DNA from: a virus
Taxonomy: Duplodnaviria; Caudoviricetes
Direction: 5' to 3' (one strand)
Length of the DNA: 57,663 nt
Virus record (IMG/VR): IMGVR_UViG_3300030331_004162
Location: 1-57,663 of that record
Shown here: piece after piece, positions 1-57,663 of the stretch
Layout: the number at the start of each line of letters is the position of its first letter
Numbering within the stretch: position 1 is the first letter of the stretch
Program-made: the position numbers and the translations under genes
Notes under the pieces: generated by a model
Seen by the model: the letters and a program-made list of their open reading frames with translations, nothing else
Database searches by the model: none
What the model was told of the DNA's origin: nothing

Positions 1-222
1 GGCGAAAAGTTCAACGCGAAGCCGCGCATCCGATTGTCCACGATTCACGGCACAAAGGGCGGCGAAGCAGAGAACGTGGTGATCCTGCCTGACCTGACTG
101 CCGCGGCCATGGAGGAAGGCGGCGATGATCTACACCGCGTTTTCTATGTGGGGGTCACCCGCACATTGAAAAACCTCTACATCCTTGAACCGGACGACTA
201 TCTAAGGGCCTATGCGTTATGA
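1..222 (+). CDS. UvrD/Rep-family SF1 helicase, C-terminal fragment (gene starts at 56881)
   Basis: Frame 1 is open from base 1 (GEKFNAKPRIRLSTIHGTKGGEAENV...FYVGVTR), giving SF1 motifs V and VI. Confidence 0.9.
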   Translation, partial: GEKFNAKPRIRLSTIHGTKGGEAENVVILPDLTAAAMEEGGDDLHRVFYVGVTRTLKNLYILEPDDYLRAYAL

Positions 223-377
223 AAAAGGAAACCGAAATGAGTCACACCCCGTGTCCCAAGTGCAAGAACAAAGCTGAAGAGATCATTCTTGCCTCAGAGA
301 ATAAGCGTGTGGGTTGGTGGTGCAGAGCCTGCGGCCACTTTGAAAAAGCCATCCTAAGAGAGAGGAAAGTGGCATGA
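219..377 (+). CDS. small zinc-ribbon protein (52 aa)
   Basis: Own translation MKKETEMSHTPCPKC...WWCRACGHFEK with two CxxC pairs; ATGA overlaps with both neighbours. Confidence 0.7.
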   Translation: MKKETEMSHTPCPKCKNKAEEIILASENKRVGWWCRACGHFEKAILRERKVA

Positions 378-2275
378 CAAAACTACAGATGGCGATGTTC
401 CCGCCCAAATCCGATTGGGTGCCCCCCGTAGAGCTACCGGATATCTTTGACGCTGACGAAATAGCCATAGACGTTGAAACACGCGACCCGAACCTCAAGC
501 AGAAGGGGCCGGGCTGGCCAACGAAGGACGGCGAGGTGGTGGGCTATGCAATAGCGGTAGGCGGCTGGAAATGCTACATCCCAGTGGGCCATGCAGGCGG
601 CGGCAACCTAGACAAGCGTATTGTCAGCAAATGGCTCAAAAAGGTCTTTGAGTGCCCTGCCGACAAGATCATGCACAACGCCCAGTACGATCTCGGCTGG
701 CTACGTGCAGAGGGCTTCGAGGTCAAAGGCCGCGTGATCGATACCATGATCACCGCCAGCTTGATTGACGAAAACCGCTTCAGCTACAGCCTGAATGCAC
801 TGTGTTACGACTACCTCGGCAAGACGAAGTCTGAGAAGACACTGGTAGAGGCCGCAAAGGAGTTTGGCGTGGACCCCAAGGGCGAGATGTGGAAGCTTCC
901 CGCCATGTATGTAGGGCCTTATGCAGAGACAGACGCAGAGATTACGCTGGAGCTATGGAATCACTTCAAAACCCTGCTGAACCGTGAAGACCTGTGGGAC
1001 GTGTGGAATTTAGAGATTCGCCTGCTCCCGCATCTTGTCGAAATGACCAAGCGCGGCATACGGGTAGACTTGGACCGCGCTGAACGAACCAAGCAAGTCC
1101 TGATTAAGCAAGAGAAAGAAGCTCTCAAACAAATCAAGGCGCTGGCAGGCACGGATGTAGAAATCTGGGCGGCACAATCTATCGCCAAAGCTTTTGACAA
1201 ACTGAGTATTCCGTACCCCAGCACAGAAAAAGGGTCACCCAGCTTTACCAAATCGTTCCTGTCGGAACATAACCACGACCTCGCCAAGTGGATCGTCAAA
1301 GCCCGCAACCTCAACAAGACTAGCGGCTCGTTTATCGATGGCATTCTGAAATACGTACATGACGGCAGGATTCATAGCCACATCAACCAGCTACGGTCAG
1401 ACGACGGAGGAACCGTCTCAGGCCGCATCTCCATGAACTCGCCCAACCTGCAACAGATACCGGCCCGCGATCCAGAGCTAGGCCCCATGATCCGCTCGCT
1501 ATTCTTACCAGAAGAAGGCCAGCAGTGGGCGGCTATCGACTTCTCGCAACAGGAACCACGGATCTTGGTGCACTTTGCCAAGAACTACGGCGATTACAAA
1601 GGTATGCCGCTGGAGGGCGTCGAGGCTTTTGTGGATGCGTACCGAAACGATCCCAACATGGACTTTCACACCATGGTCAGCGAGATGGCCCGCATCCCCC
1701 GTAAGCAAGCCAAGGTCATCAACCTCGGCATGATGTATGGGATGGGTGTCAATAAATTGTCAGATCAACTGGATGTCAGTGTGGACGAAGCCAAAGCCCT
1801 GACCCAGCAATATCACAAGCGCGTTCCCTTCGTAAAAGGACTCATGAAAGGCGTACAGAAGAAACTGGAGGACCCGCGGTCATCCGGTAGTGTGCGGTCC
1901 CTGCGCGGCAGAAAGTGCCGCTTTGACCTTTGGGAGCCTGACGCGTTTGAGATGCACAAAGCCCTGCCTCGCGAAGAAGCGATCGCGGCTCACGGACCAA
2001 CGACCAGACTACGGCGGGCCTACACCTACAAAGCCTTGAACCGTCTGATCCAAGCGTCTGCCGCGGACATGACCAAGCAGGCCATGGTGGACGTGTGTGA
2101 AGCAGGGCACGTGCCAATGCTACAGGTGCATGACGAACTGGCCTTCTCAGTTGAGAGCAAAGACCACGCTCGAGAGCTTTCAGAAATCATGCAAAACGCC
2201 GTGCCGCTACAAGTTCCCAACAAATGTGACGTGGACTACGGGCCAAGTTGGGGTGAGGGTGAAGAGCTTGATTAA
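374..2275 (+). CDS. polA: DNA polymerase family A with 3'-5' exonuclease domain
   Basis: Exo I DVET, Exo II HNAQYD, motif A DFSQQEPR, motif B RKQAKVINLGMMYG, motif C QVHDEL. Confidence 0.97.
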   Translation: MTKLQMAMFPPKSDWVPPVELPDIFDADEIAIDVETRDPNLKQKGPGWPTKDGEVVGYAIAVGGWKCYIPVGHAGGGNLDKRIVSKWLKKVFECPADKIMHNAQYDLGWLRAEGFEVKGRVIDTMITASLIDENRFSYSLNALCYDYLGKTKSEKTLVEAAKEFGVDPKGEMWKLPAMYVGPYAETDAEITLELWNHFKTLLNREDLWDVWNLEIRLLPHLVEMTKRGIRVDLDRAERTKQVLIKQEKEALKQIKALAGTDVEIWAAQSIAKAFDKLSIPYPSTEKGSPSFTKSFLSEHNHDLAKWIVKARNLNKTSGSFIDGILKYVHDGRIHSHINQLRSDDGGTVSGRISMNSPNLQQIPARDPELGPMIRSLFLPEEGQQWAAIDFSQQEPRILVHFAKNYGDYKGMPLEGVEAFVDAYRNDPNMDFHTMVSEMARIPRKQAKVINLGMMYGMGVNKLSDQLDVSVDEAKALTQQYHKRVPFVKGLMKGVQKKLEDPRSSGSVRSLRGRKCRFDLWEPDAFEMHKALPREEAIAAHGPTTRLRRAYTYKALNRLIQASAADMTKQAMVDVCEAGHVPMLQVHDELAFSVESKDHARELSEIMQNAVPLQVPNKCDVDYGPSWGEGEELD

Positions 2276-2296
2276 TCTCATAACTATGCGTAGAAT
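2268..2296 (+). promoter_or_regulatory. sigma70-like promoter with inverted TCTCATA/TATGCG boxes in the spacer
   Basis: TTGATT-N17-TAGAAT; the ATG at 2305 is only 8 nt past the -10, so the mRNA would be nearly leaderless. Confidence 0.55.
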
Positions 2297-2304
2297 CGTA
2301 TAGC

Positions 2305-2733
2305 ATGGAATTGTACTGCTACCGCGCCCAAGTGCTACGCGTCATTGACGGGGACAGCCTGTCTCTGAACGTCCGGTTGGGATTTGACGTGTCCCTCAAA
2401 ATGAGCGTCCGCCTGTACGGCATCGATACTGCGGAAACGCGCAGGGTAAGCGGGGGCACTGAGGACCTCAAAGCATTAGGCCGCTTTGCCAAACAATTTG
2501 TGAGCAATCTGTTGCCCGTTGGCACAGAGGTGACCATCCGGACCACATTAGATTCCAAAGGTAAATTTGGCAGGGTGTTGGCCACCGTCATGATTGACGG
2601 CGACGAAGACTCGTTAAACGACTTCATGGTAGCGCAACGACTAGCTATCCCGTACTACGGACAGAACAAGAAACTCACCCTCGAGCAACACAAAATGTGT
2701 GTAGCTCACCATAGAAAACTTGGTAATATCTAG
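2305..2733 (+). CDS. thermonuclease (SNase-like) family nuclease
   Basis: RVIDGDS, VRLYGIDTAETR and KGKFGRVLA motifs. Confidence 0.88.
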   Translation: MELYCYRAQVLRVIDGDSLSLNVRLGFDVSLKMSVRLYGIDTAETRRVSGGTEDLKALGRFAKQFVSNLLPVGTEVTIRTTLDSKGKFGRVLATVMIDGDEDSLNDFMVAQRLAIPYYGQNKKLTLEQHKMCVAHHRKLGNI

Positions 2734-2742
2734 GAGAATCAA

Positions 2743-2973
2743 ATGGATACAACCAAATGGAAATCCACTTTGTTACCTCGAGACGTGTACGAGGAAGTGG
2801 TGGTCATTGCCCGCGTCGAAGGCCGCACGATTAGCGGACAACTGCGCTACATCATTGAGCAATGGAAGATGCAGAATCTGTCCAATCGTGATCAGGAGTA
2901 CATCTCTGAGCAGGTGGACACATTCAAGAAAGAGAACGACACCCCTTTGAGTTCCAAGAGCTTTAGCATATGA
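2743..2973 (+). CDS. small DNA-binding protein, ribbon-helix-helix-like (candidate regulator)
   Basis: WKSTLLPRDVYEEVVVIARVEGRTISGQLRYII fits a strand-helix-helix pattern; GGAG SD. Confidence 0.6.
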   Translation: MDTTKWKSTLLPRDVYEEVVVIARVEGRTISGQLRYIIEQWKMQNLSNRDQEYISEQVDTFKKENDTPLSSKSFSI

Positions 2974-3149
2974 CCATTCAGCAAGAGTTCGATAAAGCTT
3001 TGAAAAAGTTTGAAGAGGACTTTGCAAACGGTACGGTGTCCAAGGATCAGTTCGACAAGCTGGAAGTCTGGCAACAATTGCTCCAAGCTAAAGGTGAAGC
3101 GGAGCGGGAACATAATGCAAAAGATATTAATAACCCAAGAAGAAATTGA
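2970..3149 (+). CDS. hypothetical protein (59 aa)
   Basis: Own translation MTIQQEFDKALKKFEEDF...; ATGA coupling to the upstream gene. Confidence 0.6.
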   Translation: MTIQQEFDKALKKFEEDFANGTVSKDQFDKLEVWQQLLQAKGEAEREHNAKDINNPRRN

Positions 3150-3288
3150 AGACGTGCTTATTTCAATACAAGCCGGACAGCAAACCGCTAACCGTCTTAA
3201 ACAGCCCATAGCTATTCAAAAAGATCTGTCCATTACGCCTTTGTCAGAGGCGACCATGGAGGTTCTTGAAATCATCCGACCTGAGTGA
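3115..3288 (+). CDS. hypothetical protein (57 aa)
   Basis: Internal ATG of ORF 3010-3288, preceded by GGAGCGGGA. Confidence 0.55.
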   Translation: MQKILITQEEIEDVLISIQAGQQTANRLKQPIAIQKDLSITPLSEATMEVLEIIRPE

Positions 3289-3294
3289 TAGGTT
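3266..3294 (+). promoter_or_regulatory. sigma70 extended -10 promoter driving the candidate sRNA
   Basis: TTGAAA (3266-3271), N17, TG-a-TAGGTT (3289-3294). Confidence 0.6.
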
Positions 3295-3300
3295 GGCATT

Positions 3301-3425
3301 CCGCGATAACCTCTCATGGGGGGTAATCGTCGGACTCCTAAGAGATATTAGGGATTAACCATAGTTTTCTCCAAAGTGACTGCAAAATGATGATCCCGAC
3401 CCGGCCCCAGAGCCGGGTTTTTTTT
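3301..3425 (+). ncRNA. candidate trans-acting antisense sRNA (anti-Shine-Dalgarno/leader)
   Basis: Promoter upstream; hairpins at 3301-3333 and 3336-3353; unpaired CCATAGTTTTCTCCAAAGTGACTGCAAAAT complementary to cassette leaders; ends in an intrinsic terminator. Confidence 0.62.
3399..3425 (+). terminator. intrinsic terminator
   Basis: ACCCGGC-loop-GCCGGGT followed by a T run. Confidence 0.88.
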
Positions 3426-3452
3426 GCGCGGCTTCTGCATATATGTTAGTTT
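3424..3452 (+). promoter_or_regulatory. putative sigma70 promoter
   Basis: TTGCGC-N17-TG-t-TAGTTT, followed by a TATGAGA box. Confidence 0.45.
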
Positions 3453-3487
3453 ATGAGAACCATCGTACACCGATACAGGAGAGCGTG

Positions 3488-3706
3488 ATGGCTAAAAAGC
3501 GAGCAAGAACCAAGACTGGTCAGTTTGTGGCAGATGACCCGAACACGCCAGAGAACGAGGCGTGGGTTACAGTGGGCGGCGTCGAAGCGTCAGGGACCAC
3601 GGACAACGAAGCAAAGCCCGAGAAATTCAAGCCGATGACATGGAAAGAGTACGCCATCCTTGGTGGTATCCTTTTGATTATGAGCTTGGTAGGCATAACT
3701 GGGTGA
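3488..3706 (+). CDS. small membrane-anchored phage protein
   Basis: RARTKTGQFVADDPNTPENEAW motif recurrent in marine phage proteins; C-terminal hydrophobic helix; AGGAG SD. Confidence 0.7.
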   Translation: MAKKRARTKTGQFVADDPNTPENEAWVTVGGVEASGTTDNEAKPEKFKPMTWKEYAILGGILLIMSLVGITG

Positions 3707-4041
3707 GAGAAACCACAATCATTATAGACATTTCAGCTTTACACCCTGACCATTACCCTCGGATAAAGAAGATGCTGAAAAACTTGAAGCTAAAACGAGT
3801 AAAACTTTATGTCGTTGACTTGATCGACGGTATGTCTATTGCGCTAAACATTTTATTTGGCGGAAACCCTGCGGAAACAATATCCAGCCGCGCTTTCCGG
3901 ACCACTGAAAGTTGTTTTTGGAGAATCCTCCGCAGAATACTCGACACGCTACTTACGCCACGGGCAGACAATCATTGCTGTAAGTCTTACAATCGTTGCC
4001 TCGAAAGGTCCAAAGCCTTATTAGGCAACAGGTTTAGATGA
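3703..4041 (+). CDS. conserved phage hypothetical protein
   Basis: LNILFGGNPAETISSRA motif; GTGA overlap start (start uncertain). Confidence 0.6.
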   Translation: MRETTIIIDISALHPDHYPRIKKMLKNLKLKRVKLYVVDLIDGMSIALNILFGGNPAETISSRAFRTTESCFWRILRRILDTLLTPRADNHCCKSYNRCLERSKALLGNRFR

Positions 4042-4316
4042 GCGATAAAAAGTTAGTGACCACTAACCAGCGTCGAGAGATTGCCCAGTTGTTGGAAGAC
4101 GATCAGGCTTTCCTCGACTTTGTCATAAACGAAACCACAAATGACTCATGGCTGGGGGATGAAACCTGTAAGAGCATGATGAAAATCCTGTCCGCCGAAA
4201 GCGAGCAGGAGTTCTTTTCGGGGCTGTGCCACATGGGCTTTGAAATCTACACCGACTATCTCCTCGAGAAGCATCAGGACTATTTGAACTCGGCCCACGG
4301 GTCCATGCTCCATTGA
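4038..4316 (+). CDS. hypothetical protein
   Basis: 92-aa ORF with ATGA coupling. Confidence 0.65.
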   Translation: MSDKKLVTTNQRREIAQLLEDDQAFLDFVINETTNDSWLGDETCKSMMKILSAESEQEFFSGLCHMGFEIYTDYLLEKHQDYLNSAHGSMLH

Positions 4317-4576
4317 TGCAACCCTGCCCGGAAGACTACGTCCGGTGCTACACCCCCGAAGAATGGGACGACCTCCAGTTCCTGCTCGAAGAAAACGACA
4401 TAGCCTATGACGTAGGCCCCATGGGGGACGTAGAGTCCGCCATCCACTTCACGTGGGAGCTTCTGTTCCTGTCCCCATGGGAACTAGCCTACATCTCCAT
4501 ACCCATGACCGTCATAGCCTTTTACGTGCTGACTATCTACAGCGCCTTCAAATACATCCAACGCAAGTTTCGATAG
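4313..4576 (+). CDS. hypothetical membrane protein
   Basis: Acidic N-terminus and C-terminal TM segment; coupled to the upstream gene. Confidence 0.65.
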   Translation: MMQPCPEDYVRCYTPEEWDDLQFLLEENDIAYDVGPMGDVESAIHFTWELLFLSPWELAYISIPMTVIAFYVLTIYSAFKYIQRKFR

Positions 4577-4612
4577 AAAACCAAAACGCAACCCTTTCCG
4601 TTTTTCTATCAT

Positions 4613-4641
4613 TTGACTATGAGAGTAATCCTCTGTAAGGT
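4613..4641 (+). promoter_or_regulatory. sigma70 promoter with TATGAGAGT box
   Basis: TTGACT-N17-TAAGGT; near-duplicate of the 4874 promoter. Confidence 0.65.
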
Positions 4642-4647
4642 GCGAAT

Positions 4648-4780
4648 GGGCTCTCGCAACCTCTTTTGGGTAGGACAAGGTTGCACCTACACAGCCTTGT
4701 CCCAGTGGGTTTATTCATTGTCCCACGCCCAACCGGTCTTGGCTGTGGTCGGTTGCAACACCTAGTCTGTGCGTTTTTTG
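4648..4780 (+). ncRNA. candidate structured non-coding RNA
   Basis: Nested stems 4656-61/4751-56, 4666-71/4727-32, 4673-83/4692-4702 (11 bp) and 4705-09/4722-26; no convincing ORF; 3' end uncertain. Confidence 0.45.
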
Positions 4781-4873
4781 TTGTTGGACGTGTCTACAAA
4801 AAATGTATTAATGCGAGGCGAGGGTCAAAGTCATAAAGTACTCGTAAAGACTAGGGCACAGCTTTTCTACCAT

Positions 4874-4903
4874 TTGACGTATGAGAGTAAAGCGTGGTAA
4901 AAT
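4874..4903 (+). promoter_or_regulatory. sigma70 promoter with TATGAGAGT box
   Basis: TTGACG-N18-TG-g-TAAAAT. Confidence 0.7.
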
Positions 4904-4928
4904 GTTTTATGGCTACTAGGAGAAAGCT

Positions 4929-5126
4929 ATGAAATTAACTTATCGAAAAGCCCTCAATAGAGGCTGGGAACCCGTGCTATACCACACGGACAACGGACAA
5001 CGGGCCGCCGCGATTATGAAGCGGGGCCGTAAATGGATGGAGATCATGTGGGCAGACGGTTCCAAGAAACGTGTGCAACTTGCCGAAGAACGATACATGC
5101 GCCCCATGACCAGTAAGCGGGGGTGA
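4929..5126 (+). CDS. hypothetical basic protein
   Basis: AGGAG SD; downstream of a promoter. Confidence 0.7.
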   Translation: MKLTYRKALNRGWEPVLYHTDNGQRAAAIMKRGRKWMEIMWADGSKKRVQLAEERYMRPMTSKRG

Positions 5127-6106
5127 TGACCATGCAACGTCCAGATCGCGAAATCATTCGTCTTTTAGACAAAAAAATGAAAAAAGGTGGTGGACCTTGG
5201 CGGGGCTGGGGAAAGGCTCTTAACTTGCCCCTTATTTCTTTAACAGAGCCTCTTTTTTTTGATGGCCCTGTAGGCGTCCACCTAAAAAAAACTTTTAACA
5301 TGGACCCAAAAAAGCCTTTTGAAAATAAAGACGGCACTTTTAATTTCCCGGATGAAGCCGTGCTTGAACCGGTTGAACCCGTCTTTGATGAGTTTGTTTT
5401 TCATTGCAAAGATAAGGTCCGGCTTACGGGAGAAAAGGATGAATTAATCGTAACTCAATGGGGCATATTTTTAGACCCGGCAAAGCATATTTCAGCGTTT
5501 AAAAATTTACGGATTGATCACCCTCAAAAGTGCAGTACAGCTTGTAAGTATTTGTCTTTAGTCGTTCAGTACGAAGATCGGCCTGAATCTGTTTTTACAT
5601 GGCAGGGGCTGGTTGATGGAGTGATGAATGATGAGGGAGAAATTGAAGAAGTAGCTATTCCGAATGACGCATCTAAGGAATATTGGGGAACTAAGATAGC
5701 TGGCTTAAATACACACGCGGTAGCGTCCTATGTAAAAGCAGGAATGGTCTGGCATTACGCAAAGTACGGTGATAAGCACATCGTCGAGGTAGTGCCCACC
5801 AAGCCCAAAGCCCAGAAGAAAAGCTCCCTGTACAAAAACCGACCATGGCTCACGGCCAGCGGACCACACATCCTTTTCCTTGACCGGATGCCCACCACGC
5901 AGAAAGCAGGGACCGGCACCCACGCTTCACCTAAGCCACACCGCCGCAGAGGCCACTGGAAGACGCTGAGTCACCCACGGTACAGGCACCACCCCCAGTA
6001 TCAACAAAAGATTTACGTCAAACCCAGCTTCGTAGGACCCCGGCAAACCACCTATGAAGGTAATATCTACCGGCTCGTACAGCCATTAGAAGAGAGACTA
6101 TCGTGA
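5123..6106 (+). CDS. hypothetical protein with C-terminal HxRRGHW domain
   Basis: 327-aa ORF containing HASPKPHRRRGHWK...IYVKPSFVG, a motif seen in many uncharacterised phage proteins. Confidence 0.75.
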   Translation: MMTMQRPDREIIRLLDKKMKKGGGPWRGWGKALNLPLISLTEPLFFDGPVGVHLKKTFNMDPKKPFENKDGTFNFPDEAVLEPVEPVFDEFVFHCKDKVRLTGEKDELIVTQWGIFLDPAKHISAFKNLRIDHPQKCSTACKYLSLVVQYEDRPESVFTWQGLVDGVMNDEGEIEEVAIPNDASKEYWGTKIAGLNTHAVASYVKAGMVWHYAKYGDKHIVEVVPTKPKAQKKSSLYKNRPWLTASGPHILFLDRMPTTQKAGTGTHASPKPHRRRGHWKTLSHPRYRHHPQYQQKIYVKPSFVGPRQTTYEGNIYRLVQPLEERLS

Positions 6107-6480
6107 TGGAAGCTACCGTACTGCTCAAAGTCCTTGAAGAAACCGACAGGTGTACCCTGTCCTTCGACATGGATGATTTTAAGTTTCTGTCGCACACCAG
6201 CATGGCCGCTTTTTTCTGGGAGCAAGAGGGTCGTTTTGAAGTCCTGCGGTCCTCCGAAGGTGAAGTGACCCATGACGAAGACATACCCCGAGAAGGTAAA
6301 GACGGCTGGTACATGTACTGGGTAGGTAATGGCAGTGGAGGGGGCGAGGCAGATGCTCTACTCGCTTGGAAAATCCTACTCAGCCAAGGTTATGACGGTT
6401 ACCTCTTATGGGATTGTGCCGAAGACGGAATACGTGACGGATGTCATGTGATCCTGACGGAGTATGTCGGTTATGGCTGA
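6103..6480 (+). CDS. hypothetical protein
   Basis: 125-aa ORF overlapping its neighbours in operon fashion. Confidence 0.65.
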   Translation: MMEATVLLKVLEETDRCTLSFDMDDFKFLSHTSMAAFFWEQEGRFEVLRSSEGEVTHDEDIPREGKDGWYMYWVGNGSGGGEADALLAWKILLSQGYDGYLLWDCAEDGIRDGCHVILTEYVGYG

Positions 6481-7147
6481 TCTTAAAAAATATCGTCATA
6501 TTATTACTGATGGGATGTGGGCTGGAAATAAATACATCCCACGTCCCAAAAAGCATCGTCCGTTAAAACGCCGTAAGCCGCGCGTACTTAGACTTCAAGA
6601 TAAATATGTCGATGAACTGGTTCGCCTCAACAACGAATGCACCTACGACTACGATACACCCTGTCTGGAAAACTTTGAGCCCAGCAGAGACTTGGTCTAC
6701 AGCTACGGAGAACTGGTGGACTGCGAAGATGTACGTAGATACGACAACCGTGGGCGGCCTCGGTTTGAAGATGATGGTCTGAGGAAAAAAGGTAAACCAA
6801 AAGGCCGTCCACATAAAAGAAAGTACAAACGACCTGAAGAACTGAACATCAGACCGCGTATGCCCGAGCAGGCGCGGTGGGTCAGGCGGAAAGAAGATGA
6901 TGCCACGGAACACGGGCCACGGGGCCTCGAGGCGGGCGTTATCAGGGCCACCAAAGAAAAGAGTCTGGAGCAGGTGCGCGAGGAACGGCTCTTGCTTCAC
7001 AGGTCAGCGTCCGCGGCACAGAAGCGTTGGAAGGAGCGACGGCTGAAGCAGAGGATGATAGTCAGAGAGATCAAGCGGCTGGTAGACGAAAATGAAATAG
7101 CCGAAGCTCGGAAATACTACGAACTCTTAAAACGCCTTTTTATATAG
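6473..7147 (+). CDS. hypothetical Arg/Lys-rich protein
   Basis: Long ORF; GGAG SD upstream of the ATG at 6473 (alternative start 6464). Confidence 0.6.
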   Translation: MADLKKYRHIITDGMWAGNKYIPRPKKHRPLKRRKPRVLRLQDKYVDELVRLNNECTYDYDTPCLENFEPSRDLVYSYGELVDCEDVRRYDNRGRPRFEDDGLRKKGKPKGRPHKRKYKRPEELNIRPRMPEQARWVRRKEDDATEHGPRGLEAGVIRATKEKSLEQVREERLLLHRSASAAQKRWKERRLKQRMIVREIKRLVDENEIAEARKYYELLKRLFI

Positions 7148-7375
7148 TGTTTTCCCAGAGAAATAAAAAAATAAAAAATAAAATTGAAAAATGGCGGGAC
7201 CGGCGGGACCGGCGGGACGCGGCTCTGGGGGCCGCATAAATACTGGGTTCTTGAGGTCCCGTCAGGGTCCCGTTGGTCACATTTTTGATTTCGAGAGCGC
7301 TTAATCAAGCTATGTCTATAAGGGCTTTTGAGTTTTGAAAAAAATATTTTTGTTTTTCTGTAGAAATACTATATA
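7141..7375. repeat. dyad-symmetric iteron region; candidate replication origin or pac site
   Basis: Three GGCGGGAC(C) copies at 7193-7218, two inverted GGTCCCGT at 7255 and 7266, flanked by AT-rich imperfect inverted repeats 7141-7169/7347-7375. Confidence 0.6.
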
Positions 7376-7427
7376 GATCGGGCTTTTTAAGCTAAGTTAT
7401 CGCAACTTACTCGGATACGGAGGCCCC

Positions 7428-8117
7428 ATGGCCAAGAACAGATACGCCAATGTTTTGGACACCAAAGCGGCGGCTTTGCCGGAAGCAAAGCGCCAGCAGA
7501 CTAACCGACCCCCTTTGGCAGAGAAGCGTTTGACCCGCAGGCAGGAACTGTTTGTACGTGAGCTTGTAGCGAAGGACGGGCAGATCACCATGCGGGAAGC
7601 GGCCATCAATGCGGGCTACCCTGAGAAGTCTGCTCATGTCCGCGCTTCTGAGCTAACCAACCCCCGCATTTCTCCCCATGTGTGCAGAGCCATTCGCGAA
7701 TACCGGCAGGAGCTTGATCAGAAGTACGGCGTGGAATACCAGCGCCACCTGAGAGATCTGCAAATCATTCGGGATGCCGCCCTCGAGCAAGGCGCGTTCA
7801 GTGCGGCAGTGCAGGCTGAGTACCGCAGGGGTCAGGCGCAGGGTGACATCTACGTTAGCAAGACAGAGATTCGTCACGGCACGATTGAGCAAATGAGCAA
7901 AGAAGAGGTCATGAAAGCTTTGAACGAACTGAAGCAGACCTATGCCCCTTTGACCCATGACGCGGGGGCAGAGGATGCTGGCAATCGAAAACGCGCTCGA
8001 GAGCGTTTAGCGGAGGAAACAGATGGACATACTGGACGGGAAGCCGAAGACCAAGAAACAGAGGGAGGCGAGCTTCTGGCAGTCTCTGAAAAAAGCGATG
8101 AGGGACAACTTTCCTGA
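7428..8117 (+). CDS. terS: terminase small subunit
   Basis: LTRRQELFVRELV...EAAINAGYPEKSAHVRASEL, an HTH typical of TerS; GGAGG SD. Confidence 0.85.
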   Translation: MAKNRYANVLDTKAAALPEAKRQQTNRPPLAEKRLTRRQELFVRELVAKDGQITMREAAINAGYPEKSAHVRASELTNPRISPHVCRAIREYRQELDQKYGVEYQRHLRDLQIIRDAALEQGAFSAAVQAEYRRGQAQGDIYVSKTEIRHGTIEQMSKEEVMKALNELKQTYAPLTHDAGAEDAGNRKRARERLAEETDGHTGREAEDQETEGGELLAVSEKSDEGQLS

Positions 8118-8457
8118 TTGGTCAGCCACACGCTTAGAATCCAGAGCCACCTTGGGTGTGCCGGATGTCTTGATCATGGACAATCAGGGTGATTGGCACA
8201 TGATTGAACTGAAGACCACAGCCAACATGAGCGTTGATATGTCCCCTCACCAAGTTGCCTTCTTGACTAAACACGCGAGGGGCAGTGTTTGGATAGCCGT
8301 CAAACTGACCAGCGCCACAGGCCATGAGGTATTTCTTTATCGCGGTGAGCGGGCAGTGGACGTAAAGCTAGAGGGATTACGAGCTACACCGGATAAACAC
8401 TTCAGTTTCCCTGTTTCCTACAGGGAGGTCCTCACAAGTATTGCAAGTATGCGCTGA
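8023..8457 (+). CDS. PD-(D/E)xK nuclease, Holliday junction resolvase/VRR-NUC-like
   Basis: EASFW...GVPDVL...IELK...SPHQVAF. Confidence 0.8.
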   Translation: MDILDGKPKTKKQREASFWQSLKKAMRDNFPDWSATRLESRATLGVPDVLIMDNQGDWHMIELKTTANMSVDMSPHQVAFLTKHARGSVWIAVKLTSATGHEVFLYRGERAVDVKLEGLRATPDKHFSFPVSYREVLTSIASMR

Positions 8458-8506
8458 CCCGCATATAGTGGCGGTGGGCAATGTTGCCCGTTACTTGGAG
8501 AAAACA
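8441..8506 (+). promoter_or_regulatory. cassette 1 promoter, operator-like palindrome, 5' hairpin and SD
   Basis: TTGCAA-N17-TATAGT; TATGCG-N6-CGCATA palindrome; GGGCAA-TG-TTGCCC hairpin; TTGGAGAAAAC. Confidence 0.7.
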
Positions 8507-8992
8507 ATGAAAGCAAAAGACATAAACCGCGCCATCGATACGCTAAGGGCGTATTGCGCTGACTTGCAGTACTGGAAGGATTGTGGCCCCGAACACTGGA
8601 TATCGTGCACGTGTGGCACACCTGCTCCGTATTTAAACGAAAGAGTTCACGGTCTGAAAGCTCACGCTGAGTCTGTCGATAAAGCAGAGTCCTTTATGAA
8701 GGATTACATTGCTGACGTTCAACAGGCGATCGATGACCTGACCCAATTGAAGGAAACGCAGTCAGGTGAAACAAAGGTCTACGAGCTTTTCAAGTCCTAC
8801 ACCGTCTCTGAGGTCTATCACGTCCCTGCTGACTCTCTCGAGCAGGCTATTGAGATCATGGACTACGACCACAAGCGTAAGGAATACGATGGCGACTATG
8901 ACACTCACCCTGATGGCACAGATGTTGTGACCGGAGGCGGCGAATGGACTCGCGAGGAGTATGAAGCTGAGTATGGGGAGATCGAGTCATGA
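8507..8992 (+). CDS. hypothetical acidic protein
   Basis: ATG after the TTGGAGAAAAC SD. Confidence 0.75.
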   Translation: MKAKDINRAIDTLRAYCADLQYWKDCGPEHWISCTCGTPAPYLNERVHGLKAHAESVDKAESFMKDYIADVQQAIDDLTQLKETQSGETKVYELFKSYTVSEVYHVPADSLEQAIEIMDYDHKRKEYDGDYDTHPDGTDVVTGGGEWTREEYEAEYGEIES

Positions 8993-9168
8993 GAGCAGAA
9001 TTGCTGACAAAAACGAACGAAGAATTGCTGACAAAAATGTTTCGGTGTCTGCTGAAGAACGTCAAAAATCTGACGGGCAATGAATATGCCTATGATGATG
9101 AAGTGGGCGACAGCGTATCTTTGGAAGACTGTGAATCCATGCTTTTACGTTTGGAGGATAAGTCATGA
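8989..9168 (+). CDS. hypothetical protein (59 aa)
   Basis: Own translation MRAELLTKTNEELLTKMFR...; ATGA-coupled at both ends; short internal duplication. Confidence 0.6.
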   Translation: MRAELLTKTNEELLTKMFRCLLKNVKNLTGNEYAYDDEVGDSVSLEDCESMLLRLEDKS

Positions 9169-9416
9169 GCCTGATCACATTGTGGACTGTGGAGTCCGGA
9201 GAGAAGTGCCGGTGGTTTGTTACCGAGAAAGCCGCGAGGCTCTATGCCCATGACACGTGGTTGAAGGAGGAAGATGGTGTGCCTTTTGTTAGCCACAAGG
9301 TCATCTGGGACGATCTGGAGTTGTGTGAGATTCTGAATCACATTGAGGGCTTTACCGAAGTGGGCGAGTCGCAGTTAGGGGCTTATCCACCAATTGATTT
9401 CAAGCGGCTCGTATGA
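9165..9416 (+). CDS. hypothetical protein
   Basis: GGAGG SD; ATGA coupling. Confidence 0.7.
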   Translation: MSLITLWTVESGEKCRWFVTEKAARLYAHDTWLKEEDGVPFVSHKVIWDDLELCEILNHIEGFTEVGESQLGAYPPIDFKRLV

Positions 9417-9601
9417 TTTTTCTTTTGGGCTGGCTCGAGAAAAGGTTGAAAGTGCCGGACGTAGAGCCAAAACAACAGCCGTATTTTCGTTACCCCATGC
9501 CGGACCCGTATCACGGGTTCTTTGAAACCAAAGATCGGACAGGCGTAGACGGTGGGACAGATCCGGAGGAAGAAATTCCGGAGCCAGACTCAGACCCGTA
9601 G
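9413..9601 (+). CDS. hypothetical protein
   Basis: ATGA coupling; ends before a terminator. Confidence 0.55.
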   Translation: MIFLLGWLEKRLKVPDVEPKQQPYFRYPMPDPYHGFFETKDRTGVDGGTDPEEEIPEPDSDP

Positions 9602-9612
9602 ACACGTCTCTT

Positions 9613-9636
9613 AACCCCGCCCCAGCGGGGTTTTTT
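9613..9636 (+). terminator. intrinsic terminator (CCCCGC family)
   Basis: AACCCCGC-ccca-GCGGGGTTTTTT. Confidence 0.85.
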
Positions 9637-9682
9637 ATGCCTATAGAAATTTTTAAAAAAACTGTTGTCCTGCACGTCTCTG

Positions 9683-9735
9683 TATGCGATAGTGGCTATG
9701 CGGCAATCCTGCCGCGTTTGCTTTGGAGAGCAATT
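9683..9735 (+). promoter_or_regulatory. cassette 2 leader
   Basis: TATGCGATAGT, hairpin GCGGCA-atcc-TGCCGC, CTTTGGAG SD. Confidence 0.7.
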
Positions 9736-10869
9736 ATGCAAAATTCAATTGAAAACTCAGACCAGACCCTGACCCGTTTGCTTCAACAGGTACAGGATCA
9801 AGCCGCCAGATCGCAGGACTTTCTGGCCCCGACGAATCAGCTTCAGCTTGTGACCGGTGATGCGGGTGACGGTAGCAAAGTCAGTCAGATCATCATGGAG
9901 CAGACAGGGGGTGCACCTACCCAAATTCTGTCCGCTAATGATGTGGCGTTTGATCAGATCAGCCAGCGGGCCGGTATTGATGTCCGGACTGCCCGCCGCC
10001 TTCAGCAGGATTATTCCGCTGAATTTGATGGCCTGATCAATGCTATCTGGCAGAAGGAACCGGCGGTGCGAATGATTCGTTCATTCCAGCACACTGATAA
10101 CGCGGGCACGGCTCGAGCGTTTGTCAGCGATAAGTTTAAGACATTCGACAATGTGCACCTGTTGAATTCGGCCCTGCCCGAGCTAATGGAAAGTGACGCC
10201 CAGTGGCAAGTGGTAAACGGCACGGTGACTGATAAGCGCCTGTACCTCCGCCTGAAGTCTGCGGTCATTACGGGTGAGGGCGCGGCGGTGGGCGACATCA
10301 TGGCGCTTGGCATTGGCATGAGTAACAGCGAGGTCGGGTGCGGTAGCGTCAACGTGTATCAAATGCACTGGACGCTGGCCTGCTTAAATGGATTGCAGAC
10401 CGAAAAGCGTACCCGCAAGTCTCACATCACTGGCGCTCGAGGCGATGCTGATACGTGGGGCCTACTGACGGACGAAGCAAAGGATGCGGATAATCATGCG
10501 CTGGCGCTTCAAATGCGGGACGTTACCGCGGCGTATGCCAGCCGTGAGTCATTTGACGAAGTGCTGGAAAAGATGAAAACCGCGCACGATGACAAAGTCG
10601 AGGGCTCGCCGCAGTCGGCAGTTGAGGCCATGGGCAAAGTGCTGGCGCTTACTAAAAAGGATACCGCCAGTTTAATGGACGGCCTGCTGGCCACTATCGG
10701 GCAGTCAGGTTATGCCGGTCAGCCGGTTACCCGTGCCACTATGGTAAACGCGGTTACAGCGGTAGCGCATACCGCGGACGCTGACAGTGTGGACGATTGG
10801 CAAAAGCTTGGCGGGCGCGTGTTGGATCTGCCCCGCTCCGATTGGCAACGTGTGGCGATGGCGGCTTAA
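9736..10869 (+). CDS. DUF932-like phage/plasmid protein
   Basis: SDKFKTFDN...RLYLR...NSEVGCGSV...LACLNG...H pattern; start reassigned to the ATG after the SD. Confidence 0.7.
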   Translation: MQNSIENSDQTLTRLLQQVQDQAARSQDFLAPTNQLQLVTGDAGDGSKVSQIIMEQTGGAPTQILSANDVAFDQISQRAGIDVRTARRLQQDYSAEFDGLINAIWQKEPAVRMIRSFQHTDNAGTARAFVSDKFKTFDNVHLLNSALPELMESDAQWQVVNGTVTDKRLYLRLKSAVITGEGAAVGDIMALGIGMSNSEVGCGSVNVYQMHWTLACLNGLQTEKRTRKSHITGARGDADTWGLLTDEAKDADNHALALQMRDVTAAYASRESFDEVLEKMKTAHDDKVEGSPQSAVEAMGKVLALTKKDTASLMDGLLATIGQSGYAGQPVTRATMVNAVTAVAHTADADSVDDWQKLGGRVLDLPRSDWQRVAMAA

Positions 10870-10870
10870 A

Positions 10871-11038
10871 GTGGCCGCTTATCGCGTGGAAGTAGTGCAA
10901 ACCAGTGTTTTTTATTTTGAGGCAGATAATCCTGAGCAGGCGCGTCAGATCGCTACCGAGGATTTTATCTGGGACGAAGATCAGGATGCCCCTAACAGCT
11001 ACGGCGTCCACTTCAACATTTTTGAGATAGAAGACTGA
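10871..11038 (+). CDS. small acidic protein, DpnD/PcfM-like
   Basis: YRVEVVQTSVFYFEADNPEQARQIA pattern; GTG start right after the upstream stop. Confidence 0.55.
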   Translation: MAAYRVEVVQTSVFYFEADNPEQARQIATEDFIWDEDQDAPNSYGVHFNIFEIED

Positions 11039-11056
11039 TTTAACACTCCAAAGTGT

Positions 11057-11082
11057 GCCCCGCTCCGGCGGGGCTTTTTTTT
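11057..11082 (+). terminator. intrinsic terminator (CCCCGC family)
   Basis: GCCCCGC-tccg-GCGGGGC followed by T8. Confidence 0.9.
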
Positions 11083-11090
11083 GTCTGCTG

Positions 11091-11143
11091 TATGCGATAG
11101 TCTAAGCGGGCCGCGATTGGCGGCGACTTTGGAGAATACAAAA
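11091..11143 (+). promoter_or_regulatory. cassette 3 leader
   Basis: TATGCGATAGT, hairpin GCCGC-gattg-GCGGC, ACTTTGGAGAA. Confidence 0.7.
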
Positions 11144-11839
11144 ATGCAACTATTAGATACTCGGGGCGCGAACCCCAAACTGAAAAAAACCGGCAAGGCG
11201 GCCCCGTTCCGCTATGCGGGGTTATCGCTTTATCCGGATAACATACTTTGCGCGGGAGCGAAGGCGGCGGGTTGTATGGATTGGTGCTTAGTAAATGAGG
11301 GCCGCGGGCGGTTCGATAACGTGCGAGAGGCGCGCCAGCGTAAGGCGGCATATTTGCATAATGATCGTGCGGGGTTTCTCGAGCAATTGCACCGTGAGTT
11401 ATCTAACTTCACAAAGCTTTGTGAGCGCACTGGCGAGCGTGGCGCGGTCCGGCTTAATGTTGTCTCGGATGTTAAGTGGGAACGGTACGGGATACCGCAA
11501 GCGCACCCCGAGCTTCTGTTTGTTGACTATTCAAAGCAAGCGGCGAGACTTGGAAAAACCCCCGATAACTACAAGCTCATTTTCAGCTATAGCGGGCGGC
11601 CCCAATACCGAAACCAAAACCGGCGGGCTTTCCAAACGGACGCCCCCGTGGCGGTAGTTTTTCGGGGCGGGTTTCCGCGGATGTTCCGCGGGCGGCCCGT
11701 GATAGACGGGGACCGAGATGACATCGCCAATGCTTTTGCTACTGGTCAGATAGTCGGGCTAACCCCAAAAGGATCGGCCCGCAACGATCGGTCCGGTTTT
11801 GTAGTGGATAACCCCGATTTGATAGGGGCCGCGTCATGA
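11144..11839 (+). CDS. gene product 88 (Gp88)-family protein, Cys-cluster/radical-SAM-like
   Basis: C-x7-C-x3-C, VRLNVVSDVKWE, DYSK, IFSYS, VAVVF, VIDGDRDD, GLTPKG, SGFVV. Confidence 0.8.
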   Translation: MQLLDTRGANPKLKKTGKAAPFRYAGLSLYPDNILCAGAKAAGCMDWCLVNEGRGRFDNVREARQRKAAYLHNDRAGFLEQLHRELSNFTKLCERTGERGAVRLNVVSDVKWERYGIPQAHPELLFVDYSKQAARLGKTPDNYKLIFSYSGRPQYRNQNRRAFQTDAPVAVVFRGGFPRMFRGRPVIDGDRDDIANAFATGQIVGLTPKGSARNDRSGFVVDNPDLIGAAS

Positions 11840-12075
11840 TGCGCGATTACGAGATGTTTTCTACGGTCTCCCGAAAAGATAACCCGAGCCCCGAAGAATT
11901 AGAAAACGCGGTGCGGGTTTATATTGATCACGTACAAAATCAATCCCCCATTGTCGGCACGTCTCATTTTACCTACGGGTATATGATGAAGCGGTACGGG
12001 GAAGCTTTCCAAACTGCGCTCGATGCGTACTTTGATAGCCTGCCCCCGCCCACCATAGTGATAGGGACCGACTAA
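11836..12075 (+). CDS. hypothetical protein
   Basis: ATGA coupling; followed by a terminator. Confidence 0.65.
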   Translation: MMRDYEMFSTVSRKDNPSPEELENAVRVYIDHVQNQSPIVGTSHFTYGYMMKRYGEAFQTALDAYFDSLPPPTIVIGTD

Positions 12076-12081
12076 AACCAA

Positions 12082-12106
12082 GCCCCGCCTCGGCGGGGTT
12101 TTTTTT
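12082..12106 (+). terminator. intrinsic terminator (CCCCGC family)
   Basis: GCCCCGC-ctcg-GCGGGGT followed by a T run. Confidence 0.9.
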
Positions 12107-12116
12107 ATCCGCCATA

Positions 12117-12169
12117 TATGCGAGAGTATGCGCTGCCGTAATGTTGCGGCGACTTTGGAGAATAGAACC
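12117..12169 (+). promoter_or_regulatory. cassette 4 leader
   Basis: TATGCGAGAGT, hairpin GCCGTAATGTTGCGGC, ACTTTGGAGAATAGAACC. Confidence 0.72.
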
Positions 12170-12307
12170 ATGGCTAAAGCTTGGAGAAAAAAAGGGAAGC
12201 GGGCGCGGCAGGAGCGCGCCCTTGCGCGACTGTTAGCAAAGCCCACGCATACCGGTCGGGACTTGGTGGATATTGCTAACCTGAAAAAGTGTCTCGGGGT
12301 TTCATGA
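12170..12307 (+). CDS. small basic protein (45 aa)
   Basis: Own translation MAKAWRKKGKRARQERALARLL...; strong SD; ATGA-coupled to the next gene. Confidence 0.65.
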   Translation: MAKAWRKKGKRARQERALARLLAKPTHTGRDLVDIANLKKCLGVS

Positions 12308-12528
12308 TGCGGTGCGAAAACAAAGTAGCGCAGACTTATTACCCCGCCCTTGATCCCTTCCCCCGCACCATTGAATTGCCGTGCGGGTCTACATCAATAC
12401 ATGGGGGCACACTGGTCTGCGAAGACTGCCAGAGTAAGCACTATGCCGGTTGGCCGGACCGATGCCCGCACGGGGTGCCGGTTCAACCGTGGGATGGCTA
12501 CTGCCCCGCTTGTGAGTTTGGGGAGTAG
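12304..12528 (+). CDS. small Cys-rich (Zn-binding) protein
   Basis: C..CGST..CEDC..CPHG..CPAC. Confidence 0.65.
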   Translation: MMRCENKVAQTYYPALDPFPRTIELPCGSTSIHGGTLVCEDCQSKHYAGWPDRCPHGVPVQPWDGYCPACEFGE

Positions 12529-12543
12529 CAACCCCCGCCGACT

Positions 12544-12570
12544 AACCCCGCCTCGAGCGGGGTTTTTTTT
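12544..12570 (+). terminator. intrinsic terminator (CCCCGC family)
   Basis: AACCCCGC-ctcga-GCGGGG followed by T8. Confidence 0.9.
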
Positions 12571-12580
12571 GACCGCGGGG

Positions 12581-12634
12581 TATGCGACACTAGCCGTGCC
12601 GTAATGTTGCGGCGAATCTTTGGAGAATAGAACC
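12581..12634 (+). promoter_or_regulatory. cassette 5 leader
   Basis: TATGCGACACT, hairpin GCCGTAATGTTGCGGC, CTTTGGAGAATAGAACC (near-identical to cassette 4). Confidence 0.72.
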
Positions 12635-13018
12635 ATGTCAATACGTGTTGATTTGAGCCAAGACCAAGAGGTCGAAGTTACTGCGACTTTTGAAGTGTGC
12701 GACGAAGTCCCTGATTATGTTAGGGCGGACAATGCAGAAGATATCTTGGAGTTAATGAACGATAGCAATATCAATATGGCCGAAGTTATCGAGGCCGCCG
12801 TGTTAAATGGGGTTGATATGCCCGAGGCACATTCCGTTACTTTTGACAATGTGATGGCCTTTCTGGACGGCCGCGGTCCCGAGGGTGATCAATACATCAA
12901 AATTATCGGTAGCGCGTTAGTCGGTCTGCGCTTGGATCTCGAGAACACGGAGCGAGCGAATATTCAGTTGCGCGAGACTATCGATAGAATGTCCGCGGCT
13001 GATCAGAAAACCGCCTGA
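12635..13018 (+). CDS. hypothetical acidic protein
   Basis: ATG after the SD; single-gene cassette. Confidence 0.72.
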   Translation: MSIRVDLSQDQEVEVTATFEVCDEVPDYVRADNAEDILELMNDSNINMAEVIEAAVLNGVDMPEAHSVTFDNVMAFLDGRGPEGDQYIKIIGSALVGLRLDLENTERANIQLRETIDRMSAADQKTA

Positions 13019-13037
13019 GCAATTCCGGCTATCTTTT

Positions 13038-13063
13038 ACCCCGCCTCGAGCGGGGTTTTTTTT
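13038..13063 (+). terminator. intrinsic terminator (CCCCGC family)
   Basis: ACCCCGC-ctcga-GCGGGG followed by T8. Confidence 0.9.
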
Positions 13064-13073
13064 GTCTGGCTTT

Positions 13074-13128
13074 TATCGCATACTGCGCTTGCCGCAATGT
13101 CGCGGTAAACATTTTGGAGACAGACACT
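13074..13128 (+). promoter_or_regulatory. cassette 6 leader
   Basis: TATCGCATACT, hairpin GCCGCAATGTCGCGGT, TTTTGGAGA. Confidence 0.65.
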
Positions 13129-13374
13129 ATGTCGAATAACTTTCAAAACGAGCTAGAGCATGTTGGCGTTGCCAAGACCCGCGTCTGGGAACTGGCCACC
13201 GCCGCCGATCGAATCCACACTGCAGTCTGCGCGCTGGATATCCAGAACCGAAAGGTACTGGCAAAGCATTACCCCGCCTTCCTGCAAGTCGCGGAAGAAT
13301 TCGCGAAATTCGATGACACTCTGCTGGCGGAAATGGGCGTAAAGTTTAAGCGCGCTAAGGGCGGCAAATCATGA
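13129..13374 (+). CDS. hypothetical protein
   Basis: ATG after the SD. Confidence 0.7.
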   Translation: MSNNFQNELEHVGVAKTRVWELATAADRIHTAVCALDIQNRKVLAKHYPAFLQVAEEFAKFDDTLLAEMGVKFKRAKGGKS

Positions 13375-13613
13375 TCCGGATCGCACCGATTGATCAGATA
13401 CACGGCGACATGATTGTGTGGGTCTGCGTTAAACGTCTGGGCGACTTTAAACCGATTGATGGCGGGGAGTACGTGGTTCAGAAAACGCGCAAGGCACAGC
13501 CGCTGATATACCGAGCGGTTAACCGTAGGCTGAAGCCCACGGGGGACACGCTGGCGCGGTGGGGGTTCTTTGATGGCCCCGAAGATGTGATCCGCATACC
13601 CGCCCGCCGCTGA
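13371..13613 (+). CDS. hypothetical protein
   Basis: ATGA coupling; followed by a terminator. Confidence 0.65.
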   Translation: MIRIAPIDQIHGDMIVWVCVKRLGDFKPIDGGEYVVQKTRKAQPLIYRAVNRRLKPTGDTLARWGFFDGPEDVIRIPARR

Positions 13614-13633
13614 CCAGTAGCGGCCACCACTGG

Positions 13634-13661
13634 ACCCCGCCCTCGAGGCGGGGTTTTTTTT
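13634..13661 (+). terminator. intrinsic terminator (CCCCGC family)
   Basis: ACCCCGCC-ctcga-GGCGGGG followed by T8. Confidence 0.9.
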
Positions 13662-13829
13662 GCCTGCCGTCTCCGACACTTTTTGCTTCCAGACCGGGCG
13701 ACCGTTCGGCAGCAAAACCTGGCGTCTCATACCCCCGCGAGCCTAGTGTTTACGCCATTCTGTTTCGCCGTTTTTGCACTAATCGCGAAAACGCATTCTC
13801 GAAACCACTTCAACTTGCACACGTAACAA

Positions 13830-14045
13830 CTGGCGCGGGGTCCGCGCCCCGAGCACCGCCCGAAACGTACCGCGCCCCCTGCCGCCGGTCCCATGGGCCG
13901 CGGCCCGCGGGCCGTTGCCGTTGTCATGACGCCCCGCGCCCCGTGGGCCGCGGTCCGCGGGACCCAGTCCCCGATCGCGTCAGCGGGCCGTGGGCCGCGA
14001 TTTTTGGCGAATTTTCCGCGAAACGCGCCCGCGCCTAAGCAAGCG
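13830..14045. repeat. very GC-rich non-coding tract of short CCG(C/T)GG-based repeats upstream of terL
   Basis: CCATGGGCCGCGGCCCGCGGGCCG, CCGTGGGCCGCGGTCCGCGGG and GCGGGCCGTGGGCCGCG, followed by A/T tracts. Confidence 0.55.
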
Positions 14046-14096
14046 GCAACTAATGCCATGTTTCTCACGAACAACAGAACAGAAAAACGATATCGA

Positions 14097-14112
14097 TGTT
14101 CCACGTGGAACA
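14097..14112. promoter_or_regulatory. parS: parS centromere-like site 1 (intergenic)
   Basis: Perfect palindrome TGTTCCACGTGGAACA. Confidence 0.85.
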
Positions 14113-14291
14113 ATTTTTTCGGAAAAAACCCGTAAGCCCCGAGCCGAGGTCCCTGAAACGTGTTACGGTTCAAAAAAAACGCGTACAGGAGTCCCAGAGC
14201 TTCAAAAATTTTGCAAAAAATTGAGAGCTACCGGATCGCATATATGTTTATAATTGAAGTGAGTACTTACTAACCCCGAGAGCTAGTGTTT

Positions 14292-15770
14292 ATGCGGAGT
14301 AATGGTTCTAGTTTTGAGTCTTTAGAGGAAGCGGAAGAGAAGATTCTGAAGCTCGAATACCGGCTGGCGCAGATTGAGCAGGTTGAGTCGTGTCAGAGAG
14401 ACTATTTGAGCTTTGTCCGGACGATGTGGCCCGAGTTTATTGCGGGTCGGCACCACAAGATCATGGCCGAGAAGCTTGAGCGAGTGGCCAGTGGGGAGTT
14501 GAAGCGGTTGATCATCAACATGCCGCCGCGTCACACGAAGTCTGAGTTTGCGAGTTTCCTGTTTCCGGCTTGGATGATTGGTAAAAACCCTGCAATGAAG
14601 ATTATTCAGGCTACGCACACCACGGAACTTGCGGTCAACTTTGGCCGGAAGATCAAGAATCTGCTGGAGAGAGATGATTATCTGGAGATTTTCCCTGATG
14701 CGGCGCTTTCTGCTGACTCGAAGGCGTCCGGTAGGTGGGACACGGCCCGTGGTGGTATGTATTACGGCGTAGGTGTGGGGTCAAACTTGGCGGGACGTGG
14801 TGGTGATTTGATCATTATTGACGATCCGCACTCTGAGCAGACGGCGATGTCGCTGAGTGGCTTTGATGATGCATGGGATTGGTACACAGGTGGTCCTCGA
14901 CAGCGTTTGCAACCGGGCGGGGCCATCATTGTGGTGATGACGAGGTGGTCAGAGAAGGATTTGACGGGTCAATTGATCCGGGCACAGGGTCGCGATGAGT
15001 TAGCGGACACTTGGGAAGTCATTGAGTTCCCGATGGAGATGCCTTCTGGGCAACCTTTGTGGCCGGAGTTCTGGTCATTTGAGGAAATGCAGGCGGTAAA
15101 GGGATCAATTCCCTTGCCCAAGTGGAATGCCCAGTACCAGCAGAACCCTACTGGTGATGAAAACGCGATTATCAAGCGCGAGTGGTGGAATGTGTGGGAT
15201 AAACAGCAGATTCCGCAGTTGCAATACGTGATTCAGAGCTATGACACGGCTTTTTCCAAGAATACGCGGGCGGATTACAGTGCGATTACGACTTGGGGCG
15301 TGTTTTATCCTGAAGAAGGCACGGTTGCGGGGCTAATTTTGCTGGATGCAAAGAAAGGGCGCTGGGATTTCCCTGAATTGAAGCAAGTTGCGATGGAATC
15401 CTACAAATTTTGGGAGCCTGAGACGGTAATTATTGAGGCAAAGGCGAGTGGTATGCCTTTGACCCACGAACTACGGAACATGGGCATCCCTGTGGTAAAC
15501 TTTACGCCGAGTCGCGGTAACGATAAGGTATCGCGAGTACACAGTGTTTCTCCGCTTTTTGAAAGCGGGATGATTTGGGCACCGGATGAGTCTTGGGCGC
15601 ACGATGTGATAGAAGAGTGTGCGGCGTTCCCTAATGGGGAGTATGATGACTTGGTAGACAGCACCACGCAGGCGTTGATGCGATACCGACAGGGTAACTT
15701 TGTTCAGTTGCCATCAGATTATTGGGAAGATGAGAGTGCGAATCTTCGGCCAATGCAATATTACGGGTAG
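14292..15770 (+). CDS. terL: terminase large subunit
   Basis: MPPRHTKS Walker A variant, IIIDDPH Walker B, SYDTA and DDLVDSTTQAL nuclease motifs. Confidence 0.95.
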   Translation: MRSNGSSFESLEEAEEKILKLEYRLAQIEQVESCQRDYLSFVRTMWPEFIAGRHHKIMAEKLERVASGELKRLIINMPPRHTKSEFASFLFPAWMIGKNPAMKIIQATHTTELAVNFGRKIKNLLERDDYLEIFPDAALSADSKASGRWDTARGGMYYGVGVGSNLAGRGGDLIIIDDPHSEQTAMSLSGFDDAWDWYTGGPRQRLQPGGAIIVVMTRWSEKDLTGQLIRAQGRDELADTWEVIEFPMEMPSGQPLWPEFWSFEEMQAVKGSIPLPKWNAQYQQNPTGDENAIIKREWWNVWDKQQIPQLQYVIQSYDTAFSKNTRADYSAITTWGVFYPEEGTVAGLILLDAKKGRWDFPELKQVAMESYKFWEPETVIIEAKASGMPLTHELRNMGIPVVNFTPSRGNDKVSRVHSVSPLFESGMIWAPDESWAHDVIEECAAFPNGEYDDLVDSTTQALMRYRQGNFVQLPSDYWEDESANLRPMQYYG

Positions 15771-15775
15771 ATCTT

Positions 15776-17284
15776 ATGGGAAATAAAATGTTGATGTCCG
15801 GCATCGGTTCATATGCTCCTCAATACATGAGCAACGGGGGTGGAGTACCGCTTGTTGGCGGCTCAAACCCTGCCGGATTAAATTTTTCCGGGGCTTTTAG
15901 TTACGACGCCTTGACGGAAGAACAAAAACAACAGCTTGCCAATATGGGCATTGGTTACAACGTAACGGGAGCCACGGGCACCGGACGGGGTGGACAGGGT
16001 GGCGCTGGAGGGGCCAAAGCCGGACAAGGTCAGACGCCACTGCCTTCTTATTTGTACTTTGACGGCAACATGGTTGTACCGTACCGCGAAACCAATAACC
16101 GTCAGATGATAGACACGTTACGTCTTTTAGGTCTGGTAAGCGATGAGGACTACGCGTGGTTTAGTAATTATTTTAAAAATGAGCGCGGAGATGCTACGTG
16201 GCTCAATTCTTATTTTAATCGTCCGGATGAGAACTTTCAGAGAGAACGGTTTTTTGAACGCACAGACTTTGACGATGAGACAGACGCGAGATGGAACCGG
16301 ATATTTGATTCGATAGATGCGGCCAGCAAAACGGGCGGCTTTGCGACAGACGATAATTTCTTGATGCAGTATACCGACCAAGGGATTCGCTCTACTTTTG
16401 GCGCGGTGCGTCCTATGGGCGGTACGCCAAGGTCGCCCTTTTTTACGACTAGTGATGTGCTTGTTGATTCTTCGGAACAACCTAACCTTTACACTTACAA
16501 CGATGGTCAGTTTGATCCCATGACCCAACCGGCCCCGGTAAATCCATACCAGACTCCGGCGTCTGATTTAGCTTATCCGTATGTCCCACCCTCTGGCCCA
16601 ACGCCCACATTGACTGCTACGACGGCTGACGCACAGCCGGTCAACTTGGAGGATACACAGGGCCGTGGAGATATTTACACGCCTACTGCCACGCCTACTC
16701 CCGTAACGCAAACTACTACTCCTGTCACTACCGCCCCTACCCCTACCCCGACGCCCTTTGTTGACGAAGAGCTTATGGCATTGGATGACGAGCAGAAAAG
16801 TGTGTACGACGTTGTTAAATTTCTTGTGGAAAGCCGTCGGGGCGATCAGCTAACAAACGCTGAAGCCAACCAAATTTTGACGGCTTATGATGCAACAGGA
16901 CGAGATTCAACAAAGCTTCAGAGTCTAATTGCTGGGGATGTCAGCGGACAGGGCAATATTGACGTAGATCCCGGTGACGTGGCTTTGGCTCAAGGGCAAG
17001 CAATTTCGTCCACACCTTTTGTGCCTACCGGTGGGACAGGATTAACTTCTACACAAGCCGCACTCAAAGCCATGGAAGAGCGTAAAGCCGCCGAAGCACA
17101 GGCGGGGCAGTTCGCTATGGGTGGCATTGTGGATTTGACCGGCGGCATGGACATGTCGATGACCGGCCAAGGGTTAGAGACTTTCCTGAATCCAGAACGA
17201 TCTAAAGCGACCCTTCGCCGTAACCTCGCGAAAACCGCACCACGGCCCACGATGCAAACGGGCATCATGCCCATGGCCCGATAA
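15776..17284 (+). CDS. hypothetical low-complexity protein (possible virion protein)
   Basis: 502 aa; Pro/Thr-rich linker; YMSNGG and FAMGG motifs; lies between terL and portal. Confidence 0.7.
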   Translation: MGNKMLMSGIGSYAPQYMSNGGGVPLVGGSNPAGLNFSGAFSYDALTEEQKQQLANMGIGYNVTGATGTGRGGQGGAGGAKAGQGQTPLPSYLYFDGNMVVPYRETNNRQMIDTLRLLGLVSDEDYAWFSNYFKNERGDATWLNSYFNRPDENFQRERFFERTDFDDETDARWNRIFDSIDAASKTGGFATDDNFLMQYTDQGIRSTFGAVRPMGGTPRSPFFTTSDVLVDSSEQPNLYTYNDGQFDPMTQPAPVNPYQTPASDLAYPYVPPSGPTPTLTATTADAQPVNLEDTQGRGDIYTPTATPTPVTQTTTPVTTAPTPTPTPFVDEELMALDDEQKSVYDVVKFLVESRRGDQLTNAEANQILTAYDATGRDSTKLQSLIAGDVSGQGNIDVDPGDVALAQGQAISSTPFVPTGGTGLTSTQAALKAMEERKAAEAQAGQFAMGGIVDLTGGMDMSMTGQGLETFLNPERSKATLRRNLAKTAPRPTMQTGIMPMAR

Positions 17285-17285
17285 C

Positions 17286-17798
17286 ATGTCAGATGGAATA
17301 ATGGGGTTAATTAATGAAGCGCGGGCTTACGCAGAATCAAAGTACGCGGCACATTTAGGAATGGACGACGACGCTATTGCTTGGGCCAATTCTGTTGGAG
17401 AAAAATACGGAAAAGCCGGTCAGTTTGATGGAACAGCCGATGCCGCAAGACATATAGCTTTAGGGTGGCTAACTACGCAGACACCGGACCCAGAGCGCGC
17501 TTTTAAATCAATTCAAAACCGTGAAGATTTTGGACTAGATCGTATTTCTGAATTTTTTAATCCCGAACATCGTGGTCGTCGGATGGATTTGCATAACAAC
17601 CGGTTAGGTTACGAGCTTCCGGCTAAGACAAGAGACGAAGCTGAAAAACTCATTAATCAGCTTATTCTTTCTAAAGAAGCTGAATATATGACCCCCGAAG
17701 AAAGCCGCAAAATGAGAGGCTATGCTATGGGCGGTGAAGCGCGATATGATATAAGACGCGGCGTGGGCGCATTTGCCCCATACACTAGGAGTGCCTGA
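17286..17798 (+). CDS. hypothetical protein
   Basis: 170 aa; DAARH...MDLHNNRLG motif; C-terminal YAMGG. Confidence 0.7.
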   Translation: MSDGIMGLINEARAYAESKYAAHLGMDDDAIAWANSVGEKYGKAGQFDGTADAARHIALGWLTTQTPDPERAFKSIQNREDFGLDRISEFFNPEHRGRRMDLHNNRLGYELPAKTRDEAEKLINQLILSKEAEYMTPEESRKMRGYAMGGEARYDIRRGVGAFAPYTRSA

Positions 17799-20233
17799 TG
17801 GCCAATGGTGACGATAAAGCACAGCTATCTTCGTTGATGGATAGCACGGCCCCTCGTTCTGAATTAGAAGATGCCGATCTTGAGTTGGACATTGAGATAG
17901 CCGCACCCGGTACTTTTGTAGGTAAAGTCAACGAGGTTTTGCCGGAAGGCATAGAGATTGAGGCCGAAGAAGATGGTGGAGTTACTGTCGATTTTGATCC
18001 TATGGCCATGGTTGGCCTTGATGACGGCGATTTCTATCGCAACTTGGCAGAGGAGTTGGACGATAGAGAGCTTGGCCGCCTATCTTCAGAGCTTTTAGGC
18101 GAGTTTGAAGCTAACAAATCTTCGCGTTCCGAGTGGGAGGACGCGTATTCCAAGGGCTTGGAGCTTTTGGGGTACAATTACGAAGAGCGCACAATGCCCT
18201 TTAGAGGGGCCACGGGCGTAACTCACCCATTGCTTGCAGAAGCGGCCACACAGTTTCAGGCACAGGCATTTAATGAGCTTTTGCCGCCGTCAGGGCCTGT
18301 TCGCACCCAGATTATTGGTGAAAAGACGCGAGAAAACGAAGCGCAGGCGTTTCGTGTAAAAGAGTTTATGAACTACTACATCACCAACGTGATGGAGGAG
18401 TACACGCCTGAGTTTGATCAGATGCTGTTTTACCTGCCGCTGGCCGGTTCTACTTTCAAGAAAGTTTATTATGACGAGGCGATAGATCGCGCTGTCAGCA
18501 AGTTTGTCCCCGCAGAGGACATTGTGGTGCCGTATGGTGCCAGTGATTTAGATTCTTGTGAAAACATCACTCAGGTCGTGAAGATGACTTTAAATGATCT
18601 GCGTATCCGGCAGGTCATGGGTTTTTACAGGGACATCCCCGTTATTCCGGCGCAAGGCGCAGAAGACGAGATTACGGGTGAGATCAATAAACTAGATGGG
18701 GTAGAACCCAGCAATCTGGATTATGACTGCACTTTGCTTGAGTGCCACGTCAATCTGGACCTAGAAGGTTTTGAAGACACGGGGGAAGATGGCGAGCCAA
18801 CGGGCATCAAAGTTCCGTATATCGTCACGATAAGCGAAGATAGCGGCCAAGTTCTGTCTATTCGACGCAATTTTAAAGAAGAAGACGACGTAAAGAAAAA
18901 GATCCAGTATTTCGTGCACTACAAGTTTTTGCCGGGTTTTGGATTTTACGGCCTTGGTTTAATCCATACCATTGGTGGCCTGTCTCGCACAGCCACTGCG
19001 GCCTTACGTCAGTTGATTGATGCGGGTACGTTGTCGAATCTACCGGCAGGTTTCAAGGCCCGTGGCCTACGGGTCAGGGACGATGAAGAACCGCTACAGC
19101 CCGGTGAGTTTAGGGATGTAGATGCGCCCGGTGGGGCTATCAGGGACTCTTTAATGCCGTTGCCGTTCAAGGGTCCAGACACCACGTTGTTCCAGCTTCT
19201 GGGCTTTGTGGTAGATGCGGGTCGTCGGTTCGCGACGATTACGGACATGAAAGTGGGCGATGGTAACCAGCAGGCGGCTGTCGGAACGACGGTAGCGTTG
19301 TTGGAACAGGGCTCACGGGTCATGAGTGCGGTGCATAAACGTCTGCACTATGGGATGCGTCAGGAGTTCAAGCTTCTCGCGCGGGTAATGTCCGAGTATT
19401 TGCCGCAGGAATACCCTTATGCGGTGATGGGGGGTGATCGTGCGATCATGCAACGGGACTTTGATGACCGGATAGACGTTGTTCCGGTATCAAACCCCAA
19501 CTCTTTCTCGCAGGCACAGCGTATTTCACTGGCGCAAGCCCAGCTACAGATGGCCATGCAGGCCCCTCAAATGCATGATATGCATGAAGCATATCGTCGT
19601 ATGTATGAGGCTTTGGGGGTCAATGACGTAGACAAAATATTGATAGCGCCGTCCTCAGACGATCCAATACCAAAAGATCCCGCACAGGAAAACATGGATG
19701 TTCTTGATGGTGTTCAGTTGAAGGCCTTTGAGGGTCAGGACCATGATGCACACATTATGGCGCATTTAATTTTTTCGACTTCTCCTACATTACAGGCGAT
19801 GCCTACTGCCGCGATAGCTCTTCAAAAGCACATCATTGAACATGTGAAATTGAAATGTCAGGAAATGGCTACGGCACAAATGTTGCAACGAACCGGTGGC
19901 CAACCTTTGAACGCGGACATGGAGCTTGAGTTAGAAGCCATGGTCGCTCAAATCAATGCACAAGAGTTTGCCAAGCTGAAACAGCTTACAGCACAGATCA
20001 CGGGCCAGAACCAAGGTGACCCGCTGGTGCAACTCAAGCAACAGGAGCTTCAGTTGGATGCTCAGAAGCAACAGGCAGAGTTGCAGATGGATCAGGCAGA
20101 GTTGCAGATGGATCAACAACGTATGGCTAACAAGCAGACTGAGTTCCAGCAACGACTTGCTAGTCAGGAACGACAGACGCAGGCTAGAATCGACGCGGCT
20201 TTACAACGTGAATTGTTAAAACGAGGTAATTGA
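17798..20233 (+). CDS. portal protein
   Basis: 811 aa downstream of terL; HPLLAEAATQFQA, LAGSTFKKVYYD, GFYGLGLIH; Gln-rich coiled-coil C-terminus like a P22-type barrel. Confidence 0.9.
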   Translation: MANGDDKAQLSSLMDSTAPRSELEDADLELDIEIAAPGTFVGKVNEVLPEGIEIEAEEDGGVTVDFDPMAMVGLDDGDFYRNLAEELDDRELGRLSSELLGEFEANKSSRSEWEDAYSKGLELLGYNYEERTMPFRGATGVTHPLLAEAATQFQAQAFNELLPPSGPVRTQIIGEKTRENEAQAFRVKEFMNYYITNVMEEYTPEFDQMLFYLPLAGSTFKKVYYDEAIDRAVSKFVPAEDIVVPYGASDLDSCENITQVVKMTLNDLRIRQVMGFYRDIPVIPAQGAEDEITGEINKLDGVEPSNLDYDCTLLECHVNLDLEGFEDTGEDGEPTGIKVPYIVTISEDSGQVLSIRRNFKEEDDVKKKIQYFVHYKFLPGFGFYGLGLIHTIGGLSRTATAALRQLIDAGTLSNLPAGFKARGLRVRDDEEPLQPGEFRDVDAPGGAIRDSLMPLPFKGPDTTLFQLLGFVVDAGRRFATITDMKVGDGNQQAAVGTTVALLEQGSRVMSAVHKRLHYGMRQEFKLLARVMSEYLPQEYPYAVMGGDRAIMQRDFDDRIDVVPVSNPNSFSQAQRISLAQAQLQMAMQAPQMHDMHEAYRRMYEALGVNDVDKILIAPSSDDPIPKDPAQENMDVLDGVQLKAFEGQDHDAHIMAHLIFSTSPTLQAMPTAAIALQKHIIEHVKLKCQEMATAQMLQRTGGQPLNADMELELEAMVAQINAQEFAKLKQLTAQITGQNQGDPLVQLKQQELQLDAQKQQAELQMDQAELQMDQQRMANKQTEFQQRLASQERQTQARIDAALQRELLKRGN

Positions 20234-20234
20234 T

Positions 20235-20435
20235 ATGAGAGTTAAAGTAGACGGCGCACCGCCCAAGAACCCCCCAAACCCTGTAGCCAAGGCCGATATT
20301 CAAGGTCAAGGCTCTATTCCTTATGCTGTAGCAAAAGAGGAAAAGACTCCGGATATTACGTTTGCCAAGGTAACTACAGGCAAAAAGCGTGGTATGGGGG
20401 CGGCTTTACGTGGCTCACGCTTCACTAACGCTTAA
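20235..20435 (+). CDS. small conserved protein downstream of portal
   Basis: C-terminal RGMGAALRG motif; GAGG SD. Confidence 0.65.
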   Translation: MRVKVDGAPPKNPPNPVAKADIQGQGSIPYAVAKEEKTPDITFAKVTTGKKRGMGAALRGSRFTNA

Positions 20436-20449
20436 TTTAGGGGGTTTTG

Positions 20450-20851
20450 ATGCTACAAGCACTGATAGGTCCTGTTACCGGTTTACTGGATAAGTTTATA
20501 CCGGACGCTGACGAAAAGGCGAAGCTTGCACATGAAATTGCAACAATGTCCGAGCGTCATGCTCAAGAGCTTGCAAAAGGTCAGATTGAGATTAACAAGG
20601 CCGAAGCGGCACACAAGTCTATGTTTGTCGCGGGCTGGCGACCATTTGTTGGGTGGACTTGCGGTGTTGCTCTGGCTTGGCACTTTGTCGGCCAGCCTAT
20701 TGCTGTTTTTGTCATCACATTTGCTGGTGTGGAAGCCCCTCCGTTACCTGTGTTTGAAATGGAGAGCCTTCTTACAGTTTTGCTTGGGATGTTGGGCCTC
20801 GGTGGTCTACGGACCTTTGAGAAGACCAAACAGGTAGCTCGCGAAAAATGA
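20450..20851 (+). CDS. holin (3TM/GTA-type holin family)
   Basis: LIGPVTGLLDKFIPD...WRPFVGWTCG...LLGMLGLGGLRTFEK. Confidence 0.85.
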   Translation: MLQALIGPVTGLLDKFIPDADEKAKLAHEIATMSERHAQELAKGQIEINKAEAAHKSMFVAGWRPFVGWTCGVALAWHFVGQPIAVFVITFAGVEAPPLPVFEMESLLTVLLGMLGLGGLRTFEKTKQVAREK

Positions 20852-21018
20852 AATGTTATGACTGCCAAACTGAACTGATCTGGGGCGGCGATCACGATAA
20901 TGATCGTGACGATGAGCATTTAATCGAAACTAATCTTTCTTGTCCCGAATGCGGTGCGTTTGTAGTGGTTTGGTGGGGAAAGAAAGAGGACGAAAATCTT
21001 GACGCCAGAACAGCTTAA
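20848..21018 (+). CDS. small zinc-ribbon protein (56 aa)
   Basis: Own translation MKCYDCQTELIWGGDHD...NLSCPECGA; ATGA overlap. Confidence 0.7.
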   Translation: MKCYDCQTELIWGGDHDNDRDDEHLIETNLSCPECGAFVVVWWGKKEDENLDARTA

Positions 21019-21193
21019 CGCGTGGCGTATCATCCCGCGGATACTCATGTTTGCCATGATTGCCATGACATACCGGACGGTTGAGTGGTTTATGTCTTTG
21101 CCTGACCCCAATCCCGAGCAAGCGGCACTGGTGTCTGTGATGACGGGCGCTCTGACCGGCTCATTTGGTTTGTTTCTTGGGAAAAAAGAGTGA
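20999..21193 (+). CDS. small two-TM membrane protein (lysis cassette)
   Basis: WRIIPRI followed by two hydrophobic helices; TTG start with GAGG SD. Confidence 0.7.
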   Translation: MTPEQLNAWRIIPRILMFAMIAMTYRTVEWFMSLPDPNPEQAALVSVMTGALTGSFGLFLGKKE

Positions 21194-21540
21194 GCGAGTT
21201 TAAATACTTCAAGCTGTCTGATTTTAACTGTCAGGAGACAGGTGAGAACGAGATGGACTTGGACTTTATCAGGAGTCTTGACGAGCTAAGAGAAGCCTGC
21301 GGCTTTCCGTTCATAGTTAACTCTGGATTCAGGTCTGCCAGTCATAGCGTAGAGGCAAAGAAGTCAAAGCCGGGAATGCACAACTCGGGAGTTGCTGTTG
21401 ACATATCAGTAGCAGACGGTGTGCAAAGACTGGCAGTTGTGCAAAAAGCTATAGAGCATGGATTTACAGGCATTGGCGTAGCCAAGACATTTGTTCATGT
21501 AGACAAAAGAACCTCTACTCCGGTGATGTGGACATATTAG
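21190..21540 (+). CDS. endolysin, peptidase M15A family
   Basis: SGFRS, HNSGVAVDI and FVHVD zinc-ligand pattern. Confidence 0.88.
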   Translation: MSEFKYFKLSDFNCQETGENEMDLDFIRSLDELREACGFPFIVNSGFRSASHSVEAKKSKPGMHNSGVAVDISVADGVQRLAVVQKAIEHGFTGIGVAKTFVHVDKRTSTPVMWTY

Positions 21541-21596
21541 TTGCTCCTTTTAGACTGTCGTGGTATATAGATAAGACTTTCTGAGATGGAGCGCAT

Positions 21597-21794
21597 GTGG
21601 ACTCATTACACCTAGTTCAATTTATACAAAAGGTTATAAAGGAACGTCGCACACAAGTCTTAGAATTGTTGGAAAACAATAGCGTAAAGTCGATGGAGCA
21701 GTACCAAAACCTTATGGGGGAGCTATCGGCTTTGAATCATGTAGCACAGGAACTCTCGGGCCTGCTAGAAAAACAGGAGCAACTAAATGACTGA
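21597..21794 (+). CDS. conserved hypothetical protein upstream of GroES
   Basis: 65-aa helical ORF with GGAG SD. Confidence 0.7.
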   Translation: MDSLHLVQFIQKVIKERRTQVLELLENNSVKSMEQYQNLMGELSALNHVAQELSGLLEKQEQLND

Positions 21795-22233
21795 TCTAGC
21801 TGAAGAAATTGACCTAGACGCCGCCGCAGAAGGCGTCAAATCCCTTTACAAAGCTCCACAGCCCAAGGTACTTGACCCCGAGGCCATGGACAAAAGTCTT
21901 TTGGAGCGTATGCCACAGCCCACCGGCTGGCGCATGTTAATCCTCCCATACCGCGGTAAAGAAACCACGGAAGGCGGTATTTATATTCCCAATCAAGTCT
22001 TGAACGACACTCAGCTTCAGACTGTCGTGGGATATGTCGTTAAGCAAGGCCCCCTTTGCTACAAAGACGCTGAAAAGTTCCCTGACGGCCCATGGTGCAC
22101 CGAAAAACAGTGGGTAATCTTTGCTCGTTATGCTGGTTCTCGGTTCCGTATTGACGGCGGGGAGTGCAGGATTTTGAATGATGACGAAATCTTAGCGACT
22201 ATTGACGATCCAGAAGACATTCTTAGTTTGTAA
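21787..22233 (+). CDS. groES: phage co-chaperonin GroES
   Basis: PTGWRMLILP, TEGGIYIP, VIFARYAGS, ILNDDEILATI. Confidence 0.9.
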   Translation: MTDLAEEIDLDAAAEGVKSLYKAPQPKVLDPEAMDKSLLERMPQPTGWRMLILPYRGKETTEGGIYIPNQVLNDTQLQTVVGYVVKQGPLCYKDAEKFPDGPWCTEKQWVIFARYAGSRFRIDGGECRILNDDEILATIDDPEDILSL

Positions 22234-22245
22234 AGGAGAAGCACC

Positions 22246-23166
22246 ATGGGAGAACCTGCTGAAGAACCTCAATTTGAATTAGATGTGGGAGATGCTGAAG
22301 CCACAGAGGTGGAGATTGAGCAACCTGAAGAAGATGTTCCACGTGGAACAACTGATTCGGAAGAACCTGTGATTGAGGTAGAGCAAGAAGCCTCGCCTGA
22401 CGACGAAATGGCCGAGTACAGCGAATCTGTACAGAAACGCATTAATCGTTTGACTAAAAAAATGCGCGAAGCCGAGCGTCGTGAAGAAGAGGCCCTGAAG
22501 TTTGCACAAAATGTGCAGGCCGAATCAGAACAAATCAAACAGAGGATGCAAAACCTAGATCAAGGTTTTATGACCGAATACGGTCAGCGCATCCAACTCC
22601 AACAACAGCAGGCTGAAGCGGCCCTCAAACGCGCTGTTGAGTTAGGTGATGCAGAAGGAACCGTAGTCGCTCAGAAAGAACTGACGGATATCACCATTGC
22701 GGCTAACCAATATGCTCAAGCTCAGAGACGTGCTGAAGCTAATCAACAGGTTCCGCAACAACAGGCTCCACAAGCCGCACCGCAACAACAAGCCCCACAA
22801 CAGCCTCAAAGGCCTGATCCCAAAGCAGAGCAGTGGGCGGAAAAAAACTCTTGGTTTGGTCAAGACGAGGCAATGACTTTTGCCGCCTTTGGAATTCACA
22901 AAAAATTAGTGGAAGACGAGGGGTTTGACCCGCAAGGGGATGACTACTACAATGAATTGGACTCTAGAATTAAGCGGGAGTTCCCGCATAAATTTGGAGA
23001 GGAGCAATCCACTGGCCGCAAGCCCGCTCAGAATGTTGCCGGTGTCTCACGCTCCACCAAAACTGGGCGCAGTGGTAAAAGGGTCAAACTCTCCCCGACC
23101 CAAGTAACAATTGCTAAAAAGTTGGGAGTGCCGCTTGAAGAATACGCGAAATACGTAAAGGAGTAA
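22246..23166 (+). CDS. capsid scaffolding protein (putative)
   Basis: Acidic N-terminus, coiled coil, C-terminal IAKKLGVPLEEYAK; upstream of the MCP. Confidence 0.7.
   Translation: MGEPAEEPQFELDVGDAEATEVEIEQPEEDVPRGTTDSEEPVIEVEQEASPDDEMAEYSESVQKRINRLTKKMREAERREEEALKFAQNVQAESEQIKQRMQNLDQGFMTEYGQRIQLQQQQAEAALKRAVELGDAEGTVVAQKELTDITIAANQYAQAQRRAEANQQVPQQQAPQAAPQQQAPQQPQRPDPKAEQWAEKNSWFGQDEAMTFAAFGIHKKLVEDEGFDPQGDDYYNELDSRIKREFPHKFGEEQSTGRKPAQNVAGVSRSTKTGRSGKRVKLSPTQVTIAKKLGVPLEEYAKYVKE
22335..22350. promoter_or_regulatory. parS: parS centromere-like site 2 (inside the scaffold gene, within the DVPRGT codons)
   Basis: Perfect TGTTCCACGTGGAACA. Confidence 0.85.
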
Positions 23167-23170
23167 GACT

Positions 23171-23653
23171 ATGTCCACAGAGAAGAAAGGCTTTGAGGGC
23201 ATTAACCGCTCCTCACGTGAAACAGCGTCAAGGGAGACACAGGGACGGCGTAAGCCTTGGACTCCCCCGTCTATGTTAGACGCCCCGCCCGCACCAGAGG
23301 GCTTTAAACATCGTTGGATACGCGCCGAAGTAAGGGGTTTTGACGACACCAAGAATATTTCGGCAAGGTTGCGAGAAGGCTATGAGCTTGTTCGCCAAGA
23401 TGAGTATCCAGATTTTGAAGCACCGGTAATTGATTCGGGTAAATATGAGGGTGTGTTTGGTGTTGGCGGATTGATGCTCGCTCGTATACCGTTGGAAACA
23501 GTAGAAGAACGCGCTGAGTATTTTGCTCAACGTAACGCGGACCAGATCGAAGCTGTGGAAAGCGATATGATGCGAGAAAACGCTCATCCAACGATGGCAA
23601 TCGGTAAACCCGAACGCCAGAGTCGTGTAACTTTTGGCGGCCCCAAAAAATAG
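23171..23653 (+). CDS. conserved head-module protein
   Basis: PWTPPSMLDAP...HRWIR...REGYELV...GVGGLMLARIP. Confidence 0.75.
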   Translation: MSTEKKGFEGINRSSRETASRETQGRRKPWTPPSMLDAPPAPEGFKHRWIRAEVRGFDDTKNISARLREGYELVRQDEYPDFEAPVIDSGKYEGVFGVGGLMLARIPLETVEERAEYFAQRNADQIEAVESDMMRENAHPTMAIGKPERQSRVTFGGPKK

Positions 23654-23679
23654 GGCCGCACAGAATGGAGAACTAAGTT

Positions 23680-24330
23680 ATGGCAAATCAAGAAACTGCC
23701 TTTGGTCTTCGTCCTGTAGGTCTGGTAGGAAGCGGTGTTAACAGCACCGGAGTTACTCAGTATGAAATTGCTAGTAACAACACTAATGCTATTTTTAACG
23801 GAAGCATCTGTGTTCCCACTGCCGCAGGCGTTATAGACCAAGCTGGAGCTACAAGTGGCGGCACTACGCAAGCCCTTGGCGTTCTGGTAGGGGTTGAATA
23901 TCAAGACGCCACACAAAAGAAACCTGTGTTTCTTAATTACTGGCCCGGATCAGGAAGCGTATCGGTAGATACCAATTTTCCTGTAAAGGCTCTTGTGGCT
24001 GATAACCCTGATCAACTGTTCGTCGTTGCGGCGGATGCATCTCTCACTGACCGAGCTACTGCATTAACGGCTGTTTTTGCTAACGCAAGTCTGGGAACTT
24101 CTGCCCGTACCGGTTCTACCGATACAGGCAAGTCAAATTCTCAGCTTTCTGTAAGCAGTATTGCTGTTACTGCTACGCTACCTTTGCGTATCGTAGGTTT
24201 GGTTGATGATGAAGCTAATCAAGATTACGCTTCAGTAGGGGCACATCTGCTTGTTCGATTGAACGCTCATTTCAACGCTGGCACACGTGGTTTTGCTTCA
24301 CAAACCACTGCCGACTCAACCGGCATTTAA
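23680..24330 (+). CDS. putative capsid decoration/minor capsid protein
   Basis: MANQETAFGLRPV start; small-residue-rich; immediately before the MCP. Confidence 0.65.
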   Translation: MANQETAFGLRPVGLVGSGVNSTGVTQYEIASNNTNAIFNGSICVPTAAGVIDQAGATSGGTTQALGVLVGVEYQDATQKKPVFLNYWPGSGSVSVDTNFPVKALVADNPDQLFVVAADASLTDRATALTAVFANASLGTSARTGSTDTGKSNSQLSVSSIAVTATLPLRIVGLVDDEANQDYASVGAHLLVRLNAHFNAGTRGFASQTTADSTGI

Positions 24331-24343
24331 GGGGGATTAAGTA

Positions 24344-25249
24344 ATGGCTATTTCTCGCGCACAGTTGGCGAAGGAACTTGAGCCGGGGCTTAACGCTCTT
24401 TTCGGACTTGAGTATGATCGCTACGAGCAAGAACACTCTGAAATCTTTGAAGAAGAGACTTCAGATCGTGCTTTTGAAGAAGAAGTAATGCTGTCTGGCT
24501 TCGGCACTGCGCCGGTTAAGTCAGAAGGTGGTGCTATTTCGTTTGATGACGCGCAGGAGACATTTACTGCACGTTATACTCACGAAACGATTGCACTGGC
24601 ATTTTCAATCACCGAAGAGGCGATTGAAGACAACCTGTATGACCGCCTTGCTTCTCGTTACACTCGTGCTTTGGCACGATCCATGTCCCAGACCAAGCAG
24701 ATTAAGGCCGCTTCAATTCTGAACAACGCCTTTAGCACCGGTTCTCCTGTTGGAGATGGTGCCGCTCTCTGCTCTTCGGCTCACCCGTCCCTTTCAGGGA
24801 ACCAGCGTAACTTGCTGTCAACTGCCGCTGACCTCAACGAGACTTCTCTTGAGCAGATGTTGATTGACATTGCCGGTTTCACGGATGAGCGTGGTCTGAA
24901 GATCGCGGTACGTGGTATGAAGTTGATTATTCCTAAAGAACTGCAATTTATTGCGGAAAGAGTAATTAACTCTAACCTAAGAACTGCCACGGCGGACAAC
25001 GACCTAAATGCCATGAAATCCATGGGCATGCTCCCAGATGGGGCGGTAGTTAATCATTTCTTGACCGACACAGATGCGTTCTTCATTAAGACTGACGCAC
25101 CTAACGGTTTTAAAATGTTTAACAGAAGCCCCATCAAGACTGCCATGGAAGGTGACTTTGATACTGGAAACATGCGTTTTAAAGCGCGTGAGCGATACAG
25201 TTTTGGAGTTTCCGATTGGCGTTGTGTTTTTGCCACACCGGGTGCTTAA
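24344..25249 (+). CDS. major capsid protein
   Basis: MAISRAQLAKELEPGLNALFGLEY...KARERYSFGVSDWR; followed by a strong terminator. Confidence 0.9.
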   Translation: MAISRAQLAKELEPGLNALFGLEYDRYEQEHSEIFEEETSDRAFEEEVMLSGFGTAPVKSEGGAISFDDAQETFTARYTHETIALAFSITEEAIEDNLYDRLASRYTRALARSMSQTKQIKAASILNNAFSTGSPVGDGAALCSSAHPSLSGNQRNLLSTAADLNETSLEQMLIDIAGFTDERGLKIAVRGMKLIIPKELQFIAERVINSNLRTATADNDLNAMKSMGMLPDGAVVNHFLTDTDAFFIKTDAPNGFKMFNRSPIKTAMEGDFDTGNMRFKARERYSFGVSDWRCVFATPGA

Positions 25250-25253
25250 AAAC

Positions 25254-25278
25254 AAAGCCGCCTTCGGGCGGCTTTTTT
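25254..25278 (+). terminator. intrinsic terminator after the MCP
   Basis: AAAGCCGCC-TTCG-GGCGGCTTTTTT. Confidence 0.92.
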
Positions 25279-25293
25279 GTTCCACGTGGAACA
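25278..25293. promoter_or_regulatory. parS: parS centromere-like site 3 (intergenic, over the -35 of a putative promoter)
   Basis: Perfect TGTTCCACGTGGAACA; TG-t-TAGTAT at 25298-25306. Confidence 0.85.
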
Positions 25294-25363
25294 TTTATGT
25301 TAGTATAAATTTTTCCTGACAGCCTCATACTGAGGTTGACACTGGCCACGACAGGAGAACCTC

Positions 25364-25846
25364 ATGGCTAATACTACGTTTAACGGTCCCGTCCGTTCCG
25401 AAAACGGTTTTTCAGATATCACCAAAAACTCCACTACCGGCGCTGTAACCAGCACCATGACGCTTTCTACCTACGAAACTACTATCACGGTAGCTGACGG
25501 TGCCACTACGGGCAAAGAGTCTGCAATTGGTATTCCAGATAATTTTATCCCTATGGGCGTTACAATTGCCGTTACTACCGCCGCCGCAAACTCTGTCACG
25601 CTTAATGATATCGGCACAGATGCTGATACTGACGGTTTTGTTGATGGTATTTCTGCCGCTCTAAATTCAACTGGTTTCAAGGGGTTTTTCCCATGTAACG
25701 GTGTCCTTGGCATGTCCGGTGGAACAACCACTGCGGCTACTGGTACAGCGGACGAGGTTGAGCTTGTTGTTTCGGGAGATCCCGGCGGCGACACAGTTAT
25801 TGTTTTGAAGTTTTTTGGAATTTCCAGCACTTCTGACGCATCATAA
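25364..25846 (+). CDS. putative virion structural protein
   Basis: MANTTFNGPVRSENGF N-terminus; Thr/Gly-rich. Confidence 0.7.
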   Translation: MANTTFNGPVRSENGFSDITKNSTTGAVTSTMTLSTYETTITVADGATTGKESAIGIPDNFIPMGVTIAVTTAAANSVTLNDIGTDADTDGFVDGISAALNSTGFKGFFPCNGVLGMSGGTTTAATGTADEVELVVSGDPGGDTVIVLKFFGISSTSDAS

Positions 25847-25858
25847 CGGGAGATTTCC

Positions 25859-26131
25859 ATGGCTAATTCAGACGTAAGATCAAAACGTCTGACCGGAACA
25901 GGCTCTGCTGGTGTAGGGCCTGCTCGTATTCGTCAGATTCAAGTTTTTTCAGCATCTGGTACTCCAAGGCTAACCATTACTGACGCTAGTGGGGGTAGCA
26001 CAGTACTAGATTTGGATTTTTCTGCGAGTGAAACACACTCAGTTAATATCCCTGATGAAGGCATAAAAGTGTCTGATATTTTTGTCAGTGTTTTAACTAA
26101 CATTACAGCAATCACGGTGTTTTTTAGCTGA
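25859..26131 (+). CDS. small beta-rich virion-associated protein
   Basis: 90-aa ORF with GGAG SD. Confidence 0.65.
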   Translation: MANSDVRSKRLTGTGSAGVGPARIRQIQVFSASGTPRLTITDASGGSTVLDLDFSASETHSVNIPDEGIKVSDIFVSVLTNITAITVFFS

Positions 26132-26415
26132 TGGCCACCACCAAAGACGTAAAAAGGCTCCCCTCTGGTCGTTTAAGCTACCGAGGGGAAACTTTTTCGG
26201 GCTACAACAAGCCTAAAAAAACCCCCGGAAAGTCCAAAAAAAGTGCGGTTTTGGCTAAAAAAGGCAAGGAAGTAAAACTTGTTCGCTTTGGTGATCCGAA
26301 CATGTCGATTAAAAAGTCACAGCCGGGCCGCAGAAGTAATTTTAGAGCGCGTCACAATTGTGATACGGCAAAGGATAAATTTTCTGCTAGGTATTGGTCC
26401 TGTAAAGCTTGGTAA
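26131..26415 (+). CDS. small basic protein (DUF6321-like)
   Basis: VRFGDP...RRSNFRARHNC...SARYWSCKAW. Confidence 0.7.
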   Translation: MATTKDVKRLPSGRLSYRGETFSGYNKPKKTPGKSKKSAVLAKKGKEVKLVRFGDPNMSIKKSQPGRRSNFRARHNCDTAKDKFSARYWSCKAW

Positions 26416-26420
26416 TCGCC

Positions 26421-26603
26421 ATGAGGTTAGAAGATGTTTTAGCCAAGCTAAACCAGCATGAGGCGGAATGTGCGCTTCGTTATGCTCGTATTGAAGAAAG
26501 GCTGGATGACCAAAAACAGTCTTTAAACAAATTAGATATAAAAATTTGGGGTTTAGCTGTTTTGATTATAAGCGCCCCCATTTTTACTAAGATGATAGGG
26601 TGA
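26421..26603 (+). CDS. small coiled-coil plus TM protein
   Basis: HEAECALRY motif; C-terminal hydrophobic helix. Confidence 0.65.
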   Translation: MRLEDVLAKLNQHEAECALRYARIEERLDDQKQSLNKLDIKIWGLAVLIISAPIFTKMIG

Positions 26604-26607
26604 TGTT

Positions 26608-26862
26608 ATGGGTATGGGGATTTCGGGCTCAAGGGTAAAAACAGGGCCAAAAAAATCAAAAGTCCAAGTCACTTACATGCGTAAAGGTGGTGCGGCGTCT
26701 AGTAAAAGCAAGGGCAGTAAAATTTGTCCTGAAGGTAAGGCGTGGGCAAAGCGAACTTTTGACACATACCCCTCTGCTTACGCTAATTTAGCCGCTAGTA
26801 AATATTGCAAAGACCCTAATTATGCTAAGAAATCAAAAGGTGGCAAAAGAAAAGGGAAGTAA
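26608..26862 (+). CDS. small basic protein
   Basis: YMRKGG and FDTYPSAYAN motifs. Confidence 0.7.
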   Translation: MGMGISGSRVKTGPKKSKVQVTYMRKGGAASSKSKGSKICPEGKAWAKRTFDTYPSAYANLAASKYCKDPNYAKKSKGGKRKGK

Positions 26863-26871
26863 GGTTCTGAA

Positions 26872-27018
26872 ATGGCTGAATTAACTGTTGCTCAGAAACG
26901 AAAGATGATAGCTGAATTGCGTAAAGCATCTAAACTACACGCTGGTCAAGCAGACCGTTTAGAAAAAACTTTGCCGGGTTCAAAAAAATCTGGAAAAAAA
27001 GGCAATGGGCGAACTTAA
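26872..27018 (+). CDS. small basic protein (48 aa)
   Basis: Own translation MAELTVAQKRKMIAELRKASKLHAGQADRL...; fills the gap in the operon. Confidence 0.6.
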   Translation: MAELTVAQKRKMIAELRKASKLHAGQADRLEKTLPGSKKSGKKGNGRT

Positions 27019-27328
27019 AAATTGGCTGGACCAAGATTGGGTCCGTATTGATAGCAGTGGAAACATTGTTGGTGAATGCGGCACCTCTAAAGATAAAAAA
27101 CGTCCAGATCGTTGTTTGCCTCGTTCTAAAGCCAACAGCTTGAGCAAATCCGAACGTGCCTCTACAGCGCGTAAAAAGAAGCGTGAGGGCGCGAAAGGTA
27201 AGCAAGTCGTAGCTAATACTAAAGCCGCTAAAGTCCGCAAAGCCGCCAATGGTGGAGAAATACGTAAAAATCACCGGGGTTGTGGTGCCGTGATGCCGGA
27301 GCGTAGAAAAAAGACTAGGTATGACTAG
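27005..27328 (+). CDS. small basic protein (DUF5872-like)
   Basis: LKNWLDQDWV...ECG...RCLP...ARKKKREG. Confidence 0.65.
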   Translation: MGELKNWLDQDWVRIDSSGNIVGECGTSKDKKRPDRCLPRSKANSLSKSERASTARKKKREGAKGKQVVANTKAAKVRKAANGGEIRKNHRGCGAVMPERRKKTRYD

Positions 27329-27330
27329 TC

Positions 27331-27924
27331 ATGGACCTAGAACAAAAAGTCATTGAAGAAATAAAAGAATGGGCAAACCAAGTTCTAGATAAGCCTAACT
27401 CTTTTTTTAACAACCTTCCGGCGTGTCCTTACGCCAGAAAAGCTTTTTTATCTGACAAAGTAGGTTTTTCGTTTAGTTACGAAAAATCTATGCACCACTT
27501 ATACACAGTTTTGTCACAGTTTGATGACACCTACGATGTAATTTTGTGTGTGCAATTTGATTTTGTGAGTGAATCACAAGAATTTCATGATTACATCGGG
27601 GCTTTGAATGACGCCATAGCTACAGGCACTTTTGTGCAAAAAGACTTGTGGGTCATGGGCTTTCACCCGTATGACGAAGGCGAAGAGGCATTTGACCAAG
27701 AATTTGATTATTTAGTGGACGAGCCATACGCCATGTTTTTTGTGCAACGGCTTTCCACTATTGAAAAATCGGCAGAAATGCTGAGAGAAAAGGGGTACTA
27801 TGATCAGTACCTAAATGACCCAGAAACCGCTGGTTTGTGGGATGAGCGTCAGGAACTATATAGGAGACTCTGTGATGCCGGGAATGAGAAATGGTATGGC
27901 CAAGAAAAAAGCCAAGCCTGTTAA
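27331..27924 (+). CDS. DUF1415-like hypothetical protein
   Basis: W...ACPYAR...MGFHP...FVQRL pattern. Confidence 0.6.
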   Translation: MDLEQKVIEEIKEWANQVLDKPNSFFNNLPACPYARKAFLSDKVGFSFSYEKSMHHLYTVLSQFDDTYDVILCVQFDFVSESQEFHDYIGALNDAIATGTFVQKDLWVMGFHPYDEGEEAFDQEFDYLVDEPYAMFFVQRLSTIEKSAEMLREKGYYDQYLNDPETAGLWDERQELYRRLCDAGNEKWYGQEKSQAC

Positions 27925-28225
27925 GAAAATGCGTGGCGGTGGTAATCCAAAAGCGAAAGCCAAGCCTGTTAAGAAAAGAAACGGCGGCGAGGCCATGATG
28001 GACCCCCCGCCTAAAGCAAAAGCACTGCCTAAGAAAATGCGTGGCGGTGGCATGGCAATGAAGGACAAACCCCCCGGCCTAAGAGGCGGTGGTAATCCAA
28101 AAGCAAAAGCCAAGCCTGTTAAGAAAAGAGGTGGCGGCGGCGTAAAAGCCAAGAAAAAAGCCAAGCCTATTAAAAGAGGCATGGGCGGTGCCGTAGTCCG
28201 TAGTAGCTCAAAGAAGTCTTTGTAG
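27875..28225 (+). CDS. Lys/Gly-rich repetitive basic protein (histone-like)
   Basis: Repeats AKPVKK and MRGGG; AGGAG SD before the ATG at 27875. Confidence 0.7.
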   Translation: MPGMRNGMAKKKAKPVKKMRGGGNPKAKAKPVKKRNGGEAMMDPPPKAKALPKKMRGGGMAMKDKPPGLRGGGNPKAKAKPVKKRGGGGVKAKKKAKPIKRGMGGAVVRSSSKKSL

Positions 28226-28227
28226 CC

Positions 28228-28644
28228 ATGAAAAAGGACTTAAAGCCTGTTCCAAAGGGGAACAAAGGTTTGCCAAAACTACCGACTGAGGTCCGAAACA
28301 AGATGGGCTTCATGAAGCACGGTGGTCCGGTAAACGCACACAAACAGGAAGCTATGAGCCCTTGTCCAAAGCCACGGGTCCGAGGTTATGAAAAAGGTGG
28401 TGGTGTGACTCTGCCTAGGTCAGAAACAACCATTATCCCTGATCACGAAGGTCCTAGAAAGGACAGTGATTATTATGATTACCTTAGCTCTGCTGAAAAA
28501 TCGGGGTCGGCAGGGGCTGGAGCGGTAAGAGGTATTGGTTCTGGTTTAGGTAAAGGTAAGCCTGTTCTCCCGAAAAAAAAGCCTAAACGAAAAACTGACG
28601 ACGAGCGATTGTTAGAGAAAATCAGAAAAAAGGCTAAAGAATGA
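28228..28644 (+). CDS. basic hypothetical protein
   Basis: GLPKLPTEVRNKMGFMKHGG and YEKGG motifs. Confidence 0.7.
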   Translation: MKKDLKPVPKGNKGLPKLPTEVRNKMGFMKHGGPVNAHKQEAMSPCPKPRVRGYEKGGGVTLPRSETTIIPDHEGPRKDSDYYDYLSSAEKSGSAGAGAVRGIGSGLGKGKPVLPKKKPKRKTDDERLLEKIRKKAKE

Positions 28645-29309
28645 CTACGTCAGGTTCAACAGACTTTGAGTTAGATGTAAGTGACTACATCGAAGAGGCT
28701 TATGAACGCTGTGGGCTAGAAGTCCGCACGGGTTATGACCTTAAAACTGCAAAAAGGTCGTTGAACTTGATGTTGGCCGATTGGGCAAACCGGGGTTTGA
28801 ATCAATGGACAATTGAGCAAACAACGGTTTCGCTTACCGAAGACACTGCTGAGTATACGCTTGGAGCATCCACCATTGACGTGCTGGACGCCGTCATACG
28901 AAGAAGTGGAACAGATTTTGCGCTGGAACGGATTAGTAGGGGCGATTACATCAATATACCCACTAAAACGACCAAAGCACGTCCTTCTCAGTTCTTTGTA
29001 GATCGGCAAATCAACCCTGTGTTGAAGCTGTGGCCTGTACCTGAAAACAGCACAGACACAGTCATTATTGACAAGCTTGTACGTATGGATGACGCAGACA
29101 CGTTTACAAACACCATGGATTTGCCGTTTCGGTTTTACCCTTGTTTGGCCGCAGGTTTGGCGTATTACCTTTCAATGAAACGTGCCCCTGAACGCGTACA
29201 GCTTCTCAAGGCGGTCTATGAAGAAGAGTTTGACAGGGCCGCATCTGAGGATAGGGACAGGTCTTCTTTTAACATTCAACCCTCAATGGCTTACTCAAGG
29301 ATTCTGTAA
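28641..29309 (+). CDS. head-tail adaptor/connector protein (putative)
   Basis: IEEAYERCG...AKRSLNLMLADWANRG...LWPVP...LAAGLAYYL. Confidence 0.7.
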   Translation: MTTSGSTDFELDVSDYIEEAYERCGLEVRTGYDLKTAKRSLNLMLADWANRGLNQWTIEQTTVSLTEDTAEYTLGASTIDVLDAVIRRSGTDFALERISRGDYINIPTKTTKARPSQFFVDRQINPVLKLWPVPENSTDTVIIDKLVRMDDADTFTNTMDLPFRFYPCLAAGLAYYLSMKRAPERVQLLKAVYEEEFDRAASEDRDRSSFNIQPSMAYSRIL

Positions 29310-29668
29310 TGGCTAGGTTTGCTAACGGTAAGTTTGCATACGGCATATCAGATCGCTCGGGCTTTCGTTACAAGCTAAACGAAATGAAACGTGAGTGGAC
29401 GGGGATGTTGGTGGGTCCTGATGAGTATGAGCCAAAACACCCCCAGCTAGAGCCTCGTAGGAAAGCTGTGGACCCACAAGCTTTGTTAAACCCTAGACCA
29501 CAGCCAGACAATCCAACCAGTGCTTTTTTGGTTAAGACTACAAATGGTATTAGCTATTTGGGTAATGGAAATTGGTCTACCTCGGGTGTAGCTCAGTTGC
29601 CATCAGAGCTTGATGCGACCGACGCTCTGACAGGCTCTGTAGGCTCAGTTACGGTGACTACCTCATGA
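29309..29668 (+). CDS. conserved tail-module hypothetical protein
   Basis: ISDRSGFRY...EPKHPQL...PRP. Confidence 0.7.
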   Translation: MARFANGKFAYGISDRSGFRYKLNEMKREWTGMLVGPDEYEPKHPQLEPRRKAVDPQALLNPRPQPDNPTSAFLVKTTNGISYLGNGNWSTSGVAQLPSELDATDALTGSVGSVTVTTS

Positions 29669-30312
29669 GTTTTACTTTTGGTGAATTAAAACAGGCCATA
29701 AAAGATTACACGGAAAACGACGAAACGACGTTTACCAATAATCTCCCTGTGTTTATCCGCAATGCTGAAGAGCGCATTCTCAAAAATGTACAGCTTTCGG
29801 AGTTTCGTAAAAATGTGGTGGGGACTTCTACCGCTTCTAATCAGTTTTTAGATTGCCCGTCTGATTTTTTGGCCCCGTTTTCGCTTTCTTTTGAAGTTTC
29901 TTCGTCCAAAATTTTTGTTGAATATAAAGACGTTAATTTTTTGCAGACGTTTAACCCAAACAGTAGCACCACAGGGACGCCTAGATACTACGCGATGTTT
30001 GATAGCAGTAATTTTATTTTAGCGCCTACTCCAGATGCCGCTTTGACCGCGGAGCTACACTATTACTACCGACCCGCCAGTTTGACCAGTTTGAGCGATA
30101 CAAGTCAGTCATGGCTTAGTGAAAACGCGCCCTTGGCGCTGTTATACGGCAGTTTGCTAGAGGCGTACACCTTTATGAAAGGTGAGCAGGATGTTCTAGC
30201 TCTGTACACTGCTCAATTGCAAAACGCTCTTATTGGTATGAAGCAGTTTGGAGAATCTAAAGAAGTGACGGATCAATATATGACCGGCATGGTCATAAGG
30301 CCTAAACAATGA
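29665..30312 (+). CDS. adaptor/tail tubular A-like protein (putative)
   Basis: FIRNAEERI...GTPRYYA...LAPTPD...LLYGSLLEAY. Confidence 0.7.
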   Translation: MSFTFGELKQAIKDYTENDETTFTNNLPVFIRNAEERILKNVQLSEFRKNVVGTSTASNQFLDCPSDFLAPFSLSFEVSSSKIFVEYKDVNFLQTFNPNSSTTGTPRYYAMFDSSNFILAPTPDAALTAELHYYYRPASLTSLSDTSQSWLSENAPLALLYGSLLEAYTFMKGEQDVLALYTAQLQNALIGMKQFGESKEVTDQYMTGMVIRPKQ

Positions 30313-30599
30313 ACTTTGAAGGGGTTACACTATCACCGGGCATAGTCGAAGTTCAGACTACTCAACATCGTGGTTTCACCCCGGAAGAGGTGGCTGACCG
30401 ATGCTTAACCAAACTTCTTAGCGTTTCTGATACGGCACCGCCCGCTATCAGAGATCAAGCGATAGCTTATAAGGAGCATATGAGAGCGGTTCTTGTCTTC
30501 TACATGAAGGAAGCCGTTCAAAGCGACAGGACTACTGTTAACAACGCTCTGCTTGATGCAGGGCACAAAGATTTGGCTGAACTTATCGGGAGATTATGA
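30309..30599 (+). CDS. conserved hypothetical protein
   Basis: RGFTPEEVA...APPAIRDQA motif. Confidence 0.7.
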   Translation: MNFEGVTLSPGIVEVQTTQHRGFTPEEVADRCLTKLLSVSDTAPPAIRDQAIAYKEHMRAVLVFYMKEAVQSDRTTVNNALLDAGHKDLAELIGRL

Positions 30600-30600
30600 C

Positions 30601-31047
30601 ATGGCCTTCTCAGGAAATTTTATGTGTACCAGCTTTAAGCAAGAACTGCTTCAGGCCAAACACGATTTTACAAATAGCTCTGGCGATACGTACAAGCTGG
30701 CAATGTACACCAACTCTGCTAGTTTTAATGCGTCAACCACGGCGTATACAACCAGCAATGAGATTAGCGGAACAGGCTACTCAGCGGGTGGGGGAACACT
30801 GACCAACGTGACCCCGACCACTTCGGGAACTACGGCCTTGACCGACTTTGCCGATCTCACGTTCTCCAGTAGCACCCTGACGGCGCGTGGAGCCTTGATT
30901 TATAACACCACGACAGGTAGTGGCAGCGGAACTACTAACACCGTGCTTGTTCTGGATTTTGGCGCTGATAAGTCATCAAGCTCTGGTGACTTTACGATTG
31001 TGTTCCCAACGGCTGACGCATCTAACGCTATTATTAGGATCGCATAA
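30601..31047 (+). CDS. putative tail/fibre-associated structural protein
   Basis: MCTSFKQELL...YSAGG.TL...ARGALIYN...VLDFGADK. Confidence 0.7.
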   Translation: MAFSGNFMCTSFKQELLQAKHDFTNSSGDTYKLAMYTNSASFNASTTAYTTSNEISGTGYSAGGGTLTNVTPTTSGTTALTDFADLTFSSSTLTARGALIYNTTTGSGSGTTNTVLVLDFGADKSSSSGDFTIVFPTADASNAIIRIA

Positions 31048-31049
31048 TC

Positions 31050-32075
31050 ATGGCCTTGGTCGTTGCTGATCGCGTAAAAGAAACCACCACATCGACAGGT
31101 ACAGGCGCGATTACGCTCGGGGGTGCAGAATCCAACTTCCGCACCTTTTCGTCTGTCCTGTCGGATGCGGACACCACTTACTACGCCATCATTGATGACA
31201 ACAACGTCGCTTTTGAGGTTGGTCTAGGCACTTATGCAAGTAGCGGTAACACGATAACCCGCACCACGGTTCTTGCCAGTTCCAATAGCAACAATGCCGT
31301 GAACTTTAGTGCGGGAACCAAAGATGTGTTCCTGACCTATCCTGCGGATAAGTCTGTAAACAGAGACGCCTCGGGTAATGTCTCGGTTAGCGGCGGTGTA
31401 ACGGCAACATCTTTTACTGGCCCTGTCACAGCTACTCAGGTAGACCTGACCGGACAGGGTGATCTTCGTTTACAAGATAGTTCTGGCGGCGAGTACGTGG
31501 CTTTGCAGGCGGCTTCGACGCTAGGCTCTAGCTACACGTTAACTTTGCCTACAAGCGATGGTAGTGCAGATCAAGTTCTTCAAACAGATGGGTCAGGAGT
31601 TTTAAGCTGGGTTACTCATGGCATTACTCATTTAGATACTTGGCGAATAACGTCAAACATTACATCCGATGCAGTTCCAATTACTACTTGGTCAAATAGT
31701 GCAGCATATCCAAATTTGCAGCCTACTTTGGGTACGGCAATGTCTCTTAGCAGCGGACTTTTTACTTTTCCCGTTACAGGATATTGGGAAGTACAGTTTT
31801 TTGGACAATATTATAATACTGGAAGCGATAATATGGGCATTGGTATACAAGCGTACGAAGCCGATGGAACTCTTAGGAGCGTGTCCGTCGCCGCTGTAGG
31901 AGAAACTGCTTCATATTATAATCAGATAAATCTTACCTCTTATTTAAATATTACAAATGTTTCTACTCAAAAAGTACGATTTTTTGCAAATAGTATAGTA
32001 AGTGGAAGACTTGAAGGCGCCACAGATCGAGATAAAACATATGTTGTATTCAAGCGCATTGCAGGCTCGGTTTAA
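31050..32075 (+). CDS. tail fibre protein 1
   Basis: N-terminal DRVKETTTSTGTG anchor, LTLPTSDGSADQVLQTDGSGVLSW fibre motif, C1q-like C-terminus (FTFPVTGYW). Confidence 0.75.
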   Translation: MALVVADRVKETTTSTGTGAITLGGAESNFRTFSSVLSDADTTYYAIIDDNNVAFEVGLGTYASSGNTITRTTVLASSNSNNAVNFSAGTKDVFLTYPADKSVNRDASGNVSVSGGVTATSFTGPVTATQVDLTGQGDLRLQDSSGGEYVALQAASTLGSSYTLTLPTSDGSADQVLQTDGSGVLSWVTHGITHLDTWRITSNITSDAVPITTWSNSAAYPNLQPTLGTAMSLSSGLFTFPVTGYWEVQFFGQYYNTGSDNMGIGIQAYEADGTLRSVSVAAVGETASYYNQINLTSYLNITNVSTQKVRFFANSIVSGRLEGATDRDKTYVVFKRIAGSV

Positions 32076-32157
32076 AAAAGACTAGGAGATAGCCAATAGT
32101 TGAAAGTTCTACTTCTTGGGAGCTGGTGGATTAAATCAAGGCTAATTGGAGAAAACA

Positions 32158-32820
32158 ATGGCACTTGTCATTAAAGACAGAGTAAAAGAGACAACAACGA
32201 CCACCGGCACGGGAAACATTGCCTTGGGCGGCGCGGTCAACAACTTTGTCACGTTTTCTTCTGTTCTGTCAAACAGTGATACAACTTACTACGCGATTGT
32301 AGACAGCAATAACTCTGACTTTGAGGTGGGGCTGGGAACATACGCCAGTAGCGGCAACACAATCGCTAGAACCACCGTGCTTGCAAGCTCTAACAGCGGT
32401 TCTGCTGTTGATTTGTCAGCAGGAAGCAAGGTTATTTTTTGCGCCTTCCCAGCCGACAAAGCGGTGGTTGAAGACGCCAACGGTGTAGTGTCAATAGAAA
32501 ATTTGCAGTTTGACACTAACGCGATCAAGTCTACAAACACCAACGGCAACATACAGCTATTTCCGTCAGGGACAGGCTTTACAGAGCTTTACGGCAATAC
32601 CAATGCTGGTGCTATCCGGTTTAATTGCGAGTCAAACAGCCACGGTGTAACCCTTAAAGGGCCACCCCACAGTGCCTCTGCCACTTACAGCCTAGAGCTT
32701 CCAAATGCAGATGGAACAAGCGGTCAGGCGTTACTGACAGATGGCTCTGGCAAACTGTCATTTGGAGCCGCAGGGATTAACACAGGCAAAGCCATTGCGA
32801 TGGCTATTGTATTTGGATAG
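32158..32820 (+). CDS. tail fibre protein 2 (paralogous N-terminus)
   Basis: DRVKETTTTTGTG anchor; LPNADGTSGQALLTDGSGKLSF; ends GKAIAMAIVFG. Confidence 0.75.
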   Translation: MALVIKDRVKETTTTTGTGNIALGGAVNNFVTFSSVLSNSDTTYYAIVDSNNSDFEVGLGTYASSGNTIARTTVLASSNSGSAVDLSAGSKVIFCAFPADKAVVEDANGVVSIENLQFDTNAIKSTNTNGNIQLFPSGTGFTELYGNTNAGAIRFNCESNSHGVTLKGPPHSASATYSLELPNADGTSGQALLTDGSGKLSFGAAGINTGKAIAMAIVFG

Positions 32821-32830
32821 GAGCTAAGAG

Positions 32831-33205
32831 ATGGCGGCACCAAACATTGTCAATGTCAGTACAATTACAGGCAAATCGTTTTACCTTGCGCTAGCCAACA
32901 CAAGCGCAACTGCGCTGGTCAGCAACGCTGCATCAAGTGGTAAAGTTTTCAAGATCAACATGATTCAGGTTGCCAATGTCGATGGGTCTGTAGCCTGTGA
33001 TGTGACCGTTAAGTATCACACACAAGATGATATTGGTGGCACGGGATATGCCTTGGTGTCTACCGTATCCGTTCCACAGGATTCGGCACTGGTTGTTTTA
33101 GACAAAAACACAGCCATGTATCTTGAAGAAGACCGATCCATCTCTGTCACAGCAGGGACGGCAAATGATCTTGAGGTTCTTGTTAGCTACGAAGAAATTA
33201 GCTAG
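32831..33205 (+). CDS. fibre-tip adaptor-like protein
   Basis: MAAPNIVNVSTITGK...YLEEDRSI...VSYEEIS; follows the fibre ending in AIAMAIVFG. Confidence 0.65.
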   Translation: MAAPNIVNVSTITGKSFYLALANTSATALVSNAASSGKVFKINMIQVANVDGSVACDVTVKYHTQDDIGGTGYALVSTVSVPQDSALVVLDKNTAMYLEEDRSISVTAGTANDLEVLVSYEEIS

Positions 33206-33214
33206 GTCTGAGCC

Positions 33215-34645
33215 ATGAAGTTCTTGGGCAAAGACCCCAACATCATTGATGCCTATTACACCGCTACGGCTGAAGGCGCGATTACGGCTGGAAAACCTGT
33301 CATTGTTGAGGCAGATGGTGATGTAGCTCAAGTAGCGTTAGGTGGTTCAGAACTAGGTTCTGCCGCCGTTGTTGATAGCAATAATGTCTCTCAAACTCTA
33401 ATAGCCTATGACTCAAGTGCGGGCAAGGTGGTTATTGCGTACAGAGACAATACAAACGCAAATAAAGGACAAGCCCGAGTAGGCACTGTTTCTGGAAGTT
33501 CAATTACTTTTGGTACAGAGGTTGCTTTTGCTGACGCGCAAACTACCCCTCTGGGCATTTCGTATGATGCGAATGCAGAAAAGGTGGTTATCATTTTTTA
33601 TGACGATGACAACTCAAACTATGGCACGGCTGTTGTCGGCACGATAAGCGGTACGGATATTAGTTTTGGCACAGAGGTTGTTTATAACTCTGCCAACTCA
33701 TACGGCGGAGGCATAGCTTACGACATCAACGCTCAAAAACATTTGATTGCTTACAGAGATAGTGATAATCGCGGCAAGGCCCGCGTGGGCACGGTGTCGG
33801 GGACGAGTATTTCTTTTGGAACTGAGGCGCAGTTTGAGTCAAGTACTTTCTATTACGGCGAAGTAACCTACGACGAAACCGCACAAAAAAGTATTATTTT
33901 CTGGAATAGAGGGTTTGGTAGCGGTCAGGCAGTTGTCGCTACGATTAGCGGCACTGATGTCACTTATGGAAGCATTGCAGAGTTCTCGTCTAGCGCGTTA
34001 GGTTCTGAAGGCCCAGAGGGGGCTTATGATGCAACATCACAAAAAGTAGTTGTTGCTTATGCAGACAACGGTAATTCTGGTTATGGCACTGCTAAAGTCT
34101 GCACTATTAGCGGAACAAGTGTAAGTTTTGGGAGCGCCCAAGTTTACAACTCTACCGCAGAGGCTATGACGGGTCTTGGGGCTGGTGGAGGAAAGCTCGT
34201 TGTGGCGTATTCAATCAACTCAACAAGCAAAGGAAAACTCAACGTAGGAACAGTGTCTGGGACATCCATATCGTGGGATTCCGCTGTAGAGTTTGAGGAC
34301 GCACAAGTTGAAAATACTGCTGTTGCATACGATTCCACAGCAGGCCGATTTGTCATTGCTTATCGAGATCAGGGAAATTCTAGCGCCGGTACATCAATAG
34401 TTTTTGCGGCTGTTACCGTAAACCTCACCTCAGAAAACTACATAGGCATCGCCGCCGATACTTACTCTGACAATGAAGACTCAACGATTGGCATAGTCGG
34501 CTGCATAGATCGTAATCAAACCAGCCTGACAGCAGGCCAGCAATATTTTGTTCAGACTGACGGCACACTTAGCACCACAGCAGGATCGCCGTCTGTTCTG
34601 GCTGGCACTGCCATATCCGCTACTGAACTGGTGGTGAAAGAATGA
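33215..34645 (+). CDS. beta-propeller-like repeat protein 1 (putative receptor-binding)
   Basis: ~48-aa repeats of the form YD..aqKVVIAY.D.gNs.yGta.VGTVSGTSISFG. Confidence 0.75.
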   Translation: MKFLGKDPNIIDAYYTATAEGAITAGKPVIVEADGDVAQVALGGSELGSAAVVDSNNVSQTLIAYDSSAGKVVIAYRDNTNANKGQARVGTVSGSSITFGTEVAFADAQTTPLGISYDANAEKVVIIFYDDDNSNYGTAVVGTISGTDISFGTEVVYNSANSYGGGIAYDINAQKHLIAYRDSDNRGKARVGTVSGTSISFGTEAQFESSTFYYGEVTYDETAQKSIIFWNRGFGSGQAVVATISGTDVTYGSIAEFSSSALGSEGPEGAYDATSQKVVVAYADNGNSGYGTAKVCTISGTSVSFGSAQVYNSTAEAMTGLGAGGGKLVVAYSINSTSKGKLNVGTVSGTSISWDSAVEFEDAQVENTAVAYDSTAGRFVIAYRDQGNSSAGTSIVFAAVTVNLTSENYIGIAADTYSDNEDSTIGIVGCIDRNQTSLTAGQQYFVQTDGTLSTTAGSPSVLAGTAISATELVVKE

Positions 34646-36078
34646 AGGTCATAGGTGACAGTTTGCCAAGAAGGTTCAAGGCCAAGGCCAGCGGTTCGAT
34701 TACTGCGGGTAAGCCTGTAATCGTTGAAGCTGACGGTGATGTAGCTCAAGTCGCTACATCGGCGGCGGCAGTTGGCACACCTGCCGTTTTTGAAAATTCT
34801 GAACTCGCTGATCCCTTTGTTGTTTACGACTCTAACGCTCAAAAGGTCGTGATAGCTTATAGAGACAGGGGAAATTCTGATTACGGGACCGCAATTGTTG
34901 GCACTGTCAGCGATACATCCATTAGTTTTGGTAGTTCCGCAGTATTTGAAAGCGCGACTTCCACTTATATGTATGCCGCCTATGATGCCAATGCTCAAAA
35001 AGTGGTTATCGTCTATAGCGACGGCGGAAATTCTCAGTACGGCACAGCAGTTGTTGGAACAGTAAGCGGGACTTCGATTAGCTTTGGAACAGCGGTAGTT
35101 TTTGAAAGTGCGTTTATTGACTTTCCTTCAGTGGCCTACGATTCCAATGCTCAAAAAGTGGTCATAGCTTTTCGTGACGTTGGAAATTCCAACTACGGAA
35201 CCGCCATAGTGGGAACAGTTAGTGGTACGTCGATTAGTTTTGGTAGTGCCGCAGTATTTGAAAGCGCAAATACTAATGACGTTGAAGCCGTTTACGATGC
35301 TAGCGCCCAAAAAGTGGTCATTTTGTACAGAGATAATGGCAACTCTGACTATGGAACCGGCATCGTAGGGACAGTGAGTGGGACATCTATCAGTTTTGGC
35401 AGTGCGGCTGTATTTGAAAGCGCGAAGAGTGAGTATATGTCTGCCGTTTATGATTCTAACGCTCAAAAAATTGTAGTAGCTTACAGAGACGGTGGAAACT
35501 CTAACTACGGGACCGCTGTTGTTGGGACGGTAAGCGGGACTTCAATCACTTTTGGCAGTGCAACTGTATTTGAAAGTGCAGACATTCCCTTTCTCTCAGC
35601 CGTTTACGACTCTAAAAACCAAAAAGTGTTTATAGCCTATGAAGACACAGGAAATTCTAGCTATGGCACTTTCGTTTCTGGAACAGTCAGTGGAAATTCT
35701 ATTAGTTTTGAATCACCAGCGGTATTTGACAGCACGGACTCTGACAAAATCGCGGCCGCTTATGATGCTAACGCCGAAAGGGTTGTCATCGCTTATAGAG
35801 ACGGTGGAAATTCTGAGTACGGAACCGCTGTTGTAGTTCGCCCCGCTAGCACAAATCTCACCTCAGAAAATTTTATTGGTATTGCAGAGTACGCGGCGTC
35901 TGACACGGAAACAGCCACCGTGCTAATCAAGGGCGGCGTCAGCACCACACAGTCCAGCCTGACGGCAGGTCAGACATACTTTGTGCAAGGTGATGGCACG
36001 ATAGCAACGTCAGCGGATAGCCCTAGCGTTACTGCTGGCACGGCTGTTACATCCACCAAACTGATAGTGAAGGGCTGA
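34642..36078 (+). CDS. beta-propeller-like repeat protein 2
   Basis: Same repeats, highly homogeneous; shared N- and C-terminal caps. Confidence 0.75.
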   Translation: MKVIGDSLPRRFKAKASGSITAGKPVIVEADGDVAQVATSAAAVGTPAVFENSELADPFVVYDSNAQKVVIAYRDRGNSDYGTAIVGTVSDTSISFGSSAVFESATSTYMYAAYDANAQKVVIVYSDGGNSQYGTAVVGTVSGTSISFGTAVVFESAFIDFPSVAYDSNAQKVVIAFRDVGNSNYGTAIVGTVSGTSISFGSAAVFESANTNDVEAVYDASAQKVVILYRDNGNSDYGTGIVGTVSGTSISFGSAAVFESAKSEYMSAVYDSNAQKIVVAYRDGGNSNYGTAVVGTVSGTSITFGSATVFESADIPFLSAVYDSKNQKVFIAYEDTGNSSYGTFVSGTVSGNSISFESPAVFDSTDSDKIAAAYDANAERVVIAYRDGGNSEYGTAVVVRPASTNLTSENFIGIAEYAASDTETATVLIKGGVSTTQSSLTAGQTYFVQGDGTIATSADSPSVTAGTAVTSTKLIVKG

Positions 36079-36079
36079 T

Positions 36080-37537
36080 ATGAGCTATATAGGCAGACAG
36101 CTTAATGTGCCAGCCAGCACGGTTGAGTTGACGGCGGAGGGTGCGATCACTGCTGGAAAACCTGTAGTTGTTGAGGCTGACGGTGACGTAGCTCAAATCG
36201 TCCAAACGAGCGTTACCCAAGGTGTTGGCTCCCCTGTAGTCTTTACTAGCACTGCCGCATACTCCAATGAACACGCGAGCGTGTTTGATAGCAATAACAA
36301 CAAAGTTGTTTTTTGTTATAGCGATTACGGCAACAGTGGTTACGGCACTGCTGTTGTAGGAACTGTGAGTGGAACAACGATCTCTTTTGGTACTCCAGTA
36401 GTTTTTGAAAGCGCACAGACGGGTACAGAAGTTTCAGCCGCTTTTGACTCTAGCAATAACAAGGTAGTAATTGCATATCGAGACGGCGGCAACTCAACCT
36501 ATGGCACGGCTATTGTCGGCACGGTTTCGGGCGATAGTATCAGCTTTGGCGCAGCCGCAGTTTTTGAAAGCGCAATTACCTCGAAGATCGGTATTTGTTT
36601 TGATAGCTCCAATAACAAGGCGGTGATTGTCTACACAGATCAAGGTAATTCAAATTACGGCACGGCTGTTGTGGCCACAGTCAGTGGGACATCAATCAGC
36701 TTTGGAACTCCTGTAGTCTATAGGTCTGCTAGGGCTGAAGACAATGTGGCAACATTTGATACTACTAACAACAAAGTTGTCGTCGCTTATGAATATAGAA
36801 CAACCGGAGCAGGCGAGGCTGTTGTCGGGACCGTTATCGGTACAAGCATCTCGTTTGGTTCTACAGCAACTTTTGAGTCCGGCGACATTAAAGAATATCT
36901 AGCAATTACTTTTGACAGTAACACTGGTAAGGTTTTTATTAGTTATCAAGAAGGTAACAATCACCGTGGAATTGTTGGCACGGTTTCTGGTACAAGCATT
37001 TCATTCGGCTCTGCGGCAGACATCCAAAGTGGTGAGTCGTTATATGCGTCCTGTACTTTTGACAGCAGTGCAAATAAGGTGGTGGTCGCCTATGAAGATG
37101 GCGGTAACTCAAATTACGGCACTGCTGTACCAATAACGATAAGTGGCACAGGATTCAGCGTTGGCACGGCCACAGTTTTTGAAAGTGCAAACATTTCCTT
37201 TATTAGCTGCTGTTTTGATAGCAAGGCAAGCAAGGTTGCAATCCAGTATTCAGATACGGGTAACTCAAATTACGGCACTGGTGTGATTTTTCAAAACACG
37301 GACGCAATCACAAACCTTACCTCAGAAAACTTTATTGGCTTTGCAGAAAACGACTGCACCGATAACGGCTTGGCGACCATTCAGTTAGGCGGTTCAGTTA
37401 ACGACAAACAGACCAGCCTGACGGCAGGGCAAACGTATTTTGTACAGACTGATGGCACAATAGGCACAAGTGCCGACTCGCCATCTGTGACAGCAGGCAC
37501 AGCAGTTTCATCCACCGAAATTTTAGTAAAGGGCTAA
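36080..37537 (+). CDS. beta-propeller-like repeat protein 3
   Basis: Same repeats (FDSSNNKVV variant). Confidence 0.75.
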   Translation: MSYIGRQLNVPASTVELTAEGAITAGKPVVVEADGDVAQIVQTSVTQGVGSPVVFTSTAAYSNEHASVFDSNNNKVVFCYSDYGNSGYGTAVVGTVSGTTISFGTPVVFESAQTGTEVSAAFDSSNNKVVIAYRDGGNSTYGTAIVGTVSGDSISFGAAAVFESAITSKIGICFDSSNNKAVIVYTDQGNSNYGTAVVATVSGTSISFGTPVVYRSARAEDNVATFDTTNNKVVVAYEYRTTGAGEAVVGTVIGTSISFGSTATFESGDIKEYLAITFDSNTGKVFISYQEGNNHRGIVGTVSGTSISFGSAADIQSGESLYASCTFDSSANKVVVAYEDGGNSNYGTAVPITISGTGFSVGTATVFESANISFISCCFDSKASKVAIQYSDTGNSNYGTGVIFQNTDAITNLTSENFIGFAENDCTDNGLATIQLGGSVNDKQTSLTAGQTYFVQTDGTIGTSADSPSVTAGTAVSSTEILVKG

Positions 37538-37540
37538 AAC

Positions 37541-37807
37541 ATGAAAACCATTACCGAAAACGCAACCAAATTGTCGAAGTATCTTTTTGAGGACAGCAAG
37601 GCTGTGGCTATGGGTTCTGACAAGATTACGGTTGGCGACCCGTCTTCACCGGACTTTTACGTTGCTGATCTAAACTCCAGCAATGCCACGCTGACTGAGA
37701 GTGTGACGGACGCGCCTAGCAACTGGTCAGGCAATCGGTACACCTACGACCCTAGTGCTGATCCAAAATGGGTAGCAAACCCAGATTGGGTCGATCCCAG
37801 TGCGTAA
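37541..37807 (+). CDS. small tail-associated protein
   Basis: 88 aa; APSNWSGNRYTY...WVANPDW. Confidence 0.65.
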   Translation: MKTITENATKLSKYLFEDSKAVAMGSDKITVGDPSSPDFYVADLNSSNATLTESVTDAPSNWSGNRYTYDPSADPKWVANPDWVDPSA

Positions 37808-37810
37808 TAT

Positions 37811-38011
37811 GTGGAAACAATCGTCCTGTATTTGGTGTTGGAAACCTACACTTATACATGGGCGATAGGCAGTAGAACACGGCTAGAACATTACCGGATT
37901 TGTCGATACAAGGAGCTAAATAGCACATCGGATCAAACGTACACTTGGTACTTGCCGTATTTCAGTTCGTATTGTGATCCCTATGTAGTATACGAGGTTC
38001 CAAATGATTGA
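37811..38011 (+). CDS. hypothetical protein
   Basis: 66-aa ORF overlapping the next gene. Confidence 0.5.
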   Translation: METIVLYLVLETYTYTWAIGSRTRLEHYRICRYKELNSTSDQTYTWYLPYFSSYCDPYVVYEVPND

Positions 38012-38480
38012 CCCCATTACAGCGGCGGCGGCGGCGACCAAGGCGTATGCGGGGGTCAAAGCCTTTATTGAGGCGGGCAAAAGTATAGAAGATACCTTTT
38101 CCGTGGTGGCGCGTTGGCAAGCAAGCGCCTCAGACATTTTGTACGCTAGTCAGCGCCAGAAAAAACGCACAAATCCTCTAAAACAAGTGGTTTTTGCTCA
38201 GTCAGTTGAAGCAGAGGCCGCGCAGATGTTTGCCGCAAAGAAACGCATAGAAAACCAACGCAAAGAAATAGTTACGCTGTTGCAGTATGCATACGGCAAT
38301 GAGGGGCTTGAAGAGTACAGAAGATGTATGAGAGAGGTGCAGGAGCAAAGGCAAAGGGAAGTTTATGCCCAGCAGGAAGCCAAGGACGCAATGGTTAAAT
38401 CGTTCTGGATTGTTGTGTTAGTGGGGATAGCAGGCGGCATCATAGCCTTTATTTTTGAGGCGGTGTCAAGTAAGGGGTAG
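38004..38480 (+). CDS. hypothetical protein with coiled coil and C-terminal TM helix
   Basis: MIDPITAAAAATKAY N-terminus; terminal hydrophobic helix. Confidence 0.7.
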   Translation: MIDPITAAAAATKAYAGVKAFIEAGKSIEDTFSVVARWQASASDILYASQRQKKRTNPLKQVVFAQSVEAEAAQMFAAKKRIENQRKEIVTLLQYAYGNEGLEEYRRCMREVQEQRQREVYAQQEAKDAMVKSFWIVVLVGIAGGIIAFIFEAVSSKG

Positions 38481-38524
38481 TATACTGTGACAGCGCCCAC
38501 TCAAAGCGGACCTAACTAACGCCT

Positions 38525-39310
38525 ATGTTTGGTTTAACCGGATTTTCAGCCACACCGTTTAGCACCCCTTCTGCGTTTGGTCCGGTGGGTGTCACGGGTG
38601 TTGCGGCTACAAGCGGTGTCGGTAGCGTATCCATAAATGGTGACGCCGATGCAGTTATCACCGGCCTTCAGGCTACCGCTTCTGGCGGCGTTTTAGTTTT
38701 TAACGAGTCTGTATCTGTATCTGTAACAGGTTTAAACGGAACAGGTTCTGTAGGGTCTGTCGCTGCTGTTGAAGGTAAAACAGTAAACGTGACCGGGGTA
38801 GCGGCCTCCATGCCGATGACATCGTTGGAGGCGGGAGGCTCCCTGCTAGGTGGCTTGGCACTATCTGAAGAGCCGTTTGCCACGCTGTCTGATGACAGCC
38901 TTCAGATTAGCTTTGAGCAAGGCGTTGGGGCGTCTGTCACCGGCCTTGCCGCTACATCTGCGGTGGGCTCTGTTACGGTTACCGGTCTTGCCAATGTATC
39001 CTTAACCGGTATAGCAGGCACGGGTGGCGTTGGTTCTGTCACCGTAGATGCCGCAGGGCAAGTAGAAGTTACGGGAATAGCGGCCACGGGTGGTGTTGGC
39101 GCCGTCACTGTTACGCAGGGCACCGGCGTAAATGTGGCCCTCACGGGATCTTTTGCCGTGGGCCGGGTTGGAGTAGCCAGTGCAATAGGGGAAATACAAA
39201 TTCAGGTCACGGGCGTGGCGGCGACAGGGGAAGTGGGTCAGGTTACCCCGTTTGCTTGGAACCCCATAGTTCCGGATCAGACTGCCAATTGGGTAGAAAT
39301 AGCGGCGTAG
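38525..39310 (+). CDS. Gly/Val/Thr-rich repeat virion protein (fibre-like)
   Basis: Repeats of the form VTGxAATxxVGSVTV. Confidence 0.7.
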   Translation: MFGLTGFSATPFSTPSAFGPVGVTGVAATSGVGSVSINGDADAVITGLQATASGGVLVFNESVSVSVTGLNGTGSVGSVAAVEGKTVNVTGVAASMPMTSLEAGGSLLGGLALSEEPFATLSDDSLQISFEQGVGASVTGLAATSAVGSVTVTGLANVSLTGIAGTGGVGSVTVDAAGQVEVTGIAATGGVGAVTVTQGTGVNVALTGSFAVGRVGVASAIGEIQIQVTGVAATGEVGQVTPFAWNPIVPDQTANWVEIAA

Positions 39311-39320
39311 CGAGGACATT

Positions 39321-40292
39321 ATGCCTAGTACATATACGACAAACCTTGGTATTGAAAAGATTGCTACTGGCGAGCAATCAGGTACGTGGGGCACAACCAC
39401 GAACACAAACTTTGATCTGATCGACAGCGCCATAGACGGCATTATTTCGGTCACTTTGTCCTCTGCAGGTAGTTCAGGTAGTCCCACCGACCTTCCTATA
39501 ACGGACGGGTCCACGTCTAACGGGCGTAACAAGTTCATTGAATTTACAGACGGGGGTGATCTTGGCGGCACCGCATACGTACAGTTAACCCCTAACAATG
39601 CCGAAAAAATCGTTCATATTCGCAATTCTTTAAGTGGCAGTCGATCAATCATTATTTTTCAGGGGACTTACAACGCCTCCAATGATTTTGAGATTGCCAA
39701 CGGAAAAGACGTTGTATTGAAGTTTAATGGTGGCGGCACGGGCGCTACCGTAACGCAAGTGTTTGTTGATCTTGTAGCTACAAATGTTACCGGTAATTTG
39801 ACGGGTAACGTCACGGGTAACGTCACGGGCGCGATTACGGGTAATGTCACAGGTGATTTGACAGGGAACGTCACGGGAAATGTTACTGGCAACGTCACAG
39901 GGAACATCACGGGTAACATATCTTCTAGCGGAACTTCTACTTTTGCCACGGTTGACATCAACGGTGGGGCGGTGGACGGTACTCCTGTTGGAGCTAATTC
40001 TCCTGCCACAGGCGCTTTTACTACTTTAAGCACTACGGGCACCGCTACTTTACCTACGGTAGATGTAGCTGGTGGTGAAATAGACGGCACAAACATAGGC
40101 GCATCGACGCCCGGTGCAGGAACTTTTAACGCCTTAGCCACTACCGGGGACAGCATTACGATACAAACATCACAAACCCCCGCAAGTTCTTCTGCTTCAG
40201 GAACAAAAGGTGAGTTAGCTTATGACACAGAGTATTTGTACATTTGCGTGGCCACAAACACTTGGAAACGTGTAGCGGTATCTACGTTTTAA
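39321..40292 (+). CDS. tail fibre/spike-like protein
   Basis: MPSTYTTNLGIEKIATGEQSGTWG N-terminus, GNVT repeats, C-terminal YLYICVATNTWKR. Confidence 0.75.
   Translation: MPSTYTTNLGIEKIATGEQSGTWGTTTNTNFDLIDSAIDGIISVTLSSAGSSGSPTDLPITDGSTSNGRNKFIEFTDGGDLGGTAYVQLTPNNAEKIVHIRNSLSGSRSIIIFQGTYNASNDFEIANGKDVVLKFNGGGTGATVTQVFVDLVATNVTGNLTGNVTGNVTGAITGNVTGDLTGNVTGNVTGNVTGNITGNISSSGTSTFATVDINGGAVDGTPVGANSPATGAFTTLSTTGTATLPTVDVAGGEIDGTNIGASTPGAGTFNALATTGDSITIQTSQTPASSSASGTKGELAYDTEYLYICVATNTWKRVAVSTF
39785..39920 (+). repeat. degenerate 12-nt tandem repeat encoding (GNVT)n
   Basis: About 11 consecutive G-[ND]-[VLI]-T-like units. Confidence 0.8.
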
Positions 40293-40298
40293 CCAAAG

Positions 40299-42182
40299 AT
40301 GCCCCTAACAAAACTACAATTTAGACCCGGAATAAATCGCGAAACGACCTCATATACTAACGAAGGCGGGTGGTTTGATGGCGATAAAATACGTTTCCGG
40401 TTTGGGGTGCCTGAAAAAATAGGCGGCTGGGAACGAGCCACGGAAAGCACGTTTCTTGGCACTTGTCGTGCCCTCAAACCTTTTGTCGCGCTCGACGGCT
40501 CACGGTTCATGGGCCTTGGAACACACCTCAAGTACTACATTGAGGAAGGCGGCACCTATAACGACATTACGCCTATCCGTTCTACAACGAGCGCAGGGGA
40601 TGTGACGTTTAGCGCCACCAACGGTTCTTCAACTATTACGGTAGCAGACACGGCCCACGGAGCAGTGGCAGGAGACTATGTCACCTTTTCAGGCGCGGCA
40701 TCCTTGGGTGGCAATATTACGGCGGCAGTCTTAAACCAAGAATATCGCATAGATACGGTTGTTAACGACAACAGCTTTACCATCATAGCCAAAGATACGT
40801 CTGACGCCACCGTCACAGCTAACTCCAGTGACAGTGGTAATGGTGGTGGCTCTACGGTTGGCGCATATCAAATCAATACGGGTCTGGATACCTCCGTCAG
40901 GGGCACAGGCTGGGGCGTGGGAACGTGGGGTAGAGAAGGCTGGGGTGACGCCGCCGCCGCGACCGGCACGACCGCCATTCTACGTATCTGGACACATGAC
41001 AACTTTGGCGAAGATTTGATTATAAACGTCCGAGATGCGGGCATTTTTTATTGGGATAAGACCTTGGGACTGTCTTCACGGGCCGTGGCAATTTCAGACC
41101 GCACCAATGCGGACTCAACTACCCCGACGATAGCCAAGCAAGTATTAGTATCTGACCGCGACCGGCACATCATTGCGTTTGGCTGCGATGCGGAAAATGC
41201 CATTGGCACCCAAGACCCTTTGTTGATCCGGTTCAGTGACCAAGAAGACCCGACTACGTGGCAATCCTTGCCTTCTAATACAGCAGGCGACCTGCGTATT
41301 GGCTCGGGTTCCGAGATTGTGGCGGCGGTAGAAACACGTCAGCAAATCCTTGTATATACGGATGTTTCTCTACACGCCATGCAGTTTTTGGGGCCACCCT
41401 TCACTTTTGGTATCAGCTTGGTATCAGAAAACACCACGATCATGTCGCCTTTGGCTGCCATTGCACACGATGACGTGGTGTATTGGATGGGCTTTGAAGA
41501 GTTCTACGTGTTTAGTGGCCAAGTACAGCGTATTCCCTGTACGGTAAGGTCATACGTTTTTGATGATTTTAACCGTGAACAAAAGGAAAAGGTCTTTGCG
41601 GCGTCGAACTCGGCGTACAGCGAAATCTGGTGGTTCTACCCGTCGTCAACAGCTAATGAAATTGATCGCTACGTTGTATTTAATTATCAAGAAAATGCTT
41701 GGTATTACGGTACTTTGGTGCGTACAGCTTGGGTTGACCGTGGCATCAATGATTACCCGGTGGCTACGTTTACTGATGGCAGGCAATATTTCCAAGAACT
41801 GGGTCTGGATGACGCTACTTCTAGTCCTGCTGTTGCTATTAACGCCCACATAGAATCTAGCCAGATTGATCTTGCGGACGGTGAGCAGTTTGCCTTTATA
41901 CGCCGCCTCATCCCCGATATAACCTTTGAAAACTCCACTGCGGCCTCGCCAAACGTCGTTTTTACCACCAAAGTCCGTGATTTCCCCGGCGGTAACTACG
42001 ATTCAGAGGATGCGGCGACTGTTACACGATCTGCAACTACCCCTGTAGAACAGTTTACAAATCAGGTACATTTACGTCTGAGAGGCCGTAGCTTTGCGCT
42101 TCGTATAGCCTCCTCTGACACTGAAACGCAATGGCGGTTGGGCTCTGCCCGACTAGACGTGCGCCCGGATGGCCGCAGATGA
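40299..42182 (+). CDS. tail stabilisation/nozzle protein (P22 gp10/tail tubular B-like)
   Basis: 627 aa; LLIRFSDQED, NTAGDLRI, EIWWFYPS; lies before the ejection genes. Confidence 0.75.
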   Translation: MPLTKLQFRPGINRETTSYTNEGGWFDGDKIRFRFGVPEKIGGWERATESTFLGTCRALKPFVALDGSRFMGLGTHLKYYIEEGGTYNDITPIRSTTSAGDVTFSATNGSSTITVADTAHGAVAGDYVTFSGAASLGGNITAAVLNQEYRIDTVVNDNSFTIIAKDTSDATVTANSSDSGNGGGSTVGAYQINTGLDTSVRGTGWGVGTWGREGWGDAAAATGTTAILRIWTHDNFGEDLIINVRDAGIFYWDKTLGLSSRAVAISDRTNADSTTPTIAKQVLVSDRDRHIIAFGCDAENAIGTQDPLLIRFSDQEDPTTWQSLPSNTAGDLRIGSGSEIVAAVETRQQILVYTDVSLHAMQFLGPPFTFGISLVSENTTIMSPLAAIAHDDVVYWMGFEEFYVFSGQVQRIPCTVRSYVFDDFNREQKEKVFAASNSAYSEIWWFYPSSTANEIDRYVVFNYQENAWYYGTLVRTAWVDRGINDYPVATFTDGRQYFQELGLDDATSSPAVAINAHIESSQIDLADGEQFAFIRRLIPDITFENSTAASPNVVFTTKVRDFPGGNYDSEDAATVTRSATTPVEQFTNQVHLRLRGRSFALRIASSDTETQWRLGSARLDVRPDGRR

Positions 42183-42478
42183 GCGGACGCCGCTTAGTAT
42201 TACCTCAGTTTCCACGGGCACCGGAACAATACGATGCCACGTATATGTCGGAGGTTGTGCGCTCATTCTCTGTATTTCTTGAGCTATTCAACAACCCCGG
42301 CGATGCACGGCACACGGAGCTTACTTTGACTAATTTACAGCAGAATGACTACAACCTAGAAACTGGCGCAGTGTTTCAGCAAGATGGCACGTTGAAAATA
42401 GTGATTGCCAATAAGCCGCATCCTGCCGGATTAGCGGGCACAGGTTCGGTAGGTTCTGTGACGGTATCAACCTCATAA
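42179..42478 (+). CDS. hypothetical tail-module protein
   Basis: ATGA-coupled start at 42179; C-terminus GSVGSVTVSTS resembles that of the 29309 gene product. Confidence 0.65.
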   Translation: MSGRRLVLPQFPRAPEQYDATYMSEVVRSFSVFLELFNNPGDARHTELTLTNLQQNDYNLETGAVFQQDGTLKIVIANKPHPAGLAGTGSVGSVTVSTS

Positions 42479-42517
42479 GGGCTTTGATACAATCGCTGAT
42501 AATCATGGGATAGTTAT

Positions 42518-44368
42518 ATGACAGCCGCCGCACCCCGAAGTCCAGAGCCATATGAGGTCCCAGAAGGGGGCCTTGCGTCGTTTCTAACTGCAACAGTTGG
42601 AGATTGGTCAGACGAGGCGCTGAACGCCGACAACTACTATGACATTGTTAAGCCGACAGCAGAACAACTGGCGCAGTTTGGGCGAGAAGAAGATGATCGC
42701 ATAGCGCACGTTGCCACTGGCGAAACCATTATTCCCATGGCGGTCTTTGAAGAAGACCCCGAACTAAAAGAAGCTCTATTTACACGTATGCGAGAAATGG
42801 GCATTGACCCAGAGCGTTACATCGTGGGTAGCGATTTAAATAGCATCAACCCTGTCACAGGCCAGCCTGAGTTCTTCTTGAAGAAAATATTCAAGGGCGT
42901 CAAAAAAGCCGTCAAGGGCGTGGTCAAAGTATTTAAGAAAGTCGCGCCAATTATTCTTTCCACTGTGGGCTTCATAGTGGCTGGCCCTTTAGGCGCAAGT
43001 TTAGGTTCTGGGATTGGCACCTTAATTCAAGGCGGCAATCTTAAAGACGCCTTCAAATCTGCCTTAATCGCGGGAGCTACGGCGGGTATAACACAAGGTG
43101 CCATGGACGGCTTTGGCGCGGCAGGGCAAACGACGGGCGGCTTTGGTGCTAAATTATCTGCTGGAGTACAAGGCTTTGGAGAAAGTATAACCTCGGGGCT
43201 TTCTGGCGGTTATGTAGATCAGTTTACACAAGGTGTTGCAAATATAACGGGTCAAAGTGCGGCCCAAGCCGCTACTAACCAACCTGCGCTTACTGCGGCT
43301 GAAGCTGTGCAACAAGGTGCCGCTCCTGCCGGAGGTATTCCTACAAATATAGATATGACTCCACCCATAAGCGGTGGTCCGACAAATCTGAATATGACCG
43401 GTCCAACAAACCTAAATATGACCCCTGTCCCCGGTGCGGCTAAAGCACAGCTTGCTCGACAGGCAAAGACAGCCGCCGGAGGCATTCCCACGAATCTAGA
43501 TATGACTCCTGTCCCCGGTGCGGCTAAAGCACAGCTTGCCCAAGGACCGACCGCCGCACAACTTACACAAATGCAAGCACCTACGCTTACAGAAACAGCT
43601 TCAACACAACTTGATCCTTTTGTTCCGGCAAGTGACGCCGCCACAACAACCGTCAGCGATATTCCCGATTTGCAAGGCACGGGCTCTTCTGATCCCGGCG
43701 GCATTAACTTTGGCGAGGTGGCCTCTAGCGGGATACAACAAAACGCAGATAGAACATTTCTGGAGAAAGTTACCGATTATCTGTTCCGTGCAGGGCAAAC
43801 TCCTGCAGAAGTGGACGCCGCTGTATCTGCGGCTCGCTCGGATACATTAGCAAAAATGCTTAAAGATTATAATATTACTAGTATTACTCAAGCAGGTGAA
43901 GCGGGTCCGGTTATTGCAAAAGCTGTTGAAGCCGCCGCCGCAAAAGCGGGTCCGGGTCTTATGGCAAGATTTGGCCCCAGTGCGCTGGCTTTAACCGGCA
44001 TTGGCGCGGCGGCAGGGTTTTTTGACCAGCCCGAAATGGAGCCACTACCTGATGCCTTTGGCGGCATGACGGGTCAAAAGCTGATTGACATGTACCCCTC
44101 ACAATATACGTTGTCGACCCCCGGCGCATACATAGCTCCCTCCATGGCGGCGGCTGACGGGGGTGGCATCGATACGAGCAAGTTCCCTCGCCGCAATGGC
44201 AAGATAAGCGGCCCCGGCACCGAAACCTCTGACGACATCCCCGCTATGCTGTCTGATGGCGAGTTTGTCATGACGGCCAAGGCAGTGCGTGGCGCAGGGA
44301 ACGGTAGCCGTGAGGCAGGAATGCGGAACATGTACAACATGATGAGCCGCTTTGAGGGGAACGCTTAA
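42518..44368 (+). CDS. internal virion/ejection protein (putative)
   Basis: INPVTGQPEFF, Gly/Ala hydrophobic segments, C-terminal GPGTETSDDIPAMLSDGEFV. Confidence 0.7.
   Translation: MTAAAPRSPEPYEVPEGGLASFLTATVGDWSDEALNADNYYDIVKPTAEQLAQFGREEDDRIAHVATGETIIPMAVFEEDPELKEALFTRMREMGIDPERYIVGSDLNSINPVTGQPEFFLKKIFKGVKKAVKGVVKVFKKVAPIILSTVGFIVAGPLGASLGSGIGTLIQGGNLKDAFKSALIAGATAGITQGAMDGFGAAGQTTGGFGAKLSAGVQGFGESITSGLSGGYVDQFTQGVANITGQSAAQAATNQPALTAAEAVQQGAAPAGGIPTNIDMTPPISGGPTNLNMTGPTNLNMTPVPGAAKAQLARQAKTAAGGIPTNLDMTPVPGAAKAQLAQGPTAAQLTQMQAPTLTETASTQLDPFVPASDAATTTVSDIPDLQGTGSSDPGGINFGEVASSGIQQNADRTFLEKVTDYLFRAGQTPAEVDAAVSAARSDTLAKMLKDYNITSITQAGEAGPVIAKAVEAAAAKAGPGLMARFGPSALALTGIGAAAGFFDQPEMEPLPDAFGGMTGQKLIDMYPSQYTLSTPGAYIAPSMAAADGGGIDTSKFPRRNGKISGPGTETSDDIPAMLSDGEFVMTAKAVRGAGNGSREAGMRNMYNMMSRFEGNA
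43320..43545 (+). repeat. intragenic direct repeats
   Basis: Four TN[IL][DN]MT units and two CCTGTCCCCGGTGCGGCTAAAGCACAGCTTGC copies. Confidence 0.75.
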
Positions 44369-44369
44369 C

Positions 44370-45587
44370 GTGGCTACTGAAACTACTCGCCAGATTATTC
44401 AGGAAGCGCCTGAGATAGAGGCAAAACGCCTTGAACTTTTAAACGCTGTCCGGAACTTTGTAGATCAAAACCTGTTTGCGGTAGGCCAAGAGGCCCCGCC
44501 ACCCGTTTTACCTCCCGCCTTTCAGGTAGCAGGGCTAACGCCTTTACAGCAACAAGCCGCGGCCCGTGCGGCACAGGGCGTAGGAGCGTTCCAACCTTTC
44601 GTAGACAACACGCTGGATGCGTTGCGAAGAAGCGAAGATTACGCAGAAACCTATGGTTTTGGCGGTCTTACCGAGGCTCTCGGCGCTACCCGTGAGGGGC
44701 AACAGGCCCTGTCACAGGCGGCACAGCTTGCGGCGGCACAAAGGGCACAACCCTTTGCGTACCAGCAGGCCGCTACAGACGCTCTGATTGGGACCGACGC
44801 GGCCTTTGACCCACGCGGCATTGGCGCGTTTATGAACCCGTTTGAAGACCAAGTGGTTCAGCAGGCTTTGGCTGACATTGATCGCGGCAGTCAGCAACAA
44901 CGACAACAGTTAGGCGCTCAAGCCGCCGCTACGGGGGCCTTTGGTGGCTCCCGACAAGCCGTGGCCGAGGGTGAACTGAACCGTGCGTTAGAGGAACAGA
45001 AAGCACGGACCGCGGCACAACTTCGTTTGGCTGGGTTCCAGCAGGCGAGCCAAGACGCACAACGATCTTTTGAAGCCGCACAGGCCCGACGTTTGCAACA
45101 AGCCCAACAGGTGGGTAACTTGGGCCTTCAGTTTGGTCAACTGGGTCAGGCAGACGTTGGTCAGCTTCAATCTTTGGGGCAAGCTAGTGCCCAGATGGGT
45201 CAAGGCTTCGGCACGTTGGCCCAGACAGGCGGTCAGTTGAGCAATGAGTTGGCTAACAGGGGCCTTCAGCAGGCCGGTCTGGGTCAGTTGCAACAACAGC
45301 TAAACCTTGGCGATGTTAAGACTCTGGAAGCTCTTGGTGCGCGGGATCAGGCTCTGCAACAAGCCATATTAGACGCACAGCGGCAGAGCAACCTACAACT
45401 GCAACAGTTCCCCTATCAACAGTATGCTTTCTTGAGTGACGTGTATAAAGGCACACCGTCCTCGCAACAAGTAACACAAATGTCTCAGACACAAGACCCC
45501 TCTATGTTCCAGCAAGTTGCGGGTCTGGGTATCGCTGGGTTGAGCGCCGCCGCTGGTGCCAAGAAAATAGGACTCTTTGACGGTTAA
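44370..45587 (+). CDS. Gln/Ala-rich internal virion/ejection protein
   Basis: FMNPFEDQVV...GAFGGSRQAV; GTG start after GAGGGG. Confidence 0.7.
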   Translation: MATETTRQIIQEAPEIEAKRLELLNAVRNFVDQNLFAVGQEAPPPVLPPAFQVAGLTPLQQQAAARAAQGVGAFQPFVDNTLDALRRSEDYAETYGFGGLTEALGATREGQQALSQAAQLAAAQRAQPFAYQQAATDALIGTDAAFDPRGIGAFMNPFEDQVVQQALADIDRGSQQQRQQLGAQAAATGAFGGSRQAVAEGELNRALEEQKARTAAQLRLAGFQQASQDAQRSFEAAQARRLQQAQQVGNLGLQFGQLGQADVGQLQSLGQASAQMGQGFGTLAQTGGQLSNELANRGLQQAGLGQLQQQLNLGDVKTLEALGARDQALQQAILDAQRQSNLQLQQFPYQQYAFLSDVYKGTPSSQQVTQMSQTQDPSMFQQVAGLGIAGLSAAAGAKKIGLFDG

Positions 45588-45592
45588 AAACT

Positions 45593-47749
45593 ATGAGTGT
45601 ATATAACAGACCATTATTTCGGCAGATGGGCGGTCCTGCACAGCCCATGCCGCAGGATATGGCTTCTCCCGCACAGCAATTACCGCCAGAGGCGGCTATG
45701 TTGCAACAGGTGGAGCAGGCATCTGCGGCGCAAGGGCAAGAGTTAGGGCAGGCATACGCCGAGCAGATGATGCAGGGCATTGACGCCGCGCAGTCCACCG
45801 AAGAATTAATTAACGCGTTCAGAGGCAACGAGATGCCACTGGACGCCCGCCGTGATGAACTGGCCGATTATGTCGGACAAGGGGACGCGGACCAGACGCC
45901 AGAGTCCGTATTGGCCATGGTCCAGCCGGTCATCATGATGACGGAAGAGGGGGCCATGAACAGCGGGATTGGCAACCTGATGCAACAACTTACCGGCGAC
46001 ATCGACATGATAACGGAAGGTGGGCAACCAACTGACATGGGTCAGGGGGTAGGAAGCTTGATGATGGCAGGGGCACCGGAGGCCCCTGCTCCACAAAATT
46101 TTAGACAAGGCGGTGAAGTAGCTTTTTTGCAGGACGCTAGTATTCCTACAGCCACGGCACCGTCAGGCTCTTTTAGACAATTAAGTAGTTCCGAGATTGC
46201 AAAACTTCTTAGTGGTGGTGACTTTAATTTTGGCACAGAGGTTCAAACTCAATATGAGTCTTTGTTGCCTCTTTTCAAAGAAATCGGCCTAGAAGGTCGG
46301 GCGCAACAAGAACAAGAACGCAAGGAGATGGATGAAGCGCAAGTTTTACTTTCTTTAGCGCGTGGTGGCCTCAGATTAGCGGCAGGTGACCGTGGCACAA
46401 GCGGCTCACTTGTATCGCAAATAGGATCTGCATTTGAGCCCACCGCCGCAGAAATTTCAGCCATTGCGGCACAGTCCCAAGACCGTAGAGATGCACTTCG
46501 AGCGCAAGATCAACAACTGCGTTTAGGTGCGCTTCAGGCGGGTATTAGCCAAGCCGGAGCGCAACAAACCCTTGATTTAAAGAGAGGCATAGCGGCAATT
46601 GACGCTCTTATCTCGGGAGGCACAGCTAAAGATGCTGTGACTGTTGAATTTGCTAACGGAGAAAGACAAACCTATGATTTAAGAACGCAATTTGCAGAAT
46701 ATCAAAATGCCATTGACAACTTAGGTGGCAGTGTCACAGATACAAAAACAACCAGTGATTACGGAAGTGGTTTAACCGGTCAAGCACAACAACGATTAAA
46801 TCAGCCCGAAAATATTCAAAGTTTGGTAAGAGGCCTTCTTGGCGAAAGAGATCAAGAAGCTTTACGGGCTTTAACAGACCTTGCTTCAATTCAAAAGTTT
46901 AACGAACAAACCGGTTATGCAGAAAGAAGTGTTCCGGTGCACTTACAGCCCTTTGTGCGTTTGATTAATGACCCCACAGCGTTACAACTTTTCCGAGAAC
47001 AAAACGCAGATTATAAAGAGGGTCTACTCAGAGACACGGAAAACATAGCAAACGACATTGCGGACGGGGCCGCCTCTACAGGGGCACTCTTTGAACATGT
47101 TACGGATAGAATTAATGATGCCGCAAAGATAGACATAGAAGCCGGAACGGGTATTCCCTCTGCTTTGACCGTCACGATAGACGGGGTTGCTCGAAGTTTT
47201 GCAGATATCTTTGGCGTTAAAATCGCTGATACAACGATTAGTGATGCCCCAGAAGCGAGAAGAATGCTGGAATCTGCAATGCAAAGTGTAGATCGTTATG
47301 TGGCGGGCGCTCCGGACGAGAGCCGATTGCTACAACAACAATATGAGCGTTTAGTTGAACAACTGCCAAACGCTTCTGCACTACAAATTGATAATGATGC
47401 CAAAAACAAACTTAAAAATTACAGGAACATCATTAGAGAAGATTTAAAAGTTCTTCAAGAAACTATAAGACGTTCACAGCTTTATAGGCCAAGCACGTTA
47501 GATGCGACTCGTAGACGACTTATGCAAGGCATACAGCTAGAAAAACTGCTAAACGCGTTGTATCAAAACTATGAATTTGGCCCCGCTGGACGAGACATCC
47601 CTACGGGGATATCCGGTCTGACCAAAGAGCAGGCAGAAAATATTGATGTGGAAGCGCTGACGCGGGACGTTCTTGAGCCACTAGAAAACCCAAGAGCTAC
47701 ACCCACGCAAATTGATTTTAGTGAGTACATTAAAGAAGTAAGCGGGTGA
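45593..47749 (+). CDS. internal virion/ejection protein (putative)
   Basis: 718-aa helical protein; MSVYNRPLFRQMGG start. Confidence 0.7.
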   Translation: MSVYNRPLFRQMGGPAQPMPQDMASPAQQLPPEAAMLQQVEQASAAQGQELGQAYAEQMMQGIDAAQSTEELINAFRGNEMPLDARRDELADYVGQGDADQTPESVLAMVQPVIMMTEEGAMNSGIGNLMQQLTGDIDMITEGGQPTDMGQGVGSLMMAGAPEAPAPQNFRQGGEVAFLQDASIPTATAPSGSFRQLSSSEIAKLLSGGDFNFGTEVQTQYESLLPLFKEIGLEGRAQQEQERKEMDEAQVLLSLARGGLRLAAGDRGTSGSLVSQIGSAFEPTAAEISAIAAQSQDRRDALRAQDQQLRLGALQAGISQAGAQQTLDLKRGIAAIDALISGGTAKDAVTVEFANGERQTYDLRTQFAEYQNAIDNLGGSVTDTKTTSDYGSGLTGQAQQRLNQPENIQSLVRGLLGERDQEALRALTDLASIQKFNEQTGYAERSVPVHLQPFVRLINDPTALQLFREQNADYKEGLLRDTENIANDIADGAASTGALFEHVTDRINDAAKIDIEAGTGIPSALTVTIDGVARSFADIFGVKIADTTISDAPEARRMLESAMQSVDRYVAGAPDESRLLQQQYERLVEQLPNASALQIDNDAKNKLKNYRNIIREDLKVLQETIRRSQLYRPSTLDATRRRLMQGIQLEKLLNALYQNYEFGPAGRDIPTGISGLTKEQAENIDVEALTRDVLEPLENPRATPTQIDFSEYIKEVSG

Positions 47750-47758
47750 TATAAAACC

Positions 47759-50700
47759 ATGTCTGAAAATCAACAAAGTCTGGATGTCCTATCTAACCAA
47801 GTTTTAGGTGGCGAAAGTGCCCCTAAAATGCTCCGGTTTGATATTGGTGCCGCACTTGAGGACCAAGTCCCTTTAGGTGAAATAAATAAGGAACTTGCCC
47901 GATTAAAAGGCTTTGATTATGGCCCTGCTTTTTCTGAAATAAGAGAGGCACGTTTAAAAGAAATAACTGACGCTGGAGTAGCAAAAGAAAATGTTTCACC
48001 GGAATCCTTAGACCTTTTTGCAAATGAAGTTTTGTTAGAGCAATTAAGTGATGGAGCCTATGCCCGCGAAGCAAATCCTAGAAAAAGAGGCGCGGCGCAG
48101 GCTATGTTCGTTGATGTTCCGGTAGGTCTGGGTTTTGCGAAAGGTGCGGTGATGGGCTTTGCAAAAACACCGGGTCCCATCCCCGCCAGAATAGTTGGAG
48201 GTGGTTTAGGTGCTTTGGGTTTAAGCACCCTTAGTTATGTGCCGGGGGAAATAATTCTCCGCGGGGACCCCACAGGACTCACTGATTACGAAGGTCTTTA
48301 TCCTTCTGAGCCGTTGCCGTCACAAAGAGCAGAAGTAGAAGCGGCAAGAACATATACCGGTGGATTATTAAGTTTGTTGACACTAGGCGGCGTAGTCAAA
48401 CAAGGCGTTGTTGATTTTGGCTCGGATTTTATCGCACGTAACATTGAAAATATGGCCCCCGGTTATAAAAGAAGTTTTAGCAAACTTGCTGAAAAAGTTG
48501 TTAGGGGCACGGAAGGTTTAGTCCAAGCAATAGGACGACCTTTAGGACGCCCTGAAACAGTTGGGCAACAAGCCGGTGCGGTTGTCAAAGCTGGTTTTGC
48601 GTCCGTCGCTCCCGCTATCGGCGCCTATCAGGCCGAAAAAATTGACCCTTACGACCCTTTAACTCGTTTTGGCTTTGAGGTAGGCGCTAGTGCGATCCCT
48701 ACAACAAGGATTGCAACTTTTGTAGGTGACAAAACTGTGGGGGCGTTTTTAAGAACGCTCAAAAATGTTTTTTCTAGAGAGGGTAGAGAGGATTCTGCAA
48801 GCAGACAAATTGTAGCGTCACTAGAAGCTCTTGATGCTAAATACGCTGACGTTGAATTTGATAGAGAAACTTTTTTAGCCGATCTTCAAGAAGCGTTAAA
48901 CGATTCGCCAATAGAAAAATTGGTGGATAAAGTAAACAGGGAATTACCCGAGTCTCGCCAACAACTCATAGTACCTCCTTTAACCGTGGCTCAAAGAACC
49001 GCTGGGGTAAAAAAAGACATTGCAACAGGAGCGGGCACTACAAAAGAAATAAACCCTTTGATCGGCCTTGAGGCGTTAGATAGGGGTTTAAGAAAAACAA
49101 ATCAGGGGGCCGGTGAGTTTGGAGAGTTGTCTGATCAACTTTATGAAGACTTTAAGTTGTTTGCCGGTCGTTTAATGGACGAACTTTTACGGCAAGCTCA
49201 AGGCAACCCTGAAGCTTTAGCCGAAGCCGCGCAAATACAAGAAGCTATTTTTTCTGCCGGCATCACTCACCGGTTAGAAGCGGCAAAAGAAGCGGCGATT
49301 ACACGATCTCAAAATGTTCAAACACCACTACGCAGAAAAACTCAAAGTGAATTATTGGTTACGTATGTTGATCAAGCTTTGGAAGATGTAAATTCAGCCA
49401 CTAACATGCTGTATGACCGCGCAAAGGAGCGGTTAGCGGGCCAAGACATTCAACCAACTTTTACTTTAGAAGCTATTAGACAGCTTCAAGATGACGGCGT
49501 CACGTCATTGCCCCCCGTTGTTTCCGAAATACTTAAAGAAATTAGTCCGGATGCTTCCAACTTGGAGGCTAATTTGAACCGACTTCGCAGTATCGAAGAT
49601 GACGCCTTCAAGACTTTAGAAGGGCTCCGAAGAGAGGCTAGATCATACTTGAATACTCTTCCGCCTCGAGTAGAAGACGGATTACAGCCCCTTTTAGCTC
49701 GTATAGAAGGTCTTCCTGCACAAGAACAAATTACAATATTAAGGGACGAGTTGGGCGAAGTGACCGCCGTAACGCAAACACGGGACATAAAGGGTCAGGC
49801 CGCGTATATCCGTAAATTAATCTCTGCGGCTACAGCGCAGGGTGAGTTTGATGCGATTGGCCTTCGGGTTGCGGATGCTCGCGCACGACTCACGGGCCAA
49901 GAGGCAACAGAACTTTCGCTGTCTCAGCTTCTGGATTACCGGAGACGGTTAGGTAAAGCAAACCGTATCACCGTAAATCAAAATTTGGCCGCTGAGAGTT
50001 ATCACATGAGCGTGGTAGAGGAAGGCATTGTTCGCGACTTGGAAGCTTTGTCTGGCGGAAGCTCATTGGTGGGAGAAGGGCCAGAGGCGTATCAATCTTT
50101 TGAGGCTCTTTTACAAAGTCTGGAAGAACAAAATTTAGAAGGCGTTCAGGCTGGTTTGATTTTGTTGCGTAAAGCTAATGCTTTTAACAGAGCGAAACAT
50201 GATGTTTTCACGCGCACATTTGTTGGTGATTTACGGCAAAAAGACGCTAAGGGTGGTATGAGAATTGAACCCAAGCTTGCTTTACAACATGTTTTTAGAG
50301 GCAGTTCCGATGAAGTTTCTATAAAAATTGACCAAATTGAAGATGCCATAAACTTTATAAATTCACCTATTTTTGCTGATGTACGTAGAAATTTAACGCA
50401 GGAAGAACTTGAACAGCTTTCTCAATCAGCGACCCGCCGCCTCGGTACATATCAGGCGGGTAAAAACGATATGCTTTTGGCGTTTTTTAGAAAAGCCATA
50501 GATCGTGACCCTGCTTCACCCACATATAACATGGTTAATCCCACAAAAGCGCAAACTTTTATCAATGATAATGAAGAAGCTTTAGGCGAACTATTTCCAG
50601 AAGTTTTTGAGGACATCAAAGACGCCATACAGGGACGATTAGAATTTAAAGATTTGCTTGCGGAGCAAGAGCGGCTTGCGAAATCTCTTAATGAGCAATT

Positions 50701-52405
50701 CGTGTTGCAACAATTTAAAGGGGTTTATGACAACCCCGGTAAAAGAATCAAAACAATTTTAGGGGTGCCCGGAAATCGCCCAGATAACCCCGTTAGAAAT
50801 TTTACTCAGTTGCTTGATGAAATTAGATCGGTTACGACAAGTGACAGGGGTCCCGAGTTTAGAAATCAAGTAAATAAAGCTTTAGTTTACTCTGTATTAG
50901 ATTCTGCATTTATTTACGCGGGAGGAAGGAACCCTGCGGACAAAATCAATTTTCTTAAATTCAGAGAGTTTTTGTTTGAGCCTATTGACGGCCAAGAAGG
51001 TAGCGGCGTCCCCTCCGTTGCAGATTTACTAGAAGAAAAGAACTTTATTACAAAAAAATCGTTTGAAGACTATCAGACGTTGATTAATCAATCTGCGGAC
51101 ATTGAGCAGGTGATGAGAAACTACGGCCCACAATCTATTGAAAAGTTGGTTGATAAAGGCGCTTTAGTATCTAACATATTGATTCGAGCTTTTGGCTCTA
51201 TAATTGGTAATGTGGGGCTTAACCGGCTCAAGGGTATTACCGGTAATATACCGGGAGCTTCAATGTCTGTGGCACAAACCACCTCAAACGCTACAGCGGA
51301 GCTTGGTTTGAACGCGCCACAGGCGAAAATACAGGACATTTTTACCGAAGCCTTGTTGGACCCGGAAGTAACTCAAGCTTTATTAGCGAGAGTGCCTAAA
51401 GACGAAAAAAAGGCACTTCAGTATTTTAGATCTCTTCCTGCAATTTTTTATACATCCGGTATACGTGGCGAGGTAGACGCTCTTCCGTCAGATAGTGGTG
51501 ATATAACAATCCCGCTTGGTGGAGCAGATAGTGATACTCTTGTAGAGCAAGAAACTGTTTCGCCTGCACCGGAACCTGCACCGGAACCCGCACCACAGCC
51601 TGCACCACAAGCGGAACCTAACTTAGTATCTGAGTTAGCGGCGGCACAAATGGAGGCAATGCGTCCTACTGCACAGCCTGCGCCAGACCCGGTCATGGCC
51701 CGTGTTGCACAGCGCCCAACTAATCTGTCTTCACCTGAACCTCGCGGCACCCCGTTAGACACTCGGCGCGAATTTGAAGCGATGGAAGGACAGCTTGCTG
51801 GTGCGGGAAGAGTTCCTGCCCAGCAACTAGGTGCCCTGACCATAGATCAACAGTTGGATGCACCGTTGTCAATCAAGAACAACAACCCCGGCAATCTACG
51901 AATGGCGGGACAGCCCGGAGCAGAAGAGGGCTTAGAGGGCTTTGCATCTTTTTCTACCCCCGGTCAGGGTCTGAATGCTTTGACCCGTCAGATTGTCCTC
52001 GATACGCAAACGCGAGGTCTGACCTTGGGTGAGTTCATAACCAAGTATGCACCTCCGTCAGAAAATGACACAGAAGGTTACATCCGGTTCATGGAGCAAA
52101 GGACGGGTGTACCCAGAAACAGGAAAGTGCCCGAATTTTTAGTTCGCGACATAGCCCGTGCGATCGTGGAATTTGAGGGCGGTAAGTTAGCCCTACGTTA
52201 TTTCTTTGGTGATGAGATGCGGGCCGAAAGAGAAGAAGTTACACCACCTCCTGTCGCACAAGCGCCCACACCACCGCCTACACCACCGCCAGTGGCGGCA
52301 AGAGCAACACCGCAGTCTATTCAGCGGGCCGCAAGAGTGTTAGGTCCTCAAGACGATATTGGGATGCTTGCCTCTGAAATGATGATGCGGGATAGACCGG
52401 CTTAA
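47759..52405 (+). CDS. large internal virion protein with C-terminal lysozyme-like domain
   Basis: 1548 aa; C-terminal KNNNPGNLR...FASFST...KYAPPSENDTEGY after a Pro-rich linker. Confidence 0.75.
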   Translation: MSENQQSLDVLSNQVLGGESAPKMLRFDIGAALEDQVPLGEINKELARLKGFDYGPAFSEIREARLKEITDAGVAKENVSPESLDLFANEVLLEQLSDGAYAREANPRKRGAAQAMFVDVPVGLGFAKGAVMGFAKTPGPIPARIVGGGLGALGLSTLSYVPGEIILRGDPTGLTDYEGLYPSEPLPSQRAEVEAARTYTGGLLSLLTLGGVVKQGVVDFGSDFIARNIENMAPGYKRSFSKLAEKVVRGTEGLVQAIGRPLGRPETVGQQAGAVVKAGFASVAPAIGAYQAEKIDPYDPLTRFGFEVGASAIPTTRIATFVGDKTVGAFLRTLKNVFSREGREDSASRQIVASLEALDAKYADVEFDRETFLADLQEALNDSPIEKLVDKVNRELPESRQQLIVPPLTVAQRTAGVKKDIATGAGTTKEINPLIGLEALDRGLRKTNQGAGEFGELSDQLYEDFKLFAGRLMDELLRQAQGNPEALAEAAQIQEAIFSAGITHRLEAAKEAAITRSQNVQTPLRRKTQSELLVTYVDQALEDVNSATNMLYDRAKERLAGQDIQPTFTLEAIRQLQDDGVTSLPPVVSEILKEISPDASNLEANLNRLRSIEDDAFKTLEGLRREARSYLNTLPPRVEDGLQPLLARIEGLPAQEQITILRDELGEVTAVTQTRDIKGQAAYIRKLISAATAQGEFDAIGLRVADARARLTGQEATELSLSQLLDYRRRLGKANRITVNQNLAAESYHMSVVEEGIVRDLEALSGGSSLVGEGPEAYQSFEALLQSLEEQNLEGVQAGLILLRKANAFNRAKHDVFTRTFVGDLRQKDAKGGMRIEPKLALQHVFRGSSDEVSIKIDQIEDAINFINSPIFADVRRNLTQEELEQLSQSATRRLGTYQAGKNDMLLAFFRKAIDRDPASPTYNMVNPTKAQTFINDNEEALGELFPEVFEDIKDAIQGRLEFKDLLAEQERLAKSLNEQFVLQQFKGVYDNPGKRIKTILGVPGNRPDNPVRNFTQLLDEIRSVTTSDRGPEFRNQVNKALVYSVLDSAFIYAGGRNPADKINFLKFREFLFEPIDGQEGSGVPSVADLLEEKNFITKKSFEDYQTLINQSADIEQVMRNYGPQSIEKLVDKGALVSNILIRAFGSIIGNVGLNRLKGITGNIPGASMSVAQTTSNATAELGLNAPQAKIQDIFTEALLDPEVTQALLARVPKDEKKALQYFRSLPAIFYTSGIRGEVDALPSDSGDITIPLGGADSDTLVEQETVSPAPEPAPEPAPQPAPQAEPNLVSELAAAQMEAMRPTAQPAPDPVMARVAQRPTNLSSPEPRGTPLDTRREFEAMEGQLAGAGRVPAQQLGALTIDQQLDAPLSIKNNNPGNLRMAGQPGAEEGLEGFASFSTPGQGLNALTRQIVLDTQTRGLTLGEFITKYAPPSENDTEGYIRFMEQRTGVPRNRKVPEFLVRDIARAIVEFEGGKLALRYFFGDEMRAEREEVTPPPVAQAPTPPPTPPPVAARATPQSIQRAARVLGPQDDIGMLASEMMMRDRPA

Positions 52406-53853
52406 ATCAGCCAATCCTTGGCGCTTTCGCCCAGTACATCACCAGCGATATTGATCTTGTCCCGTAACGCCGACAGGATCTTTTCGTCTATTGTCCCCGG
52501 ACTGACCAGATCAACATAGGTCACGGTGTCCTTTTGGCCGATACGGTGGGCGCGGTCCTCGGACTGCAACCGAATCTCCAGATCGTAGCTGTTGCTGAAG
52601 TAGATGACGGTGTTGGCTTCTGTTAGCGTAATGCCATAGCCACCAGTGCGGGGCTGACCAACAAAGAACCGTAGCTCTGAATCAGGGTCTTGGAAGCGTT
52701 CGATGGTATCTTGCCGGTCTTCCTGCGCCGTCTCTCCAAAATAACTGGCCACGGACCCCGGACCGTACTTTTTAGCCAACGCCTCTTCGATGGCGTGGAT
52801 GTCATAAGTCCAAGTCGCCCAGATAATTGCCTTGCCCTGCACCTCTTCAACTACATCAAGAAGTTCCGGTAACCTATTGTTTTTTATGGGTTGTAGAGGT
52901 CCTTCGTCTGGTTGCAGGTGACCACAACAGATTTGCTGTAACCGCATGATCTGTGTCAGGACAGAGGCTGTGGTAGCCAACTCGCCTTTCTCCAGCCGTG
53001 CCAGCGCCAAATCCTGCATCTGCTTGTACACCACCACCTGCTCTTTGCTTAGATTGACCTCGCGCCGCAGGTATACCTTGTCCGGTAGATCAAGGCACTC
53101 TTCTTTTAGCACCCTGCTACTAAACCGGTCCAGCTTCTCGCCAAGCTCATCTAAGCGACGATATCCGACAATCTCGTTAAAACTATGCGGCCCCATGTTC
53201 CTGCGCTGAACTACCGCATACCGGCCCTGAAAGCCATAGAAGCTGTTGAAGCCCAACGCCTCTTGCTCCAGAAACGCACACTGGCTAAACAAATCCATGG
53301 GGCTTTTAGTGATGGGCGAGCCTGTCAGAATGCGTCGATACTTGGACGCCTGACCTATCTTGATCAGGTTCTTTGTCCGCTGGGCACCCTTATTCTTGAT
53401 CGTCGTGCTTTCATCCAGAATGGTGATGCAGTTGGGGTTAAGCTTTACAAACCGCTCCGCCGCTGTTGCACCTTTAGCGGTACTGAACGCTTCTGTGTTC
53501 ATCACCAAAATGTGCAGGAACCCCGGCTCACGCTTCTCTGGGTCAGCTATCTCGCGTATTGCCTCACGAAACTTCTTGGTGAAGTTGGGTTGCCACTTGA
53601 CGATTTTTGTCTGGATACGCTCGGGCAAATGCGCGGGTATTTCTTTCTTCACCCAGTTATCAAAGACACCTTTGGGCGCAATGACTAAAGCTGTGTTAAT
53701 CTCCTTCGCCTCATACAGCGCGCCCATCGTGTCAATGGCGACCTTGGACTTTCCTGTACCCATCTCCATGAAAAGCCCAAAGTAAGGCCGTTGCCACGAA
53801 TCATTAAAAACTTGTTGTTGATGTTCGTAAGGTTGTGTCGCGAAAGTGTACAT
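52402..53853 (-). CDS. SNF2-family (SF2) helicase
   Basis: MEMGTGKS, LDESTTIK, LTGSP, QSEDRAHRIGQ; the only clear minus-strand gene. Confidence 0.93.
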   Translation of the reverse strand: MYTFATQPYEHQQQVFNDSWQRPYFGLFMEMGTGKSKVAIDTMGALYEAKEINTALVIAPKGVFDNWVKKEIPAHLPERIQTKIVKWQPNFTKKFREAIREIADPEKREPGFLHILVMNTEAFSTAKGATAAERFVKLNPNCITILDESTTIKNKGAQRTKNLIKIGQASKYRRILTGSPITKSPMDLFSQCAFLEQEALGFNSFYGFQGRYAVVQRRNMGPHSFNEIVGYRRLDELGEKLDRFSSRVLKEECLDLPDKVYLRREVNLSKEQVVVYKQMQDLALARLEKGELATTASVLTQIMRLQQICCGHLQPDEGPLQPIKNNRLPELLDVVEEVQGKAIIWATWTYDIHAIEEALAKKYGPGSVASYFGETAQEDRQDTIERFQDPDSELRFFVGQPRTGGYGITLTEANTVIYFSNSYDLEIRLQSEDRAHRIGQKDTVTYVDLVSPGTIDEKILSALRDKINIAGDVLGESAKDWLI

Positions 53854-53869
53854 ATAGGCCCTCTACGTG

Positions 53870-53898
53870 TTGACTGCAATAATATGCGATGGTACGCT
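53870..53898 (+). promoter_or_regulatory. sigma70 promoter of the replication operon with a TATGCGA box in the spacer
   Basis: TTGACT-N17-TG-g-TACGCT. Confidence 0.65.
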
Positions 53899-53944
53899 GG
53901 CTGTCCAGCCCTCAAAAAAGGGCCTAACCACGAAAGGAGATGCA

Positions 53945-54520
53945 ATGAGCGAGATGCTCTTAGATATGGAAGCCGACCAAGCCACGGCTTCCGCCATCGA
54001 GAAGATGGATAACACTGGCTTGAGTAGTGTAGCCGAGATCGCACGGGCAATCCGTAATCAAGAAGATCTGGTGGCGCAACTTGATGACAAGCTGAAAGAG
54101 GCCAAACGTGACCTCCTGAAGCTGACCGACGAGGACCTACCAGCCATGCTGGCGGAACTCGGCCTCAATGCCATCGAACTCGATGATGGTTCCAAAGTGA
54201 CCGTACAGGCGACCTACGGTGCCCACATTAAAGTGGCCGACCGTGAAAACGCCTTCCAATGGCTCCGAGATAACGATTACGGGGACATCATAAAGAATAC
54301 AGTCAGTTGTAACTTTGCCCGCGGCGAAGACCAACAGGCCGTGGACTTCATGGAAGCGGCACAGCGAATGGGTTACATCCCAGAGCAAAAAACCGAGGTC
54401 CACGCGCAAACGCTGAAAGCGTGGGTCAAAGAGCGGGTGGAAAATGGGGACTCTTTCCCCATGGACCTTTTCGGCGCGTACACAGGCCAGCGGGCCAAGA
54501 TTGCAAGGAGCAAATCATGA
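53945..54520 (+). CDS. conserved replication-module protein (coiled-coil N-terminus)
   Basis: AFQWLRDNDYGDIIKN, VHAQTLKAWVKE; AAGGAG SD. Confidence 0.75.
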   Translation: MSEMLLDMEADQATASAIEKMDNTGLSSVAEIARAIRNQEDLVAQLDDKLKEAKRDLLKLTDEDLPAMLAELGLNAIELDDGSKVTVQATYGAHIKVADRENAFQWLRDNDYGDIIKNTVSCNFARGEDQQAVDFMEAAQRMGYIPEQKTEVHAQTLKAWVKERVENGDSFPMDLFGAYTGQRAKIARSKS

Positions 54521-55299
54521 GTGCATCAAAAGCAGTAAAGAAGAAGGAAGAGGCTAATGAAATCGTACCGTTTAGCCCGGACATCTTTGAACAGGACGCC
54601 AATCTCGGCCTTGAAAACTTGGGCCAAGACGATCTGGCGTTACCTTTCCTCAAGCTTCTTAGCCGTCAGGACCCGGTGCTGGATGATCTGGACGACGCGA
54701 AAGCAGGCGATATCCTCAATACCGTATCGAATACGGTCTATTCGGGTAAAACAGGTATTCGTGTCATACCAAGTGCTTATCAGCGGCGCTTTATTGAGTG
54801 GGCTCCTCGGGGCACTGGTAGTGGCGCTCCTGTAAATATTTACACGCCGGAGGACACTCTGCCCAAAGTCGAGCGGGACCCCAACGACAATAAAGACTAT
54901 GTCGTGGGTGGGAATGGCACGTATCTGGAGGAAACACACCAGCACTTCGTAGTCATTCTTGAAGAGGACGGCACGACCTCGACTGCCTTGATACCGATGA
55001 AGTCTACGCAGTTGAAGAAAAGCCGAAGGTGGAACTCCACAATTGCCCAGCGCACTTTGGTGGGCAAGAACGGCCCGTTCACACCACCCCGTTTCAGCCA
55101 CATTTATCTGCTCAAGACTGTCTCTGAAGAGAACAGCAAGGGTAGCTGGCATGGCTGGGACATCAGCTTGGAAGGTGTCGTCGAAAACGGCGCACACTAC
55201 AAGCAAGCCAAAGAGTTTTCCGAATCCATTCTGCGCGGTGAGGTTGAAGTCAAACACACCGACGATGGCGCGGGTGCAGGAGAAGACGCACCCTTCTAA
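54517..55299 (+). CDS. putative single-stranded DNA-binding protein
   Basis: DLALPFLKLL, MKSTQLKKSRRWN, acidic tail ending EDAPF. Confidence 0.65.
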   Translation: MSASKAVKKKEEANEIVPFSPDIFEQDANLGLENLGQDDLALPFLKLLSRQDPVLDDLDDAKAGDILNTVSNTVYSGKTGIRVIPSAYQRRFIEWAPRGTGSGAPVNIYTPEDTLPKVERDPNDNKDYVVGGNGTYLEETHQHFVVILEEDGTTSTALIPMKSTQLKKSRRWNSTIAQRTLVGKNGPFTPPRFSHIYLLKTVSEENSKGSWHGWDISLEGVVENGAHYKQAKEFSESILRGEVEVKHTDDGAGAGEDAPF

Positions 55300-55342
55300 G
55301 GAAAACGGGGGCTTCGGCCCCCTTAACTTTGGCGAATAAAAA

Positions 55343-56881
55343 ATGTCTGATGCAGATCGTTTCTCGGTCATATTTGATGGCCTCAAACAAGCCTATGGCA
55401 CGTTTGAAATCGACAGAACAAGCTCTAATGGCAAATCACAAGGTAAAGCGCGAGTCATTCGCGAACCACGCACCACGGAGCATTTCCAGCAACATTTGGC
55501 TGGAGAAGGGGCAGGGATCGGGATCATCCCGATCAACGAGGACGACAAGTGCATTTGGGGTTGCATCGATATAGATGAATACCCGTTGGACCATGCAAAG
55601 TTGGTGGAGCGGATTCGCCACACTCAGATCCCTCTGGTAGTCTGTCGGTCCAAAAGCGGAGGCGCACACTGCTTCATCTTCTGCACCGATTGGGTGACCG
55701 CCAAGATCATGCAGTCCACACTTCAGCATCTAGCTAGTGGGCTGGGCTACGGCGGTAGCGAGATATTTCCGAAGCAAATCAAACTTTTTCTCGACCGAGG
55801 CGATATCGGTAACTTCCTCAATATGCCGTATTTCAATGCGGAAGAGGGGCTACGTTACGCTTTTAACGATGATGGGTCCGCCGCGACATTGCAGGAGTTC
55901 TTTGGTTTACATGCCGCGCACGTCCAGACCCCAGAGCAACTACAAGCACTCACGCAGGCTACCGTCGAAGGAACAGCGATTGTGGACGGCCCGCCCTGTC
56001 TCCAGACCTTATGTTCTCAGAAAATCAGTGAAGGGGGCCGCAACAACGGACTCTTCAGCATAGGGGTGTACTTGCGAAAAGCTTACCCCGACACGTGGCA
56101 GGACGAAATTCTCCACCACAACATGAGCTACATTGACCCGCCGTTGCCTCTAAATGAGGTAAACATTGTCGTAAAACAATTAGAGCGCAAAGATTACGCT
56201 TATCGTTGCACTGAGCCGCCCATCCAGCCCTATTGCAACCGTGAGCTATGCCAGACCCGCAAGTTTGGCATTGGAGCCGCTATCAGCGACATGGCCGTAG
56301 CAAACCTACGCAAATACAACTCCATCCCGCCCGTATGGTTCCTAGACGTGAACGGTGTACCGCTGGAACTGGACACTGACGCGCTCCAGAACCAGACCGT
56401 CTTCCAGAAAGCCTGTATCGAACAGCTTAACTTCATGCCCCAGACGATGCCCCGCCGCGGGTGGGAGGGCCGCATTAACCAGCTTATGAAGGAAATGGCT
56501 GAAACAGACGGGGCCATCATGGAGGTGAGCGAAGACGCCAGCATTAATGGACAGTTTTACGAGTTCTTGGACGAGTTCTGCACTTCTACACAAAAAGCCG
56601 AAGACAAAGAAGAAATTTTGCTCCGCCGCCCATGGGTGGACGAAGAGGGCGAGGCCGTCCATTTCAGACTCAAGGACTTTGAAGGCTTCCTGCGTAAAAA
56701 CCGCTTCAGTGAGTTTAAGACCCATAAAGTGGCCCAGCGCCTGCGGGATATCAATGGCGAGGCTGTGCAGTTAAAAATTAAGGGCAAAGCCATACGTGTG
56801 TGGCGCGTACCTTTACCGGAGACTCCTACCGGAGGACCAGAGTCCAAAAGCTTTGAACCACGGACCCCGGACCCGTTCTAA
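55343..56881 (+). CDS. AEP-superfamily primase with PriCT-like domain
   Basis: WGCIDIDEY, RSKSGGAH, GNFLNMPY, PPCL...EGGRNNGLF. Confidence 0.85.
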   Translation: MSDADRFSVIFDGLKQAYGTFEIDRTSSNGKSQGKARVIREPRTTEHFQQHLAGEGAGIGIIPINEDDKCIWGCIDIDEYPLDHAKLVERIRHTQIPLVVCRSKSGGAHCFIFCTDWVTAKIMQSTLQHLASGLGYGGSEIFPKQIKLFLDRGDIGNFLNMPYFNAEEGLRYAFNDDGSAATLQEFFGLHAAHVQTPEQLQALTQATVEGTAIVDGPPCLQTLCSQKISEGGRNNGLFSIGVYLRKAYPDTWQDEILHHNMSYIDPPLPLNEVNIVVKQLERKDYAYRCTEPPIQPYCNRELCQTRKFGIGAAISDMAVANLRKYNSIPPVWFLDVNGVPLELDTDALQNQTVFQKACIEQLNFMPQTMPRRGWEGRINQLMKEMAETDGAIMEVSEDASINGQFYEFLDEFCTSTQKAEDKEEILLRRPWVDEEGEAVHFRLKDFEGFLRKNRFSEFKTHKVAQRLRDINGEAVQLKIKGKAIRVWRVPLPETPTGGPESKSFEPRTPDPF

Positions 56882-57663
56882 TGTTCCGGATATTCGGGCC
56901 GCCCGGCACCGGCAAGACCACTACGTTGCTGAACATGGTGGAACAAACCCTCGACAAAGGTATCCCGCCCTCACAGGTGGGCTTCTTTGCGTTTACCCGT
57001 AAAGCGGCGACAGAGGCTAAAGAACGTGCCGCCAAGCGGTTTGAACTGGACCCTGACAAGGACCTGCCGTATTTTCGCACCATCCACTCTCTCGCATATC
57101 GGCTGATGGGCGTCAAAGAAACTGAGTTGATGGGTTTGCAGAATTACAAAGAGTTGTCCCAAGCCATAGGTTTTAACCTAAGTAGCTCGGCCAGCGATGA
57201 CGAGGATGTGTCGTTTAAGGCTACAGATCACCCCATCTTGCAACTCATCAACCTGTCAAAGACCAAGAAAACCGCGCTGGAGCATGAGTACAACCACTCC
57301 AACGTCAACTTCACGTGGATGGAAGTGAAGTATGTAGCGGACTCTTACGCCAACTACAAAAGCACCTTTGGCCTGATGGACTTTACAGACTTGATTATGC
57401 GTTTTGCCAAGGAAGCTGACCATCTGATGCCCCCGCTGAAGATATGCTTTCTGGATGAAGCGCAAGACCTGTCGCCCTTGCAGTGGGACATTGCTCATAA
57501 GCTGGATGAAAAGTCTGAGCGGATGTACGTGGCAGGCGATGACGATCAGGCTATTTATCGCTGGGCTGGCGCGGACGTTGACCATTTCATCAACTTGTCC
57601 GGTGATGCCGAAGTTTTAGAGCAAAGTTACCGCGTTCCCGAAGTAATTCACGTTTTAGCAGAG
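56881..57663 (+). CDS. UvrD/Rep-family SF1 helicase, N-terminal part (runs off the window)
   Basis: MFRIFGPPGTGKTT, AFTRKAA, TIHS, LDEAQDLS, AGDDDQAIYRWAGA, QSYRVP. Confidence 0.92.
   Translation, partial: MFRIFGPPGTGKTTTLLNMVEQTLDKGIPPSQVGFFAFTRKAATEAKERAAKRFELDPDKDLPYFRTIHSLAYRLMGVKETELMGLQNYKELSQAIGFNLSSSASDDEDVSFKATDHPILQLINLSKTKKTALEHEYNHSNVNFTWMEVKYVADSYANYKSTFGLMDFTDLIMRFAKEADHLMPPLKICFLDEAQDLSPLQWDIAHKLDEKSERMYVAGDDDQAIYRWAGADVDHFINLSGDAEVLEQSYRVPEVIHVLAE

Follow-up and report, generated by a model that had tools for sequence, protein, structure and literature searches.

What is encoded between two small ORFs at positions 3266-3425 (+ strand) of a ~57.7 kb marine phage, in a stretch that carries the antisense of a leader repeated several kilobases downstream? 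The source phage, whose 57,663-nt record as a whole is referred to here as the window, is a distant relative of HTVC023P-type pelagiphages and of lytic type. A blastn search of 2900-3800 against cultured phages gave no match, a tRNA scan gave no tRNA, and an NCBIfam search of 14 neighbouring proteins assigned no family. From the sequence and its relatives, we consider it likely that the element encodes an antisense RNA that acts in trans and would block translation of the units headed by this leader.

The element reads as a transcription unit of its own, with a putative promoter and an intrinsic terminator on one strand. An extended -10 promoter, named already in the first-pass annotation, is present as TTGAAA (3266-3271) and TAGGTT (3289-3294), separated by a 17-nt spacer and with TG at 3286-3287. 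This sigma-70-type site, which matches 8/12 positions plus TG and is absent from the list of a simple promoter scan with a bar of 9/12, overlaps the final codons and stop of the preceding ORF. The pattern TTGnnn-16..18-TAnnnT was found at the equivalent position in 32/32 sequences examined. For one of them (L028) the site was assigned by eye, the regular expression having taken a later, wrong site; another (L030) keeps the promoter (TTGACT-16-TATCAT) despite a different flanking coding sequence. The terminator claimed alongside the promoter was recovered by a terminator scan as well, with an 8-bp, G+C-rich stem at 3398-3419 followed by U8/T8 up to 3425. The features of the locus and of its candidate targets are collected in Table 1.

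Table 1. Features of the putative antisense RNA gene, its second copy and the leaders carrying complementary sites (rank, duplex energy with the loop among 71 start regions).
Feature	Position	Strand	Description and basis
Upstream ORF	3115-3288		ORF preceding the element; replication operon upstream
Promoter (putative)	3266-3294	+	Sequence read; hexamers and 16-18 nt spacing also in all relatives examined
P1 5' hairpin	3297-3337	+	Folds; sequence variable among relatives, pairing kept
ACUCCU motif	3334-3339	+	Columns nearly invariant (at least 90%) in alignment A2
P3 long hairpin	3351-3397	+	Folds; outer arms 3351-3357 and 3391-3397; seed in loop
Seed CUCCAAAGUG	3369-3378	+	P3 loop; complementary sites in leaders
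Intrinsic terminator	3398-3425	+	Terminator scan; helix 7 conserved with two-sided changes
Cassette-type leader	8441-8506	+	TTGCAA-17-TATAGT promoter-like site, hairpin GGGCAATGTTGCCC, TTGGAGAAAAC, ATG 8507; rank 2/71
Leader of DUF932-like gene (9736-10869)	9683-9735	+	TATGCGA box, hairpin GCGGCAATCCTGCCGC, CTTTGGAGA at 9721-9729; rank 3/71
Second antisense copy	11043-11082	+	ACACUCCAAAGUGU directly before terminator 11057-11074 plus U8
Leader of GP88-family gene (11144-11839)	11091-11143	+	Box, hairpin, ACTTTGGAGAA at 11126-11136; rank 5/71
Leader of 45-aa ORF (12170-12307)	12117-12169	+	18/22 match to loop reverse complement, 12141-12162; rank 1/71
Leader of 127-aa ORF (12635-13018)	12581-12634	+	CTTTGGAGAA at 12618-12627; rank 7/71
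Leader of 81-aa ORF (13129-13374)	13074-13128	+	TATCGCA box, hairpin, TTTGGAGA at 13113-13120; rank 4/71

The fold revises the structure first proposed for this RNA, which had two 5' hairpins followed by an unpaired segment at 3359-3388. The first hairpin, P1, stands; the second (CCUAA/UUAGG) lies outside the minimum-energy fold and overlaps an arm of P3, and the supposedly unpaired segment is the interior of hairpin P3 rather than free single strand. MAFFT alignments A2-A4 were out of structural register, and RNAalifold on A2 returned three terminator pairs only; because these alignments were structurally unfit, P3 was counted from per-sequence folds and then with a covariance model. Its arms occur as 16 distinct pairs over six positions, of which 96.9% are paired, a value equalled in 0/1000 column shuffles. 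In the model alignment, two-sided changes occur at 3/5 pairs of the outer and 5/5 pairs of the inner P3 helix, and P1, in the same kind of model-fitted alignment, shows them at 9/9 pairs with 95.2% of cells pairing. Over the whole element, an alignment of 35 distinct sequences, which was fitted to the model's structure and thereby favours it, has two-sided changes at 21/30 pairs, and 91.8% of its cells pair versus 77.1% in shuffles (0/500 equal); slid partners in the same alignment pair at only 42-48%. The ACUCC(U) motif lies within or beside a small hairpin loop in the relatives, and may be a second C-rich seed without a known target. Because the promoter spacing is kept, 21/30 pairs change on both sides and the terminator is conserved, the data support the view that the + strand holds here a gene of its own for a structured RNA.

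This RNA family is uncurated and absent from Rfam, and it is kept in dozens of marine viral contigs. A gathering-threshold Rfam scan of the whole window returned Mu-gpT-DE only, and a permissive scan of 3230-3470 gave six weak matches; RF02278 (Betaproteobacteria toxic small RNA) reached 19.1 bits (E 0.099) against a gathering threshold of 50 bits. The element matched no Rfam family in either scan, in line with the first-pass annotation, which did not recognise it as a described family. Covariance model R1 found it in 58/76 sources searched. It was also present in 33/80 loci fetched with the polymerase, 31 by motif and 2 by nhmmer. At E <= 0.01 the model missed the window's own copy (L001, 22.5 bits) because its seed alignment is narrow. 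The seed followed by a T-run occurs in 69 IMG/VR stretches, representing 26 distinct sequences, ~18 of them with P3; six (L151, L164, L192, L193, L202 and L208) lack a P3-like stem and were set aside as clearly unrelated. Two others among the 26, L169 and L195, have a different fold, yet GGGAU/AUCCC arms are present in them. In more distant clades (polymerase 70-77% identical), other small promoter-terminator units stand at the same place; complements of their loops were not enriched in their own genomes, and these clades therefore add nothing to the complementarity test.

The most constant part of the element is the P3 loop, with the consensus CUCC(C)AAAGUG. Within it, CCAAAGUG at 3371-3378 is invariant across relatives (alignments A2, A3 and A4), the surrounding stems being variable, and the seed of other clades reads CUCCCAAAGUG. 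A conserved, accessible seed set in a conserved secondary structure, with co-varying P1 and P3, is what a base-pairing sRNA is expected to show. The complement of the loop, (C)ACUUUGG(G)AG, is part of a standard leader composed of a terminator, a TATGCGA box, a hairpin and a ribosome-binding site, which heads 5-6 single-gene units at 8.4-13.1 kb. This leader, to which the loop had been described as antisense, is a real repeat, with occurrences both in the window and in 13 related records. Its copies correspond to repeats D1-D3, D6 and D8 and to alignment A1, and inverted repeat I7 is the match at 12141-12162. The genes behind such leaders vary between records (47 genes in 18 families, 4 of them widely shared).

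Complementarity of the loop to translation-initiation regions exceeds chance. All the complementary matches listed at the outset proved exact as claimed. They include ACTTTGGAGAA, which occurs also at 12152-12162; TTGGAGAAAAC, whose 11 nt at 8495-8505 are complementary to the seed region and which recurs at 32146-32156; and GGAGAAAGCTATG before the gene at 4929, which complements the loop with one G:U. There are 12 occurrences of TTTGGAGA versus 2.45 expected, a number reached in 0/100 shuffles, and CTTTGGGA occurs 60 times versus 10 for the reversed pattern in ten related records. When start regions are ranked by duplex energy with the loop, five cassette leaders take ranks 1, 3, 4, 5 and 7 of 71. 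The summed leader duplex energy of -131.9 was equalled by 0/300 loop shuffles that kept CUCC (mean, -69.2; minimum, -109.1). Of the start regions listed, only those of cassette type have the UUUGGAG context. Several leaders of other clades read CACUUUGGGAA and have no GGAG; their pairing, of 9-10 nt, covers a weak Shine-Dalgarno sequence.

Loop and leaders also change together between clades, with a block pattern in swap tests, as covariation of seed and leaders should have it. The window clade combines CC in the loop with GG in the leader, and all other clades combine CCC with GGG. UUUGGAG stands in 9/9 leaders of the window and its relative G001, where CUCCAAAG is the sequence of both antisense elements. 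In 12 other records, all listed cassette-type leaders read UUUGGG, and the sRNA reads CCCAAAG in 11/12; the sRNA of the exception, G010 (UUUUCCAAAGUGG), can form only 7-8 contiguous Watson-Crick pairs with the leaders of its own genome. Uninterrupted complementarity reaches 9.8-10 nt at its longest in cognate window-clade pairs versus 6-8 nt in crossed pairs, and mean duplex energies are -24.0 and -20.1 kcal/mol for the cognate classes versus -18.4 and -14.9 kcal/mol for the crossed ones, a difference of ~5. Read from these genomes, this amounts to one clear, apparently compensatory seed-leader change, which is essentially a single evolutionary split, the window clade versus the rest, seen at ~7 sites at once, and concerted evolution of the repeated leaders could have inflated it. 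The sister pair L108/L095 was considered as a second event, with a G-to-A change in the leader accompanying C-to-U in the sRNA; duplex energies did not separate own from swapped pairs, and the candidate is weak.

A second antisense copy lies in the 3' UTR of the ORF ending at 11038. It is present in 11/15 records, with CC in the window clade and at least CCC in the other records that carry it.

These patterns bear on the possibility that the element is a relic or acts purely in cis, being no more than the replication operon's 3' UTR and terminator, derived from an inverted and decayed leader copy, with a complementarity that reflects ancestry and no function in trans. Such an origin would account for a loop whose reverse complement is leader-like well beyond the Shine-Dalgarno sequence, the 18/22 match including part of the leader hairpin, and for the 3' side of the loop in other clades, in which the leaders' AAUGUUG hairpin loop is likewise mirrored; the upstream operon does end at this terminator. 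A relic is expected to decay, however, yet 8-12 loop bases are invariant across clades with compensated changes in the stems, and a promoter with fixed spacing has been retained. The joint change of loop and leaders, and the adherence of a second, independent antisense copy to the same CC/CCC rule, likewise argue against it, and we consider this explanation improbable.

It is also quite improbable, in our estimate, that the RNA mainly targets host mRNAs, or uses its two C-rich motifs to titrate an RNA-binding factor of the host, with a match of loop and leaders that would follow from the relation of both to the Shine-Dalgarno sequence. The complementarity extends past CUCC into AAAGUG, the ACUUUGG context is found only in cassette-type leaders among phage start regions, shuffles that keep CUCC never equal the observed energies, and the loop co-varies with the phage's own leaders. 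What speaks for a host-directed role is the conservation of two anti-Shine-Dalgarno-like motifs, ACUCCU and CUCC(C), together with a best Rfam near-match that is an sRNA family, albeit far below threshold. A long U-tail and a terminator are characteristic of chaperone-dependent sRNAs, which the element may resemble in this respect.

We regard as very unlikely a role at the DNA level, with CACTTTGG(G)AG as the site of a phage DNA-binding regulator in either orientation and the RNA incidental. The motif does occur in both orientations, stands at a fixed place relative to the TATGCGA box in the cassettes and has changed in concert in all copies, as if the specificity of a protein had changed. A DNA site nevertheless leaves unexplained why the antisense motif occupies a hairpin loop whose closing stems co-vary as RNA, and why it directly precedes intrinsic terminators; the cassette motif, moreover, coincides with the ribosome-binding site, 5-10 nt from the ATG, and no candidate regulator was identified. 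A small protein encoded by either strand of the stretch is extremely unlikely: the minus-strand ORF starting at 3362, first given as 16 codons, has 4 (MVNP*) and, though preceded in the window clade by a good Shine-Dalgarno sequence, lacks its start codon in 15/26 relatives, a plus-strand ORF of 19-25 codons ending in the seed exists in 8/26 but is missing from 18/26, window included, and indels and paired compensatory changes suit RNA stems rather than codons. With neither short ORF conserved among the 26 relatives, the view that the element holds no meaningful ORF is upheld.

For the favoured antisense reading, we propose the following course of events. An RNA of ~125-130 nt would start at the sigma-70-type promoter in the end of ORF 3115-3288 and stop at the terminator at 3398-3425; read-through from the upstream replication operon would carry the same sequence as its 3' end. 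Hairpin P3 would display its invariant loop, which would pair with the Shine-Dalgarno sequence and the bases 5' of it in the standard 5' leader, itself composed of its own promoter box, a 5' hairpin and the ribosome-binding site, of 5-6 single-gene transcription units 5-10 kb downstream. As the pairing would cover the ribosome-binding site, translation of all these units would most likely be blocked together, possibly followed by mRNA decay. The second seed copy, before the terminator at 11057-11082, may act likewise as a 3'-end fragment, or alternatively in cis on read-through transcripts. We infer transcription, timing, repression as the sign of the effect, and any host targets. No RNA data set was listed as covering 2300-4600, and three metatranscriptome contig sets from samples in which the phage DNA occurs provided no coverage, results that count neither for nor against transcription. 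The control of all cassettes at once and the automatic enrolment of genes behind the leader, both put forward in the first-pass annotation, would likewise be expectations of the antisense reading, and the cassette genes may be the early or host-takeover genes proposed there. The RNA may activate the leaders instead of repressing them, as the Shine-Dalgarno sequence in the folded leaders has a probability of being unpaired that ranges from 0.13 to 0.67.

The proposed RNA shares its layout with 3'-UTR-type sRNAs such as MicL and DapZ. These have a promoter in the end of the preceding coding sequence, a terminator in common with the upstream operon and a conserved seed before an intrinsic terminator with a long U-tail, and they target several mRNAs at ribosome-binding sites; they are chromosomal, with diverse targets and short seeds. 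The putative promoter in the upstream coding sequence end, the common terminator, the seed before the U-tail and the several predicted ribosome-binding-site targets agree with this type, but the regulon here would be defined by a standardised leader that recurs within the phage's own genome.

Among phage RNAs, the c4 RNA of phages P1 and P7 is described as a structured RNA of ~77 nt whose loops block the translation of a phage mRNA by pairing with complementary sequences around its ribosome-binding site, with variants that define specificity classes (P1/P7 heteroimmunity); in that account it controls one target, ant, in temperate phages and in immunity (PMC12197685). The loop studied here similarly complements the ribosome-binding region of its targets, a mechanistic likeness rather than membership of the family: c4 was not among the matches in the Rfam scans of the window and of 3230-3470. 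Unlike c4, the element belongs to a lytic-type phage, has its own putative promoter inside the preceding ORF, and would address 5-6 separate transcription units 5-10 kb away through one common leader. Characterised phage sRNAs are, according to the same source, mostly from temperate phages or prophages and mostly directed at single genes or host targets (PMC12197685). SviR, encoded by the PLE satellite of Vibrio cholerae, is reported as a trans-acting sRNA that regulates several transcripts of its own genome and of a phage and lowers target translation (10.1101/2022.04.08.487710). It resembles the present candidate as a trans-acting sRNA of a mobile element with several targets in its own genome, but it is satellite-encoded and belongs to a phage-satellite conflict, and the portion of that report drawn on here mentions no common standard leader (10.1101/2022.04.08.487710).

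Functional analogues are found in phage T4, where RegB cuts GGAG in early intergenic regions and RegA occludes ~30 initiation regions (PMC3014915). As far as that source extends, they provide cases of a phage factor that inactivates many early phage mRNAs by acting on the Shine-Dalgarno sequence, the start codon or their immediate surroundings; these are proteins, whereas the effector proposed here would be an RNA acting through ~9-17 nt of base pairing. The cassettes in turn appear to have the layout of the PeSLs of T4-type phages, repeated stem-loop terminators with a promoter between small variable genes, for which modular shuffling has been proposed (PMC2839356, PMC4122927). They, too, have a repeated terminator and a promoter-like box between small genes of variable content, but their leaders have in addition a 5' hairpin that is conserved and a fixed motif before the Shine-Dalgarno sequence. 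The sections of those papers used for this comparison describe no matching antisense RNA with PeSLs as its targets (PMC2839356, PMC4122927).

Since one leader is common to all targets, the genome sequence shows the likely regulon directly, and the natural seed and leader variants constitute a ready-made compensatory-mutation experiment. The loop/leader motif pair could serve the annotation of such regulons in uncultured marine phages. If the antisense reading is true, a lytic phage achieves with one RNA what in T4 falls to the proteins RegA and RegB, and the modular gene shuffling of cassette leaders would be linked to ready-made post-transcriptional control. It is tempting to go further, although we hold this to be unlikely as a whole, and to speculate about a plug-and-play regulon at the post-transcriptional level, made up of the sRNA, its twin in the 3' UTR and the standard leader, in which a gene recombined behind the leader would join a single RNA switch. 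CC/GG and CCC/GGG would then be specificity classes, with RNA-based incompatibility among abundant lytic marine phages in mixed infections, and related phages would silence, or escape the silencing of, each other's leader-driven genes.

We favour, as the best reading of the element, an antisense RNA acting in trans, whose hairpin loop would pair with the ribosome-binding leaders of several single-gene units and thereby block their translation. Sequence comparison supports loop-leader pairing and selection for this pairing; a repressive effect is what we infer from the position of the duplex, which would cover the Shine-Dalgarno sequence.

The window, an entire virus record of 57,663 bases (G+C 49.7%), carries nearly all genes on the + strand, and the DNA runs holding it are labeled as marine, estuary or seawater metagenomes. 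Its nearest cultured relatives are distant, with polymerase identities of 56.5% to phage DSL-LC04 and 50.9% to Pelagibacter phage HTVC023P and terminase identities of 54-63% to this group. Mu-gpT-DE (25314-25366) was the sole Rfam family reaching gathering score in the window scan.

Intergenic region 3289-3487 separates ORF 3115-3288 from the next ORF (ATG 3488). The terminator proposed for the small RNA by the first-pass annotation was recovered by a terminator scan (stem 3398-3419, then T8), and the proposed promoter (TTGAAA, 17 nt, TAGGTT, with TG before TAGGTT) is likewise present, albeit missed by a simple scan because it matches at only 8/12 positions. As RNA, the element has a folding energy of -44.5 kcal/mol (z = -2.8; 1 of 200 shuffles equally stable). 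It matched no Rfam family, the top score being 19.1 bits (RF02278, threshold 50). One DNA run carries C instead of T at 3356, converting U.G at position 6 of hairpin P3 into C-G, as in the related locus L002. Box TATGTTAGT lies 3' of a terminator both past the small RNA (3442-3450, kept in most relatives) and past the capsid gene (25296-25304, immediately upstream of the Mu-gpT-DE RNA), and may represent another promoter class.

The complementary matches listed in the first-pass annotation are each exact as given, and TTTGGAGA occurs 12 times versus 2.45 expected. When 71 start regions were ranked by duplex energy with the loop (3358-3392), the five cassette leaders took ranks 1, 3, 4, 5, and 7. 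Their summed energy of -131.9 was matched by none of 300 CUCC-keeping shuffles (mean -69.2, minimum -109.1); complementarity therefore exceeds the anti-Shine-Dalgarno core. Among the start regions compared, the UUUGGAG context was confined to cassette-type starts and 9165, with AAAGGAG, UAGGAG, CAGGAG and similar contexts at non-cassette genes.

The cassette module is a genuine repeat (11057-11146, 12080-12172, 12544-12637, and 13038-13130), in which a G+C-rich terminator with T8 is followed by a box (TATGCGA or TATCGCA), a small hairpin (e.g., TGCCGTAATGTTGCGGCGA), CTTTGGAGAA, and ATG. The copy at 9683-9735 has no upstream terminator, and the leader at 8441-8506 is a variant form bearing a TTGCAA-17-TATAGT site. 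Every record extending far enough contains the module (box, hairpin, (C)ACUUUGG..., ATG), and ten records contain 60 occurrences of CTTTGGGA versus 10 of the reversed pattern. Since CACUUUGGGAA is found in several leaders of other clades, the conserved motif is CACUUUGG(G)A, not the Shine-Dalgarno sequence as such, mirroring the invariant loop sequence CCAAAGUG. Leaders at 12156-12166 and 12621-12631 read GGAGAATAGAA, which agrees with the strong-site consensus of T4 RegB, GGAGRAYARAA (PMC3014915).

Behind the leaders, ORFs of 45, 127, and 81 amino acids received no family in protein-family annotation. Gene content varies among records, with 47 genes falling into 18 families, 4 of them widely shared, a count in which some singletons are genes clipped at contig ends. 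This variation fits the earlier proposal that a gene is enrolled by the leader it stands behind.

Annotated genes and second seed copy in the window
Feature	Position	Remarks
Family-A DNA polymerase	374-2275	annotated gene
SNase-like nuclease	2305-2733	annotated gene
DUF932-like protein	9736-10869	behind cassette leader; phrog_1362; Atlas feature matches are a lead only
Second seed copy ACACUCCAAAGUGU	11043-11056	3' UTR of ORF ending 11038; immediately 5' of terminator 11057-11074
GP88-family protein	11144-11839	behind cassette leader
Terminase large subunit	14286-15770	annotated gene
Portal protein	17798-20233	annotated gene

For comparison, 80 viral contigs were fetched via the polymerase. 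The element was found about 1 kb downstream of this gene in 31 of them by motif and in 2 further by nhmmer, all carriers having polymerases at least 78% identical to that of the window; 46 loci with 71-77% identical polymerases yielded no element by either method, and the sequence of L023 stops too early to be informative. Every carrier has a TTGnnn-16..18-TAnnnT site at a constant upstream distance, including locus L030 (TTGACT-16-TATCAT), although its flanking coding sequence differs. Per-sequence folds share one plan: P1, a 5' hairpin that varies in sequence, then conserved ACUCC, a long P3 around the seed, and the terminator. Outer arms of P3 include GGGAUUA/UGAUCCC, GGGUUG/CAACCC, GGGUUA/UAACCC, GGAUUC/GAAUCC, GGGC/GCCC, and GGGUUCA/UGAACCC; the 16 distinct arm pairs are 96.9% paired across six positions (slid partners, 27-58%), a level matched by 0 of 1000 column shuffles. 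Amid this stem variation CCAAAGUG is invariant and ACUCCU almost so.

At E <= 0.01, a covariance model of seven sequences matched 58 of the 76 sources; the window's own copy scored 22.5 bits, below this cutoff, because the model's seed alignment is narrow. Across 35 distinct rows of the model alignment, 91.8% of cells were paired versus 77.1% in shuffles (slid partners, 42-48%), no measure of pairing was equaled in 500 shuffles, and two-sided changes occurred in 21/30 pairs, including 9/9 in P1, 3/5 in the outer and 5/5 in the inner helix of P3. Being fitted to the model, this alignment is biased toward its structure; the folds made independently concur. In IMG/VR, a pattern scan recovered 69 stretches in which CTCCCAAAGTGA precedes a T-run. 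Among the 26 distinct sequences that they represent, about 18 have P3-type arms, six are unrelated, and two fold differently.

More distant clades (L038-L041, L044; L049, L062, L070; L045, L047, L068, L080) carry, at the corresponding locus about 1-2 kb past the polymerase, other small units of 75-100 nt that have a promoter, a terminator, and loops rich in C and may be diverged homologues; the loop complements were not enriched within their own genomes. In distant relatives L042, L043, L046, and L077, TATGCGATA lies 13-17 nt past a TTGACC or TTGACA hexamer, suggesting that the cassette box corresponds to the extended -10 portion (TGCGATAnT) of promoters of the host type.

Thirteen records were extended downstream and their leaders catalogued. 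In the window and related record G001 (polymerase 98% identical), 9/9 leaders have UUUGGAG and the loop of the RNA has CUCCAAAG, whereas in 12 other records all listed cassette-type leaders have UUUGGG, and 11 of these records have CCCAAAG in the loop, G010 being the lone exception (UUUUCCAAAGUGG). One clade thus lacks one G-C pair, on the loop and leader sides alike. Swap tests gave a block pattern, in which the longest uninterrupted complement spans 9.8-10.0 nt in cognate pairs of the window clade, 9-14 nt in most of the other own pairs, and 6-8 nt in crossed pairs; duplex energies average -24.0 and -20.1 kcal/mol in the cognate classes and -18.4 and -14.9 kcal/mol in the crossed ones. This co-variation is clear as one evolutionary event, touching about seven sites. 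In the sister pair L108/L095, a leader G-to-A change accompanies a loop C-to-U change, which fits base-by-base pairing; duplex energy did not support it as a second event.

The 3'-UTR seed copy is kept in 11/15 records and differs between clades as the small RNA does (CC for the window clade, at least CCC for the others), with duplex energies of -18.4 and -20.3 kcal/mol for cognate and -16.4 and -15.7 kcal/mol for crossed combinations. It may work as a 3'-end fragment or 3'-UTR-derived small RNA; alternatively, in read-through transcripts it may fold back in cis onto the GP88 leader 80 nt downstream.

Host mRNAs may be targeted in addition to the phage leaders. A protein site at the DNA level, in either orientation, would leave the RNA-level co-variation of the stems and the position 5' of terminators unexplained, and small ORFs, another possible reason for the element, are conserved on neither strand. 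A functionless, decayed inverted leader is incompatible with the invariance of the loop, the retained promoter, and loop-leader co-variation.

The literature searched described neither this RNA nor any lytic-phage sRNA matched to a shared leader, although supplementary tables could hold unlisted RNAs; for HTVC023P it comprised genome and ecology papers, in their available parts. Of the systems described, the c4 RNA of phages P1 and P7 comes nearest, as far as the available text of PMC12197685 goes. With varying genes behind them, the window's leaders resemble the PeSL cassettes of T4-type phages as portrayed in available sections of PMC2839356 and PMC4122927.

In several podovirus genomes, among them HMO-2011, HTVC115P, HTVC134P, HTVC024P, and Lo5R7ANS, GP88 homologues are located inside the first 0.6-2.5 kb, a position which hints that genes of the cassettes are early. 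In that case, the antisense RNA would perform early shut-off, a role carried out in T4 by the proteins RegB and RegA (PMC3014915).

Follow-up and report, generated by a model that had tools for sequence, protein, structure and literature searches.

Results

Genomic context of a repeated palindrome in a marine podophage

The window, by which we mean the whole stretch of DNA analysed here (57,663 nt; positions 1 to 57,663 of IMG/VR record IMGVR_UViG_3300030331_004162), belongs to a marine podophage of the HTVC023P-like clade, whose cultured relatives infect SAR11 and Roseobacter bacteria. The record is circularly permuted and 99% complete by CheckV, and a UvrD helicase gene is divided between the two ends of the window, in agreement with the original prediction of a nearly complete genome. 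The small terminase subunit (TerS) gene (7428..8117, + strand; phrog_51, PF03592) lies upstream of a non-coding control region of ~630 nt (13657..14285, + strand), which marks the boundary between the early/middle genes and the packaging/late genes. We observed in this region a GC-rich repeat block (about 13830-14000), a conserved CATGTTTCTCACGAACA element (14057-14076), an AT hairpin, promoter-like hexamers (14221-14254) and the first of three exact copies of a 16-bp palindrome, TGTTCCACGTGGAACA. This copy, site 1 (14097-14112), is located in non-coding DNA 189 nt upstream of the start of the large terminase subunit (TerL) gene, the first gene downstream of it (14286..15770, + strand; phrog_38, E 2e-105; Terminase_6C).

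The other two copies are found in the head module. Site 2 (22335-22350) lies within a 306-aa ORF (22246..23166, + strand; phrog_28737) that appears scaffold-like by position and composition, where it is read in frame (DVPRGT) in an acidic, hypervariable N-terminal linker. The major capsid protein gene (24344..25249, + strand; phrog_371, PF25209) ends in a terminator (25254-25275) whose T-run is abutted by site 3 (25278-25293), and the promoter-like region of the next gene comes after this site.

We found no ParB, ParA, integrase or recombinase family among the 87 ORFs of the window (Pfam, E ≤ 0.01). Six-frame searches for ParB_N were negative (0/5 and 0/5 genomes) in the window phage and the records of nine relatives, of which seven are at least 88% complete, one is 63% complete and one is a fragment; a six-frame search for HTH_ParB gave nothing above the cut-off in five genomes (0/5). 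The earlier claim that no par gene is visible was borne out, and the ParB and ParA genes that a complete ParABS system has in cis are absent from the window phage. Judged by gene content, the phage is lytic or virulent-looking.

The palindromes match the chromosomal parS consensus

Exact search and shuffling confirmed the three perfect copies. No further copy of TGTTCCACGTGGAACA with up to three mismatches was found in the window, and 100 dinucleotide-preserving shuffles of the window yielded on average 0.33 matches at this threshold with a maximum of 2, so that none of the 100 reached three. The word is the sole repeated palindrome of at least 12 nt in the window, and its copies share only their 16 bases, with unlike flanks. 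CACGTG alone was not enriched (11 copies versus ~14 expected). The original prediction had also drawn attention to clustering of the sites; the three do fall within 11.2 kb, but as a signal by itself this is weak (p ~0.11 by our own arithmetic, for three random points on a 57.7-kb circle lying within 11.2 kb).

All three sites fit the chromosomal-type parS consensus TGTTNCACGTGNAACA, a 16-bp inverted repeat, at 14/14 specified positions. When compared with Table 1 of PMC4368675, the word proved identical to parS2 and parS3 of Pseudomonas aeruginosa, which, according to that paper, are bound best by P. aeruginosa ParB among its sites. The proposal that the word is a canonical chromosomal parS in its Pseudomonas variant therefore stands, and these matches indicate that the three palindromes are genuine chromosomal-type parS sites.

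The parS word is widespread in bacteria and enriched in viruses

The variant had been read as a hint of a gammaproteobacterial host, and this part of the original prediction did not hold. We found the exact word in Bacteroidota, Alphaproteobacteria, Verrucomicrobiota, Planctomycetota, Acidobacteriota, Nitrospirota, Myxococcota and others, and the GGAACA and GAAACA forms are mixed within single bacterial genomes and single phages. Since the word occurs in so many phyla, it gives no indication of a gammaproteobacterial host. Clusters of the word are found across many bacterial phyla, with the marine Porticoccus, Algibacter, Marinicaulis and Methylophaga genomes among the examples, and 77 of the 201 genomes sampled from one class have it, mostly at 1-2 copies per genome. 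In IMG/VR, at least 121 stretches carry the word compared to 3 for a reversed control, an enrichment of at least 40-fold. The flank preference, A,A before and T,T after the site, holds equally for 110 viral and for 163 bacterial sites. Among the matches listed, ParB_N is encoded by 2 of 42 word-bearing contigs of at least 20 kb, and by 1 of 15 that are at least 90% complete.

parS sites are retained in related phages

To our set of 79 loci from the window's clade, exact copies contributed 26 sites in 17 loci. Three loci had only a one-mismatch form (G11A) and one carried the other canonical palindrome, TGTTTCACGTGAAACA; by variant, the clade shows 26 exact, 1 GAAACA, 1 TTTC/GAAA and 3 G11A sites. 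All eight genomes of at least 95% completeness in the wider clade have 1-3 sites. HTVC027P has a near-consensus site close to its TerS gene and CRP-810 has one inside a 6-kb structural gene. No site within two mismatches was found in 023Pt_psg01, DSL-LC04, MinM2 or CRP-901, and the sites are evidently dispensable in some relatives.

The site 1 position is occupied in G002, G003, L197, L194 and L189, the last with two tandem copies. G001 lacks it through a clean ~16-bp indel between homologous flanks, and in L164, L128 and L171 homology starts exactly at the site 1 edge. Site 2 is retained in 7 of 46 covered loci, among them L166 despite flanks that are 42% different; in L165 the GAAACA form stands here, L131 has a 15-nt deletion, and the region is hypervariable in more distant relatives. 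Of the 25 loci covered at site 3, 17 retain it, 15 of them exactly and 2 with a single mismatch. It has been moved by an insertion with its sequence intact in L159 and L136, and a different terminator region takes its place in eight loci. In G003, sites 2 and 3 are absent and two others are present, upstream of TerL and of TerS. Throughout the window's clade, sites were either intact or cleanly absent, and decayed copies were never seen. Intact sites stand beside flanks diverged to 42-58% difference, and sites are lost through clean indels and reappear at new positions. This pattern indicates that the sites are maintained by selection across dozens of relatives; since the conservation statistics are conditioned on the motif being found, they are biased upwards.

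In the sister clade, consensus parS was detected in 59 of 80 loci (81 sites in 751 kb), against a chance expectation of about 0.006 by our own arithmetic. The usual location is 67-188 nt upstream of the TerL gene (50 of 73 covered loci have parS upstream of TerL), and in four loci parS lies upstream of TerS, replacing or adding to the TerL copy. The control module recurs with parS at both places. No site is present in three fragments (48-56% complete) in which the region upstream of TerL is covered. The preferred place of the sites is the head of the packaging module. We counted 54 TTTC/GAAA, 22 TTCC/GGAA and 5 hybrid sites, with tandem pairs of the first two forms, in either order, in 21 loci. 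Only 2 further sites were one mismatch off the consensus, and this scarcity points to natural variation that falls mainly at the degenerate consensus positions 5 and 12, in line with bacterial chromosomes in which both forms are mixed. Across lineages, parS stands 67 to 189 nt from the TerL start, and its order relative to other conserved control and promoter-like elements shifts.

Discussion

ParB dimers bind parS, close as CTP clamps and slide outwards. The perfect parS sites, the lack of partition genes and the retention of the sites in relatives together suggest that these phages load host ParB, and loading sites for host chromosomal ParB are the most likely identity of the orphan parS. 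We infer both the binding and its result, be it segregation, shielding or titration, from sequence. Host ParB dimers would bind the phage 16-mer in the same way, close as CTP clamps and slide outwards, coating the stretch of phage DNA for packaging, head and lysis (window positions of about 14-25 kb). Given such binding, the foremost candidate purpose, which we hold tentatively, is that the phage genome is tethered to, or partitioned with, the origin region of the host. A genome that has yet to replicate, or that develops slowly, could then be inherited, as a carrier state or as lytic deferment. A less likely purpose is that ParB dampens the neighbouring late, lysis and packaging genes; titration of ParB away from the host origin is slightly less likely again, and something else, such as SMC recruitment, is the least likely.

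In most cases, palindromes that are conserved in a phage's control regions serve as operators for its own proteins. The late/packaging module might be regulated by a DNA-binding protein of the phage itself that escapes recognition as ParB by Pfam, in which case the likeness to parS would be mimicry or coincidence. Site 1 at the early/late boundary and site 3 between a terminator and a promoter-like stretch would suit such a binder, for which the sole recognisable small DNA-binding candidate is a 76-aa CopG-like ribbon-helix-helix ORF (2743..2973, + strand; PF07878, 25.3 bits, just under the cut-off of 26); many of the window's ORFs have no assigned function, and another small ORF could also serve. 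G001-G003, which bear parS, have the CopG-like ORF and several ORFs without known function, and these ORFs were not found in 023Pt_psg01 and DSL-LC04, which lack parS. However, agreement at 14/14 consensus positions with variation at positions 5 and 12 would be very surprising if the binder were an unrelated protein, and the six-frame searches found neither ParB_N nor HTH_ParB. The position of the sites relative to promoter-like elements varies, and two of them lie in or after head genes. An operator with fixed promoter geometry was rejected on the TerL distance (67 to 189 nt), the shifting element order and the intragenic site 2. Across unrelated viral contigs, the majority of which lack ParB, the word shows an enrichment of at least 40-fold, and this suggests a shared host factor. 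We therefore consider a phage-encoded binder unlikely. It is more improbable still that another host protein reads the CACGTG-centred palindrome: nothing specific speaks for it, CACGTG alone is not enriched in the window, and bacterial chromosomal parS agrees with the phage sites in the whole 16-bp word, in the variants and in the A/T flank preference.

A packaging signal (pac) or other terminase-related cis element, read by the small terminase, would fit the commonest place of the sites, just upstream of TerL (50/73 covered sister-clade loci) or TerS (four loci and G003), as well as the near-consensus site near TerS in HTVC027P. Rather than ParB loading, the strong preference for these places could reflect a phage-specific cis function in packaging or late transcription. 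Several pac sites in one genome would be harmful, yet the window and its close relatives have extra copies within a head gene and downstream of the capsid gene, and the CRP-810 copy is in a structural gene. Site 1 would suit a single pac site per genome, but this reading was rejected, with sites 2 and 3 lying 8 and 11 kb downstream and relatives having 1-3 sites in varied places. Some loci lack the site though they retain the rest of the control region, and the identity with parS would be left without explanation, making a pac role very doubtful. We think it just as improbable that the sites are functionless scraps of hitch-hiking host origin-region DNA or products of recombination. Their patchy presence among relatives and the homology that begins right at the site 1 edge in L164, L128 and L171 would be consistent with such an origin, but nothing beyond the 16 bases is common between the sites, and they are perfect or absent, never decaying, beside flanks up to 58% different. 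They also occupy several independent positions, form tandem pairs of both variants and number at least one in each of the eight near-complete genomes.

Loading of host ParB has a precedent. The virulent Bacillus phages phi29 and Nf carry host-type parS (Meijer et al. 2005, summarised in PMC2731898; cited in PMC9437464). As summarised in PMC2731898, phi29 has five such sites and uses host Spo0J, and the idea of borrowing is less new than the original prediction implied. Like phi29 and Nf as these sources describe them, the window phage has several host-type parS copies and neither its own ParB/Spo0J nor a lysogeny module. Action of the host partition protein on the genome is described for phi29 (PMC2731898, PMC9437464), whereas for the window phage it is predicted. 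In phi29 this action serves to trap the genome in the spore and is coupled to Spo0A boxes, through which the lytic cycle is shut down. The marine HTVC023P-like phages differ from phi29 in that their sites favour the start of the packaging module. To our knowledge, the SAR11 and Roseobacter hosts of cultured relatives are not spore formers, and sporulation by the probable marine hosts is unlikely; the purpose must therefore differ from spore entrapment. Tethering would be the non-sporulating counterpart.

With chromosomal ParABS, as represented by P. aeruginosa parS2/parS3 in PMC4368675, the window phage shares the identical 16-bp word and the A/T flank preference. Small clusters of 2-6 sites within a few kb and mixed GGAACA/GAAACA forms are further common features. 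In contrast to the chromosomal system, the phage has no cis parAB operon or chromosomal origin context, and its density of three perfect copies in 57.7 kb compares with mostly 1-2 per several-Mb bacterial genome. The plasmid prophages P1 (ParAB-parS) and N15 (SopAB-sopC) encode their own ParA and ParB and have private centromere sequences. They too carry a cis-acting centromere on phage DNA, but the window phage encodes neither protein and has the chromosomal consensus. Lytic deferment through CtrA boxes on lytic phages is described in PMC9437464; there, as with the Spo0A boxes of phi29, a lytic phage reads the host state via sites for a host DNA-binding protein. Those boxes are transcription-factor operators at promoters, whereas parS is a clamp-loading site, and its place relative to promoters is variable here.

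ParABS is viewed as machinery of chromosomes and plasmids, and the only worked example known to us of a lytic phage borrowing it is phi29, for spore entrapment. Sites of this kind are now found in an abundant marine phage group whose hosts are probably non-sporulating. It is possible, though we put this forward with considerable reserve, that widespread marine lytic podophages tie the fate of their genomes to the host chromosome cycle or nucleotide state via ParB-CTP clamps, and that orphan-parS borrowing is pervasive and has been overlooked since phi29. Fate here may mean whether daughter cells inherit the genome, when the late, lysis and packaging genes act, or where in the cell the genome lies. 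With clamps loaded from orphan parS sites that head the packaging/late module, the outcome could be a carrier state or lytic deferment based on parS, in ocean bacteria that do not sporulate. The IMG/VR enrichment of at least 40-fold speaks for this broad form, as does the lack of ParB in 14 of the 15 complete parS-bearing viral genomes among the matches listed. Since cultured relatives carry near-consensus sites (HTVC027P with Pelagibacter HTCC1062; CRP-810 with CHUG Roseobacter), loading by host ParB is directly testable. If host ParB does load, orphan parS would be a simple sequence marker for virome surveys and a new client for ParB-CTP clamp biology, and would offer a molecular handle on the persistence and lysis timing of lytic phages in slow-growing ocean bacteria.

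Results

A motif scan of the window found the 16-mer TGTTCCACGTGGAACA as exact copies at 14097, 22335 and 25278 (sites 1, 2 and 3), with no further copies at up to 3 mismatches, and no other long palindrome is repeated in the window. When the sequence was shuffled 100 times with dinucleotide content preserved, matches with as many as 3 mismatches averaged 0.33 per shuffle and never exceeded 2, so three were not reached once. The three sites have only these 16 bases in common and their flanks are unrelated. Site 1 lies 189 nt before the start of the large terminase gene (TerL), in a 630-nt non-coding region 3' of a strong terminator. Site 2 is read in frame (DVPRGT) in a 306-aa head-module ORF, within its acidic N-terminal part, and site 3 starts where the T-run of the major capsid gene's terminator ends. 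We rejected an RNA hairpin or terminator as the explanation of the palindrome, whose stem is weak (6 pairs), because one copy lies in coding sequence and because the conserved feature is sequence rather than pairing potential. Avoidance or enrichment of a CACGTG restriction site was likewise rejected (11 copies observed vs ~14 expected). Separately, the half-site TGTTCCAC has four copies beyond the three full sites, vs ~0.67 expected per strand; these are at 25719, 28906, 36369 and 56938, all on the minus strand.

The window is an entire IMG/VR virus record, for which CheckV gives 99% completeness. One UvrD-type helicase gene runs across both ends (56881-57663 and 1-222), so the record represents a complete genome in circularly permuted form. 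Nearly all genes lie on the plus strand. We identified genes for replication (family A DNA polymerase, primase, SNF2 helicase) and for packaging and the head (small and large terminase, portal, major capsid), together with SU10-type adaptors, a 3-TM holin and an M15 endolysin; the window holds no tRNA genes. TerL is 54-63% identical to that of 023Pt_psg01, the Pelagibacter phages HTVC027P and HTVC023P, and DSL-LC04, which makes this an HTVC023P-like marine podophage. A megablast of window 13-27 kb against cultured phages gave zero matches and thus no near-identical cultured phage. A sequencing-run look-up listed marine, estuary and seawater metagenomes and one coded organism (share 0.24-0.30), which is no evidence as to the host. 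Three tandem ORFs of ~480 aa each (33215-34645, 34642-36078 and 36080-37537; window 33215-37537) all match the same single ORF of the relative G002, with 40-45% identity, and so resemble tandem paralogues, probably tail or receptor-binding proteins.

We looked for partition genes by Pfam search of the 87 window ORFs and found no ParB, ParA, KorB, integrase or recombinase families at E<=0.01. Six-frame searches for the ParB_N domain were negative for the window and four relatives (0/5) and for five sister-clade genomes (0/5), while controls were positive in 11 of 14 known genomes. The HTH_ParB domain did not exceed the cut-off in any of five genomes; a sub-threshold match of 12.1 bits within a 1328-aa ORF of the relative G003 was dismissed. 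The original prediction, three identical palindromes in a genome lacking par genes, is therefore confirmed on both counts.

To follow the sites across the window's clade, we searched IMG/VR with the portal protein, found 460 relatives and retained 79 loci (742 kb). At least one exact copy was present in 17 of these, with 26 exact copies altogether. Three loci carry the one-mismatch form CGTAGAACA alone, one carries the other canonical palindrome, TGTTTCACGTGAAACA, and one (L165) has the GAAACA form in addition, at site 2. Site 1 was present in 4 of the 8 loci covering its position, site 2 in 7 of 46 and site 3 in 17 of 25. The pattern is all-or-none: wherever flanks could be aligned the 16-mer is perfect, despite flank differences of 42-58% (loci L166, L197 and L189). 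Apart from the symmetric canonical variant, we saw no site decayed by 2 mismatches among the 79 loci. Motif differences were 2/208, 1/96 and 0/48 vs flank rates of 0.17, 0.16 and 0.36, a comparison that is descriptive only because it is conditioned on finding the motif. Losses are discrete. The genome G001 lacks site 1 through a clean indel of ~16 bp between homologous flanks, locus L131 lacks site 2 through a 15-nt deletion, and in other cases the entire segment is replaced.

Sites also turn up at other positions. G003 is without sites 2 and 3 and has one site 241 nt 5' of TerL and another ~920 nt 5' of the small terminase gene (TerS). Locus L189 carries two copies 28 bp apart, and in L159 and L136 site 3 is retained, displaced by an insertion. 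In L156 (~4660-4690), a one-mismatch copy (G11A) lies inside the coding region of a different gene; after it, 12 nt of its right arm are duplicated in tandem. L134 and L157 have the G11A form as well, at site 3.

In a sister clade, the fragment G005 (L222), with a portal 69% identical to that of the window, has TGTTTCACGTGAAACA 109 nt before TerL, and its TerL as query yielded 80 additional loci (751 kb). At least one exact-consensus site was present in 59 of these, 81 sites in all vs ~0.006 expected by chance (our arithmetic), with just 2 more sites one mismatch off the canonical form. Where the sequence extends at least 350 nt 5' of TerL (73 loci), 50 loci have a site within 700 nt 5' of the gene, mostly at -67 to -188. 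Four loci have a site at -1094, just 5' of TerS, where a fifth has a one-mismatch copy. Paired sites 24 bp apart occur in 21 loci; each pair combines a TTTC/GAAA with a TTCC/GGAA copy, and both orders are seen (7 loci one way round, 14 the other). The original prediction had called for a scan of related phages, and this showed that all eight genomes at least 95% complete in both clades carry one to three sites: three in the window, two in G001, three in G002 and two in G003, and one, two, one and three in G253, G254, G255 and G256, respectively.

Beyond the two clades, no site at up to 2 mismatches was found in the more distant cultured relatives 023Pt_psg01, DSL-LC04, MinM2 and CRP-901. Sites one mismatch from the parS consensus are present in HTVC027P (MN698241.1, 16412-16427; intergenic, near TerS), HTVC023P (MN698239.1, 29137-29152; intergenic) and the Roseobacter CHUG phage CRP-810 (OR671924.1, 24250-24265; coding).

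parS is located preferentially in the largest non-coding region, which heads the packaging/late module. In the sister clade, its surroundings form a conserved non-coding module, in which a hairpin accompanies a CATGTTTCTCACAAATA-like and a promoter-like TTAACTGTC...GCATATAT element. The order of parS relative to these elements shifts between lineages, and some loci retain the module without parS. Several other features were observed here. Just 5' of site 1 (13830-14000) is a non-coding, GC-rich block of GGGCCGYGG-like direct and inverted repeats (a 17-nt repeat family x5; inverted arms of 28 nt), which could be an origin or packaging element; similar repeats precede parS in G002, G003, L197 and L189. 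An element CATGTTTCTCAC(G/A)AA(C/T)A (window 14057-14076) is conserved 5' of parS in both clades, occurs also in L394, L412, L417, L438 and L449, and is kept even at parS-less loci. Since it reads TTGACA in L417, it may be the -35 box of an early/late boundary promoter. In L222, ATAGGCGTTTGG forms three direct repeats on the reverse strand (~17480-17560), between parS and a TATAAT box 5' of TerL.

In bacteria, TGTTCCACGTGGAACA is identical to parS2/parS3 of P. aeruginosa, the sites best bound by its ParB according to passages of PMC4368675, which also describe plasmid stabilisation by a single site of this type together with parAB. We found the exact word in at least 138 stretches of species-representative bacterial genomes. 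Among the matches listed were Bacteroidota, Gamma- and Alphaproteobacteria, Verrucomicrobiota, Planctomycetota, Acidobacteriota, Nitrospirota, Myxococcota, Spirochaetota, Actinomycetota, Bacillota and Patescibacteria, and so the variant does not point to a gammaproteobacterial host, as had been suggested. One class sample had the word in 77 of 201 genomes, mostly in 1-2 copies, with 0 control matches. The five bacterial genomes we inspected have clusters of 2-6 sites in a few kb, some mixing GGAACA and GAAACA, the same mixture as in these phages.

The word is also widespread in viruses. IMG/VR holds at least 121 stretches with it (L006-L126) vs 3 for the same letters reversed; among those listed, 12 are in the window's clade and 109 outside. 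A flank preference for A,A before and T,T after the word is the same in 163 bacterial sites and in 110 viral sites from contigs outside the window's clade. From the first 80 stretches listed, we examined the 42 from contigs of at least 20 kb; ParB_N was encoded by 2 and absent from 40, and by 1 of the 15 contigs at least 90% complete. Judging from these gene contents, orphan parS of the chromosomal type would seem to be common among viral genomes.

Discussion

The sites of the window are probably bound by host ParB. In favor of this reading, the consensus is matched in full, variation is confined to its two degenerate positions, the clusters in bacteria offer a parallel, and a ParB-like gene is absent. 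A phage-encoded binder is a doubtful alternative, for which we considered the 410-aa ORF at 9637-10869, the largest clade-specific unknown ORF. It is kept in G001-G003, which bear parS, and was looked for without success in the parS-less 023Pt_psg01 and DSL-LC04. It has no PDB relative, and its likeness to DUF932 proteins, by language-model features alone, is no evidence for DNA binding; we rejected it as a hidden binder.

The other explanations are weaker still. Proximity to the terminase genes would suit a pac-related element, and with one copy read in frame in a head-module ORF we consider this very improbable. Recognition by a host factor other than ParB is, given the identity to sites bound by ParB, a slim prospect. 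That the sites have no function is equally hard to credit: individual sites are lost outright, and those that persist are perfect amid diverged flanks. Of the original interpretation, a host-type parS without par genes stands and the gammaproteobacterial hint does not; the hijack of host segregation is what we infer from host ParB as the likely binder.

An orphan host-type parS on a lytic phage is already known: phi29, which contains five parS sites, uses host Spo0J to become entrapped in the spore, and Nf is similar (PMC2731898; cited again in PMC9437464). In P. aeruginosa, promoters next to parS3/parS4 are repressed by ParB bound at these sites (PMC5521831). In the literature searched we found no report of such sites in marine or Gram-negative lytic phages. 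A term search of the main text of the 80-genome paper on uncultivated HTVC023P-type phages (PMC9599517) gave no mention of parS or ParB, and both are absent as whole words from the Sargasso virome preprint.

Under host ParB binding, the parS copies would act as position-flexible, putative loading sites, not as operators of fixed geometry. The phage might gain most plausibly from tethering or partition of its genome, in a carrier state or during lytic deferment. Next in rank would be a damping of the late and lysis genes that depends on ParB. Titration of ParB would come third, and other gains, such as SMC recruitment, last. In conclusion, comparative support for the parS reading is unusually strong, and cultured systems exist for trying it, as the near-consensus sites of HTVC027P, HTVC023P and CRP-810 are in culturable phages.
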